Assembly: GCF_006345805.1 (NCBI RefSeq)
Contig: NC_043026.1
Span: 10,106,001 to 10,170,000 of the forward strand
Direction of reading: 5' to 3'
DNA: 64,000 nucleotides
Source: Octopus sinensis
Lineage: Eukaryota
Below are positions 1-64,000 of this stretch, in pieces (position 1 is the first letter of the stretch; each line of letters opens with the position of its first letter). The translations under genes were made by a program, and so were the position numbers. The notes beneath the pieces are model-generated. The model was given only the letters and a program-made list of their open reading frames with translations. It did not search any database and was not told the origin of the DNA.

Positions 1-722
1 GCTTTTTATGTGCCACCGGCACAGGTATCACAACTACTATTTCCATTGATATTTGTTTCGATGTTCATGTACATGCACTTGACTCAACAGGTCTCCTCAA
101 GCACAGCGAGATGTTCTGGGTCCCAAGGTACTTTGAATGGGCAGGGGCTATGCGGAACTGGTGCTGGAAGCATCCCAGGTCTTTGCAGTCATAGCACATC
201 TCCAGAGATCTCAGTCCTTCGCCATTGCCTCAGTGAAGCCCAACACTCTGAGGTCATGCTTGACTACCTCATCTCATGTCTTCCTGGGTCTACCTCTCCC
301 CCTGATTCCTTCAACTGTTTAGGAGCGGCACTTCTTCACACATCTTTCCTCATCCATCTGCAGTACATGACCATACCATCGCAGGCATCGCTCTTGCACA
401 CCACATCTGATGCTTCTTATGTCCAGCATTTCTCTCAGGGTGCTTACACTCTGTTGTGCATTCGCACTGACATTGCACATCCAGCGGATCATGCTAGCTT
501 CATTTCTTTCAAGTCTACGCATGTCTTCTGCAGTCATGGCCCATGTTTCACTACCGTGAAGCATGGCAGTTCGCACACATGCATCATACAATCTACCTTT
601 CACTCTGAGGGAGAGACCCTTTGTCGCCAGTAGGGGTAGGAGCTTTCTAAACTTTGCCCAGGCTATTCGTATTCTAGTGGTGACACTCTCTGAGCATCCA
701 CCTCCACTACTAACTTGGTCAC

Positions 723-726
<4 letters not shown>
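1..726 (-). mobile_element. 5'-truncated RTE-clade LINE fragment (RT C-terminus plus start of 3' UTR)
   Basis: Minus frame reads LGDQVSSGGGCSESVTTRIRIAWAKFRKLLPLL...GRLYDACVRTAMLHGSETW...LRWYGHVLQM, a typical RTE post-RT region. It continues with stops into a GRGRPRKT-like motif and then the gtgccaccggcacagg 3' UTR unit seen in other copies in the window. Confidence 0.9.

Positions 727-772
<46 letters not shown>
726..772. repeat. (TA)n microsatellite
   Basis: Pure AT dinucleotide run. Confidence 0.98.
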
Positions 773-1057
<285 letters not shown>

Positions 1058-3446
1058 TGGTGCATAATTATTGCAGCTTTTTTTCAACAAATTTTATTTG
1101 AAATCATTTTTATTATTATTATTATTTTTATTAATAATAATTATTATTATTAATGTGATGAACGAGCAGAATCGTTACAAAATGCCAGACAAAATGCTTT
1201 GCATCATTTCTTCCAAGTTTAACGTTTTGAGTTCAAATCCTGCCGAGGTTGACTTTGTCTCTCATCCTTTTACAATTGATAAAATAAGAACCAGTTAGGG
1301 GCTGGGGTTGATTTCAGGCCTTCTCCCTATAGTAGGAAGGATTATTATTATGATCATCAAAACATGAAAAAAGTTGAGGGCATAGATGTAAGATTAAGGA
1401 ATTCACTTCACAAACTTGTGGTCTCAGGTTCAGTCCCACTTCGCAGCACCTTAAAGAATTAACTTCTTCTAATGTTCCAGGTTGACTTAAGCCTTGTGAG
1501 TGGGTTTCGTACATGGAACTGATAAAGCCTATGGTATATACATGTGTGTGTCTATATTAGTACTTGTTTGTGTATGCATGCGTGTGTGTGTGTGTGTGCA
1601 TATGTCTGCACACGTCTCCTTGTCTTGACATCTGCTGCGAATTATAAACAAATGTCACGTCGCACAAACAGTGTCGTTTATTTGCAGTGTTCCACCAGAA
1701 AACATATCCAACCATTGTGCTGTTCATGTTGGAAGAACTTGGGGAAATATTCTCTTGCTTGAAACCAGCTGAGGATTGGTGAGCCTCATCGAGTGTAGTC
1801 ATAGACTTGACTGAGTGGCACTCACAAGAACCTGGCAGGAAACAAAACAAAATTATGAGGGAAAACAACAACAAATAATAAACAGAAAAGAAAATACAAT
1901 ATCATTATAAAGGTTTTGACATCCATTTTCCCTAACTGGCATGGGTAGGACAGTTGGAGAGGAAGCAGTGAGCCAGAGGACATTGCTGAGCTCCAATGAA
2001 AGATTTGGCAAGATTTCTACAGCTGGATGATCTTCTTAACACCAAATGCACACACACATGTGTGTATATGCGTGCATGGGAGTATATGAATGTAAAAACA
2101 TGGTTTTACTTATGTTTGATTGTACATCTGATTTTGTATGCTAGCATGGGTTAGATGAATATATTATTGCACAGACACCTACACGCACACACTCAGCTTG
2201 AGTTCACCTCTTTCTGTAGCAGCAGCAGCTACATGCCCTCTCATATTTATCACACCCCTATCACACACAACTTATCATTCACTTCCAAGATCACACATCC
2301 TTCATATCGCCCATGTCACTGTCACCTGTGTCCCTACTGCCACGCCCCTATCACCCCTACCTCTACCTTTCATCTCTCAATCACTCTCTCTTCTTCTTTT
2401 TACTCTACTATCTTACTGCTTTGACAAAGATTGGCAGTAAATCTCTTCTCTTCACCATTCTTCCAATGAAACTAGGAATGTCACTGGACCTACCTGGGTC
2501 TCTCCCCAACACTCAGCCACTTCTTTTCATATATTTATTACCCTAGATCTCTCACACATCCCAAGGTATATGTGAAACCCAGAGATTGAGGGGAACCTTT
2601 AGTTTTGTCAAGGACATGGTGATTGTCTCTAGCGATGGTGCCATAAAATGCACCCAGTGCACATTGTGCAGTGGTTGGTGTCAGGAAGAGCATCCAGCTG
2701 CAGAAAGAAAACCAGAAAATGTAACTTCAGACAAGATATTCTTTGAACCATCCAACCCATTCCAGCATGGAAAGTGGGGGTAATATGATGATCATCATAC
2801 ATACATACAGATGTATGGATGTATAAATATACATATATGCATCTTTGTGTATATATTATACACATTCATTCTTATATATATGTGGTATGTGCATGTAAAT
2901 AAATATGCACATATATAATCATTAGTAATACTTATATTCCATCTAACTAGCAAAAGGTTCAGTCTGCCTTGTATCTGACAAATGTCTATGAAACATAATA
3001 AAGTCTATGTTTTGCTAATTGTTCCATGTTAACGAAGTTTGAATATGATTGCTGTGTGTTGGAACATAATATAGCATGTACACCAATTAAAGTTAATTTT
3101 CTCTACAGCAGAGAGTGTCTCGTTATTGAGTGCTTTTGGAGCAGGGGAATCTCTTTGACTAATTATCGTTAAATAAATCTAAGCCACACATGACTATTAA
3201 TTTGAGATGTTGAGAGCAAATATCATTTCCAGTGAATATAATTATTGCTAATATTTAGACTCCATGTAATTAATGAAACTTATTAATACATCTTAGAATA
3301 AATTGTAATAAGTTGTTTAAATATTAATTAGACAAGATTAATTCACTGACAGAAATACATAAATGTTTTGTTTGTGTTTTTCAAATGATGAAGCAAATAT
3401 CATCTCCCTGAAACTTTAATATTTTCACAAAGTTAAATATTTTCCT

Positions 3447-3461
3447 AATATTTCATTACAG
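3447..3461 (+). promoter_or_regulatory. putative 3' splice acceptor upstream of the 1818-aa ORF
   Basis: aatatttcattacAG|attcactATG, with AG at 3460-3461. Confidence 0.55.
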
Positions 3462-3468
3462 ATTCACT

Positions 3469-6400
3469 ATGGAACACCAAACAAAACCTACCCTTCAGAA
3501 AAGAGCTTTAAGGGACTCAACACCAAAATGGGATGAAGAAGGAGTTGACTGTCAAAGGTGTAAATATGTGAGAGATGACGGTTCAAGGAGAGAAATGTCC
3601 GAGAAACGATCTTCATCTCAGCCAACAACAAAACAAAAAAGACATAAAGGAGACCCTAAAAACTGGGAAATAATGGGAAGACGAAATATTTTGGACAAAC
3701 ACATATTTTATACAAGATTCAATGCATATAATGACAAAATGAATTTGTTGATAAATTCTCGGGAAAAAATATGTACTTTTTTAAAAAGTATAGGAATAGA
3801 TACAAATACTTTTCTAAAACATTTTACACAGAAAATAGAAATTTTGATGAAAGACATTAAAGAAAACGTTTACAATCAAGAATTTATAATTTTTGGAAAA
3901 TTAGAATTGTTCCTGGAACACTATTTACAGAGAAAAATTTTACAAGACAAACACAAAACCATTGAACCACCAAAAGTAACCACAAAATTCCGGCCTCTTA
4001 GCCCGGTTGTAACCAGAGAAGCAAAGATCGAGGAATCTGGAGAAGAATTTGACAAAAGCACAATATCCAATGTCATTGTCATACGTGAGGGAATGGTAAC
4101 ATATTCCCGCCATTGTATGACAATATGTGTGACAAGAAATGGTGACAGAAATGATGTTCATTGTCCATCTTCTGTCACCGATTTCAGCAGAATTGGTGAA
4201 GACATGGTCCTAGCAACCCTCCCCTTCCAAGAAATGATTCTTATTATCAGCCCCAAAACCTTCAAGATCAAAAGGATACAGTTGGGGTTATATTTGGTTG
4301 CTTACTTGGAACATTCTACACTTATAGGTGTAGAAATGTTTGGTAAGACTGTTTACCAAATTGACTGGGAGGGTAATAGAATCAGATATGAATTTATTAC
4401 CAAAGAAACACCTACAGATATTGCTGTAGGTGTCCAGAATATTCTTTTAATATCATTTCCAAGTATTAACACAGTAATCTGTTTTAAACTGGATGGCCAA
4501 CAGTTATGGGAGGTAGAGACCCATTCTCTGCACCTCCCTAGTAAAATCTCTCTGTACCAAAATTATTTCTATGTCCTCCAGGGACAGATTATTTATAGGA
4601 TTTCGGCTAAAGGTGGTGTAACAAAGAGGGACATTGGCAGGAAATGCCACTCTATTTCTGTTGCTAAAGATACCATTTTGGTAACAGATTATTGCGGTAA
4701 ACCACATGGTATTCAAATGAATAAAGACTTTTGGCCCAAACTGTCATACAACCACCAGCTACATACCCCCAGTTTAAAAGACTATATTGATATTGAGGAT
4801 TGCTACAACATTACAAATATTCTACTTATGTCTACATCTTCTATATTAATAATTTACAAAAACAAGAAAGCTAAATTATTCACTGATAATGGGGAAATAA
4901 TTAGCCAGAGTAATTTAGTTTTCCTTGAGCTTCCTTCTTTCTGTTGTAGAATAAACGCAAACAAATTCCTGGTATTTTACCGTGAAATTAAAGGATTTCA
5001 GTATATCACCTGTCCTGAATTGAGAAAAGGCCCTTTAATAAAGGTGCAAACTGATTACATGAAAATATGTCATGTTGTATCAAATAAGTGTTTAGCTGTG
5101 ACCACTGCTGAAAACAAAAGTGAGGTCCATATCCTATGGATCAACGAAGATAAAGTTGACATTGCAGAAAGAATTTCTCTGGGACATCATAATGTCAGCA
5201 TTGCTGCAACTCCCATTAATTTTGTAGTCGTAGATGGAAACGAAAATAAAATGGTATTTTATTCCTCATGTGGTGAAGAACTTTTTCAAAAATACCTTCC
5301 ATTCTATGGCTACCCTCATCACATCTACTCTGATAATGTTTATTTCTATGTCCTCTTCAGGAGACACTCTATTCTCAGATGTTACGATCTATATGGACAA
5401 ATGAAATGGCAGTGGGAACTGCCTTTCCCTGTTCACCCTCACATTGCTGTTTTCCAAGGAACTCTTTATGTCCCCGACACTCAACTCAACAGGGTTCTTC
5501 TTTACAAGTATCAAGACCGGTCGTCTGGCTGTTGTTTACCCACGAAAAATCCTTATATCAGAAATCTAAATCTACGACTCAAAGAAAAGGAGAATGACCA
5601 AAAACTTGTCATTGGCGAAATATGTAATCTGTCCAATGGTCAGTTGGTGGTGTCCGACATCAAGCATGATTGCTTGTTGTACATTTCTGAGGAAGGAGAC
5701 ATTGTGTCCAGATTATCTCTGCCATCTACAGCCACAGATATATGTCGATGGGATTCTGTTCATATAGGGGTCACATTACCCCTACAGAAACAATTAAGGG
5801 TCATCGGAAACCTATCAAAGACAGTGAGAAGTGTATCATTAAGGCAGCCTTATGTACAGGTGTGTAAGATAGGTGAACGTGAAATTGTTTGTTATTGTGA
5901 TAAACCATCATATTTAGACATTTTAGCCATCAATTATTATAATCAAGTTGAAGTAATTAAGACAATTAATATCCCATTTTTTGTGAAATCATTATCAATA
6001 GACAAGGAAACACAAAAGATATTAATTGTTACGAAGGGAAAAGCATTTCTGTACAACACTAGAATAGGTGGGGGTGGTCATGGCACTGATCATCATCATT
6101 GTAGTATTAAGATGGTCCCCAGTGTTTTAATGTCCCAAGTGACACGTCCCCCTAATCTCTATGGTGGATCTATTGACCGAATGTTTGTATATCTTATAGA
6201 GAACAGCCGTATGTTTGCTATAAACGATCATAATTTGTTGGTTAATGATCTCGTTACAAACAAGCAATTTAATAATTATATCGACCTGGTGGATGTATTT
6301 TCCCGAAACATTTCTCTCAGTGAAATGTTGTCTTCCACTTTATATCTACAGGACCTGACAGTTTCTGATAAAGCCAGACATATTCCTCTCCCTAAACATT

Positions 6401-8925
6401 TGGGAGACGAGGGACCAGCGGAGATTAGATGTTTGGTTATTACAGAAAATAATCTGATTGCAGGATGGGACAAGGATAATGGAAACATAAAGATATTCAC
6501 ATTGGATGGTCAACATTTGGATTCTATCAAAGTGAATGTTTATTTTAGTATTAAAATGTGTCGATGGCAGTCAAACACACTGGTCATTACGAATGGGGAT
6601 TATTTAGATGATAAACACCAACTGTTGACATTAAAAGTGGAATTTCCATTGTCGTTGGTAATTTACCAGACAAGAAATAAATATAATTGTGTGGCTTCTT
6701 TATTAAACAATCAACTGGTTTTTAGTACATTGGGAGATGTAAGACATTTGCATTTTGTTGATATTGATGAAATACATTCGAGTGTGAAGGAAATAAAAAA
6801 AATAGACATACCTGAACCATTATTAACGGGAAACGAAGATGGAAATAATTATTCTGGCGGCATCCAGGATATTATAATTACTGCTGAAGATGTCATCATT
6901 GTCTTTAACAAGAGATTCATCATTTTCTTCAAGAGTGATGGTCAATATTTACATTCAGTTAGACACTACATGTTGGATAATTATATTGATGATAACAAGA
7001 TGATAATTGATGACAGTTTTTTGTATATTTTTGGTGCGTGGGAGAAATATATTATTTCAACTGAATATCGAAACATTTTGTGTTTGACCCAGAATGGGGA
7101 ATACAAGAGAATATTTTTTAATCAAAGAATTTATAAAGATGAAGTAAATTTCTCCAGTATAAACTGTAAAGGACCAAGGTTTGTTGGAAGCCACACGTGG
7201 GGAAGGAGAAAGAATGAACTGTATGTTGAAGGGTTGTTTATGGTGAATCGAGACAGCTTCCCGGTTGCTCGTTTACAAACAGACGAATGTCCTGTTCAAG
7301 TAAAAGATTTTGATGTCTCTGAGGAAGGAAAGACAGTTGTGTGTGAAAAAGCCAATAATGGAAATGTTAAAATATTCGATGAAGATGGCCAGTTGCTATG
7401 TCACAGAAACGTTGCAAGTTTAGTTGGTGGTGTGTGTTTTACACAAGAATCACACATAATAGCCACGGTTCCTAAAAGGAAAGAAATATTTCAACTGAAT
7501 GGAGAAGATTTGCAGACATCTCAAGTTTGGTTGAGTCTCATCCCTTATGGTGTAATATGGAGAAAAGTGGCGGGTATTTACTGGTGTGTACATACTGAAT
7601 TGATTGAGTGTCATTGCATAAAGATTGATGGGGACCAAGTGAACATTCTGGAATCTGTGTCGTTATTAAATCTTGATTCTGGTCTTCATTTCCCTTCCAT
7701 TACATCTGAAACGAACAAGGAAATATTCAATAATGAATTAATTAATAAATTGGAATACAGAGGAGGAGATGGAGATGGAGGAGGAAGAAGAAGAGGTAAA
7801 TCAGGTGAAATAATTGGTAAAGGTAGATTAAAGGTGAGATGTGGTAAATACATAGCGGAGATTAATAATTCAGGAATTGATGAAATATCAGTAAGGAGAC
7901 TTCCATATAGAACAGCAATGGTCCCTTTTTCCATTCCTGCATTCGAGGAACCTGTTAATTATGATTATAGGGACATTAGGGACTGGAACAGTAAACTAAT
8001 TAAGTTAGATGAGAATGTGAGTGTGTTGATGTTTCGAGAAAGTGTCACATTAATCAGAACAACAACAACAACAGTGGACATACTTCAACATGAACAACAA
8101 CAACGACCACCACTGGACATTTGTCGGTGGACAGAGGAATGTTTCATTGTCGCCTTTGGGAGAGAAATGAGGGTCTTCAACAGGGATCTCTGTTGTTTAA
8201 AAACCATCAGAACTGAGAAATACTACAACAGGATTTATAAATACAACGACAATCAACTCGTGTGTGGTGGTCATTATATTAGAGACATAACTCAAGAAGA
8301 GAGACACAAGAAATACAAAAGAACATGGGAAAACAACAAGTATTACTATTATTGCATTGACCCCGACGCCTTTGACTCTTATTATGTGGATGTGGTTGAT
8401 TTCGAAGATGGGAAATGTAAAGATGAAGTGTGTCGTGGGGAGATGAAGAGATTGTTAAGGTTTGAGGGAGATGAAGGGGTGGATGGTGTGGGAGTCACAT
8501 CTTTTGGTGATGTTGTTGTTGTGAGGTGGGAGATGGAGGATAAGAGGGATGGAGTTTGGGAAGGTTTTTGTTTTGTGGAATGGTTCAGGGAAAAGTCTTT
8601 AGTGAGGAGGATAAGAATAAGAGAAAGAATGTTTTTTGGTCTGGGATTTTATATTACAAGACCTCATCTATCCAAAATTGGTGAATATGTTTACATAACA
8701 GATGGAGAAAACAATATTTACGAAATACCTCGACATATTGAAGAGGAAACATCTGAAGATGATGAAATCCTGGGATTTAAAGATAATCCAAAATATTTAC
8801 TCCTCAGAGCGTATGATAATGAAGTCTCTGAAGTTCTTGGTTTGGATGTTTCAGACAATTCTTTCATGGTTTTTGGAATTATTCTTGGACGTCAATCTTT
8901 TGCTTTCTTTTATTTTGACAAATAA
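3469..8925 (+). CDS. 1818-aa uncharacterised protein with multiple tandem degenerate NHL/TolB-like six-bladed beta-propeller units
   Basis: Uninterrupted 5457-nt ORF in AT-rich DNA, with an ATG 7 nt after a cattacag splice acceptor. Recurring blade motifs: PTDIAVGVQNILLISFP, ATDICRWDSVHIGVTLP, PLDICRWTEECFIVAF, GQLVVSDIKHDCLLYISEEG, NGNIKIFTLDGQHL, NGNVKIFDEDGQLL. The ORF is certain; the fold assignment is by eye. Confidence 0.8.
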   Translation: MEHQTKPTLQKRALRDSTPKWDEEGVDCQRCKYVRDDGSRREMSEKRSSSQPTTKQKRHKGDPKNWEIMGRRNILDKHIFYTRFNAYNDKMNLLINSREKICTFLKSIGIDTNTFLKHFTQKIEILMKDIKENVYNQEFIIFGKLELFLEHYLQRKILQDKHKTIEPPKVTTKFRPLSPVVTREAKIEESGEEFDKSTISNVIVIREGMVTYSRHCMTICVTRNGDRNDVHCPSSVTDFSRIGEDMVLATLPFQEMILIISPKTFKIKRIQLGLYLVAYLEHSTLIGVEMFGKTVYQIDWEGNRIRYEFITKETPTDIAVGVQNILLISFPSINTVICFKLDGQQLWEVETHSLHLPSKISLYQNYFYVLQGQIIYRISAKGGVTKRDIGRKCHSISVAKDTILVTDYCGKPHGIQMNKDFWPKLSYNHQLHTPSLKDYIDIEDCYNITNILLMSTSSILIIYKNKKAKLFTDNGEIISQSNLVFLELPSFCCRINANKFLVFYREIKGFQYITCPELRKGPLIKVQTDYMKICHVVSNKCLAVTTAENKSEVHILWINEDKVDIAERISLGHHNVSIAATPINFVVVDGNENKMVFYSSCGEELFQKYLPFYGYPHHIYSDNVYFYVLFRRHSILRCYDLYGQMKWQWELPFPVHPHIAVFQGTLYVPDTQLNRVLLYKYQDRSSGCCLPTKNPYIRNLNLRLKEKENDQKLVIGEICNLSNGQLVVSDIKHDCLLYISEEGDIVSRLSLPSTATDICRWDSVHIGVTLPLQKQLRVIGNLSKTVRSVSLRQPYVQVCKIGEREIVCYCDKPSYLDILAINYYNQVEVIKTINIPFFVKSLSIDKETQKILIVTKGKAFLYNTRIGGGGHGTDHHHCSIKMVPSVLMSQVTRPPNLYGGSIDRMFVYLIENSRMFAINDHNLLVNDLVTNKQFNNYIDLVDVFSRNISLSEMLSSTLYLQDLTVSDKARHIPLPKHLGDEGPAEIRCLVITENNLIAGWDKDNGNIKIFTLDGQHLDSIKVNVYFSIKMCRWQSNTLVITNGDYLDDKHQLLTLKVEFPLSLVIYQTRNKYNCVASLLNNQLVFSTLGDVRHLHFVDIDEIHSSVKEIKKIDIPEPLLTGNEDGNNYSGGIQDIIITAEDVIIVFNKRFIIFFKSDGQYLHSVRHYMLDNYIDDNKMIIDDSFLYIFGAWEKYIISTEYRNILCLTQNGEYKRIFFNQRIYKDEVNFSSINCKGPRFVGSHTWGRRKNELYVEGLFMVNRDSFPVARLQTDECPVQVKDFDVSEEGKTVVCEKANNGNVKIFDEDGQLLCHRNVASLVGGVCFTQESHIIATVPKRKEIFQLNGEDLQTSQVWLSLIPYGVIWRKVAGIYWCVHTELIECHCIKIDGDQVNILESVSLLNLDSGLHFPSITSETNKEIFNNELINKLEYRGGDGDGGGRRRGKSGEIIGKGRLKVRCGKYIAEINNSGIDEISVRRLPYRTAMVPFSIPAFEEPVNYDYRDIRDWNSKLIKLDENVSVLMFRESVTLIRTTTTTVDILQHEQQQRPPLDICRWTEECFIVAFGREMRVFNRDLCCLKTIRTEKYYNRIYKYNDNQLVCGGHYIRDITQEERHKKYKRTWENNKYYYYCIDPDAFDSYYVDVVDFEDGKCKDEVCRGEMKRLLRFEGDEGVDGVGVTSFGDVVVVRWEMEDKRDGVWEGFCFVEWFREKSLVRRIRIRERMFFGLGFYITRPHLSKIGEYVYITDGENNIYEIPRHIEEETSEDDEILGFKDNPKYLLLRAYDNEVSEVLGLDVSDNSFMVFGIILGRQSFAFFYFDK

Positions 8926-8980
8926 ATATTTTATGACAAATAAATATTTTATGACATAAATATTTTATGACAAATAAATA
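8917..8980 (+). repeat. ~4 copies of an 18-bp unit (gacaaataaatattttat) overlapping the stop codon, supplying candidate AATAAA polyA signals
   Basis: Directly visible. The TAA stop lies in the first unit and the third unit has a 2-bp deletion. Confidence 0.85.
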
Positions 8981-9235
8981 TCAAACTTCAATCTTGTTGT
9001 TGGTGTTGTTCTTATTTTTCTTCTTATTTATTTATTTCTTCTTTATCATCATTCATTTCATCATCATCATCATCATCATCAATGGGTTCACCTGGGAATC
9101 GAACCTGCATCGCATACATTGCATTCTACACAAACAATTAGTGTTGTAACATTCCTCAACACGATGTCTTTGTGTGTGTGTATATTCATATACAGTATAT
9201 GTACATGTGTTTATATATGTACACACACACACACG

Positions 9236-9896
9236 TCAGTCCACCTGTGCATACCTTCCTGCTTGTGACACTTGTGAAGACCTGTTGAGGCAAGTCAAAT
9301 CAAAGTCAAATCGAATCAAGTCAAACCAAATCAAATAGATGAACATCAATGGAATTTGTATCCTTGTGGTACCAGTGCCGGTGGCACATAAGAAAACCAT
9401 CCGAACGGGACCGTAGCCAGTACCGCATCGACTGGCCTCCGTGCCGTGGGCACGTAACAAACACCATCCGATCGTAGCCGTTCACCAGCCTCGTCTGGCA
9501 CCTGTGCCGGTGGCACATAAGAAAAACACCGAAAACACCATATTCGAGCGTGTCCGTCTGCCAGCCTTGTCTGGCACCTGTGTTGGTGGCACATAAGAAA
9601 ACACCATCCGAGCGTGGCCGTCTGCCAGCCTCGTCTGGCACCTGTGTCGGTGGCACATAAAAAACACCATCTGAGCGTGGCCGTCTGCCAGCCTCGCCTG
9701 GCACCTGTGTCGGTGGCACATAAAATCACCCACTACACTCTCGGAGTGGTTGGCGTTAGGTAGGGCATCCAGCTGTAGAAACACTGCCAGATCTGACTGG
9801 CCTGGTGCAGCCTTCGGGCTTGCCAGACCCCAGTTGAACCGTCCAACCCATGCCAGCATGGAAAGCGGACGTTAAACGATGATGATGATGATGATG
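9236..9896 (+). mobile_element. RTE LINE 3' UTR-only copy with an internal ~60-bp tandem unit and (GAT)n tail
   Basis: Matches the 3' UTR that follows the RTE ORF at 11145 and ends cccatgccagcatggaaagcggacgttaaac(gat)n. Confidence 0.9.
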
Positions 9897-10167
9897 TATA
9901 GAAATATGGCTATAAAGATAAACAAAATCACTATCTCCTTTTTTTACAGTGTATTTTGCAAAACAATATTTCTGAAAAAAGTCCAAAACGAAGAAATAGG
10001 GGTGAGAGGAGGAATTGAAATTTTGAAATACCAATTTTTTTCCCCCTTTTTTTTGTTCAGATTCATAATCTCCGTACCCGAAAACGGGAGTCTATGTAAA
10101 AAAAAATAAAGGAAGGTTTTGGCAGAGTTACAAAAGAAAATCTTGCTTCTATCTATCCGAATGCCTA

Positions 10168-10242
<75 letters not shown>

Positions 10243-10519
10243 CACTCTCACAAGATAGCTATCTATCTGTCAATCTGTTTCTTCTCTCTCTGTCTCTCCC
10301 ACATGCTATCTATCTCTTTGTCTCTCACTCTCTCTTTATGTATAATTTTGTCTCTCATCCTCTCTCTTTATCTATCTGTCTACCTCTATGTATGTCTCCT
10401 GTTTTTCTCTTTTTTTCTTTCTCTCTCTCTCACTCTCCATCTGTCTGTTTCCCTCTCTATCTATCTATCTAACCTTTCTGTGTATCTCTCTATATATGTG
10501 TATATTATATATATATATA

Positions 10520-11480
10520 TCATCATCATCATCATCATCATCGTTTAACGTCCGCTTTCCATGCTGGCATGGGTTGGACGGTTCAACTGGGGTCTGGCAA
10601 GCCCGAAGGCTGCACCAGGCCAGTCAGATCTGGCAGTGTTTCTACAGCTGGATGCCCTTCCTAACGCCAACCACTCCGAGAGTGTAGTGGGTGATTTTAT
10701 GTGCCACCGACACAGGTGCCAGACGAGGCTGGCAGACGGCCACGCTCGGATGGTGTTTTTTATGTGCCACCGACACAGGTGCCAGACGAGGCTGGCTGAC
10801 GGCCACGCTCGGATGGTGTTTTCTTATGTGTCACCGACACAGGTGCCAGACGAGGCTGGCGGATGGCCACGCTCGGATGGTGTTTGTTACGTGCCCTCAG
10901 CACGGAGGCCAGTCGTTGCGGTACTGGCTACAGTCACGTTCGGATGGTTTTCTTATGTGCCACCGGCACTGGTACCACAAGGATACAAATTCCATTGATG
11001 TTCATCTATTTGATTTGGTTCGATTTGATTTGATTTGATTCGATTCTCACTTGCCTCAACAGGTCTTCACAAGTGTCACAAGCAGGAAGGTATGCACAGG
11101 TGGACTGACTACGTCCCAGGTAGGGGCCACGGGTTATGGCTTCACTAGACTTGCCGGGTCTTCTCACGCACAGCATACTTCCATAGGTCTCGGTCTCTAG
11201 TCATTTCCATGGTGAGACCTAACGTCCGAAGGTCGTGCTTCACCACCTCGTCCCAGGTTTTCCTGGGTCTACCTCTTCCATGGGTTCCCTCAACTGCTAG
11301 GGATTGGCACTTTCTCACACACCTATCTTCATCCATTCTCGCCACATGACCATACCAGCGCAATCCTCTCTCTTGCACACCACAACTGATGCTTCTTAGG
11401 TACAACATTTCTCTCAAGGTACTAACGCTCTGTCGAGTAAGTACACTGACATTACACATCCATCGGAGCATCGGAGCATC
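10520..11480 (-). mobile_element. 5'-truncated RTE LINE (ORF C-terminus 11145-11471 plus 3' UTR and (GAT)n tail)
   Basis: ORF reads LRWMCNVS...GLRWYGHVARMDEDRCVRKC...GRGRPRKTWDEVVKHDL. The tail appears as (CAT)n at 10520-10541. Confidence 0.92.
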
Positions 11481-11508
11481 CGATAATATATATATATATA
11501 TATACTAT

Positions 11509-11539
<31 letters not shown>

Positions 11540-11901
11540 CATATATATATCGTTTATATTAAAAGGCAACTTGTCTTTCTGTGTGTTGTGTGAACCACTT
11601 CTACTTCTACAATTTTCAACTGAATTTCACCAAATTTGACATGTGTGCTCTCTTTGACTTAGGACGCTGTATCTTATAATTTTTTCCTCAAAATTCTGCG
11701 CCCCCAACATAAATAGACTACTCTCAATGCACCTAGAATTTGGCTTGAGCAAGCAAAAAAAAAACATGACACACACCCAGCTGGAAAAAATCAATACTTT
11801 ACTCTGTCAGCTGTGGCGAGCTCTTATTGACTGCTTGCACAGTACTGCCAGCAAGTTATGATCTGCCTTGCTTTCATGTGAGTGCTCTTTTTCATATAAT
11901 T

Positions 11902-12290
11902 GATGATGGAAGCACTCTGTCGGTTACGACGACGAGGATTCCGGTTGGTCCGATCAACGGAACAGCCTGCTCGTGAAATTAACGTGTAAGTGGCTGAGCA
12001 CTCCACAGACACGTGCACCCTTAACATAGTTCTCGGGGATATTCAGCGTGACACAGCGAGTGACAAGGCCGGCCCTTTGAAATACAGGTACAACAGAAAC
12101 AGGAAGTAAGAGTGAGAGAAAGTTGTGGTGAAAGAGTACAGCAGGGATCACCACCATCCCCTGTCGGAGCCTCGTGGAGCTTTAGGTGTTTTCGCTCAAT
12201 AAACACTCACAACGCCCGGTCTGGGAATCGAAACCGCGATCCTACGACCGCGAGTCCACTGCCCTAACCACTGGGCCATTGCGCCTCCAC
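11902..12290 (-). mobile_element. full-length tRNA-derived SINE (family A) inserted in the Helitron, with an 11-bp TSD
   Basis: Minus strand starts ggaggcgcaatggcccagtggttagg (A box) and has ggtttcgattccc (B box). TSD ttcatataatt at 11891-11901 and 12291-12301. Confidence 0.93.
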
Positions 12291-12674
12291 TTCATATAAT
12301 TATTCCAACTTAAATTAGCCACTTCAAAACACTTACCCAAAATTAAAAATCTTTAATTCGGTCTGATTCATTAACATTTTGCCAACTACATTTTACTATT
12401 TTTTCGGAGCTACACATTCACCGATTTTTCCTTGGGACTTTTTCTATTGATAATTTTCCACCATGCCTCGACAGAAAAGATCCAATATAGGTCGGCAAAC
12501 AAAAGCTGCAAAGGAAAGTAAACTTATGCGTGCAAATGAATTTGCCGAGGACGTCACCTGGAGGAACTCTCTCAATGCACTTGGAATGGCTTCGGCGCAA
12601 AGGGAAAGTGAAAAGCAGTGTTGTCATCGGTTAGCACGTATTGCTGTGCAACGAGTAACGTTCAGCATGCAGAA

Positions 12675-12900
12675 CAAGAAATGCTTCCTCTACTGCTGCT
12701 GCACAATCTGCAGAGAATGCAGCACAGTGCACTGTTCCACTTACAAGAAATGCTTCCTCTACTGCTGCTGCACGAGCTGCAGAGAATGCAGCACAGTGCA
12801 CTGTTCCACTTACAAGAGATGCTTCCTCTACTGCTGCTGCACAATCTGCAGAGAATGCAGCACAATGCGCTGTTCCACTTACAAGAGATGCTGCTGCACA
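12675..12900 (+). repeat. 69-bp minisatellite, ~3.3 copies, inside the Helitron ORF region
   Basis: Unit gaaatgcttcctctactgctgctgcacaatctgcagagaatgcagcacagtgcactgttccacttacaa, giving 23-aa repeats in several frames. Confidence 0.92.
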
Positions 12901-13062
12901 TGCTACAGAGACTACAGGGGAAAGACAACAATGCAGCGAAGGGCTTCATGACATTTCTACTCAAGGCCATGCTCCTTGCGTTGGTCAGTGACAGCATTCA
13001 GCTGCGATCCTACAATTGACTGCAATAATCACCCTGATGTTCAAATACGCTGCATGTCCACA

Positions 13063-13503
13063 TTTGGTACATCGACTGATGGTATTTACCTTCACACTAG
13101 ATCAGACGGTAAATTGTTTAAACTGTCGAGGTTGAAAGCGAAATCCAAGGTGCGCCAGGTGCTCATCAGAAAAAGGCTGTTTGCGGACGACACAGCACAC
13201 TCTGAGGAGCAAATGGGGCACCCTGTGGACAAACTCTCAAAGGCTTGTCAGGAATTCAGCCTGGCTATCAGTCTGGAGACCAACATACTGGGCCAAGGTA
13301 TCAAGTACTCCCCAACCATCACCAACTACGAGCTGGAGGTAGTCCGTGAATTCACCTACCATCTTTGATGAGCTCTCTCTGGATGCTGAGATCAGCAAGC
13401 AAATTGAACAAGCATCCTCCACATTTGCCAGGCTCACGGAGAGTCCGGGGAAACAGGAAACTGGCCCCAAACACCAAGACTGCTGTCTATAACACGTGTC
13501 CTT
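13063..13503 (+). mobile_element. degraded RTE (BovB-like) reverse-transcriptase fragment
   Basis: DGIYLHTRSDGKLFKLSRLKAKSKVRQVLIRKRLFADD...KACQEFSLAISL...LEVVREFTY contains the FADD catalytic motif. Confidence 0.88.
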
Positions 13504-13974
13504 CATCATCATCATTGTTCGACTGTGGTCGAGACTTTCATAGTCTTTTCGAATGGCTAATAATGTGTGCGCGCGCCACTACTACACACATTGGAAAGCA
13601 TTGTACAACCAAGCACTAAAGATCTTTCCTCCTCCATGAAACAAAGCTGTTCCCGCTGGACGTCAACCCAGTATTTCTAAGCTACGGACCCAGTGATTTA
13701 TTGTAAGGTTATCTCCCTAGATAGATTGCCTTCACTACGGCTAAGGAGCCCTTTCTACGTGTCCTTAGTAACTACTTTATGGTAGAGAGAGAGAGACATG
13801 GAGCCTCTACTCCAAAGAGGAGCGGTATCTCAACATCTTCCACCTTTGCAATTTAAGATGAATCTTTGGACATCAAATGAACCAACCACATCACCAACAT
13901 CAAAGTCCTCAACTGCTCCAAAATACTCAATACACGCAGCCTGCTGCAGTAGCATCATCTCTGCTGGCTCAGTC

Positions 13975-14300
13975 ATGGACATTGCATGACGGCCTGCATG
14001 GAGAATTGGCCACCAGACCCAAAAGACCCTTTGTATGGGGAATTGGGCCACCAGTACAAGAGCATGAGGATGATCTCATCTTTGTTTCAAGGACGTCTGC
14101 AGGACAGATATGAAGTCAATGGATCTGGATGTCCTGAGATGGGAGGAGATTGCAAATAAATAGCCCTCATTGGAGACAAATACTATGAAAGGGGATGAAA
14201 CATGGGGAGAAAAACAGGAACTTGCCACCAAAGAAAAGCATACTAAACAGCAGCGCTGGCAAAGAGTACCTTCAAATGCAATCACTGTATGTTTGTGACT
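13975..14300 (+). mobile_element. C-terminal piece of the same degraded RTE (BovB-like) element
   Basis: LHGELAT..., then G*SHLCFKDVCRTDMKSMDLDVLRWEEIA, matching the GRPxLRFKDVCKRDMK...W C-terminal pattern. Confidence 0.7.
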
Positions 14301-15698
14301 TCCACTCCAGCGTGTCAACAACTGACATAATTTCTTCAGGTGCAGATCCTCTTGAGACTGAGGGATGTTACAACTATATACAAGCTTCCAGGACTTGCAG
14401 ATTGGTTGAAATATCTCAGACCTTCTAGCTCTAGGCTTCAAATCACTAACTGCTAACCTATGCTGTGAAGTCCATTCTTTACCTGGGAATTACTTTGCAT
14501 TCACAAGTATCTGCCTATTCTACTTTCTAGTGAGTGTGTGGCTAATCCGGCTTGTGTGTCACCAGATTCATATGTAATCAAATGTTCATTGTTTGCTTTA
14601 TGGAAATAATTCTGAAGTTAGGGTTGACAAAAATAAGATGTGGTTGAGAATGAACAGAATCTCTTCCAAAACGTTTTTTTCTCAATTTTATGAAAATAAT
14701 CCTAATCTGGGCCCTTGAAGTTTAATTTAAAGAAACCGTTATTCAGAAACTGAATGAGGATGATCTCATCTTTGTTGACTGACAGGTGATGGTGGTTTAG
14801 AAAAAGCGCGGGCTGTAACTACGCGCCTTCAATAGTCAATTAAGGTGAGGCAGTGTCACATGACAACTTGCTGGGGCTGCCTGCTGGAGCCTATGCGGCA
14901 GGTATTTAAAGAGAAAAATTTGACGAGACAGTCAGTCACCGGCTGACGATACATCGAAGAGGCCAGGGAAGAGAAGAAAGAAGACATGCACCCAACACCA
15001 GAGCTGAAGACACCTCCAAAAGTAGGGGCCCCGCCATGTCAAAACGGTAGAGGAGTAGGGGCCGAAACCGGACGGGGTTCCTCCTGATGATGTCTTCAGC
15101 TAACTGGATCCTATAAAGAAGCTGTTGTGGCAGCAGACCATGAAACACGGTTGAATTTCCCCCAAGAAATCAGTCTGGTGTGGGGCACTAAACTATACTT
15201 ATGCCTTTGTGGTCTCTTCTGTTTTGTACTTGGGGGTCATTGTTTACGTACATATTTAACAACTTTACAAGATTCCTGTGTATGAAAAAGCCATAAAGTA
15301 AGTTATTGTATAACATATTTATTGAGTGAAGCATTTAAAAGATAAACAATGAACAAAATGTGAGGATGCGTAATTCAATAAAGAATCATGTGAAGGGTTG
15401 ACAGGAGGAGGAGTTTTGGTATAGAGGTCCTTACACCATGGAAATGAGGTGTATGAGGGGTCAAAGAAATGGGAGATGAAAATTGAAAAAACAAAATAAA
15501 GAATATTTTTGGAAATATAGTCAGAAGTTCCAATGCAAAATACACAGGAATATTAAACATATATAGTAAACAAGAAATTAGCCTTTTCTTTTCTCTTTTG
15601 TATGAATACTTTATTTTGAAAGAATGATTTACCAAAGATATAACAATGATATGCTTTCCTTCCTGCATTCAGAAAATGATTTTCTACAATGAGCAACA

Positions 15699-16781
15699 CT
15701 ATGGCTTGTCCTTTGAATGAATACGTTTATGTGCAGATAAGTTTCTATTGTCAGAGAATGATTTACCACAGATATCACAATGAAATGGTTTTTCTCCTGT
15801 ATGAATACGTTTGTGTCTAGCTAACACACTGCTGTCAGAAAATGATTTACTACACATACCACAGTGATATGGCTTCTCTCCTGTATGAATACGCTTGTGT
15901 GTAGTTAACATACTATTTTGAGAGAATGATTTACCACAGATATCACACTGATATGGTTTGTCTCCTGTATGAATACGTTTGTGTGTAGTTAAATGACTTC
16001 TGTAGGAGAATGATTTACCACAGACTTCACAGTGATATGGCCTCTCTCCTGTGTGAATACGTTTATGTGTAGTTAAATTACAACTTTGAGAAAATAATTT
16101 ACCACAGACATCACAGTGATAAGGTTTTTCCTTTGTATGAATACGTTTATGCGAAGTCAAGCCACTTCTGTCGGAGAATAATTTACCACAGATATCACAA
16201 TGATATGGTGTCTCTCCTGTATGAATACGTTTGTGTCTAATTAACAAACTATTTCGAGAGAAAGATTTACCACAGATATCACAGTGATATAGCTTCTCCT
16301 TTGTATAAATACATAAGTGTGAAGTCAAGGAATCTCTGAGAGAGAATGGCTTACCACAGATATCACACTGAAATGGTTTCTCTCCTGTATGAATACATTT
16401 GTGACTAGTTAAGTGACCACTGCTAGAGAATGAGTTACCACAAATATCACAGTGAAATGGTTTCTCTCCTGTATGAATACGATAATGTTTTGTCAAGGCA
16501 CTACTGTCAGAGAATGGTTTACCACAAATATCACAATGATACGGTTTCTCTCCGGTATGAGTTCGAGTGTGTCTAGGTATGGCACTATTGCAAGTGAAAG
16601 CTTTACCACAGATCTCACAGTGATATGGTTTTTCCCCTGTATGAATACGTCTGTGGGAAATTAGGTTACATTTTAGGGAGAAGACCTTTTTACAAATGTC
16701 ACAGTCATACGACAATTTTCTCATCTCTTTTATGTGTTCAGAAGAAATCACTTCTTCAACTTTTTCACTCTTTTCCATCAT
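15699..16781 (-). CDS. C2H2 zinc-finger protein Z1 (12 fingers, finger 5 degenerate H>Y)
   Basis: CxxC-x12-HxxxH repeats with TGEKP linkers. The track start at 16793 is TTG; the first ATG is at 16781. Upstream acceptor ctttctatatcatttcAG at 17100-17099. Confidence 0.93.
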   Translation of the reverse strand: MMEKSEKVEEVISSEHIKEMRKLSYDCDICKKVFSLKCNLISHRRIHTGEKPYHCEICGKAFTCNSAIPRHTRTHTGEKPYHCDICGKPFSDSSALTKHYRIHTGEKPFHCDICGNSFSSSGHLTSHKCIHTGEKPFQCDICGKPFSLRDSLTSHLCIYTKEKLYHCDICGKSFSRNSLLIRHKRIHTGETPYHCDICGKLFSDRSGLTSHKRIHTKEKPYHCDVCGKLFSQSCNLTTHKRIHTGERPYHCEVCGKSFSYRSHLTTHKRIHTGDKPYQCDICGKSFSQNSMLTTHKRIHTGEKPYHCGMCSKSFSDSSVLARHKRIHTGEKPFHCDICGKSFSDNRNLSAHKRIHSKDKP

Positions 16782-18867
16782 TTTCCCCTGCAAATCACAA
16801 CCTATAAATTTTTTTTCTACTTTTCTATTTGTGTTCAGTGTTACTTTTGTATAGCAACACTTAGATACACTTATCCACGTTCAATCAGCATACAAGCTCC
16901 TCTTCTTGATACTCCAGTCAGTGATGTCCAGAAATTTGGTTAATGATAGCAGCTCAGAGTAAATGTTTTACAGGGCCTTTATCTCAGAATTGTAGAAACA
17001 ATCTGATACATCTATTTTGTATAATATTTTCCTTTAGTCCTTAAAACGTGGTAGGTATTGAGGATGTTTCTTCTGTTATGCCAGTGTCATCTGATGTTCT
17101 GAAATGATATAGAAAGAGCAGTGTAAGATGTAGAGGCTACTTAAAATATAGATTCATAGACAAGCAGATAGATGAACAATGGCAGGAGTCAAAGAAAAGA
17201 AAAGTTTGTTAGTGCTCTGTCAACACGCTCAATTAGAAAATAGAGGCTTGGTTAACAAACGCATTATTATCAACACACAGAACAGGCACGACACTTAGAC
17301 AGATTACAGAGGCCACGCGCATAGTAATAGACAGACTGAGCCTTAACAGAAAACATAAATGGAACAGCCAGCACACTATGTAACATGACAACAGAATGGG
17401 AGAGAGAAAAAAAGGAAAAAAGACACAGATACAAACAGAATAATACACCCTAACCCACTTACCCACACAAAACACAAAATGTAAAAAAAACTAGCAAGGC
17501 AAAGAAGTGAGAAAATACTGTGAAAAAAACTAAATAAAGAGCAGATACAAACACTAAAGTAAGCAAACCCCTTCCCACATACACACACATGTGGGATGGA
17601 GAGTCACTGAAGAAGTCACAGAACATGTTATGAAAGATTTCTAGACAAAGGACATAAAATACGAACAATAATAAATCTGAAGTGAAGGACGAATAAATAC
17701 AGGTATACCTCACCCTACATCGTTAATCAGTTCCAGACATACTACTTTCCCGCAAGTCCCTTATTTTGGCAGTTCGGAAGGGGTGAGTCCCGCTCCAGAT
17801 GTTTTGGAAATTTTTTTTTCATATTCAATAAATGAATTAAGGTGAGTTCCTGATATGCCACAACCCCACTTTTATTTTTGTCCAGAAAACAGGTGGGGGT
17901 GGAGTGAAACTTGGAAAATTCACCCCCTCCCCAGCTTCACAGGGAAAATTTTTACACGAGGGTCAATACTTGTTGGTAAGGGTACCTTTCCAGTAGCACA
18001 CATCCTTTTAGAAATTGTAGCAAACTTCCTCTCTCCATTATATATAAATACTTGCAAACGTAATAGGTAACAGCTAACCTTCGGTCACTGTTTTGGACCC
18101 TGTTGTGTCTGTAATGGTTAAGTTAAGTACACAATAATATGAAATGTCAGAGTCAGCAGTTGTAACGATAAAAATTTGTTGTTATAATTGCATACTGTAG
18201 GATGTGAAAGATGAACAATGCATGAAGTTTTAAGGAAATATTTATTTACCATTATGTTACAATACCTTACCTCGATGGGCAGGTTATGATAAATCCAAAA
18301 GCATGCGAAGTAAAGTTTGTGTTTGTGTCCTCTTCAGTGTTTAGTAGTAAATACCGAGAGAGATAGAATGATGTTGTAAGAGAACAGAATTAGAGATAGT
18401 GAGAGTTGTAGGGTGTGGGACGTTGTCTCACAGTTGCTGACAGCAAACTTCATTTCTCCCTCTGATCAAGGTCCTAGCTGGTTAGCCAGACTTCGTACTC
18501 ATTGAGTCATCACTGAGTATCTTTTTGCTTGGGGTCTATGCTTTTATAACTATCCAGAAAGGTAGACATAGCAAGAACAATGGATTTAGTTGGTGGTCTT
18601 GTTATCTCTATTCTAGCTTTTGTTGAAGTAGAAGAGGTTAGAAAGGGTCAAGTGGTGAAGACATTATTTCAGCCTAGCTAAAGGCATCTGGAAAATGTAA
18701 AACTGCTATCAGAGAAAAACCATTGTTTCATCGTGGGAAAAGTTCTGTTGCAGAGTTAATTTAAACTTGGTTATGGTGGATTGAATCCACTTCATGCTTG
18801 CAAGATCCACTACATGTCTACCACTGATTGGTTGGTATTTGTCTCTTACTCTATCACGCACCAATAT

Positions 18868-19298
18868 GTTAGTTAGTTAGTTAATTTTTTGGCTCAAAAA
18901 GCAAAAAGCATGTAGGGGGACATGGAGTTATGTACAGGGTGGTGTTCATGTAAAGAGTTCAAGCCACTTGTGGTCAAGGGAGACTCTGAACCGAGCGGTC
19001 GTCGGCATCTTCACTATCTCGTCCGGCAGCTTATTCCACGGATCCGCAGCCCGGACGGAGAAAGCCCCTCTCCTTCGATTGAGATGAAATCGTCGCAGAT
19101 AGAGCTTTTTGGAGTGACCCCTGCTACCGACGCTCTGGAGCAGGAGTGAAGAACAGCTCTTTCAAGAGGTTACACTTTCCGCTTATGATGTTGTGAGCAA
19201 GAATGAGATCACCACGGCGTCATCGTTTTTCTAGAGAATAAAGGTCGAGCGTCTTCAGCCTTTCTTCATAAGACAAATTCTTGAGACCAATATGTAGC
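18868..19298 (-). mobile_element. CR1-like LINE 3' fragment with (TAAC)n tail
   Basis: Minus frames give GLKNLSYEERLKTLDLYSLEKR*RRGDLILAHNIISG and, after a frameshift, RRRGAFSVRVADPWNKLPDEIV. The tail reads gttagttagttag on the plus strand. Confidence 0.85.
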
Positions 19299-19552
19299 CC
19301 AACTAATCACAGCCTCCAAATAAATCACATGACACAGTCTTTTCTAAACTCCATTTGAGCCTACCACTAGCTATAAAAACTCACTTCCTTCTAGTCTGAG
19401 GTCTAACCATCATGTCTCCCACCAATGTCATCAACAACACCTACACAGTACCAACACACTGCACAGGTTCTAACATATTGTTGTTTGTGAGCTTCTCACA
19501 AGGGTTAACAGCTACTATACAACCCACACAGATGCATGTGTATATACTCTTT

Positions 19553-19773
19553 TCTCTCTTTTACTTGTTTCAGTCATTTGACTGCGGCCATGCTGGAGCA
19601 TCACCTTTAGTCGAGCAAATCGATCCTGGGACTTATTCTTTATAAGCCTAGTACTTATTCTATCGGTCTCTTTTGCCGAACCGCTAAGTTACAGGGATAT
19701 GAACACACCAGCATCGGTTGTCAAGCAATGCTAGGGGGACAAACACAGACACATACATTCATATATATATATA
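19553..19773 (-). mobile_element. 3' body of tRNA-derived SINE family B
   Basis: Reverse complement of the body in the full copy at 21937-22333 (ggtgctccagcatggccgcagtcaaatgactgaaacaagtaaaaga). Confidence 0.9.
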
Positions 19774-20770
19774 TACATATATACGACGGGCTTCTTTCAG
19801 TTTCCGTCTATCAAATCCACTCACAAGGCTTTGGTCGGCAAGTAGAAGACACTTGCCCAAGATGCCATGCAGTGGGACTGAACCCGGAACCATGTGGTTG
19901 GTAAGGAAGCTACTTACCACACAGCCACTCCTGCGCCTATATATATATACGACGGGCTTCTTTCAGTTTCCGTCTACCAAATCCACTCACAAGGCTTTGG
20001 TCGGCAAGTAGAAGACACTTGCCCAAGATGCCATGCAGTGGGACTGAACCCGGAACCATGTGGTTGGTAAGGAAGCTACTTACCACACAGCCACTCCTGC
20101 GCCTATATATATATACGACGGGCTTCTTTCAGTTTCCGTCTACCAAATCCACTCACAAGGCTTTGGTCGGCAAGTAGAAGACACTTGCCCAAGATGCCAT
20201 GCAGTGGGACTGAACCCGGAACCATGTGGTTGGTAAGCAAGCTACTTACCACACAGCCACTCCTGCGCCTATATATATATACGACGGGCTTCTTTCAGTT
20301 TCCGTCTACCAAATCCACTCACAAGGCTTTGGTCGGCAAGTAGAAGACACTTGCCCAAGATGCCATGCAGTGGGACTGAACCCGGAACCATGTGGTTGGT
20401 AAGCAAGCTACTTACCACACAGCCACTCCTGCGCCTATATATATATACGACGGGCTTCTTTCAGTTTCTGTCTACCAAATCCACTCACAAGGCTTTGGTC
20501 GGCAAGTAGAAGACACTTGCCCAAGATGCCATGCAGTGGGACTGAACCCGGAACCATGTGGTTGGTAAGCAAGCTACTTACCACACAGCCACTCCTGCGC
20601 CTATATATATATACGACGGGCTTCTTTCAGTTTCCGTCTACCAAATCCACTCACAAGGCTTTGGTCGGCAAGTAGAAGACACTTGCCCAAGATGCCATGC
20701 AGTGGGACTGAACCCAGAACCATATGGTTGGTAAGCAAGCTACTTACCACACAGCCACTCCTGCGCCTAT
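19774..20770 (-). repeat. tandem array of six 166-bp units, each the tRNA-like head of SINE family B
   Basis: ctgcgcctat recurs at 19931, 20097, 20263, 20429, 20595 and 20761. Each unit has tggctgtgtggt (A box) and gggttcagtccc (B box) on the minus strand. Confidence 0.96.
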
Positions 20771-20864
20771 GAATAAATGAATAAATGTCCATCAACCATT
20801 TCCATTTATCATTCTCTGTGTATATATGTGAGGCCCGCATTGAAGACACTTACAGTTACAGCCT

Positions 20865-21409
20865 TCATCATCATCATCATCATTTAACGCCCGCTTTCCA
20901 TGCTAGCATGGGTTGGACGGTTCAACTGGGGTCTGGGAAGCCAGAAGGCTGCACCAGGCCCAGTCTGATCTGTCAGTGTTTCTACAGCAGGATGCCCTTC
21001 CTAACGCCAACCACTCCGTGAGTGTAGCAGGTGCTTTTTACGTGCCACTGGCACAGGTGCCAGACGAGGCTGGCAAACGGCCACGATCGGATTGGTGCAT
21101 TTTACGTGGCACCGGCACGGGGACCAGACGAAGCTGGCAAACGGCCACGATCGGATTGGTGCATTTTACGTGGCACCGGCACGGGGACCAGACGGGCGGC
21201 GCTGGCTACGGCCACGTTCGGATGGTGCCTCTTACGTGCCACAGGCACTGGTATCAGATTACGATTTTGATTTTCACTTGCCTCAACAGGTCTTCACAAG
21301 TGGAGTTTTGTGTCCCAAGAAGGAAAGGAATGCATAAGTGGGCTGGCTACATCCCAGGTGTAGGCCACGGGATTATGGCCTCACTTGTCCTGCCGGGTCT
21401 TCTCACACG
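20865..21409 (-). mobile_element. RTE 3' UTR-type repeat with (GAT)n tail
   Basis: Same terminal sequence and internal tandem unit as the copy at 10520-11110; different subfamily. Confidence 0.87.
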
Positions 21410-21936
21410 CCTTGTGTTTTATATATTCTTTAATAAGTTCCTACTAAATGAGATTACAGCCTTCTCAGTAAGTCATATTAGGTGGCTCAACCACTACCTA
21501 TCCACCATAAATAACAGCCAAATCTCCCTAGGAAACACTTCCTTTTGTACCCCACAAAAAAACTCCCTTTTTCTTTACAGAAACATCTGTTTTGGGAAAC
21601 TGAGATTCCAAATCTGAAAAAAAAAAATTGGCATTTTGAAATTCCCTTTTTGCACATCTTTTGATAAAATTTCTTACATATACGCTTCATAGAAGCCAAT
21701 TTACATGACAATAACGTTTGTTTATTTTTGTATTTCTTTGTTTCGTTTGGTCAAATGATTTCCTTTTTAGGCCTTGTGCACACACACACTCATATTGTTT
21801 CATTTTCTGTCACTGCACAAAATTTCCAACACAAATTGGAATACGATGTTGGAAACAGAATTCCAAGGTTTATTCCTTGTAAATTGCAACGATCTGCAAC
21901 ATGAAATTTTTTTGATATTTTCAAGGAATTCGTGTT

Positions 21937-22095
21937 GGAGTGGCTGTGTGGTAAGTAGCATGCTAACCGAACACATGGTTCCGGGTTCAGTCCCACTGCG
22001 TGGCATCTTGGGGAAGTGTTTTCTGCTATAGTCCCGGGTCGACCAATGCCTTGTGAGTGGATTTGGTAGACGGAAACTGAAAGAAGCCCGTCGTG

Positions 22096-22130
<35 letters not shown>

Positions 22131-22333
22131 CTGTGTTTGTCCCCCTAGCATTGCTTGACAACCGATGCTGGTGTGTTTATGTCCCCGTCACTTAGCGGTT
22201 CGGCAAAAGAGACTGATAGAATAAGTACTGGGCTTACAAAGAATAAGTCCCGGGGTCGAGTGTTGCTCGATTAAAAGGTGGTGCTCCAGCATGGCCGCAC
22301 TCAAATGGCTGAAACAAGTAAAAGAGTAAAGAG
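21937..22333 (+). mobile_element. near full-length tRNA-derived SINE family B
   Basis: A/B-box head, internal (AT)n(GT)n, and 3' end gaaacaagtaaaagagtaaagag. Confidence 0.9.
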
Positions 22334-22579
22334 AGTATGTGTATCACATAAAGATATAAGTGGGTGGGTGTCAAGAGAGCTTCTCGGAGATTTGGCTCTT
22401 ATTTCCGTACTCATAATTTTTGTAACATTCAAATTTTATTTTGTAGAAAAAAACCACTTTCAGTTATGAGAGAGAGAGAGAGAGAGAGGAAAAAAAAACA
22501 CCAATGCTGAAAGTGCATTCAAAGAGTTTATCAGCTCCAGAACTCCAGATATTTATGTTACCAAAATAAACAGTATCTT

Positions 22580-22859
22580 CTACTATAGCCTCGGGCCGAC
22601 CAATGCCTTGTGAGTGGATTTGGTGGAAGGAAACTGAAAGAAACCCGTCATAAATATATATATATATAGCATCGCTTGACAACCGATGCTGGTGTGTTTA
22701 TGTCCCCGTTACTTAGCGGTTTGGCAAAAGAGACCGATAGAATAAGTACTGGGCTTACAAAAGAATAAGTCCAGGGGTCGAGTTGCTCGATTAAAGGCGG
22801 TGCTCCAGCATGGCCGCAGTCAAATGACTGAAACAAGTAAAAGAGCAAAAGAGTAAGAG

Positions 22860-22894
<35 letters not shown>

Positions 22895-23105
22895 GTGTAT
22901 ATGTTTGTGTGTGTGTGTTTGTCCCCCCACCATCGCTTGACAACCGATGCTGGTGTGTTTACGTCCCCGTCACTTAGCGGTTCGGCAAAGAGAGACCGAT
23001 AGAATGAGTACTGGGCTTACAAAGAATAAGTCCCGGGGTCGAGTTGCTCGACTAAAGGCGGTGCTCCAGCATGGCCGCAGTCAAATGACTGAAACAAGTA
23101 AAGAG
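22580..23105 (+). mobile_element. two adjacent 5'-truncated SINE family B copies
   Basis: The body sequence occurs twice (about 22580-22860 and 22900-23105), separated by (AT)n(GT)n. Confidence 0.88.
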
Positions 23106-23387
23106 AGTGAACTTGTAATTACTTGGCAAAAACATGTTGATTGTAATGATACTTTGATGAATAAATATAGTTCCGTAGAGTTGAAATATATTGTGATGAA
23201 CTTCAGGATTCAAAAGCTTGCTTACTTTTTCCTCAACCTGATATGTATTTCTCTACTCGGCTCCGGCAGCCCACCCACACAAGACATCTCTGTCTGCTCC
23301 CCAACGTCCAAGTTATCATCACCACCATACTTCTAGTACCCCTCAAGCCTCCCCAACTTGTGTGCCCCTCTCCTTCAATTGTTACAG

Positions 23388-23712
23388 ATGCCGTTGCCAG
23401 CGCTGCCCCGACTAGCCTTGTGCCGGTGGCATGTAAAAAGCCCCATCTGATCTTAGCCGTTTGCCAGCCTTGCCTGGCATCTAAAAAGCACCATCCGATC
23501 GTGGCCGTTTGCCAGCCTCGTCTAGCACCTGTGTCGGTGACACGTAAAAAGCACCCACTACACTCACGGAGTGGTTGGCGTTAGTAAGGGCATCCAGCCG
23601 TAGAAACATTGCCAGATCAGACTGGGCCTGGTGCAGCCTTCTGGCTTCCCAGACCCCAGTTGAACCGTCCAACCCATGCCAGCATGGAAAGCAGATGCTA
23701 AATGATGATGTT
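23388..23712 (+). mobile_element. RTE 3' UTR-type repeat
   Basis: Ends ccaacccatgccagcatggaaagcagatgctaaatgatgatg. Confidence 0.85.
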
Positions 23713-24204
23713 GCCAACCTCCTCTCCACACACACTAACAGACCATGACCACCCCTGCCAGCTACAGCTCCTGCTGCCCCTTGTGCCACCTTGATACCCA
23801 ATCTGCTCAGAGATACCTCTAGTTCAGTCTCACTTTTTCTCTTAAATGTGGGTGGCCATGTACGTCCTCCACTGCAAACTCTTCCCCCAAGTTCTGAAGT
23901 TAGGGAATGACAAAAACAGGATGGGGTTGCGAACAAACACCTCCTTCGAAACTTTCACACCCAATTTTAAAATGATCCAAATCTGGACCTTTGAAAGCTT
24001 AACTCTGAAAAGTTCAATTTAAAGAACCCATTATTCAGAAACTAACAAGGAATAAGTCTGTTGTGGGGCACTAAACTATACTTATACCTCATATTCTTCC
24101 TTTGGGGTCTCTTCTGTTTTATACTTGGGGGTCATTTTCTATGTACAGATTTGACAATTTTACAAGATTCCTGTGCATGAAAAACTCATAACTTATGTTA
24201 TCGA

Positions 24205-25082
24205 CTCGACAGGCTTCTGTGCCGGTGGCACATAAAAAGCACCATCCGAACGTGGCCAATGCCAGCGCCGCTTTGGCTGGCTTCCGTGCGGATGGTACGT
24301 TAAAAGCTCCAACTGATCGTGGCCGATGCCGGACCCCCCTGGCACCTGTGCAGGTGGCACGTAAAAAGCACCCACTACACTCGCGGAGTGGTTGGCGTTA
24401 GGAAGGGCATCCAGCTGTAGAAACTCTGACAGATCAAGACTGGAGCCTGGTGCAGCCCCAGGCTTCCCAGACCCCGGTCGAACCGTCCAACCCGTGCTAG
24501 TGCAGAAAACGGACGTTAAACGATGATGATGATGAGTGAAGACCTATGGAAGTATGCTGTGCGTGAGAAGACCCAGACAAGACTAGTGAAGCCATAACCC
24601 GTGGCCCCTACCTGGGACGTAGTCAGTCCACCTGTGCATACCTTCCTCCTTGTGACACTTGTGAAGACCTGTTGAGGCAAGTGAAAATCAAAATCAAAAT
24701 CAAAATCAAATCAAATCAAACCAAATAAAAATAGATGAACATCAATGGAATTTGTATCCTTGTGGGTGGCACATAAGAAAACCATCCGAATGTGACCGTA
24801 GCCAGTACCGCATCGACTGGCCTCTGTGCTGTGGGCACATAAAAACACCATCCGAGCGTGGCCGTCTGCCAGCCTCGTCTGGCACCTGTGTCGGTGGCAC
24901 ATAAAATCACCCACTACACTCTCGGAGTGGTTGGTGTTAGGAAGGGCATCCAGCCGTAGAAACATTGCCAGATCTGACTGGCCTGGTGCAGCCTTCGGGC
25001 TTCCCAGACCCCAGTTGAACCGTCCAACCCATGCCAGCATGGAAAGCGGACGTTAAACGATGATGATGATGATGATGATGAT
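24205..25082 (+). mobile_element. two head-to-tail RTE 3'-end copies interrupting the 3' flank of Z2
   Basis: (GAT)n tails at about 24522-24535 and 25058-25082. The second copy starts with the RTE ORF end (DLWKYAVREKTQ). The flank block shared with Z1 and Z3 is split here. Confidence 0.88.
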
Positions 25083-25319
25083 GAAACAACATACCATAAT
25101 TGCAGGATACAATAGTCAAGAATCATGTGTAGGGTTTCCGTGAGAGGGGTTTTGGTGTAGAGATCCTTACATCATGGAAAAGAAAATGGATGAAGTCATG
25201 GGAGTGGGAGGAGAGAAATGTAAAAAACAACAAAAATCTGAAATTTTCTGGAAATGTTTTAGTTAGAATTTCCGTTGCTTAAAACATGGGAATACTAAAA
25301 ATGTATAACAAACAAGAAA

Positions 25320-25586
25320 CTACTCTTCTCCTTTCTCCCCTGTATGAATATGTCTGTGTGCAGTTAAGTAATGATTTGCAGAGAATGAGTTACCACAGAT
25401 GTCACAATGATGTGGTTTCTCTCCTGTGTGAACACGTTTATGACTAGTGACACCATCATTCCTAGAGAATGATTCACCACAGATGTCACACTGATATGGT
25501 TTCTCACCTGTATGAGTACGTTTATGTCTAGTGAGACCATCATTTTTAGAGAATGATTTACCACAGATATCACAGTGATATGGTTT
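25320..25586 (-). pseudogene. three further intact in-frame fingers downstream of the Z2 premature stop
   Basis: The same frame continues [88 protein letters not shown] to a TAG at 25322-25320. Confidence 0.88.
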
Positions 25587-26756
25587 CTATCCTGTATGAA
25601 TATGCTGGTGACTAGATAAGTGACTACTTCGAGAGAATGATTTACCACAGATATCACAGTGATGTGGCTTCTCTCCCATATGAATACTTCTATGGGATTT
25701 TAGGCTACTACACTGAGAGAAAGATTTACCACAGATATCACACTGATATGGTTTCTCTCCTGTATGAATAAGATTATGTCTTGTTAAGGCATTAATTTGA
25801 GAGAACGTTTTACCACAGATATCACAATGATATGGTTTCTCTCCTGTATGAATATGATTGTGTTTTGTTAAGGCAATATTTTGAGAGAATGATTTACCAC
25901 AGATATCACAGTTATATGGTTTCTCCCCTGTATGAACACGATTGTGTACAGTCAACTGACTACTGTTAATGAATGATTTACCACAGATATCACACTGATA
26001 TGGCTTTTCTCCTGTATGAATACGACTGTGATTTGTTAAGGAAATACTTTCAGAGAATGATTTACCACAGATATCGCAACAATATGGTTTCTCTCCTGTA
26101 TGAATACGTTTGTGTGTGGTTAAGTGACCATTTTGAGAGAATGATTTACCACAGATATCACAATGATATGGTCTCTCTCCTGTATGGGTACGTGTGTGTT
26201 TAGATACGTCACTCCTTCGAGCAAATGACTTACCACAGTAATCACAATGATACGGTCTCTCTCCTGTATGACTACGTCTGTGTATAATTAAATTACTACT
26301 GTTAGAGAATGATTTACCACAGGTATCACAAATGTATGGCTCCTCTACTGCATGAATACGAATGTGTTTTCTTAGAGCAGAATTTACAATGAATGATTTA
26401 CCACAGGTGTCGCAGTAATGTGGTTTCTCTCCTGTATGAATACGTTTGTGTATGATTAAGCAACTATTTTCAATGAATGATTTAGAACAGATGTCACAAC
26501 GATAGGGTTTCTCTGCTGTGTGAATATGTTTGTGTCTAGATACGTCACTACTTTGAGAGAATGATTTGCCACAGATATCACAAGGATATGGTTTCTCTGC
26601 TGTGTGAATATGTTTGTGTCTAGATACGTCACTACTTTGAGAGAATGATTTGCCACAGATATCACAACGATAGGGTTTCTCTCCTGTACGAGTAAGTTTG
26701 GGCATAATTAGGTTACTTCCTTTGACAGAAGGACTTTGTACAGATATCACACTCAT
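25587..26756 (-). CDS. C2H2 zinc-finger protein Z2 (13 fingers), truncated by an in-frame TAG and with ancestral finger 1 frameshifted
   Basis: Finger repeats with TGEKP linkers, ATG at 26756 and acceptor gtaatttcAG at 27172-27171. The stop is GAG>TAG in a linker. Confidence 0.88.
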
Positions 26757-28351
26757 ACGATCTCATCTCTTTTATCATGTGCTCAGAGGGAATCAATTAT
26801 ACAATTTTCTCACTCTTTTCCATTATTTTTCCTCTCAAATTCCAGTTAATGCATTTTTCTTGTTCTCATATTTTATTCCTTGCAAACACATCTTCTGCTC
26901 TATTTCTCTCTTGTGTCAACTTTGTTTAGCAACACTTCCATAAATTTATCCAACTTAAACGATCACACAGGCTCCTCTTCTTGACACTCCAGTCTGGGAT
27001 GTTCACAAATTTGCTTATAATATTATTATTACTTCAGAGCAAATGTTTCACACGAACTCTTCCATAGATTTGTAGAAACAATGTGATACATCTGTTTTGT
27101 ATAATATTTTCCTTTAGTCTTTAAAACGTGGTAGATATTGAGGATGAGTCTTTTGTTACATTAATGTGTTCTGAAATTACAGAGAAACAACAGTGTAAGA
27201 TGTCGAGGCTACTTAAAACATACAGATTCATTTCTATCGAGATAAACTGTAGAAATAAACATTTACCTTAACAACTGAGCCGGATGCCAACAGCTCTATG
27301 AAAAGTGCCAATCTCTCAAAGTAGATGGGACACATGGAAGTGGGACACCCAAGGAGTCATAGGTGTAAGTGCTGGTACATGAATTTAGGATGCTGAACGT
27401 ATCAGATGATATGACGAAGATCGAGATGCTTGGCACCTTGCTCTACTGAAGAAGATTCGAAGTGTGCAGCAGAGGTATTTAAATGCATCCCTGTGGTGGC
27501 AGAAAGCACTTGTGACCGTTCTTCAAAAAAGTGGATGTGCCGTGCCATCGGATTCAAGCATCTGTGTCGTGCCATGGAAAGGTGACTGTGCAGTGGCACA
27601 TAGAGCACCAAATGCACTGAGAAGTGGTTGGCACTAGGAAGGGCATCCAGCTGTAGAAAGCATAAGAAATTAGACTGGGGTGTGCTGGAGTTCTGCTCAA
27701 ACCATCTAACCCATGCCAACGTGAACAACAGACGTTAAATAAAGCTGACGAACATTTTGAGGTACACTATGCACTTAACTATAGAAGCCTTTATGGTGTG
27801 TGATTAAAGAGAGATTTTGTTGTTAATTCTAGCATATTCCATGACTACCTTCCTCATTTCTTTTTCACTCTGATAATTAGAGATGTCAATTTATAGGATA
27901 AACTCATTTCTGATACTAACAAAAATCCCTAACATAAACAAGTATTCTATAATTTCGCTTAGCAACAGATTTTTACAGAAATAAAAGAAAAAACATTGGC
28001 AATCTTTCGTTTCGACTTGCAGGCGTGTAGGCTCAGCTAAGCTGTTACCAAATGCCGTTCGGTAAATTCCATAGAAAGGTTTTTACTTTTGAGGGTGGAA
28101 ACGTTCATTTTCTTTGAAATCAGCATAAAGACTCGTAAAACGAAAACAAATTACTTGGTAATTTTTGTGAGCACGTGTTGTCTTCTCAACTGTCAGTTGA
28201 CGCATCGAAACGGAAAGAGAAATCTAATGGGTCGTACGTGCATTGGCTTGTTCTGTTCGTATGTATTTATGCGTTGTGGAATTTAGATACAACGAAGGAA
28301 AAAAACCTTGCATATCTGTTCTTTCTTACTTTATGTGTCTATGTAAAAGAC

Positions 28352-28572
28352 TTCCTATTTCTTTACTACCCACAAGGGGCTAAACACAAGAGGACAAACG
28401 GATTAAGTCGATTATATCGACCCCAGTGCATAACTGGTACTTATTTAATCGACCCCGCAAGGATGAAAGGCAAAGTCGACCTTGGCGGAATTTGAACTCA
28501 GGACGTAGCGGCAGACGAAATACTGCTAGGCATTGCGCCTGACGTGCTGACGTTTCTACCAGCTCGCCGCCT
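28352..28572 (-). mobile_element. tRNA-derived SINE family C
   Basis: Reverse complement of the family at 56367-56751 (ggcggcgagctggtagaaacgtcagc...gagttcaaattccgccaaggtcgactttgcctttcatcc...aagaaatagg). Confidence 0.88.
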
Positions 28573-28629
28573 TTAAAAGACTTCCGCCCTCCCCCACCAT
28601 TTGCTCCAAAATTTGTTAATTTTTGGAAT

Positions 28630-29315
28630 TTTTTTTTGCTAAAAATTGCCAAAACTTGGCACAGTGACCCCACCCCGCCAGTACAGAAATGTTTTGAAAA
28701 TTTTGTCCGAATCATGATGTCCATATTTCTCCGCATATTTATAAAAACATTTTCGAAAGACTTTTGGAAACTTTTTTTCACAATCATAATCTCCATATTT
28801 TTCAGCATATTTTTAATAAAAAAAAAATGTGAAAAAAGTTTAAAATGAAGGAAATGGGGGTGGGGGTAATTTTGAAATCTCGATTTTTGTCAATTCTTTT
28901 GCAGACTCGTATTCCCCATAACCAAAAATGGGGGTTTGTGTCGGAAAAAAATTTTTTTTTTTAGAAAGGGTGGTTTTTGCTAAATTTTTTTTTTTAGAAA
29001 GGGTGGTTTTTGCTAAAAATTCCCGTTTTCGGATACGGAGGTTCCGGAAAATTGCCAAAAATCGGCACAGTGACCCCCCTCTCCCCAGTCCAGAAATGTT
29101 TTGCTAAATTTTGTTCACAATCATAATCTTCATATTTTTGCGCATATTTTGAAAGAAAAAAAAAATGGGAAAAAAGTTTAAAATGAAGGAAATGGGGGTG
29201 GGGATAATTTAGAATCCCGATTTTTGTCAATTCTTTTGCAGACTCGTATTCCCCATAGCCAAAAATGGGGGGCAGCGTCGAAAAAAAAATTTTTTTTTAG
29301 AAAGGATGGTTTTGG
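28630..29315. repeat. two diverged ~400-bp tandem units of an unclassified AT-rich repeat
   Basis: aaaattgccaaaa.t.ggcacagtgacccc and aaaaagtttaaaatgaaggaaatgggggtggg...ttttgcagactcgtattccccata each occur twice, roughly 340-410 bp apart. Confidence 0.75.
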
Positions 29316-29316
29316 G

Positions 29317-29537
29317 GGTACTACTTGAGAACAGTGGTCCCGGTGCGCGCTCTGACGAGTCGATCCTTACTTTTATGTTTTGTGTTTTATTTACTTTGCT
29401 CAACAAAAAAATTATTTACTTTGTTTAACAAAAATTATTTACTTTGTTTTATTTACTTTGCTAGGTAGTCGTTGTAGGATCGACTACTTACGACTAGCTA
29501 GCACGGATGCGCGCACCGGGACCACTGTTCGCTAGTA
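29317..29537. mobile_element. MITE-like element with terminal inverted repeats
   Basis: Perfect 22-bp inverted repeat gaacagtggtcccggtgcgcgc (29329-29350) / gcgcgcaccgggaccactgttc (29509-29530). Confidence 0.8.
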
Positions 29538-29887
29538 TGACCGGTTTTGGGGAGGGCACGGGCGGAAGTCTCGCCCAAATCGGAAATCTCTCTCCCATAG
29601 AGAAAAACAAGCCCTGCTGGGCATCATTCTTCCAATGTTAGAAACAGCAGCCAAAACCCGCACAAATAACAGACATTTTTCTGTCACAGGTAGAAATAGC
29701 AGCCAGGTCTCGCACAAATGAAGGACAACCCTCGTCTGTAAAACACAGAAAAGACACAAATAATTGGCGCGCCAAAAAGTGACCATCCCAATTATAAAAC
29801 ACGAAAGAGGCACAGAGAATCGCCGCGCGAAAATGAGAAGGTCTACAGAATGAATAACACTGAATAATTTCATTGTTTGATACTTAC

Positions 29888-30018
29888 GGAAATGTTTCGT
29901 GTGTCTGGCAGTTGAGAAATTCTTTGCAAATCTTATAAATGTCTTCAAAGCTGATTAGGAGACATTCATGCTGAGGAGGTCTCAACAGGAAGTAGGATGT
30001 ACGACCAATGCGCATGCG
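29888..30018 (-). promoter_or_regulatory. putative promoter motif and non-coding exon 1 of Z2
   Basis: CCAAT adjacent to TGCGCATGCG (30009-30018). Minus-strand GAAACATTTCC|GTAAGTA donor at 29887, homologous to the other ZNF loci. Confidence 0.7.
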
Positions 30019-30859
30019 TGTCTCCTCTTTCTAAATCTTTAGAGCAGATAACTCTAGTCTTACTTTCGTTTTTCGATTTGGTTTGCAAGATTCTTTATAG
30101 CAATTCGTGTGTTGAAGCATATTCTGTTGTGTCTGGGGAGAGTCATTCTCTTTTTGTGCCTTATTATTTAACACACTCACTGGTAAAACTTCCGTTGTCT
30201 CTGTTTTTAGACGCAGCAAATGATTTCAGCTCAAAAGAGAGCATAGAATTGGTTAAAATTCGAAAAATTAAACTACGTTAAACAAACGAATTACAAATTT
30301 ATCAAAAAAGCCAAGTGAAAATAATGTTTTCTTTTGACACATTCTACCAGTATACGACGTTTTAAAGTGTTTAGATGACTAGAAATTGTGTTGAAATCTG
30401 GCTTTCAAAAGGAAAAGATCCAAATTTCCACTTCTTTTGGATATTTTCACTTTGAACGGCAGTTTTTTCTCGTGGTGTCATATGAAATGGTGAAATTGTC
30501 ACCCATGATTATGACCCTAGTATCGATCTATTGCATTTCAATCTGTTTTAGGGTTAGGGGTGGGGGGAAGGGTATCTTTTTTCTTCACAAATGTAAATAA
30601 ACCCAATCTGTTTCTTAAACGAAGGACATATATTCATACGGCACAATGTTTTTTACCTCAATAGACGTCAGTGATTGGTTGGAATTGCAGAGATTGAAGA
30701 AAAAAAAAACAAATATCTTACAAACTATAGAATTTTCTCAATAAAGCCGAGAGAAAAAGATGTTTTATAAACACATTCTATCAGTATACGAAGTTTAAAA
30801 CTTTTTAGTTACCTAGAAATTATGTTAAAAAATGCCGTTCAAACCGAAAAGATCCCTTT

Positions 30860-30992
30860 TTTTTTCTTATTTTTATTGTCCTAAAATTTTCGTTGCGTCT
30901 TGCAACCTTTTCAATAGTTTTGACTCTCAAAACCATTCAAAAAGGTTGCAAAGACGCAACGAAAATTTTAGAACAATAAAAATAAGAAAAAA
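30860..30992. repeat. near-perfect hairpin (~65-bp arms, 3-nt loop)
   Basis: tttttcttatttttattgtcctaaaattttcgttgcgtcttgcaacctttt...ttttga-ctc-tcaaaa...aaaaggttgcaaagacgcaacgaaaattttagaacaataaaaataagaaaaa. Confidence 0.9.
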
Positions 30993-31079
30993 GTGGAAAT
31001 TTTACCGGTGAGTGTTAAATTATAAGGCACAAAAAGAAAATGACTCTCCCCAGACACAACAGAACTCTAGTTTTAATTT

Positions 31080-31354
31080 ATTGAGAATAATGATCCCGGT
31101 GCATGCACTCGCGCAAGCTAGTTATGACTAGCTTTGTTTTTGTGTTACTTTTACTTGTTTGTCATTTGACTGCAGCCATGCTGGAGCACCGCCTTTATTC
31201 GAGCAACTCGACCCCGGGACTTAATCTTTGTAAGCCCAGTACTTATTCTATCGGTCTCTTTTCGCCAAACTGCTAAGTGACGGCAACGTAAACACACCAG
31301 CATCGGTTGTCAAGCAATTCTAGGGGGACAAACACAGACACACAAACATACACG

Positions 31355-31386
<32 letters not shown>

Positions 31387-31691
31387 CATACATATATACG
31401 ATGGGCTTCTTTCAGTTTCCGTCAACCAAATTCACTCATAAGGCTTTGGTCGGCCTGAAGCTATAGTAGAAGACACTTGCCCAAGATGCCACGCAGCGGG
31501 ACTGAACCCAGAACCATGTGATTGGTAATCAAGCTACTTACCACACAGCTACTCCTGTGCCTTTGTTTTAAAAAAATTATTTATTTTGTGTTTTATTTAC
31601 TTTGCTAGGTAGTCATAGGATCAACTAGTCATGACTAGCTAGCGCGGATGTGCGACTACGCGCAACGGGACCACTGTTCTCAAGTAGTACC
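31080..31691. mobile_element. second copy of the 29317 MITE family, interrupted by a SINE
   Basis: Shares ttatttactttgctaggtagtc...gactagctagc.cggatg and ends cgggaccactgttctcaagtagtacc, the exact reverse complement of 29317-29342. Confidence 0.78.
31148..31560 (-). mobile_element. full-length SINE family B nested in the MITE
   Basis: Reverse complement of 21937-22333, including the head. Confidence 0.9.
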
Positions 31692-31972
31692 GTGTTTGTG
31701 TTTGCGTGAATATTCATAACTGAACATATTGACCATCCTATTGGATGTTGTTATATGTCGCTGCTCCGGACGTGGGCTGGTGAATTACTTCGCCGCCCAT
31801 CTTTCCAGCAAGATCCGTCTGGAGAGGAGGAGCCTGCCGCAAAGAGAGTTTGGAAAAAGATGGATGACAGTGGTAAGATAGATGAGACTGCACGAGGCCG
31901 TGCTTGCATGGTCGGTCGGGGCATAAAAGAAAGGAAAAGATTACCAAAAGGGTTAATCGACCGGCGGGTTAA

Positions 31973-32279
31973 CCCCTTACCCGGCAGAAACGAATATATT
32001 CGTTTTGACCGAAATCGTTTTTTCCTATCTCTGGCGAGTTAACTCGTCAAAAGATAGACTTGCCAAAATCAACAGCAAACGAGTTCCTTCGTCTAAAAAC
32101 GGGTTAACTCGTTTCTGCCCAAAGCGGTAATTTAAAATCAATATTATTGAATTAAAATTCATAAATTAATAAGGTTTGAAATATACCTCGAAATCACCAT
32201 TCAAAACACAGTAAAATAAAACAATTAAAAAATGTCTGAAAAAATACATTTATTTTCAAAATAATTGTTGGGTAAGGGG
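31973..32279. mobile_element. non-autonomous piggyBac-type MITE (307 bp)
   Basis: TTAA|CCCCTTACCC ... GGGTAAGGGG|TTAA: TTAA target duplication and CCC-starting TIRs. Confidence 0.85.
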
Positions 32280-32333
32280 TTAACTCACTAACCCGGGACC
32301 CAATTATCACTTATATTCTTAATTCCCATCCGT

Positions 32334-32810
32334 ATCATCATCATCATGATTTAGCGTCTGCTTTCCATGCTAGCATGGGTTGGACGGTTCAACTGGGGTC
32401 TGGGAGGCCAGAAGGCTGCACCAGGGTCCAGTCTGATCTGGCAATGTTTCTACGGCTGGATGCCCTTCCTAACGCCAACCACTCCGTGAGTGTAGTGGGT
32501 GCTTTTTACGTGCCACCGACACAGGTGCCGGACGAGGCTGGCAAAAGGCCACGATCAGATGGTGCTTTTTACATGCCACCAGCACGGAGACCAGATGAAG
32601 CTGGCAACGACCACAGTCGGATGGTGCTTTTTACGTGCCACCTGCACAGGTGCCAGACGGGGCTGGCAAACGGCCATGATCGGATGGTGTTTTTTACATG
32701 CCACCGGCACGGAGGCCCGCCGGGGCAGCGCTGGCAACGGCCACTGTCGGATGGTTCACTTACGTCCCACTGGCACTGGTATCACAGCTGCAATTTCCAT
32801 TTATGTTGAT
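32334..32810 (-). mobile_element. RTE 3' UTR-type repeat
   Basis: (CAT)n tail at 32334-32347 followed by the internal ~60-bp tandem units. Confidence 0.87.
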
Positions 32811-33643
32811 AATATATATAAATCCATCTGTCTTTTCATCTTGTATATAAGAATGTGTGTCTGTACCCTACATATCCCTAGTCTGTCTTGTAACGTCCCC
32901 TCTATGTAGACCTTTTTATAGGTGAATAAAGAAATATGTCGCTGCTGATCATGACCTTCCAGTCCTGTCTTTATTGGACCAAATATTTTTACTGAACCGA
33001 GATATCGGCATTAAATGATCCTCTGACAGTAACGTCTTAACTAGACATGCTTGTAATGATATGGGAACAGAACAGGGCAAGACATCCTTTTGTAACACTC
33101 CCCCTCCACAGGATGGGTTTGTGAACAAGCAACTCCTTCAAAACTTTCACACCCAATTTTAAAATGATCCAAATCTGGACCTTTGAAAGCTTAACTCCGA
33201 AAAGTTTAATTTAAAGAACCCATTATTCAGAAACTAACAAGGAATCAATCTGGAGTGGGGCACTAAACTATACTTATGCCTCATATTCTTCCTTTGCGGT
33301 CTCTTCTGTTTTGTACTTGGGGATCATTGTTTACGTACATATTTGACAACTTTACAAGATTCCTGTGCATGAAAAACTCATAACTTATGTTATTGTATAA
33401 AATATTTAATGAGTGAAGCATTTAAAAGATAATAAACAATAAAAATACAGTAATTTCGGGATACAATACTCAAGGAAGTGTCATGTGTAGGGTTTCCAGG
33501 AGGAGGAGTGTTGGTATAAAGGTCCTTAAAAATGGATGAGCAGCCATGGAAGGAGTTGGAAGAGAGAAATGTAAAAACAAAAAAAAATTAGAAAATATCT
33601 GGAAATATTTTAGTTAGAAATCCCATTGCATAAAACATAAGAA

Positions 33644-35494
33644 TTACCCTTCATCTTTCTCCCTTGTATGAATACGTCTGTGTGCAATCAGGTTACGATT
33701 TTCAGAGAATGATTTACCACAGATATCACACTGACATGGTTTCTCTCCTGTATGAATACGAATGTGTATTGTTAGGTGACTACTTTGAGAGAATGATTTA
33801 CCACAGACATCACAATGATATGGTTTCTCTCCTGTATGAATATGTCTGTGCCTAGATAAGTGACAACTTCTAGAGAATGATTTTCCACAGACATCACACT
33901 GATATGGCTTCTGTCCAGTATGAGTATTACTATGGGCATTTAGGCTACTACATTGAGAGAAAGATTTACCACAGATACCACAGTGATATGGTTTTTCTCC
34001 AGTATGAATACGATTGTGTTCAATTAACTGACTGTTGTTAGAAAACGATTTACTACAGATATCACACTGATATGGTTTCTCACCTGTATGAGTACGATTG
34101 TGTTTTGTTAAGCCAGTACTTTGGGAGAATGATTTACCACAGATATCACAGTGATATGGTTTTTCTCCAGTATGAATACGATTGTGTTCAGTTAACTGAT
34201 TACGGTTAGAGAATGATTTACCACAGATATCACAATGATATGGTTTCTCACCTGTATGAATACGATTGTGTTTTCTTAAGGTAGTATTTTCAGCGAATGA
34301 TTTACCACAGATATCACAATGATATGGTTTCTCTCCTGTATGAATACGCTTGTGTCCAGTTAAATGAATACGTTGAGAGAATGATTTACCACAGATTTCA
34401 CAACGATATGGTTTCTCTCCAGTATGAATACGTTTGTGTACAATAACCTGACTACTTCGCAAGAATGATTTACCACAGATATCACAACGATACGGTTTCT
34501 CTCCTGTATGAATACGTTTATGTATAATTAAGTAACTACTGTCAAGGAATGATTTACCACAGATATCACAATATGGTTTCTCTCCTGTATGAATATGTTT
34601 GTGTCTAATTAAGTGACTACTATTAGAGAATGATTTACCACAGATATCACAATGATATGGCTTCTCTCCTGTATGAGTACGAATGTGTTTTCTTAAGGCA
34701 GTATTTTCAATGAATGATTTACCACAGATATCACAACGATATGGTTTCTCTCCTGTATGAATATGTTTGTGTCTAGATAAATGACCACTGTTAGAGAATG
34801 ATTTACCACAGATATTACAACATGGTCTCTCTCCTGTATGAATACGTTTGTGTATAGATACGGCACTACTTTGAGAGAAGGATTTGCCACAGATATCACA
34901 AGGATATGGTTTCTCTGCTGTGTGAATATGTTTGTGTCTAGATATGTCACTACTTTGAGAGAATGACTTGCCACAGATATCACAACGATAGGGTTTCTCT
35001 CCTGTGTGAACACGTTTGTGTTTAGTTAGGTCACTACTTTGAGAGAATGACTTGCCACAGATATCACAACGATACGGTCTCTCTCCTGTATGACTACGTC
35101 TATGTATAATTAAATTACTACTGTTAGAGAATGATTTACCACAGATATCACAATGGTATGGCTCCTCTACTGCATGAATACGAATGTGTTTTCTTAGAGC
35201 AGAATTTACAATGAATGATTTACCACAGGTGTCGCAGTAATGTGGTTTCTCTCCTGTGTGAACACGTTTGTGTTTAGATACGTCACTACTTTGAGAGAAT
35301 GATTTGCCACAGATATCACAACGATAGGGTTTCTCTGCTGTGTGAATATGTTTGTGTTTAGATACGTCACTACTTTGAGAGAATGACTTGCCACAGATAT
35401 CACAACGATAGGGTTTCTCTCCTGTACGAGTAAGTTTGGGCATAATTAGGTTACTTCCTTTGACAGAAGGACTTTGTACAGATATCACACTCAT
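33644..35494 (-). CDS. C2H2 zinc-finger protein Z3 (21 fingers; two linkers one codon short; ancestral finger 1 frameshifted)
   Basis: 616-aa ORF of finger repeats, ATG at 35494 (alternative in-frame ATG at 35443) and acceptor gtaatttcAG at 35910-35909. Confidence 0.92.
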
Positions 35495-37481
35495 ACGATC
35501 TCATCTCTTTTATCATGTGCTCAGAGGGAATCAATTCTACAATTTTCTCACTCTTTTCCATTATTTTTCCTCTCAAATTCCAGTTAATGCATTTTTCTTG
35601 TTCTCATATTTTATTCCTTGCAAACACTTCTTCTGCTCTATTTCTCTCTTGTGTCAACTTTGTTTAGCAACACTTCCATAAATTTATCCAACTTAAACGA
35701 TCACACAGGCTCCTCCTTTTGACACTCCAGTCTGGGATGTTCACAAATTTGCTTATAATATTATTATTACTTCAGAGCAAATGTTTCACACGAACTCTTC
35801 CATAGATTTGTAGAAACAATGTGATACATCTGTTTTGTATAATATTTTCTTTCAGTCTTTAAAACGTGGTAGATATTGAGGATGAGTCTTTTGTTACATT
35901 AATGTGTTCTGAAATTACAGAGAAACAACAGTGTAAGATGTCGAGGCTACTTAAAACATACAGATTCATTTCTATCGAGACAAACTGTAGAAATAAACAT
36001 TTACCTTAACAACTGAGCCGGATGCCAACAGCTCTATGAAAAAGTGCCAATCTCTCAAAGTAGATGGGACACATGGAAGTGGGACACCCAAGGAGTCATA
36101 GGTGTAAGTGCTGATGAACGAACTTAGGATGATGTACCTATCAGGTGATACGACAAAGACCGAGATGCCTGGCACCTTGCTCTACTGAAGAAGACTCGAA
36201 GTGTGCAGCAGAGGTATTTAAATGCATCCCTGTGGTGGCAGAAAGCACTTGTGACCTTGCTATTTTTCTAAATTTATTTTACATTGTGTACATCCAGAGT
36301 GGAACTTTTATTGTACTTTGCCCCAGAGAACATTATAGATTGTCTGAAGACAAAACATATTGCCAATGAAAAAACGTGTGCTTGCACACATTCGATGAAT
36401 TTGCGAAATTCTAGTCATTCTAAATGTAAAAAGAAAAACCCTCTTTCCATCAGGAAAGGTACATTTACAGAAAACTCTAAGCTGCCATTATATGCAATTT
36501 TTCATTTAGTGTCTTATAACCCTAACCCTAACTTTTCTTTTTACCTTGCATGCTTTTCCATTTACTAGTTATATATTCCAACCCGTCGTGGTTTCGGGTA
36601 TATACAATGTTACGGTAAATAAATAACCTTTTCTAACCTAAACACTAACCCCTACATCTTGACCCGCAAAATTCGGATCTTGTGAATTTTCCGAAGCCAT
36701 CTCCCCACCCTCTAGGAAAAGATTTCCCCCCATAAATTTCTTTAAAACCGTAATGTATGCCGTTTGAAAGGTATTTCTATAAAATTTCATTGAAAAAAAG
36801 AAAACCCATTTTCCTAAAAGTTACGAGGGAAAAGCTCGGATCTTGTGAATTTTCCGAAGTACTCTCCCGTTGCTTTGCGCGCATTTTGTTTTCATATTCG
36901 TTTCCTACACATTGTTTTACATCCATTCCAGTATACTTTTTGGATTTTCCTTTCCGGGTCGAGATGTAAACATTAACTAAAGTTGGGCGATCTTTCGTTT
37001 GTAGTAGCACGTTTCCGTCGCTGATTTCCGAAAAAACTTTTATTTTTTTACATATGGACTTGCGGGAACATTTGAAGTAATGAGAGCGAAAGAGACTAAA
37101 AGGAAGCGATTTTATGACGAGGGAATTTCTTTTGAAGTTATCAAAGCATTGATGTACATGTGTGTGTGTGCGCGCGTGTGTGTGCGTGTTTGATGGGGTG
37201 TGGCAGACAGACAGTATGTTGTGTAAGTGAAGTGCTTCTGTTAGTGTGTGTGAAGAGACAGAGTAATGTGTGAAAGAGAGAGATAACTGAAATTTTTTAC
37301 TCGGTGTATGTGTATATGTATGTATGCATGTGTGTGTATGTATCTATGGCCTATTCAGTGTAATTGTTTACTCAGTGTATGTGTATATGTATGTCTGAAT
37401 GTATGTGTGTGTCGATGCGCCAAAAAAACCGAAAGTCTATAGAATTAAAAACAATGAAAATTTTCTTTGCTTAATACTTAC

Positions 37482-37651
37482 GGAAATGTTTCATAAAGGA
37501 TAGTGTTGTTATATGGGTGTGTGTCTGGCAGTTGAGGAATACATTAGAACTATTATAAATGTATTATTAGCTGATTAGGAGAAATTCACGCACCTGGACA
37601 TTTAACCAGATATCAACGTAAAATATTAAGTACGTTGAATGAGCATGCGCA
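37482..37651 (-). promoter_or_regulatory. putative promoter motif and non-coding exon 1 of Z3
   Basis: GCATGCGCA at 37643-37651 and minus-strand GAAACATTTCC|GTAAGTA donor at 37481. Confidence 0.72.
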
Positions 37652-37779
37652 TCTAACATATATGTACATATAGTATATACGAAGTGAAGCTATACAATAG
37701 CGTCGTATTTATTACGATTGCTATTTTCCAGTAGATATCGGTGCCTCATTGTACCATTTATTCACTTTTATACATATAT

Positions 37780-37873
<94 letters not shown>

Positions 37874-37879
37874 GTATGT

Positions 37880-38134
37880 ATATGAAAGGAAAAAGGTGTT
37901 CAGAATGCTGGATGGTTTTAAAAAATATATATTTATTTACATGTCACATTTTTTCTTCATATTAGCGCTTTCAACTACTCCTGTAGTTTCATCAGAAAAT
38001 ATCATTTTCATCATTTTCTAATGAAACTACAGGAGTTGTTGAAAGCGCTAATATGAAGAAATAATATGTGATATGTAAATAAATATATATTTTTACAACC
38101 ATCCAGCATTCTGAACACCTTTTTCCTTTCATAT
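37880..38134. mobile_element. 255-bp foldback made of two head-to-head Penelope-like terminal-repeat fragments, each with a hammerhead-like core
   Basis: ~121-bp arms with a 12-nt spacer. The left arm (minus strand) reads CTGATGA-AACTAC-AGGA-GTAGTT-GAAA-GCGC-TA; the right arm carries CTAATGA and GTTGTT variants. AATAAA follows in both arms. Confidence 0.72.
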
Positions 38135-38185
38135 GTATTCAATCTGTACACCACCCCCAATACTTCTAATATATATATATATATT

Positions 38186-38224
38186 TTTTGTAAAATCTTC
38201 GTTCAGCTCCATTTCTTCCCTCAC

Positions 38225-38292
<68 letters not shown>

Positions 38293-38331
38293 GTGAGGGA
38301 AGAAATGGAGCTGAACGAAGATTTTACAAAA
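38186..38331. repeat. perfect 146-bp palindrome (43-bp unique arms around a (TA)n core)
   Basis: ttttgtaaaatcttcgttcagctccatttcttccctcactaaa-(TA)n-tttagtgagggaagaaatggagctgaacgaagattttacaaaa; symmetry centre 38258/38259. Confidence 0.93.
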
Positions 38332-38795
38332 TTCCTTTTTATTATTTTCTACATATGTTTCAAAGGCTGCAAAGTCCCTAATTCGGATTGAATTCCCTCA
38401 CTAAATATATAAAACTTCAAATTTCCGCACTAAGGCACGGTTTTAAGACTCCATGGTCGTAACCTCAACCGTGCTTTTTCTGTTGTGATTTTTGCTACCC
38501 AGGTGTCGGTTATCATTTGAATAATCCGTAATAAGATAATTCATTTATCTACTTCAATAATATATATATATTATGTTATATAATTAGAGTTCAGTAAAAT
38601 AATTTACTTTACCACACACCGAACTTTTAGTAATAGCAGCCAAAAAATTTTAGCTATTTCCTCTACTATTATTTTGCTGAACCCTAATTATATAACGTAA
38701 TGTTATAAATATACCGTAAATGGTCTTTTTACACACTGAACACTACTTGGTAAAATTGATAATTAATAATTAATTAATTTTACCCTTTTATTATT

Positions 38796-38797
<2 letters not shown>

Positions 38798-38879
<82 letters not shown>

Positions 38880-39423
38880 TAGTTGTGTGAGTGTCTGTCC
38901 CCTTCGATTTAGATTCCTAACTACTCCCACATTTTGCGGTGCAGTTTAACCAAAACCGGGTATCTTATAGTCGTGATTCATATCGAGCCCTTCTGGCTAT
39001 TAGCGCGCGTCTACGATGAGTCTACGATTTTAAAAATAATTTAACATCATTTTTTATTCCCTTTTAATGCATAATTTTTCGTGTGTCGATGGCGGCGGAG
39101 TTGGCGTCCATGGTCACACCTGCACCTGTTTGCTTCTCCCCCTTCTTTCCTCCCTCGTGAAGCTGTGGGGAAGGGAGTGTAAGGAAATCAACGTCGTAAA
39201 GCGTTGTCAAGGAGACCAGCGTTCTTTTAGAACAACGACTTCATGGCTTGAAGACACCAAAACAGAAAATGTCTACGATGAGTCAACGATTTAAAAAAAA
39301 ATTTGCCATCATTTTTCGTCCATTTTTAATACATTTTTTTGCTATTATTTGGCTATAACTCTCTAAAAATGCTTATATAGTTATTTCCCTTACAAACCCG
39401 AGCAACGCCGGGCGATACTGCTA

Positions 39424-39424
<1 letters not shown>
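38798..39424 (+). mobile_element. non-autonomous Helitron
   Basis: 3' hairpin cccgagcaacgccggg followed by CTAG|T at 39421-39425. Same family as 55587-56093; the 5' end is expanded into (TA)n, so the start is approximate. Confidence 0.87.
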
Positions 39425-39462
<38 letters not shown>

Positions 39463-39465
<3 letters not shown>

Positions 39466-39910
39466 TTTGATACTTTGATAGGTTTCAGCCATTATTGGCC
39501 CAGGCCATGTCTAACTTAATAGCACCACCTGGTGAAGTCTTTCAAGTCAGAATTTGGGCACTATGGTCCACTCAAGTAGAGAGTTATTGTTTACAGAGAC
39601 ATATCCGGGTGTAGGGGGTTTATCCGGGATTTCTTGAAGGAATCTGGCCAAAGACTTCTTGAACCCTATAGGGTCTGTTTCTGTTTTAATGTGTTTTGGT
39701 GTAATGTTAAAGAGAGCGGGGCCAATTGAGGTGAAATAATTGTGCCGTATTGTTGTTATGAGATGAGAGTGCGATTTTTGTTTTGGGCGGATGGCACGGG
39801 GCCCAAGCCTTGGATGTACCTTAAAGGTGATGCCAACATCATTTGGGCAATGCTGATGGAATATTTTCCACATCATGCAGATGATGTAGCGCTCACGGCT
39901 ATATATGAAA
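39463..39910 (-). mobile_element. CR1/L2-group LINE 3' fragment
   Basis: YSRERYIICMMWKI...HPRLG...FTSIGPALFNITPKHIK...FKKSLARFLQEIPDKPPTPGY...NSLLEW is a typical post-RT C-terminus. Short (TCAAAGTA)n tail. Confidence 0.82.
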
Positions 39911-39951
39911 AAACAAGTCAAGATAGAAATGCTAAAATGATTTTATAAAGA

Positions 39952-40034
<83 letters not shown>

Positions 40035-40235
40035 TATACATATATATACATATATATATATATATATTTATTTATACCTATGAGAGGGAAACCACTATGT
40101 GGACACCATTATGCTAGAAATAGATCCGCTATGGTCTTACCACTAAGAAATGTTCTCGAGAAGAACTTAGCTAAACAACCAATAAAGGGAGATAATTTAG
40201 ACTCAGCTGCCTGGAAACGTTTCAGAGAGGAGATA

Positions 40236-40389
40236 CGCATGCGCAGTGAAAGTACTTCCCTCTGCATTTGGATATTTTGCCAGAATTTCTCTTAATCAGC
40301 TGATTAATTCATCTATGATTCTTATAATACATTTCTCAGCTACTAGATACTCACATATGTAAGAGCACTGTCCTTTGTGAAACATTTCC
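40236..40389 (+). promoter_or_regulatory. putative promoter motif and non-coding exon 1 of Z4
   Basis: CCAAT near 40190, CGCATGCGCA at 40236-40245 and GAAACATTTCC|GTAAGTA donor at 40390. Confidence 0.72.
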
Positions 40390-40457
40390 GTAAGTAATAA
40401 ACAACGAAGATGTTCAGTGCTTTTTGCCACGTCAATGCTATGTTTTATGAATGAAAG

Positions 40458-41211
40458 ATGTCCCTGACTTGTGTGAGATTTGGCTGCTATTTCTAGCTAT
40501 GGAACAGAGATACCGTGATCTGTGCGAAATTTCACCCTATTTCTAGCTACGAAAGACATATGTCCCTGACTTGTGTGAGATTTGGCTGCTATTTCTAGCT
40601 ATGGAACAGAGATACCGTGATCTGTGCGAAATTTCACCCTATTTCTAGCTACGAAAGACAGATGTCCCTGACTTGTGTGAGATTTGGCTGCTATTTCTAG
40701 CTATGGAACAGAGATACCGTGATCTGTGCGAAATTTCACCCTATTTCTAGCTACGAAAGACAGATGTCCCTGACTTGTGTGAGATTTGGCTGCTATTTCT
40801 AGCTATGGAACAGAGATACCGTGATCTGTGTGAAATTTCACCCTATTACTAGCTACGAAAGACATATGTCCCTGACTTGTGTGAGATTTGGCTGCTATTT
40901 CTAGCTATGGAACTGAGATACCGTGATCTGTGCGAAATTTCACCCTATTTCTAGCTACGAAAGACAGATGTCCTTGACTTGTGTGAGATTTGGCTGCTAT
41001 TTCTAGCTATGGAACTGAGATACCGTGATCTGTGCGAAATTTCACCCTATTTCTAGCTACGAAAGACAGATGTCCCTGACTTGTGTGAGATTTGGCTGCT
41101 ATTTCTAGCTATGGAACTGAGATACCGTGATCTGTGCGAAATTTCACCCTATTTCTAGCTACGAAAGACAGATGTCCCTGACTTGTGTGAGATTTAGCTG
41201 CTATTTCTAGC
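40458..41211. repeat. 102-bp tandem array (7 full units plus a partial) in Z4 intron 1
   Basis: atgtcc(c/t)tgac recurs at 40458, 40560, 40662, 40764, 40866, 40968, 41070 and 41172. Confidence 0.96.
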
Positions 41212-42558
41212 GGAGAAAGCTATCTCGTACAATCTCCATCGTTGCCTCGTCAGTTTGTTGTGTATTTTAGTTTGAGAAATAGTCTGAAATACACTCCATC
41301 CACTTTCAGGAAAATGGGTATTCTTTCGATATAACTCGACAAAATCAAAACGTTTCACTTCGGATATTTCCGTGGAAGCAAATGACAGTTCGATTCTGTT
41401 TTCTGCTTGGAAATTTGGAGATTTTACATACAGACACGAAACAGGGAAGGACAAATATGCAAGGCTTTTTTTTTCTTCAAGTTTAAAACGAGACATTGCT
41501 GGCATAATTTCGTTATATCTAAACTCCACAACCCACGGAGATACCCGAAGTGAAATGTTTTGAATTTGTCGAGTTATATCGAAGGAATGACCAGATCTGG
41601 ACCCCACGGAATTTGTTGCCTCATAACTTCCAGAAAAATGAATATTTTTTAACGAAAGTTTCACGAAATACCGCTTAGATTCTGTGGATTCAGAATGTAT
41701 AGGAATTTACGGGAAAGAAATTTTCCAAGTGGGTGGGAAAAGAGTTTCGAAAAATTCACAAGACTCGACATTTCTTTCCCTTATAACTTTCAGGAAAATG
41801 GGTATCTTTTAATGAAAGTTTATACCTTTCAGACGGCTTAGATGACGGTTAGAAAGAAATTGGGGGAAAATTGTTTTCCGATTGGGTGAGAAGAAGAGTT
41901 TCGGATCAAGGAGACCACATAAGTTGGAATTTCTCCATTTTGACGGAATTTTCCAATTTTATTTTCATCACAGACTTAGGAATGATGGGAGACATCTTTT
42001 TTATTGAAAATCCCCATCAGTATCTCAATCCGTACTGATTTTGGCCAATTTTTCTTTTGCACTTAGAGACCATGGTGGTGAGGGAGCCTTTTCAGTAAAA
42101 ACTATATAATTAATATATTCAGATATTCTGTTGTTAAGGGAAATGTTTATTTCTACAGTTTATCTCAATAGAAATGAATCTGTATTTTTTTGAGTAGCCT
42201 CTACATCTTACACTGTTTTTTCTATCTGATTTCAGGACATCAGATGACATTGACATAACAGAAGAAACTATATCTACCATGTTTTAAGGAATAAAGGAAA
42301 TTATTATACAAGACAGATGTATAGCATTGTTTCTAGAAATCTGTGGAAGAATTCCTGTGAAACATTTCTGAACATCACTGACTGAAGCATGAAGAAGAGT
42401 GGCTCCTGTTCTGATGAAACTTGGATAAATTCATGTAATTGCTGCTAGAGAAAGGTAACCCTGGACAGAAATACAGCTGTAGTAGGAGCAGTAGTAAGGA
42501 ATAAAGTGTAAGAAGAAAGCAGGAAAAATATTTAAACTGGGATTTGTGAGGAAAAAGA

Positions 42559-44061
42559 ATGGAAAAGAGTGAGAAAAGTATGATTTCCTCTGAACCCATG
42601 ACGAAAGAGGAAAGGAAATTGTCATACGAGTGTGATGTCTGTAAAAAGGTCTTCTCCCTAAAATGTAACTTAATTTTTCACAAACGTATTCATACAGGAG
42701 ACAAACCATATCATTGTGAGGTCTGTGGTAAATCTTTCTCTCATTGTAGTAGCTTCAGTACACATAAACGTGTTCATACAGGAGAGAAACCGTATCATTG
42801 TGAAATCTGTGGTAAATCATTCTCTCAGAGTAGTCATTTAGCTACACATATACGTATTCATAAGGGTGAGAAACCCAATCGTTGTGATATCTGTGGTAAA
42901 TCATTCTCTCGGAGTGGTCATTTAACTACACATATACGTATTCATAAGGGTGAGAAACCCTATCATTGTGATATCTGTGGTAAATTATTCTCTCAAAGTA
43001 GTCATTTAGCTACACATATACGTATTCATAAGGGTGAGAAACCCAATCGTTGTGATATCTGTGGTAAATCATTCTCTCGGAGTGGTCATTTAACTACACA
43101 TATACGTATTCATAAGGGTGAGAAACCCTATCATTGTGATATCTGTGGTAAATCATTCTCTCAAAGTACTCATTTAGCTACACATATACGTATTCATAAG
43201 GGTGAGAAACCCTATCGTTGTGATATCTGTGGTAAATCATTCTCTCGGAGTGGTCATTTAGCTACACATATACGTATTCATACAGGTGAAGAACCATATC
43301 ACTGTGATATCTGTGGTAAATCATTCACTCAAAATAGTCACCTCATTACACATATACGTATTCATACAGGAGAGAAACCATATCACTGTGATATCTGTGG
43401 TAACTCATATTCTGTAAGTAGTTTGTTAACTCGACACAAGCGAATTCATACTGGAGAGAGACCATATCACTGTGAAATCTGTGGTAAATCATTCTCTAAT
43501 AGTAGTGTCTTGTCTAGACATAAACGTATTCATACAGGAGAGAAGCCATATCATTGTGATATCTGTGGTAAATCATTCTCTGGCAGTAATGTTTTAATTT
43601 CGCACAAACGTGTTCATACAAAGGAGAAGCCGTATGACTGTGATGTCTGTGGTAAACGATTCTCAGAAAATAGTCACTTAACTAATCATAAACGTATTCA
43701 TACAGGAGAAAAACCATATTGTTGTGATGTCTGTGGTACATCATTCTCCTATAGAGGTTCATTAACTGCACACAAACGTAGTCATACAGGTGAGAAACCA
43801 TATCGCTGTGATATCTGTGGTAAATCACTCTCTCGAAGTAATGACTTGATTGCACACAAACGTATTCATACAGGTGAGAAACCATATCATTGTGAGGTCT
43901 GTGGTAAATCATTCTCTCAAAATAGTAGCTTAACAAAACACAAACATATTCATACAGGTGAGAAACCATATCATTGTGGTATCTGTGGTAAATCATTCTC
44001 TCAAAATAGTGTCCAGAGAAAACACGAACGTATTCATACAGTAAAGAAAGGAAAAGTGTAG
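42559..44061 (+). CDS. C2H2 zinc-finger protein Z4 (17 fingers)
   Basis: 500-aa ORF, ATG at 42559, acceptor tctgatttcAG at 42234-42235. Fingers 3-8 are a two-finger module repeated three times. Confidence 0.95.
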
Positions 44062-44449
44062 TCTGAATGGTTTCTTAGTTTCTATGTCTTTGTAATATTC
44101 TTGTTTTATGTCCTGGAGATTATGAATAAAGAATTTCGAATATTTTAGGGTTTTTTTTTCTTTTGTTTTTCAGTTTTCGCTTTCCTTGAATTGAGTATAA
44201 AAATGTAGATCAATATACCTATTTTTGAAAAGTTTAATTTTGACTGTTTCAAAATCTGTGATGAAAATAGAAAAGACCTTTCTATTTGTCTGCTTCTTAC
44301 GATTTTTCAATATTCCAATGATAAACTATTCCTCTCTCTACATATTGACAGCAATCTCTCACTCTATATATGAAAGCATATATACAAACACACACACATA
44401 TATATATATATATATACATGTGAGTATATGCTTTCGTCAGCTTCACATA

Positions 44450-44833
44450 GAAGCCCCAGCCCATCCAAAGTGCCTTGGATCGCAGGACGGCCTGCTGTGC
44501 TTACCTTGGATCGTAGGGCCACCTGCTGTGCTTGCGGAGACCTACTGAGTCAAGTACATCAAAATCAAAAAATCAAATGGAAATTGTAGTTGTGATACTT
44601 GTGCCGGTGGCACGTAAATAGCACCATCCGAACGTGGCCAATGCCAGCGCCACCTCGACAGGCCTCTGTGCCGGCAGCACGTAAAAAGCACCATCCGAAT
44701 GTGGCCGATACCAGGGCCGCATCGACTGGCTTCCGTGCCGGTGGCAGGTAAAAATTACCAACCGATCGTGGCTGTTGCCAGCCTTCCCTGGCATCTGTGC
44801 TGGTGGCACGTAAAAAGCACCCACTACACTCAC
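44450..44833 (+). mobile_element. RTE 3' UTR-type repeat (3'-truncated), paralogous to 49586-50023
   Basis: Shared start gaagcccca.cccatccaaagtgccttggatcgcagg and the internal tandem unit. Confidence 0.8.
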
Positions 44834-44958
44834 GTGTCTCCTCAGTTGCACTTCTGGATCCGTCACCAGTGCTGTGCCATCATCAAATGAACAACTGTCT
44901 CACCTGCCATTTCTTTCCATTTTCTCCCACCATTTGGAGTTGTATAAATTTATATATA

Positions 44959-45445
44959 AATAATAATAATGAAATTATTGTATACAGTGCTCAGGTGCAC
45001 CACAACTTGTCAGAAAGTGCATATAAAGTTAATGCAGTAATGTACGAATGTCTGGGAAGTGAACAGTGTATGAGTCAGATACATGCTTGCGTGTGTATGG
45101 AGGGGAGAAAATCAGGTGTAGTGTTGGCGAATCTCAGGAAGCATGGAAGTTTTGAAGGATGCAGTGCTCCGACAACTAACAACTGATGCCAGCAGTTTGT
45201 TCCATGCTTCAGCAACTCTCAGCGTGAAAAAATGTTTCCTGAAGTCATGGGAGCTGTGCTGTTTTCTGACTTTGTAAACATGTCCAAGGGTGTTAGATGG
45301 GTGGAGTTTGAAAAGGTGCTCAGAGTTATTGTTTGTACGATGGTTGATAATTTTATAGGTGTCTGCCAAGTCAGCTGCCAGACGTCGGAGTTTCAATGTG
45401 TCCATGCCCAGGGAAGTAAGGCGTTCAGGATATGGCAAATGCACA
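44959..45445 (-). mobile_element. CR1-like LINE 3' fragment
   Basis: LPYPERLTSLGMDTLKLRRLAADLADTYKII...GHVYKVRK...RKHFFTLRVAEAWNKL; (ATT)n tail. Confidence 0.86.
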
Positions 45446-46051
45446 GAGAGATTTTGAGAGTGTCCCATACATCTAATTTTCGACTCTGAAAACCTTAGTT
45501 TTGACACTCGGCGATCAGAGTAAGGTTAAGAGGTTAACCCCTCATTAAGCTCCATCTGTGGAGAGGAGAGAACAATAAACCATTAATTTGATTGAGAATT
45601 AATAAAAACGTGGATTCGTTTTCAAATCCGCTATGCTATACTGTAGCTGTTCGCCACACATTCATACAATCACGTAATCATAAGTATACGAACATGTGTA
45701 GTTTGTATAAAATATGTATTTTATTCAAACATGAACAGGATATTTCTACAAAAACAGAAAGAGAGGGAAAAACATGTCTAGGTGATACCTTATTTTCATA
45801 GAATGATTTAAGGCAGATACCACGGATGAGTTAAAATATTTGGGCCAAGCTGGCAATGAATGGACCAATCAAGAGAGAAATAGAAAGGGCATTGTGAGTA
45901 GCGACGTATAACAACATCCGAGACGATGATCAATACAGCCAGGTATAAATACTCGCACAAACACACAAAGACCTCCTAACAGCAGGTATACTGTTGATTA
46001 AAGGGAGGTAAAGCAGAGCAGGTGCCCTCAGTATTTTGGTGAAAGGGTTAG

Positions 46052-46207
46052 GCATGCGCATTGAGCGTACTTCTTTCTTCACGTCGTCTGGTTTGAATGT
46101 TCTGGGCTTTTATTTCTCTTAATCAACTGATTAATACATTTATAATGTGTTTCTCAACTACCAGATACACACATATATAACAACTCTATCCTCTGTGAAA
46201 CATTTCC
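46052..46207 (+). promoter_or_regulatory. putative promoter motif and non-coding exon 1 of Z5
   Basis: CCAAT at 45865, GCATGCGCA at 46052-46060, donor at 46208. Confidence 0.72.
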
Positions 46208-47126
46208 GTAAGTATTAAACAAGGAAAATATTCGTTGTTTTTGATTCGGTAGACTTTTGGCTGCTATTTCTAGCGGAGAAAGCTATCTCGTACAATCTAT
46301 TTGGTTGCCACGTCAGTTGGTAGTGTTTTAGTTTGAGAAATAGTCTGGAATACACTCCAACTACTGAAATGATCAGAAACTGGCATGACTGTGTTTCAAA
46401 TTGCTTTTTATAGCCTAAATGTGTTTATGGGGAGAAAAATATTGAAAAACATCAATACATGCAAGGGTGAGAAGGAAACCAGGTAGGGGGTGTTGGGATG
46501 TGCTAGAAACAACAGCCAAATCTCCCTTAAATTACACTTTTACCGGATCTTTTCGATTTGACCGGCAGTTTATAAAATAATTTCTACGTAACTAAACACT
46601 TTTAAACTTCGTATACCGGTAGAATGTGTTTATAAAACATCTTTTTGTCTTGGCTTTATTGAGAAAATTCTATGGTTTGTAAGATATTTGTTGTTGTTAA
46701 GGGAAATGTTTATTTCTACAGTTTATCTCAATAGAAATGAATCTGTATTTTTTGAGTAGCCTCTACATCTTACACTGTTGTTTCTATCTGATTTCAGGCC
46801 ATCAGATGACATTGACATAACAGAAACAACATCCTCAATATCTACCATGTTTTAAGGAATAAAGGAAATTATTATACAAGACAGATGTATAGCATTGTTT
46901 CTAGAAATCTGTGGAAGAATTCCTGTGAAACATTTCTGAACATCACTGACTGAAGCATGAAGAAGAGTGGCTCCTGAGCTGATGAAACTTGGATAAATTT
47001 ATGTAATTGCTGCTAGAGAAAGGTAACCCTGGACAGAAATACAGCTGTAGTAGGAGCATTAGTAAGGAATAAAGTGTAAGAAGAAAGCAGGAAAAATATT
47101 TAAACTGGGATTTGAGAGGAAAAAGA

Positions 47127-48551
<1,425 letters not shown>

Positions 48552-49514
48552 TCTGAATGGTTTCTTAGTTTCTATGTCTTTGTAATATTCTTGTTTTATG
48601 TCCTGGAGATTATGAATAAAGAATTTCGAATATTTTAGGGTTTTTTTTTCTTTTGTTTTTCAGTTTTCGCTTCCCTTGAATTGAGTATAAAAATGTAGAT
48701 CAATATACCTATTTTTGAAAAGTTTAATTTTGACAGTTTCAAAATCTGTGATGAGAATAGAAAAGACCTTTCTATTTGTCTGCTTCTTATGATTTTTCAA
48801 TATTCCAATGATAAACTATTCCTCTTTCTACATAGTTACAACAATCTCTCACTCTGTATATGAAAGCATATATACACACATGTATATATATCTTTGACCA
48901 GAGCGCTACTAAAAACTTTCTTTCAGCTCCGTGCCTTCAACAAGCATAGATCGACTTCCCTGTCTTTCGCAAGCCGATTTTTCACAAGCATTCTAACTAA
49001 TTTTTCCACCGTCTAGGCCTAAAAAGCCCTTACTGTTGGTTCCCTGTCCTATTATTCCTTACTTGTGTTGTTTTTTCTACAGTTTTTTCTTCATTTGTAT
49101 TGCTTTAACGTCCTGTTCTTGTCACTTGTTTTACCCGTCTGCAAAAGAATTTTATTTAATTCCTTTTGCAGGAAGGACTGTTTCGGCCTGGCCGTGTTCT
49201 GCCCTTACCTTCGAAACACGCATTGAGTCGAACCAGGGGCAGCTGATGAAGGAGAATTTTCCTTGTATTGTTTCTCTTGTACTCTGTTTTTTCGTTGTTA
49301 AAAAAAGTCCGTTTCCTTGTTTGTTTTTGTTTTCCTTTTCTCGTTTTGTTCTACATTTATTTGTGGTGTCCTGTACTCACATATATATATATATGCTTGT
49401 ATATATACATGTAGATGTAAGTATGTACATATATGTATGTATATATGCATATATTTTTATTTATTATATTGTTATATGACCGAACGCACACGTCATTTCT
49501 CTTATCCAAGTAAG

Positions 49515-49555
<41 letters not shown>

Positions 49556-49585
49556 GTGTATATATGCTTTCGTCACCTTCACATA

Positions 49586-50023
49586 GAAGCCCCACCCCAT
49601 CCAAAGTGCCTTGGATCGCAGGACGGCCTGCTGTGCTTACCTTGGATCGTAGGGCCACCTGCTGTGCTTGCGGAGACCTACTGAGTCAAGTACACCAAAA
49701 TAAAAAAATCAAATGGAAATTGTAGTTGTGATACCTGTGCCGGCGGCACGTAAAAAGCACCATCCGAACGTGGCCGATACCAGTGCCGCACTGACTGGCT
49801 TCTGTGCCGGTGGCACGTGAAAATTACCAACCGATCGTGACCGTTGGCACGTAAATAGCACCCACTACACTTACGGAGTGGTTGGCGTTAGGAAGGACAT
49901 CCAGCTGTAGAAACTCTGCCAGACCAGACTGGAGCCTGGTGTAGACTCCTGGCTTCCCAGACCCTGGTGGAACCGTCCAATCCATGCTAGCATGGAAAAC
50001 GGACTTTCAACGATGATGATGAT
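49586..50023 (+). mobile_element. RTE 3' UTR-type repeat with (GAT)n tail
   Basis: Ends ccatgctagcatggaaaacggactttcaacgatgatgatgat. Confidence 0.85.
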
Positions 50024-50450
50024 ATATAAGGCAAATGATATACTGTAGCTGTTCGCCACACATTCATACAATCACGTAATCATAAGTATACGAACATGTG
50101 TAGTTTGTATAAAATATGTATTTTATTCAAACATGAACAGGATATTTCTACAAAAAGAGAAAGAGAGGGAAAAACATGTCTAGGTAATACCTTATTTTCA
50201 TAGAATGATTTAAGGCAGATACCACGGATGAGTTAAAATATTTGGGCCAAGCTGGCAATGAATGGACCAATCAAGAAGGAATAGAAAGGGCATTGTGAGT
50301 AGCGACGTATAACAACATCCGAGACGATGATCAATACAGCCAGGTATAAATACTCGCGCAAACACAAAGACCTCCTAACAGCAGGTATACTGTTGATTAA
50401 AGGGAGGTAAAGCAGAGCAGGTGCCCTCAGTATTTTGGTGAAAGGGTTAG

Positions 50451-50618
50451 GCATGCGCATTGAGCGTACTTCTTACTTCATGTTCATATCTGGTTTGAAT
50501 GTCCTGGGCTTTGATTTCTCTTAATCAACTGATTAATACGCTAATAATACTTATAATTCATTTTCCAACTACCAGATAGATATATATATAACAACTCTAT
50601 CCTTTGTGAAACATTTCC
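50451..50618 (+). promoter_or_regulatory. putative promoter motif and non-coding exon 1 of Z6
   Basis: CCAAT at 50267, GCATGCGCA at 50451-50459, donor at 50619. Confidence 0.72.
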
Positions 50619-51174
50619 GTAAGTATTAAACAAGGAAAATATTCGTTGTTTTTGATTCTGTAGACTTTCGGTTTTTCGCGCGTCGATTCTTTGTGTCTGA
50701 TTTGTGCGGGATTTGGCTGCTATTTCTAGCGGAGAAAGCTATCTCGTACAATCTCCTTCGTTGCCAGGTCAGTTTGTAGTGTTTTAGTTTGAGAAATAGT
50801 CTGGAATACACTCCAACCACTGAAATGGTCAGAAAGCGGCATAACTACAGATGTGTACCCCATTGACTTTGTTGGCGGATAACTTTGAGGAAAAGGGATA
50901 TTTTTAAACGAAATTTTCAAAATATATCGCTTAAATGCTGTATATTCAGAATATGTAGGGATTTATGGGAACGAATTTTCCCCCCTAATAACTTTCAGAA
51001 AAACGGGAATCTTTTAATGAAAGTTTATACCTTCGGAACGGCATGGATTACGATTATATGAAGAACTTTCTGGGGAAATTGTTTTCCAAGCGATGGGGAC
51101 AAGAGTATCTGATCAAGAAAAACACATGTTGGGATTTCCTAGATCATACGAGCTTCATTTATTTCAAGCTAATG

Positions 51175-51620
51175 CATGTCCTTGGCAGTCACCGCCCATG
51201 TTTCTCTGCCATGTAGCATAGCTGTTCGCACACACGTGTCATACCGTCTACCTTTCACTCTGAGTGAGAGGCCCTTTGTTACCGGCAGACACAGGAGGTC
51301 TCTGAACTTTGCCGAAGCTATTCTTATTCTAGTAGCTATTAGCTACTTCTAGTTTTTCCTCCTGGCTTGTGATGGAGGCTGTTCTCTGCTCATTTTCAGT
51401 GTTTATTGCCCCTGTGCATCTGCCACACACAATAACTATCTTCCCAGTTAACCTTCTTTTGATATTACTGCACCACTTATGTATCGAAAGCTTACACTGG
51501 GTACATCTTATGGAGTTTCTGCCTGCACCTTTCCTACACATCGAGCAGGGCCATCTACCTGAAAGGATTTGTGATTTGTCTGCCTTCCTACTTACTAAGA
51601 CTTTGCTTTTGCTAGGTTGA
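51175..51620 (-). mobile_element. RTE RT fragment with a Cys-rich insert, in Z6 intron 1
   Basis: CRKGAGRNSIRCTQCKLSIHKWCSNIKRRLTGKIVIVCGRC...KLEVANS followed by RIRIASAKF..LL...KGLSLRVKGR. Confidence 0.85.
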
Positions 51621-52820
51621 CTCTAAGGCCCTTCGATTCTAGATCTTGCTTTCACACCTGAAACTTCTACAGTGGTACTTCTGGGAGTGACTCAGCTATT
51701 GGAGCAAGGTCATCAGCACAAAGGATCTCTCAGGGGCAGCCTGTCTTGAATTCCTATGTTATTTCCTGGAAGACTATGATAAATAAGAGGTGGCTGAGGA
51801 CTGATCCTTGGTGGACCCCTACTCCTACCCAGTATAGTGATGATTTATTTACATATCTTGAGCATGCACAGCAACACAAATTATGAGATTGGGAATAACT
51901 ATTCACGAATCTCGTTTCGTGCATCAATAACTCTTCTGTTTTCTCATAAATGTTATTATTTTCATCTTACATAAAATACTTGTACAGTTTCCCTGTTATA
52001 TTAAATATCTGTACATTTCTGTATTGGAAACATTTCTTATATTACATTCATTGTTTGCATGGAATCCTGGGATGTCACTTGTTGTCACTCCAGGTTTCAA
52101 TCACAGAACACTTTCATGTTTTTGGGGGCAATTTACTTTCACTATTTTATAAGACTAAACTACATGTTAACCCAATTCTCTTTCCCCTTTTCACTTGAAA
52201 ATGCAACATAACTTTCTTTTCAACCTGTTTCCATTTTTATCCACAGAGACAAAAAAACTAAACGAATCTTCAATCATTAGTAGAACTATGAAATTTACCC
52301 TGAAATTAAGATTACAGGGTGAACAGAAAATCATGGGTATAAAATGATGTGATGTTAAATTTAATAAATCCAAATATTCTGTTGTTAAGGGAAATGTTTA
52401 TTTCTACAGTTTATCTCAATAGAAATGAATCTGTATTTTTTGAGTAGCCTCTACATCTTACACTGTTGTTTCTATCTGATTTCAGGACATCAGATGACAT
52501 TGACATAACGGAAGGAACATCCTCAATATCTACCATGTTTTAAGGAATAAAGGAAATTATTATACAAGACAGATGTATAGCATTGTTTCTAGAAATCTGT
52601 GGAAGAATTCCTGTGAAACATTTCTGAACATCACTGACTGAAGCATGAAGAAGAGTGGTTCCTGTTCTGATGAAACTTGGATAAATTTATGTAATTGCTG
52701 CTAGAGAAAGGTAACCCTGGACAGAAATACAGCTGTAGTAGGAGCATTAGTAAGGAATAAAGTGTAAGAAGAAAGCAGGAAAAATATTTAAACTGGGATT
52801 TGTGAGGAAAAAGAGTGGAA

Positions 52821-54059
52821 ATGAGTGAGAAAGGTATAGAACTGATTTCCTCTGAACCCATGACGAAAGAGGGAAGGAAATTGTCATACGAGTGTGATGT
52901 CTGTAAAAAGGTCTTTTCCCTAAAATGTAAGCTAATTTCTCACAAACGCATTCATACAAGAGAGAAACCGTTTCATTGTGAGGTCTGTGGTAAATCTTTC
53001 ACTTACAGTAGTTACGTAATTAGACACAAACGTAGTCATACAGGTGAGAAACCATATCGCTGTGATGTCTGTGGTAAATCATTCTCTCGGAGTGGTCATT
53101 TAGCTACACATATACGTATTCATACAGGTGAGAAACCATATCATTGTGATGTCTGTGGTAACTCATTCTCTGACAGTGGTCACTTAACTGATCACAAACG
53201 TATTCATACAGGAGAGAAACCGTATCATTGTGATATCTGTGGTAAATCATTCTCTCAGAGGAGTAACCTAACTTCACACAGACGTATTCATATGGGAGAA
53301 ACACCATATCATTGTGATATTTGTGGTAAATCATTCTCTCAAAGTTATTCCTTAACATATCACAAACGTATTCATACAGGGGAGAAGCCATATCACTGTG
53401 ACATCTGTGGTAAATCATTCTCTAAAAGTGAACCCTTAAGAAATCACAAGCGTATTCATACAGGAGAGAAGCCATATCGCTGTGACATCTGTGGTAAATC
53501 ATTCTCTAACAGTAGTCACTTAACTAGACATAAACGTATTCATACAGGGGAGAAGCCATATCATTGTGATATGTGTGGTAAATCATTCTCTCAAAGTTTT
53601 CAATTTACTTTACATAAACGTGTTCATACAGGAGAGAACCCATATCCTTGTGATATCTGTGGTAAATCATTCTCTGGTAATTCATCGTTAGTTACTCACA
53701 AACGTATTCATACAGGGGAGAAGCCATTTCAATGTGATATCTGTGGTAAATCATTCTCTCGGAGTACTCACTTAACTAGACATAAGTATACCCATACAGG
53801 CGAGAACGCATGGAAGTGTGATATCTGTGGTAAATCATTCTCTCAAAATAGTGACTTAAGGATACACATACGTACTCATACAGGAGAGAAACCGTATCAT
53901 TGTGACATCTGTGGAAAGTCATTCTCTGACAATAGTGCCTTGATTTCGCACAAGCGTGTTCATACGAAGGAGAAGCCATATTGCTGTGATGTCTGTGGTA
54001 AATCATTCTCTAGAAGTGATCATTTAACTAAACACCGTCGTACCCATGGAAAAAAGTGA
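52821..54059 (+). CDS. C2H2 zinc-finger protein Z6 (14 fingers)
   Basis: The track start at 52815 is GTG; the first ATG is at 52821. Acceptor at 52484-52485. Frameshifted finger relics follow the stop. Confidence 0.94.
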
Positions 54060-54734
54060 CTGTATCATTGTGATATCTGGTAAATCATTCTCCAAGAGTG
54101 CTTCGTCAACTACACACATATGTATTCATACTGGAGAGACACTATATCACTATGGTAAATAATTTATTTTCAGTGGGGCCATGATATTGCACAAACAGTA
54201 CTAGCAACAGCCACGCCCAAATGTTGTTCTTTTTTACGTGCCACCGGCGCAAGTGCCAGTAAGGCGACACTGGTAACGATCACGCTCAAATGGTGCTTTT
54301 TACAAGGCTTAAATTCCTCACAAGAAATAACTACAAGACCCACACCAGGAATTCCATTCATCTCCCAGCTCAAAGAGGCAAGCCCCACCCTGTGCTTGAC
54401 TCAAGGAGAAAAAGCAACCCCCAATATCAGCAGCGGGGCCTAATAGCATTTGCTGGTTTATCCCCACCTTATCATGTGGGTTCCTTACCCTTTTTATTAA
54501 CATCAATTCACTCATCCATCCACAAACACTCTCCAAGCTTTCCTATCATTTATAAACTCTCTTGACTCTCTCACACCATCACTGCTAACCAGCAAAGCTT
54601 TCCTCACTCCATCCATCCACCCAGACTAAGGTCTGCCTCTGGTTCTGTTGCCTACCACCTCTGTCTTCACCCCACCTTACCATATGCTCCTCATACATGT
54701 AGCCAAACCACCTCAAGATATATGCATATATATA

Positions 54735-54828
<94 letters not shown>

Positions 54829-55586
54829 AACACACATGTATATATATATATATAATATATAAGTAATTGAGTGATACTACACACTGACTGGTCAGAATAC
54901 AGTTTGCAAAACCTAGTAATCTGGAGCCTACACAGCTGTATTTAAGGCACAGATTTAATCATCTCGCTAAAGTCAAAAGTTGTGAAGCATGACTGTCACC
55001 ACTACTACGTGAACCTGAAGATTGCAGAATTTAATGCATGAAAGTACTAATTCAATCACAATGAACATCTAACATTCTATTATTTTATTTTATTTTTTAT
55101 ATTATATTATCTTATATTATATCATTATAAGATTGTAAATAAAACATGAAAACCAGACAAGGTTGGAATTCTTTTCATTAATATATATATATACACATAC
55201 ATATATATATATATAAATATATATATTAACCCATGCTAGCATGGAAAACGGACGTTAAACGACGGTGATGAGGAGGAGGATTATATATATATATATATAT
55301 ACATACATACACAAACACATATTTCAAGTGCCCTATATATCTTATTTACTGATCTGACAACCCTAGTTTTGACCCATCTGCAACCAGAAAAAGGTTAAGA
55401 GGTCAATTCCTTCTCATTCACTGCCAGGTGCTGAGAGAAGAGAACAATATACCATTAATTTGATTGAGAATTAATAAAAACGTGGATTCGGTTTCAAATA
55501 CGCTATGCTATACTGTAGCTGTTCGCTACCCATTCATACAATCACGTAATCATAAGTATACGAACATGTGTAGTTTGTATAAAATA

Positions 55587-56093
55587 CTAGCAGTATCGCC
55601 CGGCGTTGCTCGGGTTTGTAAGGGAAATAACTGTATAAGCATTTTTAGAGAGTTACTTCCCTTATAAATTCGGGCTTTCTTAGCCATTTTTGTTTTGGTG
55701 TCTTCAAGCCATGAAGTCGTTGTTCTAAAAGAACGCTGGTTTCCTTCACAACGCATTACGACGTTGATTTCTTTACACTCCCTTCCCCCACAGCTTCACG
55801 AGGGAGGGAAGGGGGAGAAGCAAACAGGTGCAGCTGTGAGCGTGGACGCCAACTCCGCCGCCATCGACACACGATGCATTTTATGCATTAAAATGGAATA
55901 AAAAATGATGTTAAATTATTTTTAAAATCGTAGACTCATCGTTGACGCGCGCTAATAGTCAGACGGGCTTGATATGAATCACGACTATAAGATACCCGAA
56001 TTTGGTTAAACTGCACCGCAAAATGTGGGAGGAGTTAGGAATCTAAATCGAAGGGGACAGACACTCACACAACTAGAGTTTTATATATATAGA
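55587..56093 (-). mobile_element. complete 507-bp non-autonomous Helitron
   Basis: Minus strand A|TCTATATATATAAAA...ccgggcgatactgCTAG|T, with no TSD. The empty paralogous site aaaata|tgtatt is present near 45718 and 50117. Confidence 0.95.
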
Positions 56094-56366
56094 TGTATTT
56101 TATTCAAACATGAACAGGATATTTCTACAAAAACAGAAAGAGAGGGAAAAACATGTCTAGGTAATACCTTATTTTCATAGAATGATTTAAGGCAGATACC
56201 ACGGATGAGTTAAAATATTTGGGCCAAGCTGGCAATGAATGGACCAATCAAGAGAGAAATAGAAAGGGCATTGTGAGTAGCGACGTATAACAACATCCGA
56301 GACGATGATCAATACAGCCAGGTATAAATACTCACACAAACACAGAAAGACCTCCTAACAGCAGGT

Positions 56367-56751
56367 GGCGAACTGGCAGAATCGTTAGCACGGCCGGCGA
56401 AATGCTTAGCGGTATTTCGTCTGTCGAGGTCGACTTTGCCTTTCATCCTTTCGGGGTCGATTAAATAAGTACCAGTGTACCACTGGGGTCGATATAATCG
56501 ACTTAATCCGTTTGTCTGTCCTTGTTTGTCTTCTCTGTGTTTAGCCCCTTGTGGGTAGTAAAGAAATAGGTATTTCGTCTGTCGTTACGTTCTGAGTTCA
56601 AATTCCGCCGAGGTCGACTTTGCCTTTCATCCTTTCGGGGTCGATAAATTAAGTACCAGTTACGCACTGAGGTCGAAGCAATCGACTTAATACCTATGTC
56701 TGTCTTTGTTTGTCCCCTCTGTGTTTAGCCCCTTGTGGATAATAAAGAAAT
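56367..56751 (+). mobile_element. dimeric SINE family C insertion in the Z7 promoter
   Basis: Absent from the paralogous sites (cagcaggtatactg near 45981 and 50380). The body gaggtcgactttgcctttcatcctttcggggtcgat...aaagaaatag occurs twice, and aggt flanks both ends. Confidence 0.92.
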
Positions 56752-56819
56752 AGGTATACTGTTGATTAAAGGGAGGTAAAGCAGAGCAGGTGCCCTCAGT
56801 ATTTTGGTGAAAGGGTTAG

Positions 56820-56987
56820 GCATGCGCATTGAGCGTACTTCTTACTTCATGTTCATATCTGGTTTGAATGTCCTGGGCTTTGATTTCTCTTAATCAACTG
56901 ATTAATACGCTAATAATACTTATAATTCATTTTCCAACTACCAGATAGATATATATATAACAATTCTATCCTTTGTGAAACATTTCC
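56820..56987 (+). promoter_or_regulatory. putative promoter motif and non-coding exon 1 of Z7
   Basis: GCATGCGCA at 56820-56828, donor at 56988. Confidence 0.72.
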
Positions 56988-57544
56988 GTAAGTATTAAAC
57001 AAGGAAAATATTCGTTGTTTTTGATTCTGTAGACTTTCGGTTTTTCGCGCGTCGATTCTTTGAGTCTGATTTGTGCGGGATTTGGCTGCTATTTCTAGCG
57101 GAGAAAGCTATCTCGTACAATCTCCTTCGTTGCCAGGTCAGTTTGTAGTGTTTTAGTTTGAGAAATAGTCTGGAATACACTCCAACCACTGAAATGGTCA
57201 GAAAGCGGCATAACTACAGATGTGTACCCCATTGACTTTGTTGGCGGATAACTTTGAGAAAAAGGGATACTTTTAAACGAAATTTTCAAAATATATCGCT
57301 TAAATGCTGTATATTCAGAATATGTAGGGATTTATGGGAACGAATTTTCCCCCCTAATAACTTTCAGAAAAACGGGAATCTTTTAATGAAAGTTTATACC
57401 TTCGGAACGGCATGGATTACGATTATATGAAGAACTTTCTGGGGAAATTGTTTTCCAAGCGATGGGGACAAGAGTATCTGATCAAGAAAAACACATGTTG
57501 GGATTTCCTAGATCATATGAGCTTCATTTATTTCAAGCTAATGC

Positions 57545-58050
57545 ATGTCCTTGGCAGTCACCGCCCATGTTTCTCTGCCATGTAGCATAGCTGTTCGCAC
57601 ACACGTGTCATACACTCTACCTTTCACTCTGAGTGAGAGGCCCTTTGTTACCGGCAGAGACAGGAGCTCTCTGAACTTTGCCGAGGCTATTCTTATTCTA
57701 GCAGCTACGCTCTCAGAGCACCCACCCTAACTGCTAAATTTGTCACCAAGGTAATGGAAGCTATTAGCTACTTCTAGTTTTTCCTCCTGGCTTGTGATGG
57801 AGGCTGTTCTCTGCTCATTTTCAGTGTTTATTGCCCCTGTGCATCTGCCACACACAATAACTATCTTCCCAGTTAACCTTCTTTTGATATTACTGCACCA
57901 CTTATGTATCGAAAGCTTACACTGGGTACATCTTATGGAGTTTCTGCCTGCACCTTTCCTACACATCGAGCAGGGCCATCTACCTGAAGGGATTTGTGAT
58001 TTGTCTGCCTTCCTACTTACTAAGACTTTGGCTTTTGCTAGGTTGACTCT
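57545..58050 (-). mobile_element. RTE RT fragment in Z7 intron 1 (paralog of 51175-51620, ~56 bp longer)
   Basis: ...KLEVANSFHYLGDKFSS.GCSESVAARIR; retains the segment deleted in the Z6 copy. Confidence 0.87.
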
Positions 58051-59245
58051 AAGGCCCTTCGATTCTAGATCTTGCTTTCACACCTGAAACTTCTACAGTG
58101 GTACTTCTGGGAGTGACTCAGCTATTGGAGCAAGGTCATCAGCACAAAGGATCTCTCAGGGGCAGCCTGTCTTGAATTCCTATGTTATTTCCTGGAAGAC
58201 TATGATAAATAAGAGGTGGCTGAGGACTGATCCTTGGTGGACCCCTACTCCTACCCAGTATAGTGATGATTTATTTACATATCTTGAGCATGCACAGCAA
58301 CACAAATTATGAGATTGGGAATAACTATTCACGAATCTCGTTTCGTGCATCAATAACTCTTCTGTTTTCTCATAAATGTTATTATTTTCATCTTACATAA
58401 AATACTTGTACAGTTTCCCTGTTATATTAAATATCTGTACATTTCTGTATTGGAAACATTTCTTATATTACATTCATTGTTTGCATGGAATCCTGGGATG
58501 TCACTTGTTGTCACTCCAGGTTTCAATCACAGAACACTTTCATGTTTTTGGGGGCAATTTACTTTCACTATTTTATAAGACTAAACTACATGTTAACCCA
58601 ATTCTCTTTCCCCTTTTCACTTGAAAATGCAACATAACTTTCTTTTCAACCTGTTTCCATTTTTATCCAGAGACAAAAAAAACTAAACGAATCTTCAATC
58701 ATTAGTAGAACTATGAAATTTACCCTGAAATTAAGATTACAGGGTGAACAGAAAATCATGGATATAAAATGATGTGATGTTAAATTTAATAAATCCAAAT
58801 ATTCTGTTGTTAAGGGAAATGTTTATTTCTACAGTTTATCTCAATAGAAATGAATCTGTATTTTTTGAGTAGCCTCTACATCTTACACTGTTGTTTCTAT
58901 CTGATTTCAGGACATCAGATGACATTGACATAACGGAAGGAACATCCTCAATATCTACCATGTTTTAAGGAATAAAGGAAATTATTATACAAGACAGATG
59001 TATAGCATTGTTTCTAGAAATCTGTGGAAGAATTCCTGTGAAACATTTCTGAACATCACTGACTGAAGCATGAAGAAGAGTGGTTCCTGTTCTGATGAAA
59101 CTTGGATAAATTTATGTAATTGCTGCTAGAGAAAGGTAACCCTGGACAGAAATACAGCTGTAGTAGGAGCATTAGTAAGGAATAAAGTGTAAGAAGAAAG
59201 CAGGAAAAATATTTAAACTGGGATTTGTGAGGAAAAAGAGTGGAA

Positions 59246-60484
59246 ATGAGTGAGAAAGGTATAGAACTGATTTCCTCTGAACCCATGACGAAAGAGGGAA
59301 GGAAATTGTCATACGAGTGTGATGTCTGTAAAAAGGTCTTTTCCCTAAAATGTAAGCTAATTTCTCACAAACGCATTCATACAAGAGAGAAACCGTTTCA
59401 TTGTGAGGTCTGTGGTAAATCTTTCACTTACAGTAGTTACGTAATTAGACACAAACGTAGTCATACAGGTGAGAAACCATATCGCTGTGATGTCTGTGGT
59501 AAATCATTCTCTCGGAGTGGTCATTTAGCTACACATATACGTATTCATACAGGTGAGAAACCATATCATTGTGATGTCTGTGGTAACTCATTCTCTGACA
59601 GTGGTCACTTAACTGATCACAAACGTATTCATACAGGAGAGAAACCGTATCATTGTGATATCTGTGGTAAATCATTCTCTCAGAGGAGTAACCTAACTTC
59701 ACACAGACGTATTCATATGGGAGAAACACCATATCATTGTGATATTTGTGGTAAATCATTCTCTCAAAGTTATTCCTTAACATATCACAAACGTATTCAT
59801 ACAGGGGAGAAGCCATATCACTGTGACATCTGTGGTAAATCATTCTCTAAAAGTGAACCCTTAAGAAATCACAAGCGTATTCATACAGGAGAGAAGCCAT
59901 ATCGCTGTGACATCTGTGGTAAATCATTCTCTAACAGTAGTCACTTAACTAGACATAAACGTATTCATACAGGGGAGAAGCCATATCATTGTGATATGTG
60001 TGGTAAATCATTCTCTCAAAGTTTTCAATTTACTTTACATAAACGTGTTCATACAGGAGAGAACCCATATCCTTGTGATATCTGTGGTAAATCATTCTCT
60101 GGTAATTCATCGTTAGTTACTCACAAACGTATTCATACAGGGGAGAAGCCATTTCAATGTGATATCTGTGGTAAATCATTCTCTCGGAGTACTCACTTAA
60201 CTAGACATAAGTATACCCATACAGGCGAGAACGCATGGAAGTGTGATATCTGTGGTAAATCATTCTCTCAAAATAGTGACTTAAGGATACACATACGTAC
60301 TCATACAGGAGAGAAACCGTATCATTGTGACATCTGTGGAAAGTCATTCTCTGACAATAGTGCCTTGATTTCGCACAAGCGTGTTCATACGAAGGAGAAG
60401 CCATATTGCTGTGATGTCTGTGGTAAATCATTCTCTAGAAGTGATCATTTAACTAAACACCGTCGTACCCATGGAAAAAAGTGA
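59246..60484 (+). CDS. C2H2 zinc-finger protein Z7 (14 fingers; protein identical to Z6)
   Basis: ATG at 59246 (the track start 59240 is GTG); acceptor at 58909-58910. Confidence 0.93.
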
Positions 60485-61164
60485 CTGTATCATTGTGATA
60501 TCTGGTAAATCATTCTCCAAGAGTGCTTCGTCAACTACACACATATGTATTCATACTGGAGAGACACTATATCACTATGGTAAATAATTTATTTTCAGTG
60601 GGGCCATGATATTGCACAAACAGTACTAGCAACAGCCACGCCCAAATGTTGTTCTTTTTTACGTGCCACCGGCGCAAGTGCCAGTAAGGCGACACTGGTA
60701 ACGATCACGCTCAAATGGTGCTTTTTACAAGGCTTAAATTCCTCACAAGAAATAACTACAAGACCCACACCAGGAATTCCATTCATCTCCCAGCTCAAAG
60801 AGGCAAGCCCCACCCTGTGCTTGACTCAAGGAGAAAAAGCAACCCCCAATATCAGCAGCGGGGCCTAATAGCATTTGCTGGTTTATCCCCACCTTATCAT
60901 GTGGGTTCCTTACCCTTTTTATTAACATCAATTCACTCATCCATCCACAAACACTCTCCAAGCTTTCCTATCATTTATAAACTCTCTTGACTCTCTCACA
61001 CCATCACTGCTAACCAGCAAAGCTTTCCTCACTCCATCCATCCACCCAGACTAAGGTCTGCCTCTGGTTCTGTTGCCTACCACCTCTGTCTTCACCCCAC
61101 CTTACCATATGCTCCTCATACATGTAGCCAAACCACCTCAAGATATATGCATATATATATATAT

Positions 61165-61197
<33 letters not shown>

Positions 61198-61956
61198 AAC
61201 ACACATGTATATATATATATATAATATATAAGTAATTGAGTGATACTACACACTGACTGGTCAGAATACAGTTTGCAAAACCTAGTAATCTGGAGCCTAC
61301 ACAGCTGTATTTAAGGCACAGATTTAATCATCTCGCTAAAGTCAAAAGTTGTGAAGCATGACTGTCACCACTACTACGTGAACCTGAAGATTGCAGAATT
61401 TAATGCATGAAAGTACTAATTCAATCACAATGAACATCTAACATTCTATTATTTTATTTTATTTTTTTATATTATATTATCTTATATTATATCATTATAA
61501 GATTGTAAATAAAACATGAAAACCAGACAAGGTTGGAATTCTTTTCATTAATATATATATATACACATACATATATATATATATAAATATATATATTAAC
61601 CCATGCTAGCATGGAAAACGGACGTTAAACGACGGTGATGAGGAGGAGGATTATATATATATATATATATACATACATACACAAACACATATTTCAAGTG
61701 CCCTATATATCTTATTTACTGATCTGACAACCCTAGTTTTGACCCATCTGCAACCAGAAAAAGGTTAAGAGGTCAATTCCTTCTCATTCACTGCCAGGTG
61801 CTGAGAGAAGAGAACAATATACCATTAATTTGATTGAGAATTAATAAAAACGTGGATTCGGTTTCAAATACGCTATGCTATACTGTAGCTGTTCGCTACC
61901 CATTCATACAATCACGTAATCATAAGTATACGAACATGTGTAGTTTGTATAAAATA

Positions 61957-62463
61957 CTAGCAGTATCGCCCGGCGTTGCTCGGGTTTGTAAGGGAAATAA
62001 CTGTATAAGCATTTTTAGAGAGTTACTTCCCTTATAAATTCGGGCTTTCTTAGCCATTTTTGTTTTGGTGTCTTCAAGCCATGAAGTCGTTGTTCTAAAA
62101 GAACGCTGGTTTCCTTCACAACGCATTACGACGTTGATTTCTTTACACTCCCTTCCCCCACAGCTTCACGAGGGAGGGAAGGGGGAGAAGCAAACAGGTG
62201 CAGCTGTGAGCGTGGACGCCAACTCCGCCGCCATCGACACACGATGCATTTTATGCATTAAAATGGAATAAAAAATGATGTTAAATTATTTTTAAAATCG
62301 TAGACTCATCGTTGACGCGCGCTAATAGTCAGACGGGCTTGATATGAATCACGACTATAAGATACCCGAATTTGGTTAAACTGCACCGCAAAATGTGGGA
62401 GGAGTTAGGAATCTAAATCGAAGGGGACAGACACTCACACAACTAGAGTTTTATATATATAGA
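61957..62463 (-). mobile_element. duplicate of the 507-bp Helitron
   Basis: Same termini and flanks as 55587-56093. Confidence 0.95.
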
Positions 62464-62736
62464 TGTATTTTATTCAAACATGAACAGGATATTTCTACAA
62501 AAACAGAAAGAGAGGGAAAAACATGTCTAGGTAATACCTTATTTTCATAGAATGATTTAAGGCAGATACCACGGATGAGTTAAAATATTTGGGCCAAGCT
62601 GGCAATGAATGGACCAATCAAGAGAGAAATAGAAAGGGCATTGTGAGTAGCGACGTATAACAACATCCGAGACGATGATCAATACAGCCAGGTATAAATA
62701 CTCACACAAACACAGAAAGACCTCCTAACAGCAGGT

Positions 62737-63121
62737 GGCGAACTGGCAGAATCGTTAGCACGGCCGGCGAAATGCTTAGCGGTATTTCGTCTGTCGAGGT
62801 CGACTTTGCCTTTCATCCTTTCGGGGTCGATTAAATAAGTACCAGTGTACCACTGGGGTCGATATAATCGACTTAATCCGTTTGTCTGTCCTTGTTTGTC
62901 TTCTCTGTGTTTAGCCCCTTGTGGGTAGTAAAGAAATAGGTATTTCGTCTGTCGTTACGTTCTGAGTTCAAATTCCGCCGAGGTCGACTTTGCCTTTCAT
63001 CCTTTCGGGGTCGATAAATTAAGTACCAGTTACGCACTGAGGTCGAAGCAATCGACTTAATACCTATGTCTGTCTTTGTTTGTCCCCTCTGTGTTTAGCC
63101 CCTTGTGGATAATAAAGAAAT
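62737..63121 (+). mobile_element. duplicate of the dimeric SINE family C insertion
   Basis: Same sequence and flanks as 56367-56751. Confidence 0.92.
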
Positions 63122-63189
63122 AGGTATACTGTTGATTAAAGGGAGGTAAAGCAGAGCAGGTGCCCTCAGTATTTTGGTGAAAGGGTTAG

Positions 63190-63357
63190 GCATGCGCATT
63201 GAGCGTACTTCTTACTTCATGTTCATATCTGGTTTGAATGTCCTGGGCTTTGATTTCTCTTAATCAACTGATTAATACGCTAATAATACTTATAATTCAT
63301 TTTCCAACTACCAGATAGATATATATATAACAATTCTATCCTTTGTGAAACATTTCC
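63190..63357 (+). promoter_or_regulatory. putative promoter motif and non-coding exon 1 of an eighth ZNF gene (coding exon expected beyond the window)
   Basis: GCATGCGCA at 63190-63198, donor at 63358; the intron matches 56988 onward up to the window end. Confidence 0.72.
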
Positions 63358-64000
63358 GTAAGTATTAAACAAGGAAAATATTCGTTGTTTTTGATTCTGT
63401 AGACTTTCGGTTTTTCGCGCGTCGATTCTTTGAGTCTGATTTGTGCGGGATTTGGCTGCTATTTCTAGCGGAGAAAGCTATCTCGTACAATCTCCTTCGT
63501 TGCCAGGTCAGTTTGTAGTGTTTTAGTTTGAGAAATAGTCTGGAATACACTCCAACCACTGAAATGGTCAGAAAGCGGCATAACTACAGATGTGTACCCC
63601 ATTGACTTTGTTGGCGGATAACTTTGAGAAAAAGGGATACTTTTAAACGAAATTTTCAAAATATATCGCTTAAATGCTGTATATTCAGAATATGTAGGGA
63701 TTTATGGGAACGAATTTTCCCCCCTAATAACTTTCAGAAAAACGGGAATCTTTTAATGAAAGTTTATACCTTCGGAACGGCATGGATTACGATTATATGA
63801 AGAACTTTCTGGGGAAATTGTTTTCCAAGCGATGGGGACAAGAGTATCTGATCAAGAAAAACACATGTTGGGATTTCCTAGATCATATGAGCTTCATTTA
63901 TTTCAAGCTAATGCATGTCCTTGGCAGTCACCGCCCATGTTTCTCTGCCATGTAGCATAGCTGTTCGCACACACGTGTCATACACTCTACCTTTCACTCT

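Follow-up and report, generated by a model that had tools for sequence, protein, structure and literature searches.

Gene structure and N-terminal region

The 64,000-nucleotide stretch of Octopus sinensis DNA analysed here (the window; contig NC_043026.1, positions 10,106,001 to 10,170,000, forward strand) carries at 3469..8925 on the + strand an open reading frame, contained in one exon, that starts with ATG and encodes 1818 aa followed by a stop. The initial annotation had reported a 5.4-kb frame, and its coordinates were exact. An in-frame TGA lies upstream of the ATG at 3409-3411. In DNA of ~36% GC an unbroken frame of 1818 codons far excludes a chance origin, and the 5.4-kb ORF is a real gene and an intact member of the family described below. 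The exact 1818-aa sequence is absent from a 15-billion-protein collection; its best match, from O. vulgaris, is 84-90% identical. The features of the gene are as follows.

3440..3461, + strand: pyrimidine-rich tract and 'cag' splice acceptor, read from the sequence, ending 8 nt before the ATG
3469..3678, + strand, aa 1-70: basic segment, predicted disordered, with an NLS-like KQKRHK (AF2 pLDDT 24-33)
3679..3939, + strand, aa 71-157: four predicted helices (AF2 DSSP, pLDDT 42-70)
4069..4713, + strand, aa 201-415: D1, predicted beta-propeller of 23 strands, about 6 blades (AF2 pLDDT about 54-83)
4810..5505, + strand, aa 448-679: D2, predicted beta-propeller of 23 strands (AF2 pLDDT about 48-80)
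5566..6363, + strand, aa ~700-965: D3, beta-propeller-like, low-confidence model (AF2 beta-rich, pLDDT 21-41)
6376..7230, + strand, aa 970-1254: D4, predicted beta-propeller of 24 strands (AF2 pLDDT mostly 70-87)
7258..7968, + strand, aa 1264-1500: D5, beta-propeller-like, about 11 strands modelled and the remainder of low confidence
7756..7839, + strand, aa 1430-1457: Gly/Arg-rich insert (YRGGDGDGGGRRRGKSGEIIGKGRLKVR) inside D5, from the family alignment
7993..8919, + strand, aa 1509-1817: D6, predicted beta-propeller of 24 strands with hypervariable loops (AF2 pLDDT mostly 60-90)
8911..8978, + strand: three tandem ~16-18-nt units (TATTTTATGACAAATAAA) that overlap the stop codon and continue 3' of it

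The description of the gene as intronless applies to its coding sequence, which is likewise a single exon in the 6 other members examined, Argonauta included. It does not extend to the gene as a whole, since the AG at 3460-3461 is a genuine acceptor: the 70 nt upstream are conserved in paralogues of O. bimaculoides (L001) and O. vulgaris (L002), and the O. vulgaris gene model P0009 begins 'MLFTMED' through splicing of a donor, ATGCT/gtaaat, to the equivalent acceptor. Through this acceptor the lone coding exon is probably spliced to a 5' exon that is for the most part untranslated. At the other end, the TATTTTATGACAAATAAA units (repeat family D14) supply several AATAAA hexamers resembling poly(A) signals, and these may serve as the poly(A) signal of the gene.

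The basic, helical N-terminus described in the initial annotation is borne out. The first ~194 residues hold 39 K+R against 29 D+E, a net charge of +10, with KQKRHK at aa 55-60, and the AF2 model places helices at aa 71-96, 98-107, 112-131 and 138-157. Among paralogues this region (aa 1-194) has an entropy of 1.36 bits, with aa 1-70 hypervariable and at least two N-terminal types present. Its three Cys are not conserved. The N-terminus is hydrophilic (mean KD -1.64), with neither a signal peptide nor a TM segment found. The helical segment has no significant similarity to any propeller domain (hhalign, E 0.2-0.8), and the N-terminal region aligned with the coiled-coil region of the cuttlefish RING/B-box/NHL protein P0062 (CAE1315789.1) at E=0.2. 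The helices at aa 71-157, which are predicted only, could possibly form an oligomerisation or adaptor module.

Six propeller domains related to NHL propellers

The remainder of the protein consists of six domains, the upper figure of the five or six concatenated propellers first proposed; four are modelled with moderate-to-good confidence and two with low confidence. The AlphaFold and Foldseek check proposed in the initial annotation gave all-beta domains whose top Foldseek matches are multi-propeller proteins, D1 itself matching tandem propellers. The AF2 models rest on a shallow alignment of paralogues only and have overall pTM values of 0.32 and 0.50. Strand counts by AF2 DSSP for D1, D2, D4 and D6 (23, 23, 24 and 24) are those expected of six-bladed propellers, blade number being taken from these counts and not from coordinates. 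Pairwise hhalign comparisons indicate homology among all six beta domains (~240-320 aa each): E-values were 7.6e-8 for D2-D4, 9.4e-8 for D4-D5, 7e-7 for D2-D3, 9.3e-7 for D3-D6, 9.5e-7 for D4-D6, 5.8e-6 for D3-D4 and 3.9e-5 for D1-D2, against 0.2-0.8 for the N-terminal segment used as control. This repeat structure is visible only with family profiles, and self-BLASTP of the protein found no internal repeat. The blade motifs that had been read by eye accordingly hold at the profile level and are literally rarer than implied, D[IV][CA].W occurring twice (aa 757 and 1550), NGN[IV]KIF twice (aa 1004 and 1297) and G..VV.D once. Their reported spacing of 270-300 aa is recovered in the first-blade motifs of D3, D4 and D5, which stand 270 and 293 aa apart.

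The domains differ in how freely they vary. D3 carries near-invariant motifs in the paralogue alignment (GQLVVSD...TDICRWD..IGVTLPL). D4 has hypervariable loops and an entropy of 0.98, and the hypervariable stretches of D6 fall at aa 1655-1734. Within D5, modelled at pLDDT 52-72 for aa 1292-1398 and 23-30 for aa 1399-1490, the Gly run of the insert is confined to one amplified subfamily, and the basic core downstream of it is conserved more widely. A P-loop reading of GGRRRGKS (aa 1438-1445) was rejected, the GxxxxGKS pattern being missing from divergent members and the segment being a low-confidence Gly-rich loop.

The initial annotation had called the propellers NHL-like, and profile searches point the same way. 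Against the NHL propeller of P0062, hhalign aligned D4, the most NHL-like domain, with a probability of 97.6% and E=3.9e-12, followed by D6 (3.4e-6), D5 (5.9e-6) and D3 (1.4e-5); shuffled or reversed controls gave E of at least 0.07 overall (at least 0.21 for D4 shuffles and at least 0.07 for D6 shuffles). D1 and D2 alone reached E~0.03 and are linked to the NHL propeller only through D2-D4 and D2-D3. The comparison of profile A5 with P0062 gave 96% and E=3e-9 over 277 columns. A search of all PDB sequences with the family profile gave NHL domains as 11 of its 14 top matches (TRIM71 at 4.8e-4, Brat, TRIM2/3 and Thin), with the D4 motif NNLIAGWDKDNGNIKIFTLDGQ matching a TRIM71 blade and the D5 blade GKTVVCEKANNGNVKIFDEDGQ matching both TRIM71 and Brat. 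On these alignments the domains are distant relatives of the C-terminal NHL propeller in TRIM-NHL proteins. Single-sequence phmmer against the PDB returned nothing above threshold, and in the Pfam scan of the window protein no model reached its gathering score and NHL (PF01436) had no match; across the family 2 of 14 members match Pfam NHL at all, the best (P0045) at 18.5 bits against a cutoff of 20. The window protein has no Pfam match to EGF or Ldl_recept_b, and among WD40 models only sub-threshold matches to WD-type propeller families were obtained. Pfam was negative for both modules said to be missing, with no RING family matching the window protein even at E<=10 and no B-box match in any of 14 members.

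It could be argued that these are generic beta-propellers, WD40-like or of another six-blade class, with no specific tie to NHL and with a blade motif (D..N..I.iF..dG) that is convergent. Foldseek placed multi-propeller chains of WD40 type (IFT-A, UTPs, DDB1 and Apaf-1) at the top, at E 1e-12 to 5e-17, rather than NHL proteins; however, this similarity is generic, Foldseek ranks such chains high because the query itself holds several propellers, and the number of strands points to six blades, whereas WD40 propellers have seven. Likewise, the Pfam NHL model is below cutoff everywhere and sub-threshold Pfam matches are scattered over DUF4934, WDR90, ANAPC4_WD40 and SGL, but the sequence-profile evidence is NHL-specific, both in the PDB search and in the alignment of D4 with a bona fide TRIM-NHL propeller over ~215-277 columns (E 4e-12, shuffles clean). 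We consider a generic origin unlikely.

Family, selection and genomic setting

An exhaustive HMMER hmmsearch of 1.84 billion proteins gave 30 matches in all. Of these, 28 belong to the family, some as fragments, and come from O. vulgaris, O. sinensis, O. bimaculoides and Argonauta hians; the other two are weak outsiders, the better one being a cuttlefish RING+B-box+NHL protein. An earlier profile-based homologue search had found no relatives outside Octopus, and Argonauta and the cuttlefish TRIM-NHL protein came to light in the exhaustive scan alone. The expectation of a lineage-specific protein is thus upheld within this collection, where the family occurs in octopods alone, namely in three Octopus species and in Argonauta. 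This family, unnamed and restricted to octopods, comprises soluble intracellular proteins about 1,650-1,900 aa long, with 35-36 homologues in Octopus that are 57-90% identical along their full length. Its entries in public databases are labelled "uncharacterized" or "hypothetical" only, and a literature search for these loci and for multi-NHL proteins of octopus brought up no paper. The subfamily of the window copy is tandemly amplified in O. vulgaris, in arrays on one chromosome and not dispersed, and most differences among its paralogues fall in the N-terminus and in loops of D4 and D6. Two divergent members lie on other chromosomes and have O. bimaculoides counterparts that are 92-94% identical in amino acid sequence. 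The family is made up of two old conserved lineages and one young, tandemly amplified, gene-converting subfamily.

Overall dN/dS is about 0.4-0.5 (0.51 against the homologue P0018), with 0.39 and 0.45 for orthologue pairs, 0.42-0.45 over about 1450 codons of paralogue propeller cores, and about 1 for the N-terminus and variable loops. Values of 0.4-0.5 are relaxed for a core cellular component. Diversifying selection was considered for the hypervariable stretches and set aside, their values being about 0.9-1.1 and not above 1 by a crude pairwise Nei-Gojobori estimate. Synonymous divergence is heterogeneous, dS being 0.10 in conserved domains against ~0.38, and such low values indicate gene conversion; on this pattern gene conversion is part of the reason why D2, D3 and D5 remain alike. 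The idea that conserved domains reflect stronger constraint holds only in part, dS there being low too.

These rates also bear on the possibility that the window copy is a young silent or decaying duplicate without a function of its own, its frame intact through recency or gene conversion. The absence of the exact protein from the 15-billion-protein collection, the many partial models in the O. vulgaris arrays, the evidence for gene conversion in the dS heterogeneity and the rate of about 1 in the N-terminus and variable loops would all fit such a duplicate. Yet all 1818 codons are open despite a dS of 0.24-0.37 to the paralogues compared, the propeller cores are under constraint over about 1450 codons, and the start codon, acceptor and AATAAA signals are intact, so that a silent copy appears quite improbable. 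That the ORF is part of a transposable or selfish element, which would explain its many copies, its intronless CDS and its ZNF setting, is very improbable indeed: O. vulgaris has many copies with single-exon CDS, some in gene models fused to DUF4371 or ZNF domains, and interspersed repeats lie on either side of the gene (1-439 and 9235-11418), but Pfam scans turned up no domain that marks a mobile element (transposase, RT and integrase included), the ORF is not enclosed by an LTR or TIR pair (the repeats beside it consist of microsatellites plus a separate foldback element), the copies stand in tandem arrays on one chromosome rather than dispersed, the two divergent members elsewhere have their O. 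bimaculoides counterparts at dN/dS 0.39-0.45, and a spliced 5' exon is conserved.

The ZNF cluster reported next to the gene is present, its seven C2H2 ORFs lying in the 15.7-60.5 kb part of the window. Two ZNF ORFs, like the exact 1818-aa protein, have no entry in the 15-billion-protein collection. As a family trait the adjacency to ZNF genes was rejected, none of the 7 other family loci examined having C2H2 arrays within 8-10 kb.

Discussion

We propose that the family arose by internal duplication, to six units, of an NHL propeller from a TRIM-NHL-like gene, with the E3-ligase module left out. In this account the identity of the protein, structural and evolutionary, is highly probable. The protein has no catalytic domain and would probably act as a multivalent binding platform: each propeller face may offer a site for an RNA or protein ligand, on the model of Brat/LIN-41 or TRIM32, and assembly or adaptor contacts may fall to the helical head. 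We give such a function, suggested by the fold alone, about an even chance; the explanation as a whole, identity and binding platform together, we regard as likely. The propeller domains are near-neutral to acidic, with net charges of +4 to -12, and RNA binding through the propellers is for this reason not favoured. The RNA- or pathogen-sensing scaffold suggested in the initial annotation gains no support from these charges, nor from variable loops whose dN/dS is about 1 and not above it.

A more specific role can be imagined, in which the amplified subfamily would be an octopod-specific intracellular system for recognition of targets such as viral or transposon RNAs or proteins. D1-D3 and D5 would then form a conserved chassis, and the N-terminus and the loops of D4 and D6 would be variable modules, diversified by tandem duplication and gene conversion against changing targets. 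Such a system would have parallels in the finTRIMs of fish or in NLR arrays but would do without an E3-ligase or NACHT module, and the position of the gene at the edge of a C2H2-ZNF array might reflect a shared genome-defence neighbourhood. We think this idea improbable.

Cephalopod genomes have lineage-specific expansions, for example of protocadherins, C2H2 ZNFs and GPCRs, and the present family adds a structurally defined one to these. To our knowledge, a layout of six NHL-type propellers per chain without a ligase module has not been described in animals. It offers an example of how a giant multivalent scaffold can be built from a widespread module for binding RNA or protein, and a tractable case for the birth and diversification of new gene families in octopods. 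If the ligands prove to be RNA or non-self molecules, the family would be a new branch of NHL biology; as things stand its significance is moderate.

Several known systems have features in common with the octopod protein. The commonest sub-threshold Pfam match, in 5 of 14 members with E down to 0.003 and located in D4, was to DUF4934 (PF16288), a bacterial six-bladed family, although this match covers about 60 residues only and scores 18 bits against a gathering cutoff of 27. A six-bladed NHL-type propeller is common to NHLRC1/malin, NHLRC2, the PAL domain of PAM and the teneurin NHL domain, none of which was among the search matches. In each of these proteins a single propeller is combined with an enzymatic or an adhesion module. 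Several propellers per chain are also found in DDB1/CPSF160/SF3B3 (three propellers), the IFT-A WD40 subunits and the YWTD arrays of LRP4/5/6 and LRP1/2, scaffolds that gave the top Foldseek matches. In scaffolds of the DDB1, IFT-A and LRP types the propellers serve as docking platforms. They differ from the octopod protein in being 7-bladed and WD40-like, or YWTD with EGF spacers, at an identity of ~8-12%; the LRPs are moreover secreted or membrane proteins, and no multi-propeller scaffold compared has six NHL-type units. The closest likeness is to the TRIM-NHL proteins (Brat, LIN-41/TRIM71, TRIM2, TRIM3 and TRIM32/Thin), with which the propeller type is shared: D4 aligns with the whole NHL propeller of P0062, the motif D-x-x-N-x-x-I-x-[IV]-F-x-x-x-G is common to TRIM71 and Brat blades, and both kinds of protein are of cytoplasmic type, without a signal peptide. 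Brat and LIN-41 bind RNA through NHL faces that are basic, whereas the octopod propellers are not basic overall. Unlike TRIM-NHL proteins, the octopod protein has neither RING nor B-box nor a recognisable TRIM coiled coil, and so no E3-ligase module, and in place of their one C-terminal propeller it carries six in tandem.

A single-exon coding sequence in a spliced gene

The long ORF reported in the initial annotation is borne out, and at a local GC content of 34-37% chance cannot account for 1818 open codons in a row; the next largest ORFs in the window reach at most 616 aa. An in-frame TGA lies upstream at 3409-3411, and the conserved methionine at 3469 is likely to be the true start.

3469..8925, forward strand: long ORF, ATG start, 1818 aa, single coding exon
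8911-8978: three tandem units of ~16-18 nt (TATTTTATGACAAATAAA) that run across the stop codon into the beginning of the 3' UTR, multiplying the AATAAA hexamer

The coding sequence is likewise a single exon in the O. bimaculoides paralogue P0018, in the divergent family members P0040 and P0045 and their O. bimaculoides counterparts P0065 and P0068, and in the Argonauta gene, with a gene length of 3 x aa + 3 in each. A pyrimidine tract and 'cag' at 3459-3461, together with the surrounding 70 nt, are conserved in the O. bimaculoides and O. vulgaris paralogues, and the O. vulgaris gene model P0009 ('MLFTMED...') corresponds exactly to an exon ending in ATGCT, followed by gtaaat, 17.5 kb upstream and spliced onto this acceptor. 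The acceptor AG suspected earlier is thus conserved and used in that model, and the description of the gene as intronless holds for the coding sequence but apparently not for the gene as a whole, which has an upstream exon.

Six propeller domains of NHL type

The initial annotation had proposed several concatenated NHL-like propellers. For structure prediction with AF2 the protein was split into two overlapping halves and a family alignment of 33 sequences was supplied. Overall confidence is modest (mean pLDDT 49.6 and 61.1, pTM 0.32 and 0.50 for the two halves), yet the division into domains is clear. The predicted architecture is as follows.

aa 1-70: head, disordered
aa 71-157: helical segment, four helices, pLDDT 42-70
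to aa 200: linker, disordered
aa 201-415: D1, 23 strands, pLDDT ~54-83
aa 448-679: D2, 23 strands, pLDDT ~48-80
aa ~700-965: D3, beta-rich, pLDDT 21-41
aa 970-1254: D4, 24 strands, pLDDT mostly 70-87
aa 1264-1500: D5, ~11 strands at pLDDT 52-72, followed by a Gly/Arg-rich insert of low confidence
aa 1509-1817: D6, 24 strands, pLDDT mostly 60-90

Judged from the strand counts (~24 short strands per ~215-310 aa), the domains would be six-bladed propellers. Foldseek searches of the PDB with both predicted halves returned multi-propeller proteins (E 5e-17 to 1e-11, ~8-12% identity), including IFT-A subunits, UTP/WDR tandem propellers, LRP6, Apaf-1, DDB1, EMC1, LRP2 and BT4673, which confirms the fold class of the models, though only generically.

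The motifs first quoted for the blades are rarer as exact strings than had been implied, with DICRW at aa 757 and 1550, NGN[IV]KIF at 1004 and 1297, and G..VV.D once, and self-BLASTP of the protein finds no internal repeats. The repeat structure itself is upheld at the profile level. When the family alignment was cut by domain and compared all against all with hhalign, the broad alignment (14 sequences, identity down to 29%) gave matches for D2-D4 (E=7.6e-8), D4-D5 (9.4e-8), D2-D3 (7e-7), D3-D6 (9.3e-7), D4-D6 (9.5e-7), D3-D4 (5.8e-6) and D1-D2 (3.9e-5), over 140-240 columns; as such, all six domains are joined in one homology network. The N-terminal region, serving as internal negative control, gave E=0.22-0.83 against every domain, and a narrow alignment gave weaker but concordant results. 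In D3, D4 and D5 the motif of the first blade begins at aa 724, 994 and 1287, respectively, a spacing of 270 and 293 aa that agrees with the original estimate.

With Pfam and with phmmer against PDB sequences, the window protein has no match above threshold; its sub-threshold Pfam matches are all to beta-propeller families (DUF4934 and WDR90, with SGL and ANAPC4_WD40 in homologues). The best non-family match of an exhaustive hmmsearch (E=1.2e-4) is the cuttlefish protein P0062 (CAE1315789.1, Acanthosepion/Sepia pharaonis), which carries RING, B-box and NHL domains above Pfam cutoffs and whose NHL propeller aligns to D4. By hhalign the family profile matches P0062 with 96% probability (E=3e-9, 277 columns), and its NHL region matches D4 (3.9e-12, 97.6%), D6 (3.4e-6), D5 (5.9e-6) and D3 (1.4e-5), with D1 and D2 short of significance (0.03). 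In controls with 15 shuffles and with the reversed sequence, E was >=0.07 and the score no higher than 20; the real D4 match scores 85. Among 177,635 distinct PDB sequences the family profile has 20 matches at E<=10, and NHL-domain structures make up 11 of the best 14 (TRIM71 at 4.8e-4, Brat, TRIM3, TRIM2, Thin), matched through the blades 'IAGWDKDNGNIKIFTLDGQ' (D4), 'GKTVVCEKANNGNVKIFDEDGQ' (D5) and 'NGQLVVSDIKHDCLLYIS' (D3). None of the 14 members reaches the Pfam NHL cutoff of 20 bits; two match at all, the best at 18.5 bits. At the profile level, three independent lines say that the domains are NHL-type, and the proposal of several NHL-like propellers is supported; given the Pfam scores, they are best described as NHL-type by distant homology and not as Pfam-NHL members.

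In agreement with the initial annotation, Pfam searches found no RING or B-box, and no domain of an enzyme, transposase or RT. The protein lacks a signal peptide and transmembrane segments: the N-terminus is strongly hydrophilic, and the maximum 19-residue hydropathy, 1.61, falls inside a charged beta-strand region. The repeats that flank the gene are microsatellites and a separate foldback element, and no pair of LTRs or TIRs encloses it.

An octopod family and its evolution

A search of 5.8 billion protein clusters found 35 homologues, all from Octopus vulgaris, O. sinensis or O. bimaculoides and all labelled 'uncharacterized' or 'hypothetical', with 57-90% identity and, where full-length, ~1780-1800 aa; a profile query added no relatives beyond Octopus. 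The exact window protein is absent from a 15-billion-sequence collection, and is thus either a copy that annotation missed or one from an octopodid genome without annotation. Most O. vulgaris copies lie on one 29.19-Mb chromosome. An exhaustive hmmsearch with a profile of aa 700-1818 against 1.84 billion representative proteins returned 30 proteins only, and 28 of them belong to the family as members or fragments. Among the 28 are two Argonauta hians proteins (38% identical) and two divergent lineages, P0040 and P0045, with 44% and 29% identity to the window protein; each of these lineages lies on a separate large chromosome and clusters at >=90% identity with its counterparts from the two remaining Octopus species. 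The family is therefore octopod-wide and, on present data, octopod-restricted, as the proposal of a lineage-specific protein had it. The second weak non-family match, P0063 (E=3.6e-4), is an ENA metagenome protein of 467 aa without a Pfam domain, whose alignment falls at the start of D3.

In two O. vulgaris/O. bimaculoides orthologue pairs, dN/dS is 0.39 (P0040/P0065, dS 0.10) and 0.45 (P0045/P0068, dS 0.06), which is purifying, though relaxed, selection. For the window copy against paralogues it is 0.42-0.45 over ~1450 propeller-core codons, 0.65-0.98 in the N-terminus and 0.91-1.08 over ~125 codons of hypervariable stretches.

aa 978-988, 1089-1093, 1117-1136, 1170-1199, 1243-1246: hypervariable stretches in D4
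aa 1612-1618, 1655-1734: hypervariable stretches in D6

These codon ratios are consistent with relaxed constraint in the hypervariable loops, positive selection not being demonstrated. Paralogue entropy is 1.36 bits in the N-terminus, 0.98 in D4 and 0.93 in D6, against 0.47-0.52 in D2, D3 and D5, and strands are less variable than loops in every domain. Between the window copy and P0009, dS is 0.10 in D2, D3 and D5 and 0.37-0.40 in D4 and D6, so the seeming conservation of D2, D3 and D5 is in part concerted evolution.

The O. vulgaris family genes are arranged head to tail. Comparison of P0004/P0006/P0007 and P0003 with window aa 1-160 shows that the N-termini of tandem paralogues fall into no fewer than two unrelated types ('MEDQTENT...KQKRHKGD...YTRFNAY' and 'MEKINEEN...'), both joining the same propeller body at about aa 160, which suggests exon or segment swapping within the array.

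Several gene models depart from the common form. The last ~45 aa of P0027 (O. sinensis LOC118768319) diverge wholly from the otherwise invariant family ending (...VFGIIPGRQSFAFFYFDK), as would follow from a frameshift or mis-annotation. Between D5 and D6, where Octopus has only a short QQQ/PQQ linker, Argonauta P0041/P0066 (L005, BAAFZT010000002.1) contain an insert of ~90 aa that is of low complexity and rich in Q, P, Y, H and T (PPLQYHYTPPPLQYH... repeats). The O. vulgaris models P0001 (2526 aa), P0002 (2053 aa, C2H2 domains) and P0008 (2120 aa, DUF4371) join a family member to a second copy, to zinc fingers or to a hAT-associated DUF4371 domain; they are probably annotation read-through between neighbouring genes rather than real fusions.

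Genomic neighbourhood

The part of the window from 15.7 to 60.5 kb contains seven C2H2 zinc-finger ORFs, each with 11-21 fingers and with mutual DNA identity of 75-87%.

15699-16793, 25587-26756, 33644-35494, reverse strand: C2H2 ORFs
42559-44061, 47112-47981, 52815-54059, 59240-60484, forward strand: C2H2 ORFs
9235-9915 and 10505-11109: foldback just downstream of the gene, inverted arms of ~290-390 nt (about 680 nt total), 92-93% complementary

The seven C2H2 ORFs make up an array with divergent orientations, as is typical of the C2H2 expansion in octopus; a 2025 paper on C2H2 genes (PMC12513265) confirms only that ZNFs co-localise on a few chromosomes. A position next to a ZNF cluster is true of the window copy but no family trait, seven other family loci having no C2H2 arrays within 8-10 kb. 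A ~6.4-kb tandem segmental duplication (51334-57630 and 57759-64000, 99.4-99.8% identity, the second copy reaching the window end) carries an identical 414-aa C2H2 ORF in each copy (52815-54059, 59240-60484), and is either a very recent event or an assembly artefact. The foldback arms consist of 63-64-nt tandem units (TTATGTGCCACCGACACAGGTGCCAGACGAGGCTGG...), and the element is probably an interspersed SINE/MITE-like repeat; the adjacent 300 nt (11119-11418) have a 72%-similar copy at the window start (1-439). At 12674-12892, three tandem 69-nt (23-codon) units with 95-96% identity lie inside a 162-aa ORF (12463-12951, forward strand) that has no Pfam match and sits where the GC content of the window is highest (0.47).

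Possible function and comparison with known systems

The protein is soluble, with six homologous NHL-type propellers behind a basic, disordered, helical head and without a catalytic or ligase module, and it has been maintained over the whole history of the incirrate octopods sampled. We hold this structural and evolutionary identity of the family with considerable confidence. Its function is a far more even question: the protein may act by binding, in which case a single chain with six propeller faces would serve as a multivalent platform, and assembly could run through the helical head. Characterised NHL propellers bind RNA (Brat, LIN-41) or proteins (TRIM32/Thin) through their top face. RNA binding by the propellers has no specific support here: net charge is +4 in D1, +2 in D2 and D3, -5 in D4, -6 in D5 and -12 in D6, and the only basic parts of the window protein are the N-terminus (+10) and the R/G-rich insert. 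The RNA- or pathogen-sensing role first suggested is not favoured by these charges or by the selection data, and there is as yet no sign of an arms-race signature.

The architecture is novel, and the family is lineage-specific with clean limits; full-text literature searches returned nothing on these loci. To our knowledge, six tandem NHL-type propellers have been described in no animal protein, and the PDB NHL matches to the family profile are all single-propeller domains of 277-409 aa. By sequence the closest family is TRIM-NHL, but three of its four defining features (the RING, the B-box and the single propeller at the C-terminus) are missing or not shown. In overall shape the closest are the multi-propeller scaffolds DDB1, IFT-A and LRP, which belong to other propeller superfamilies.
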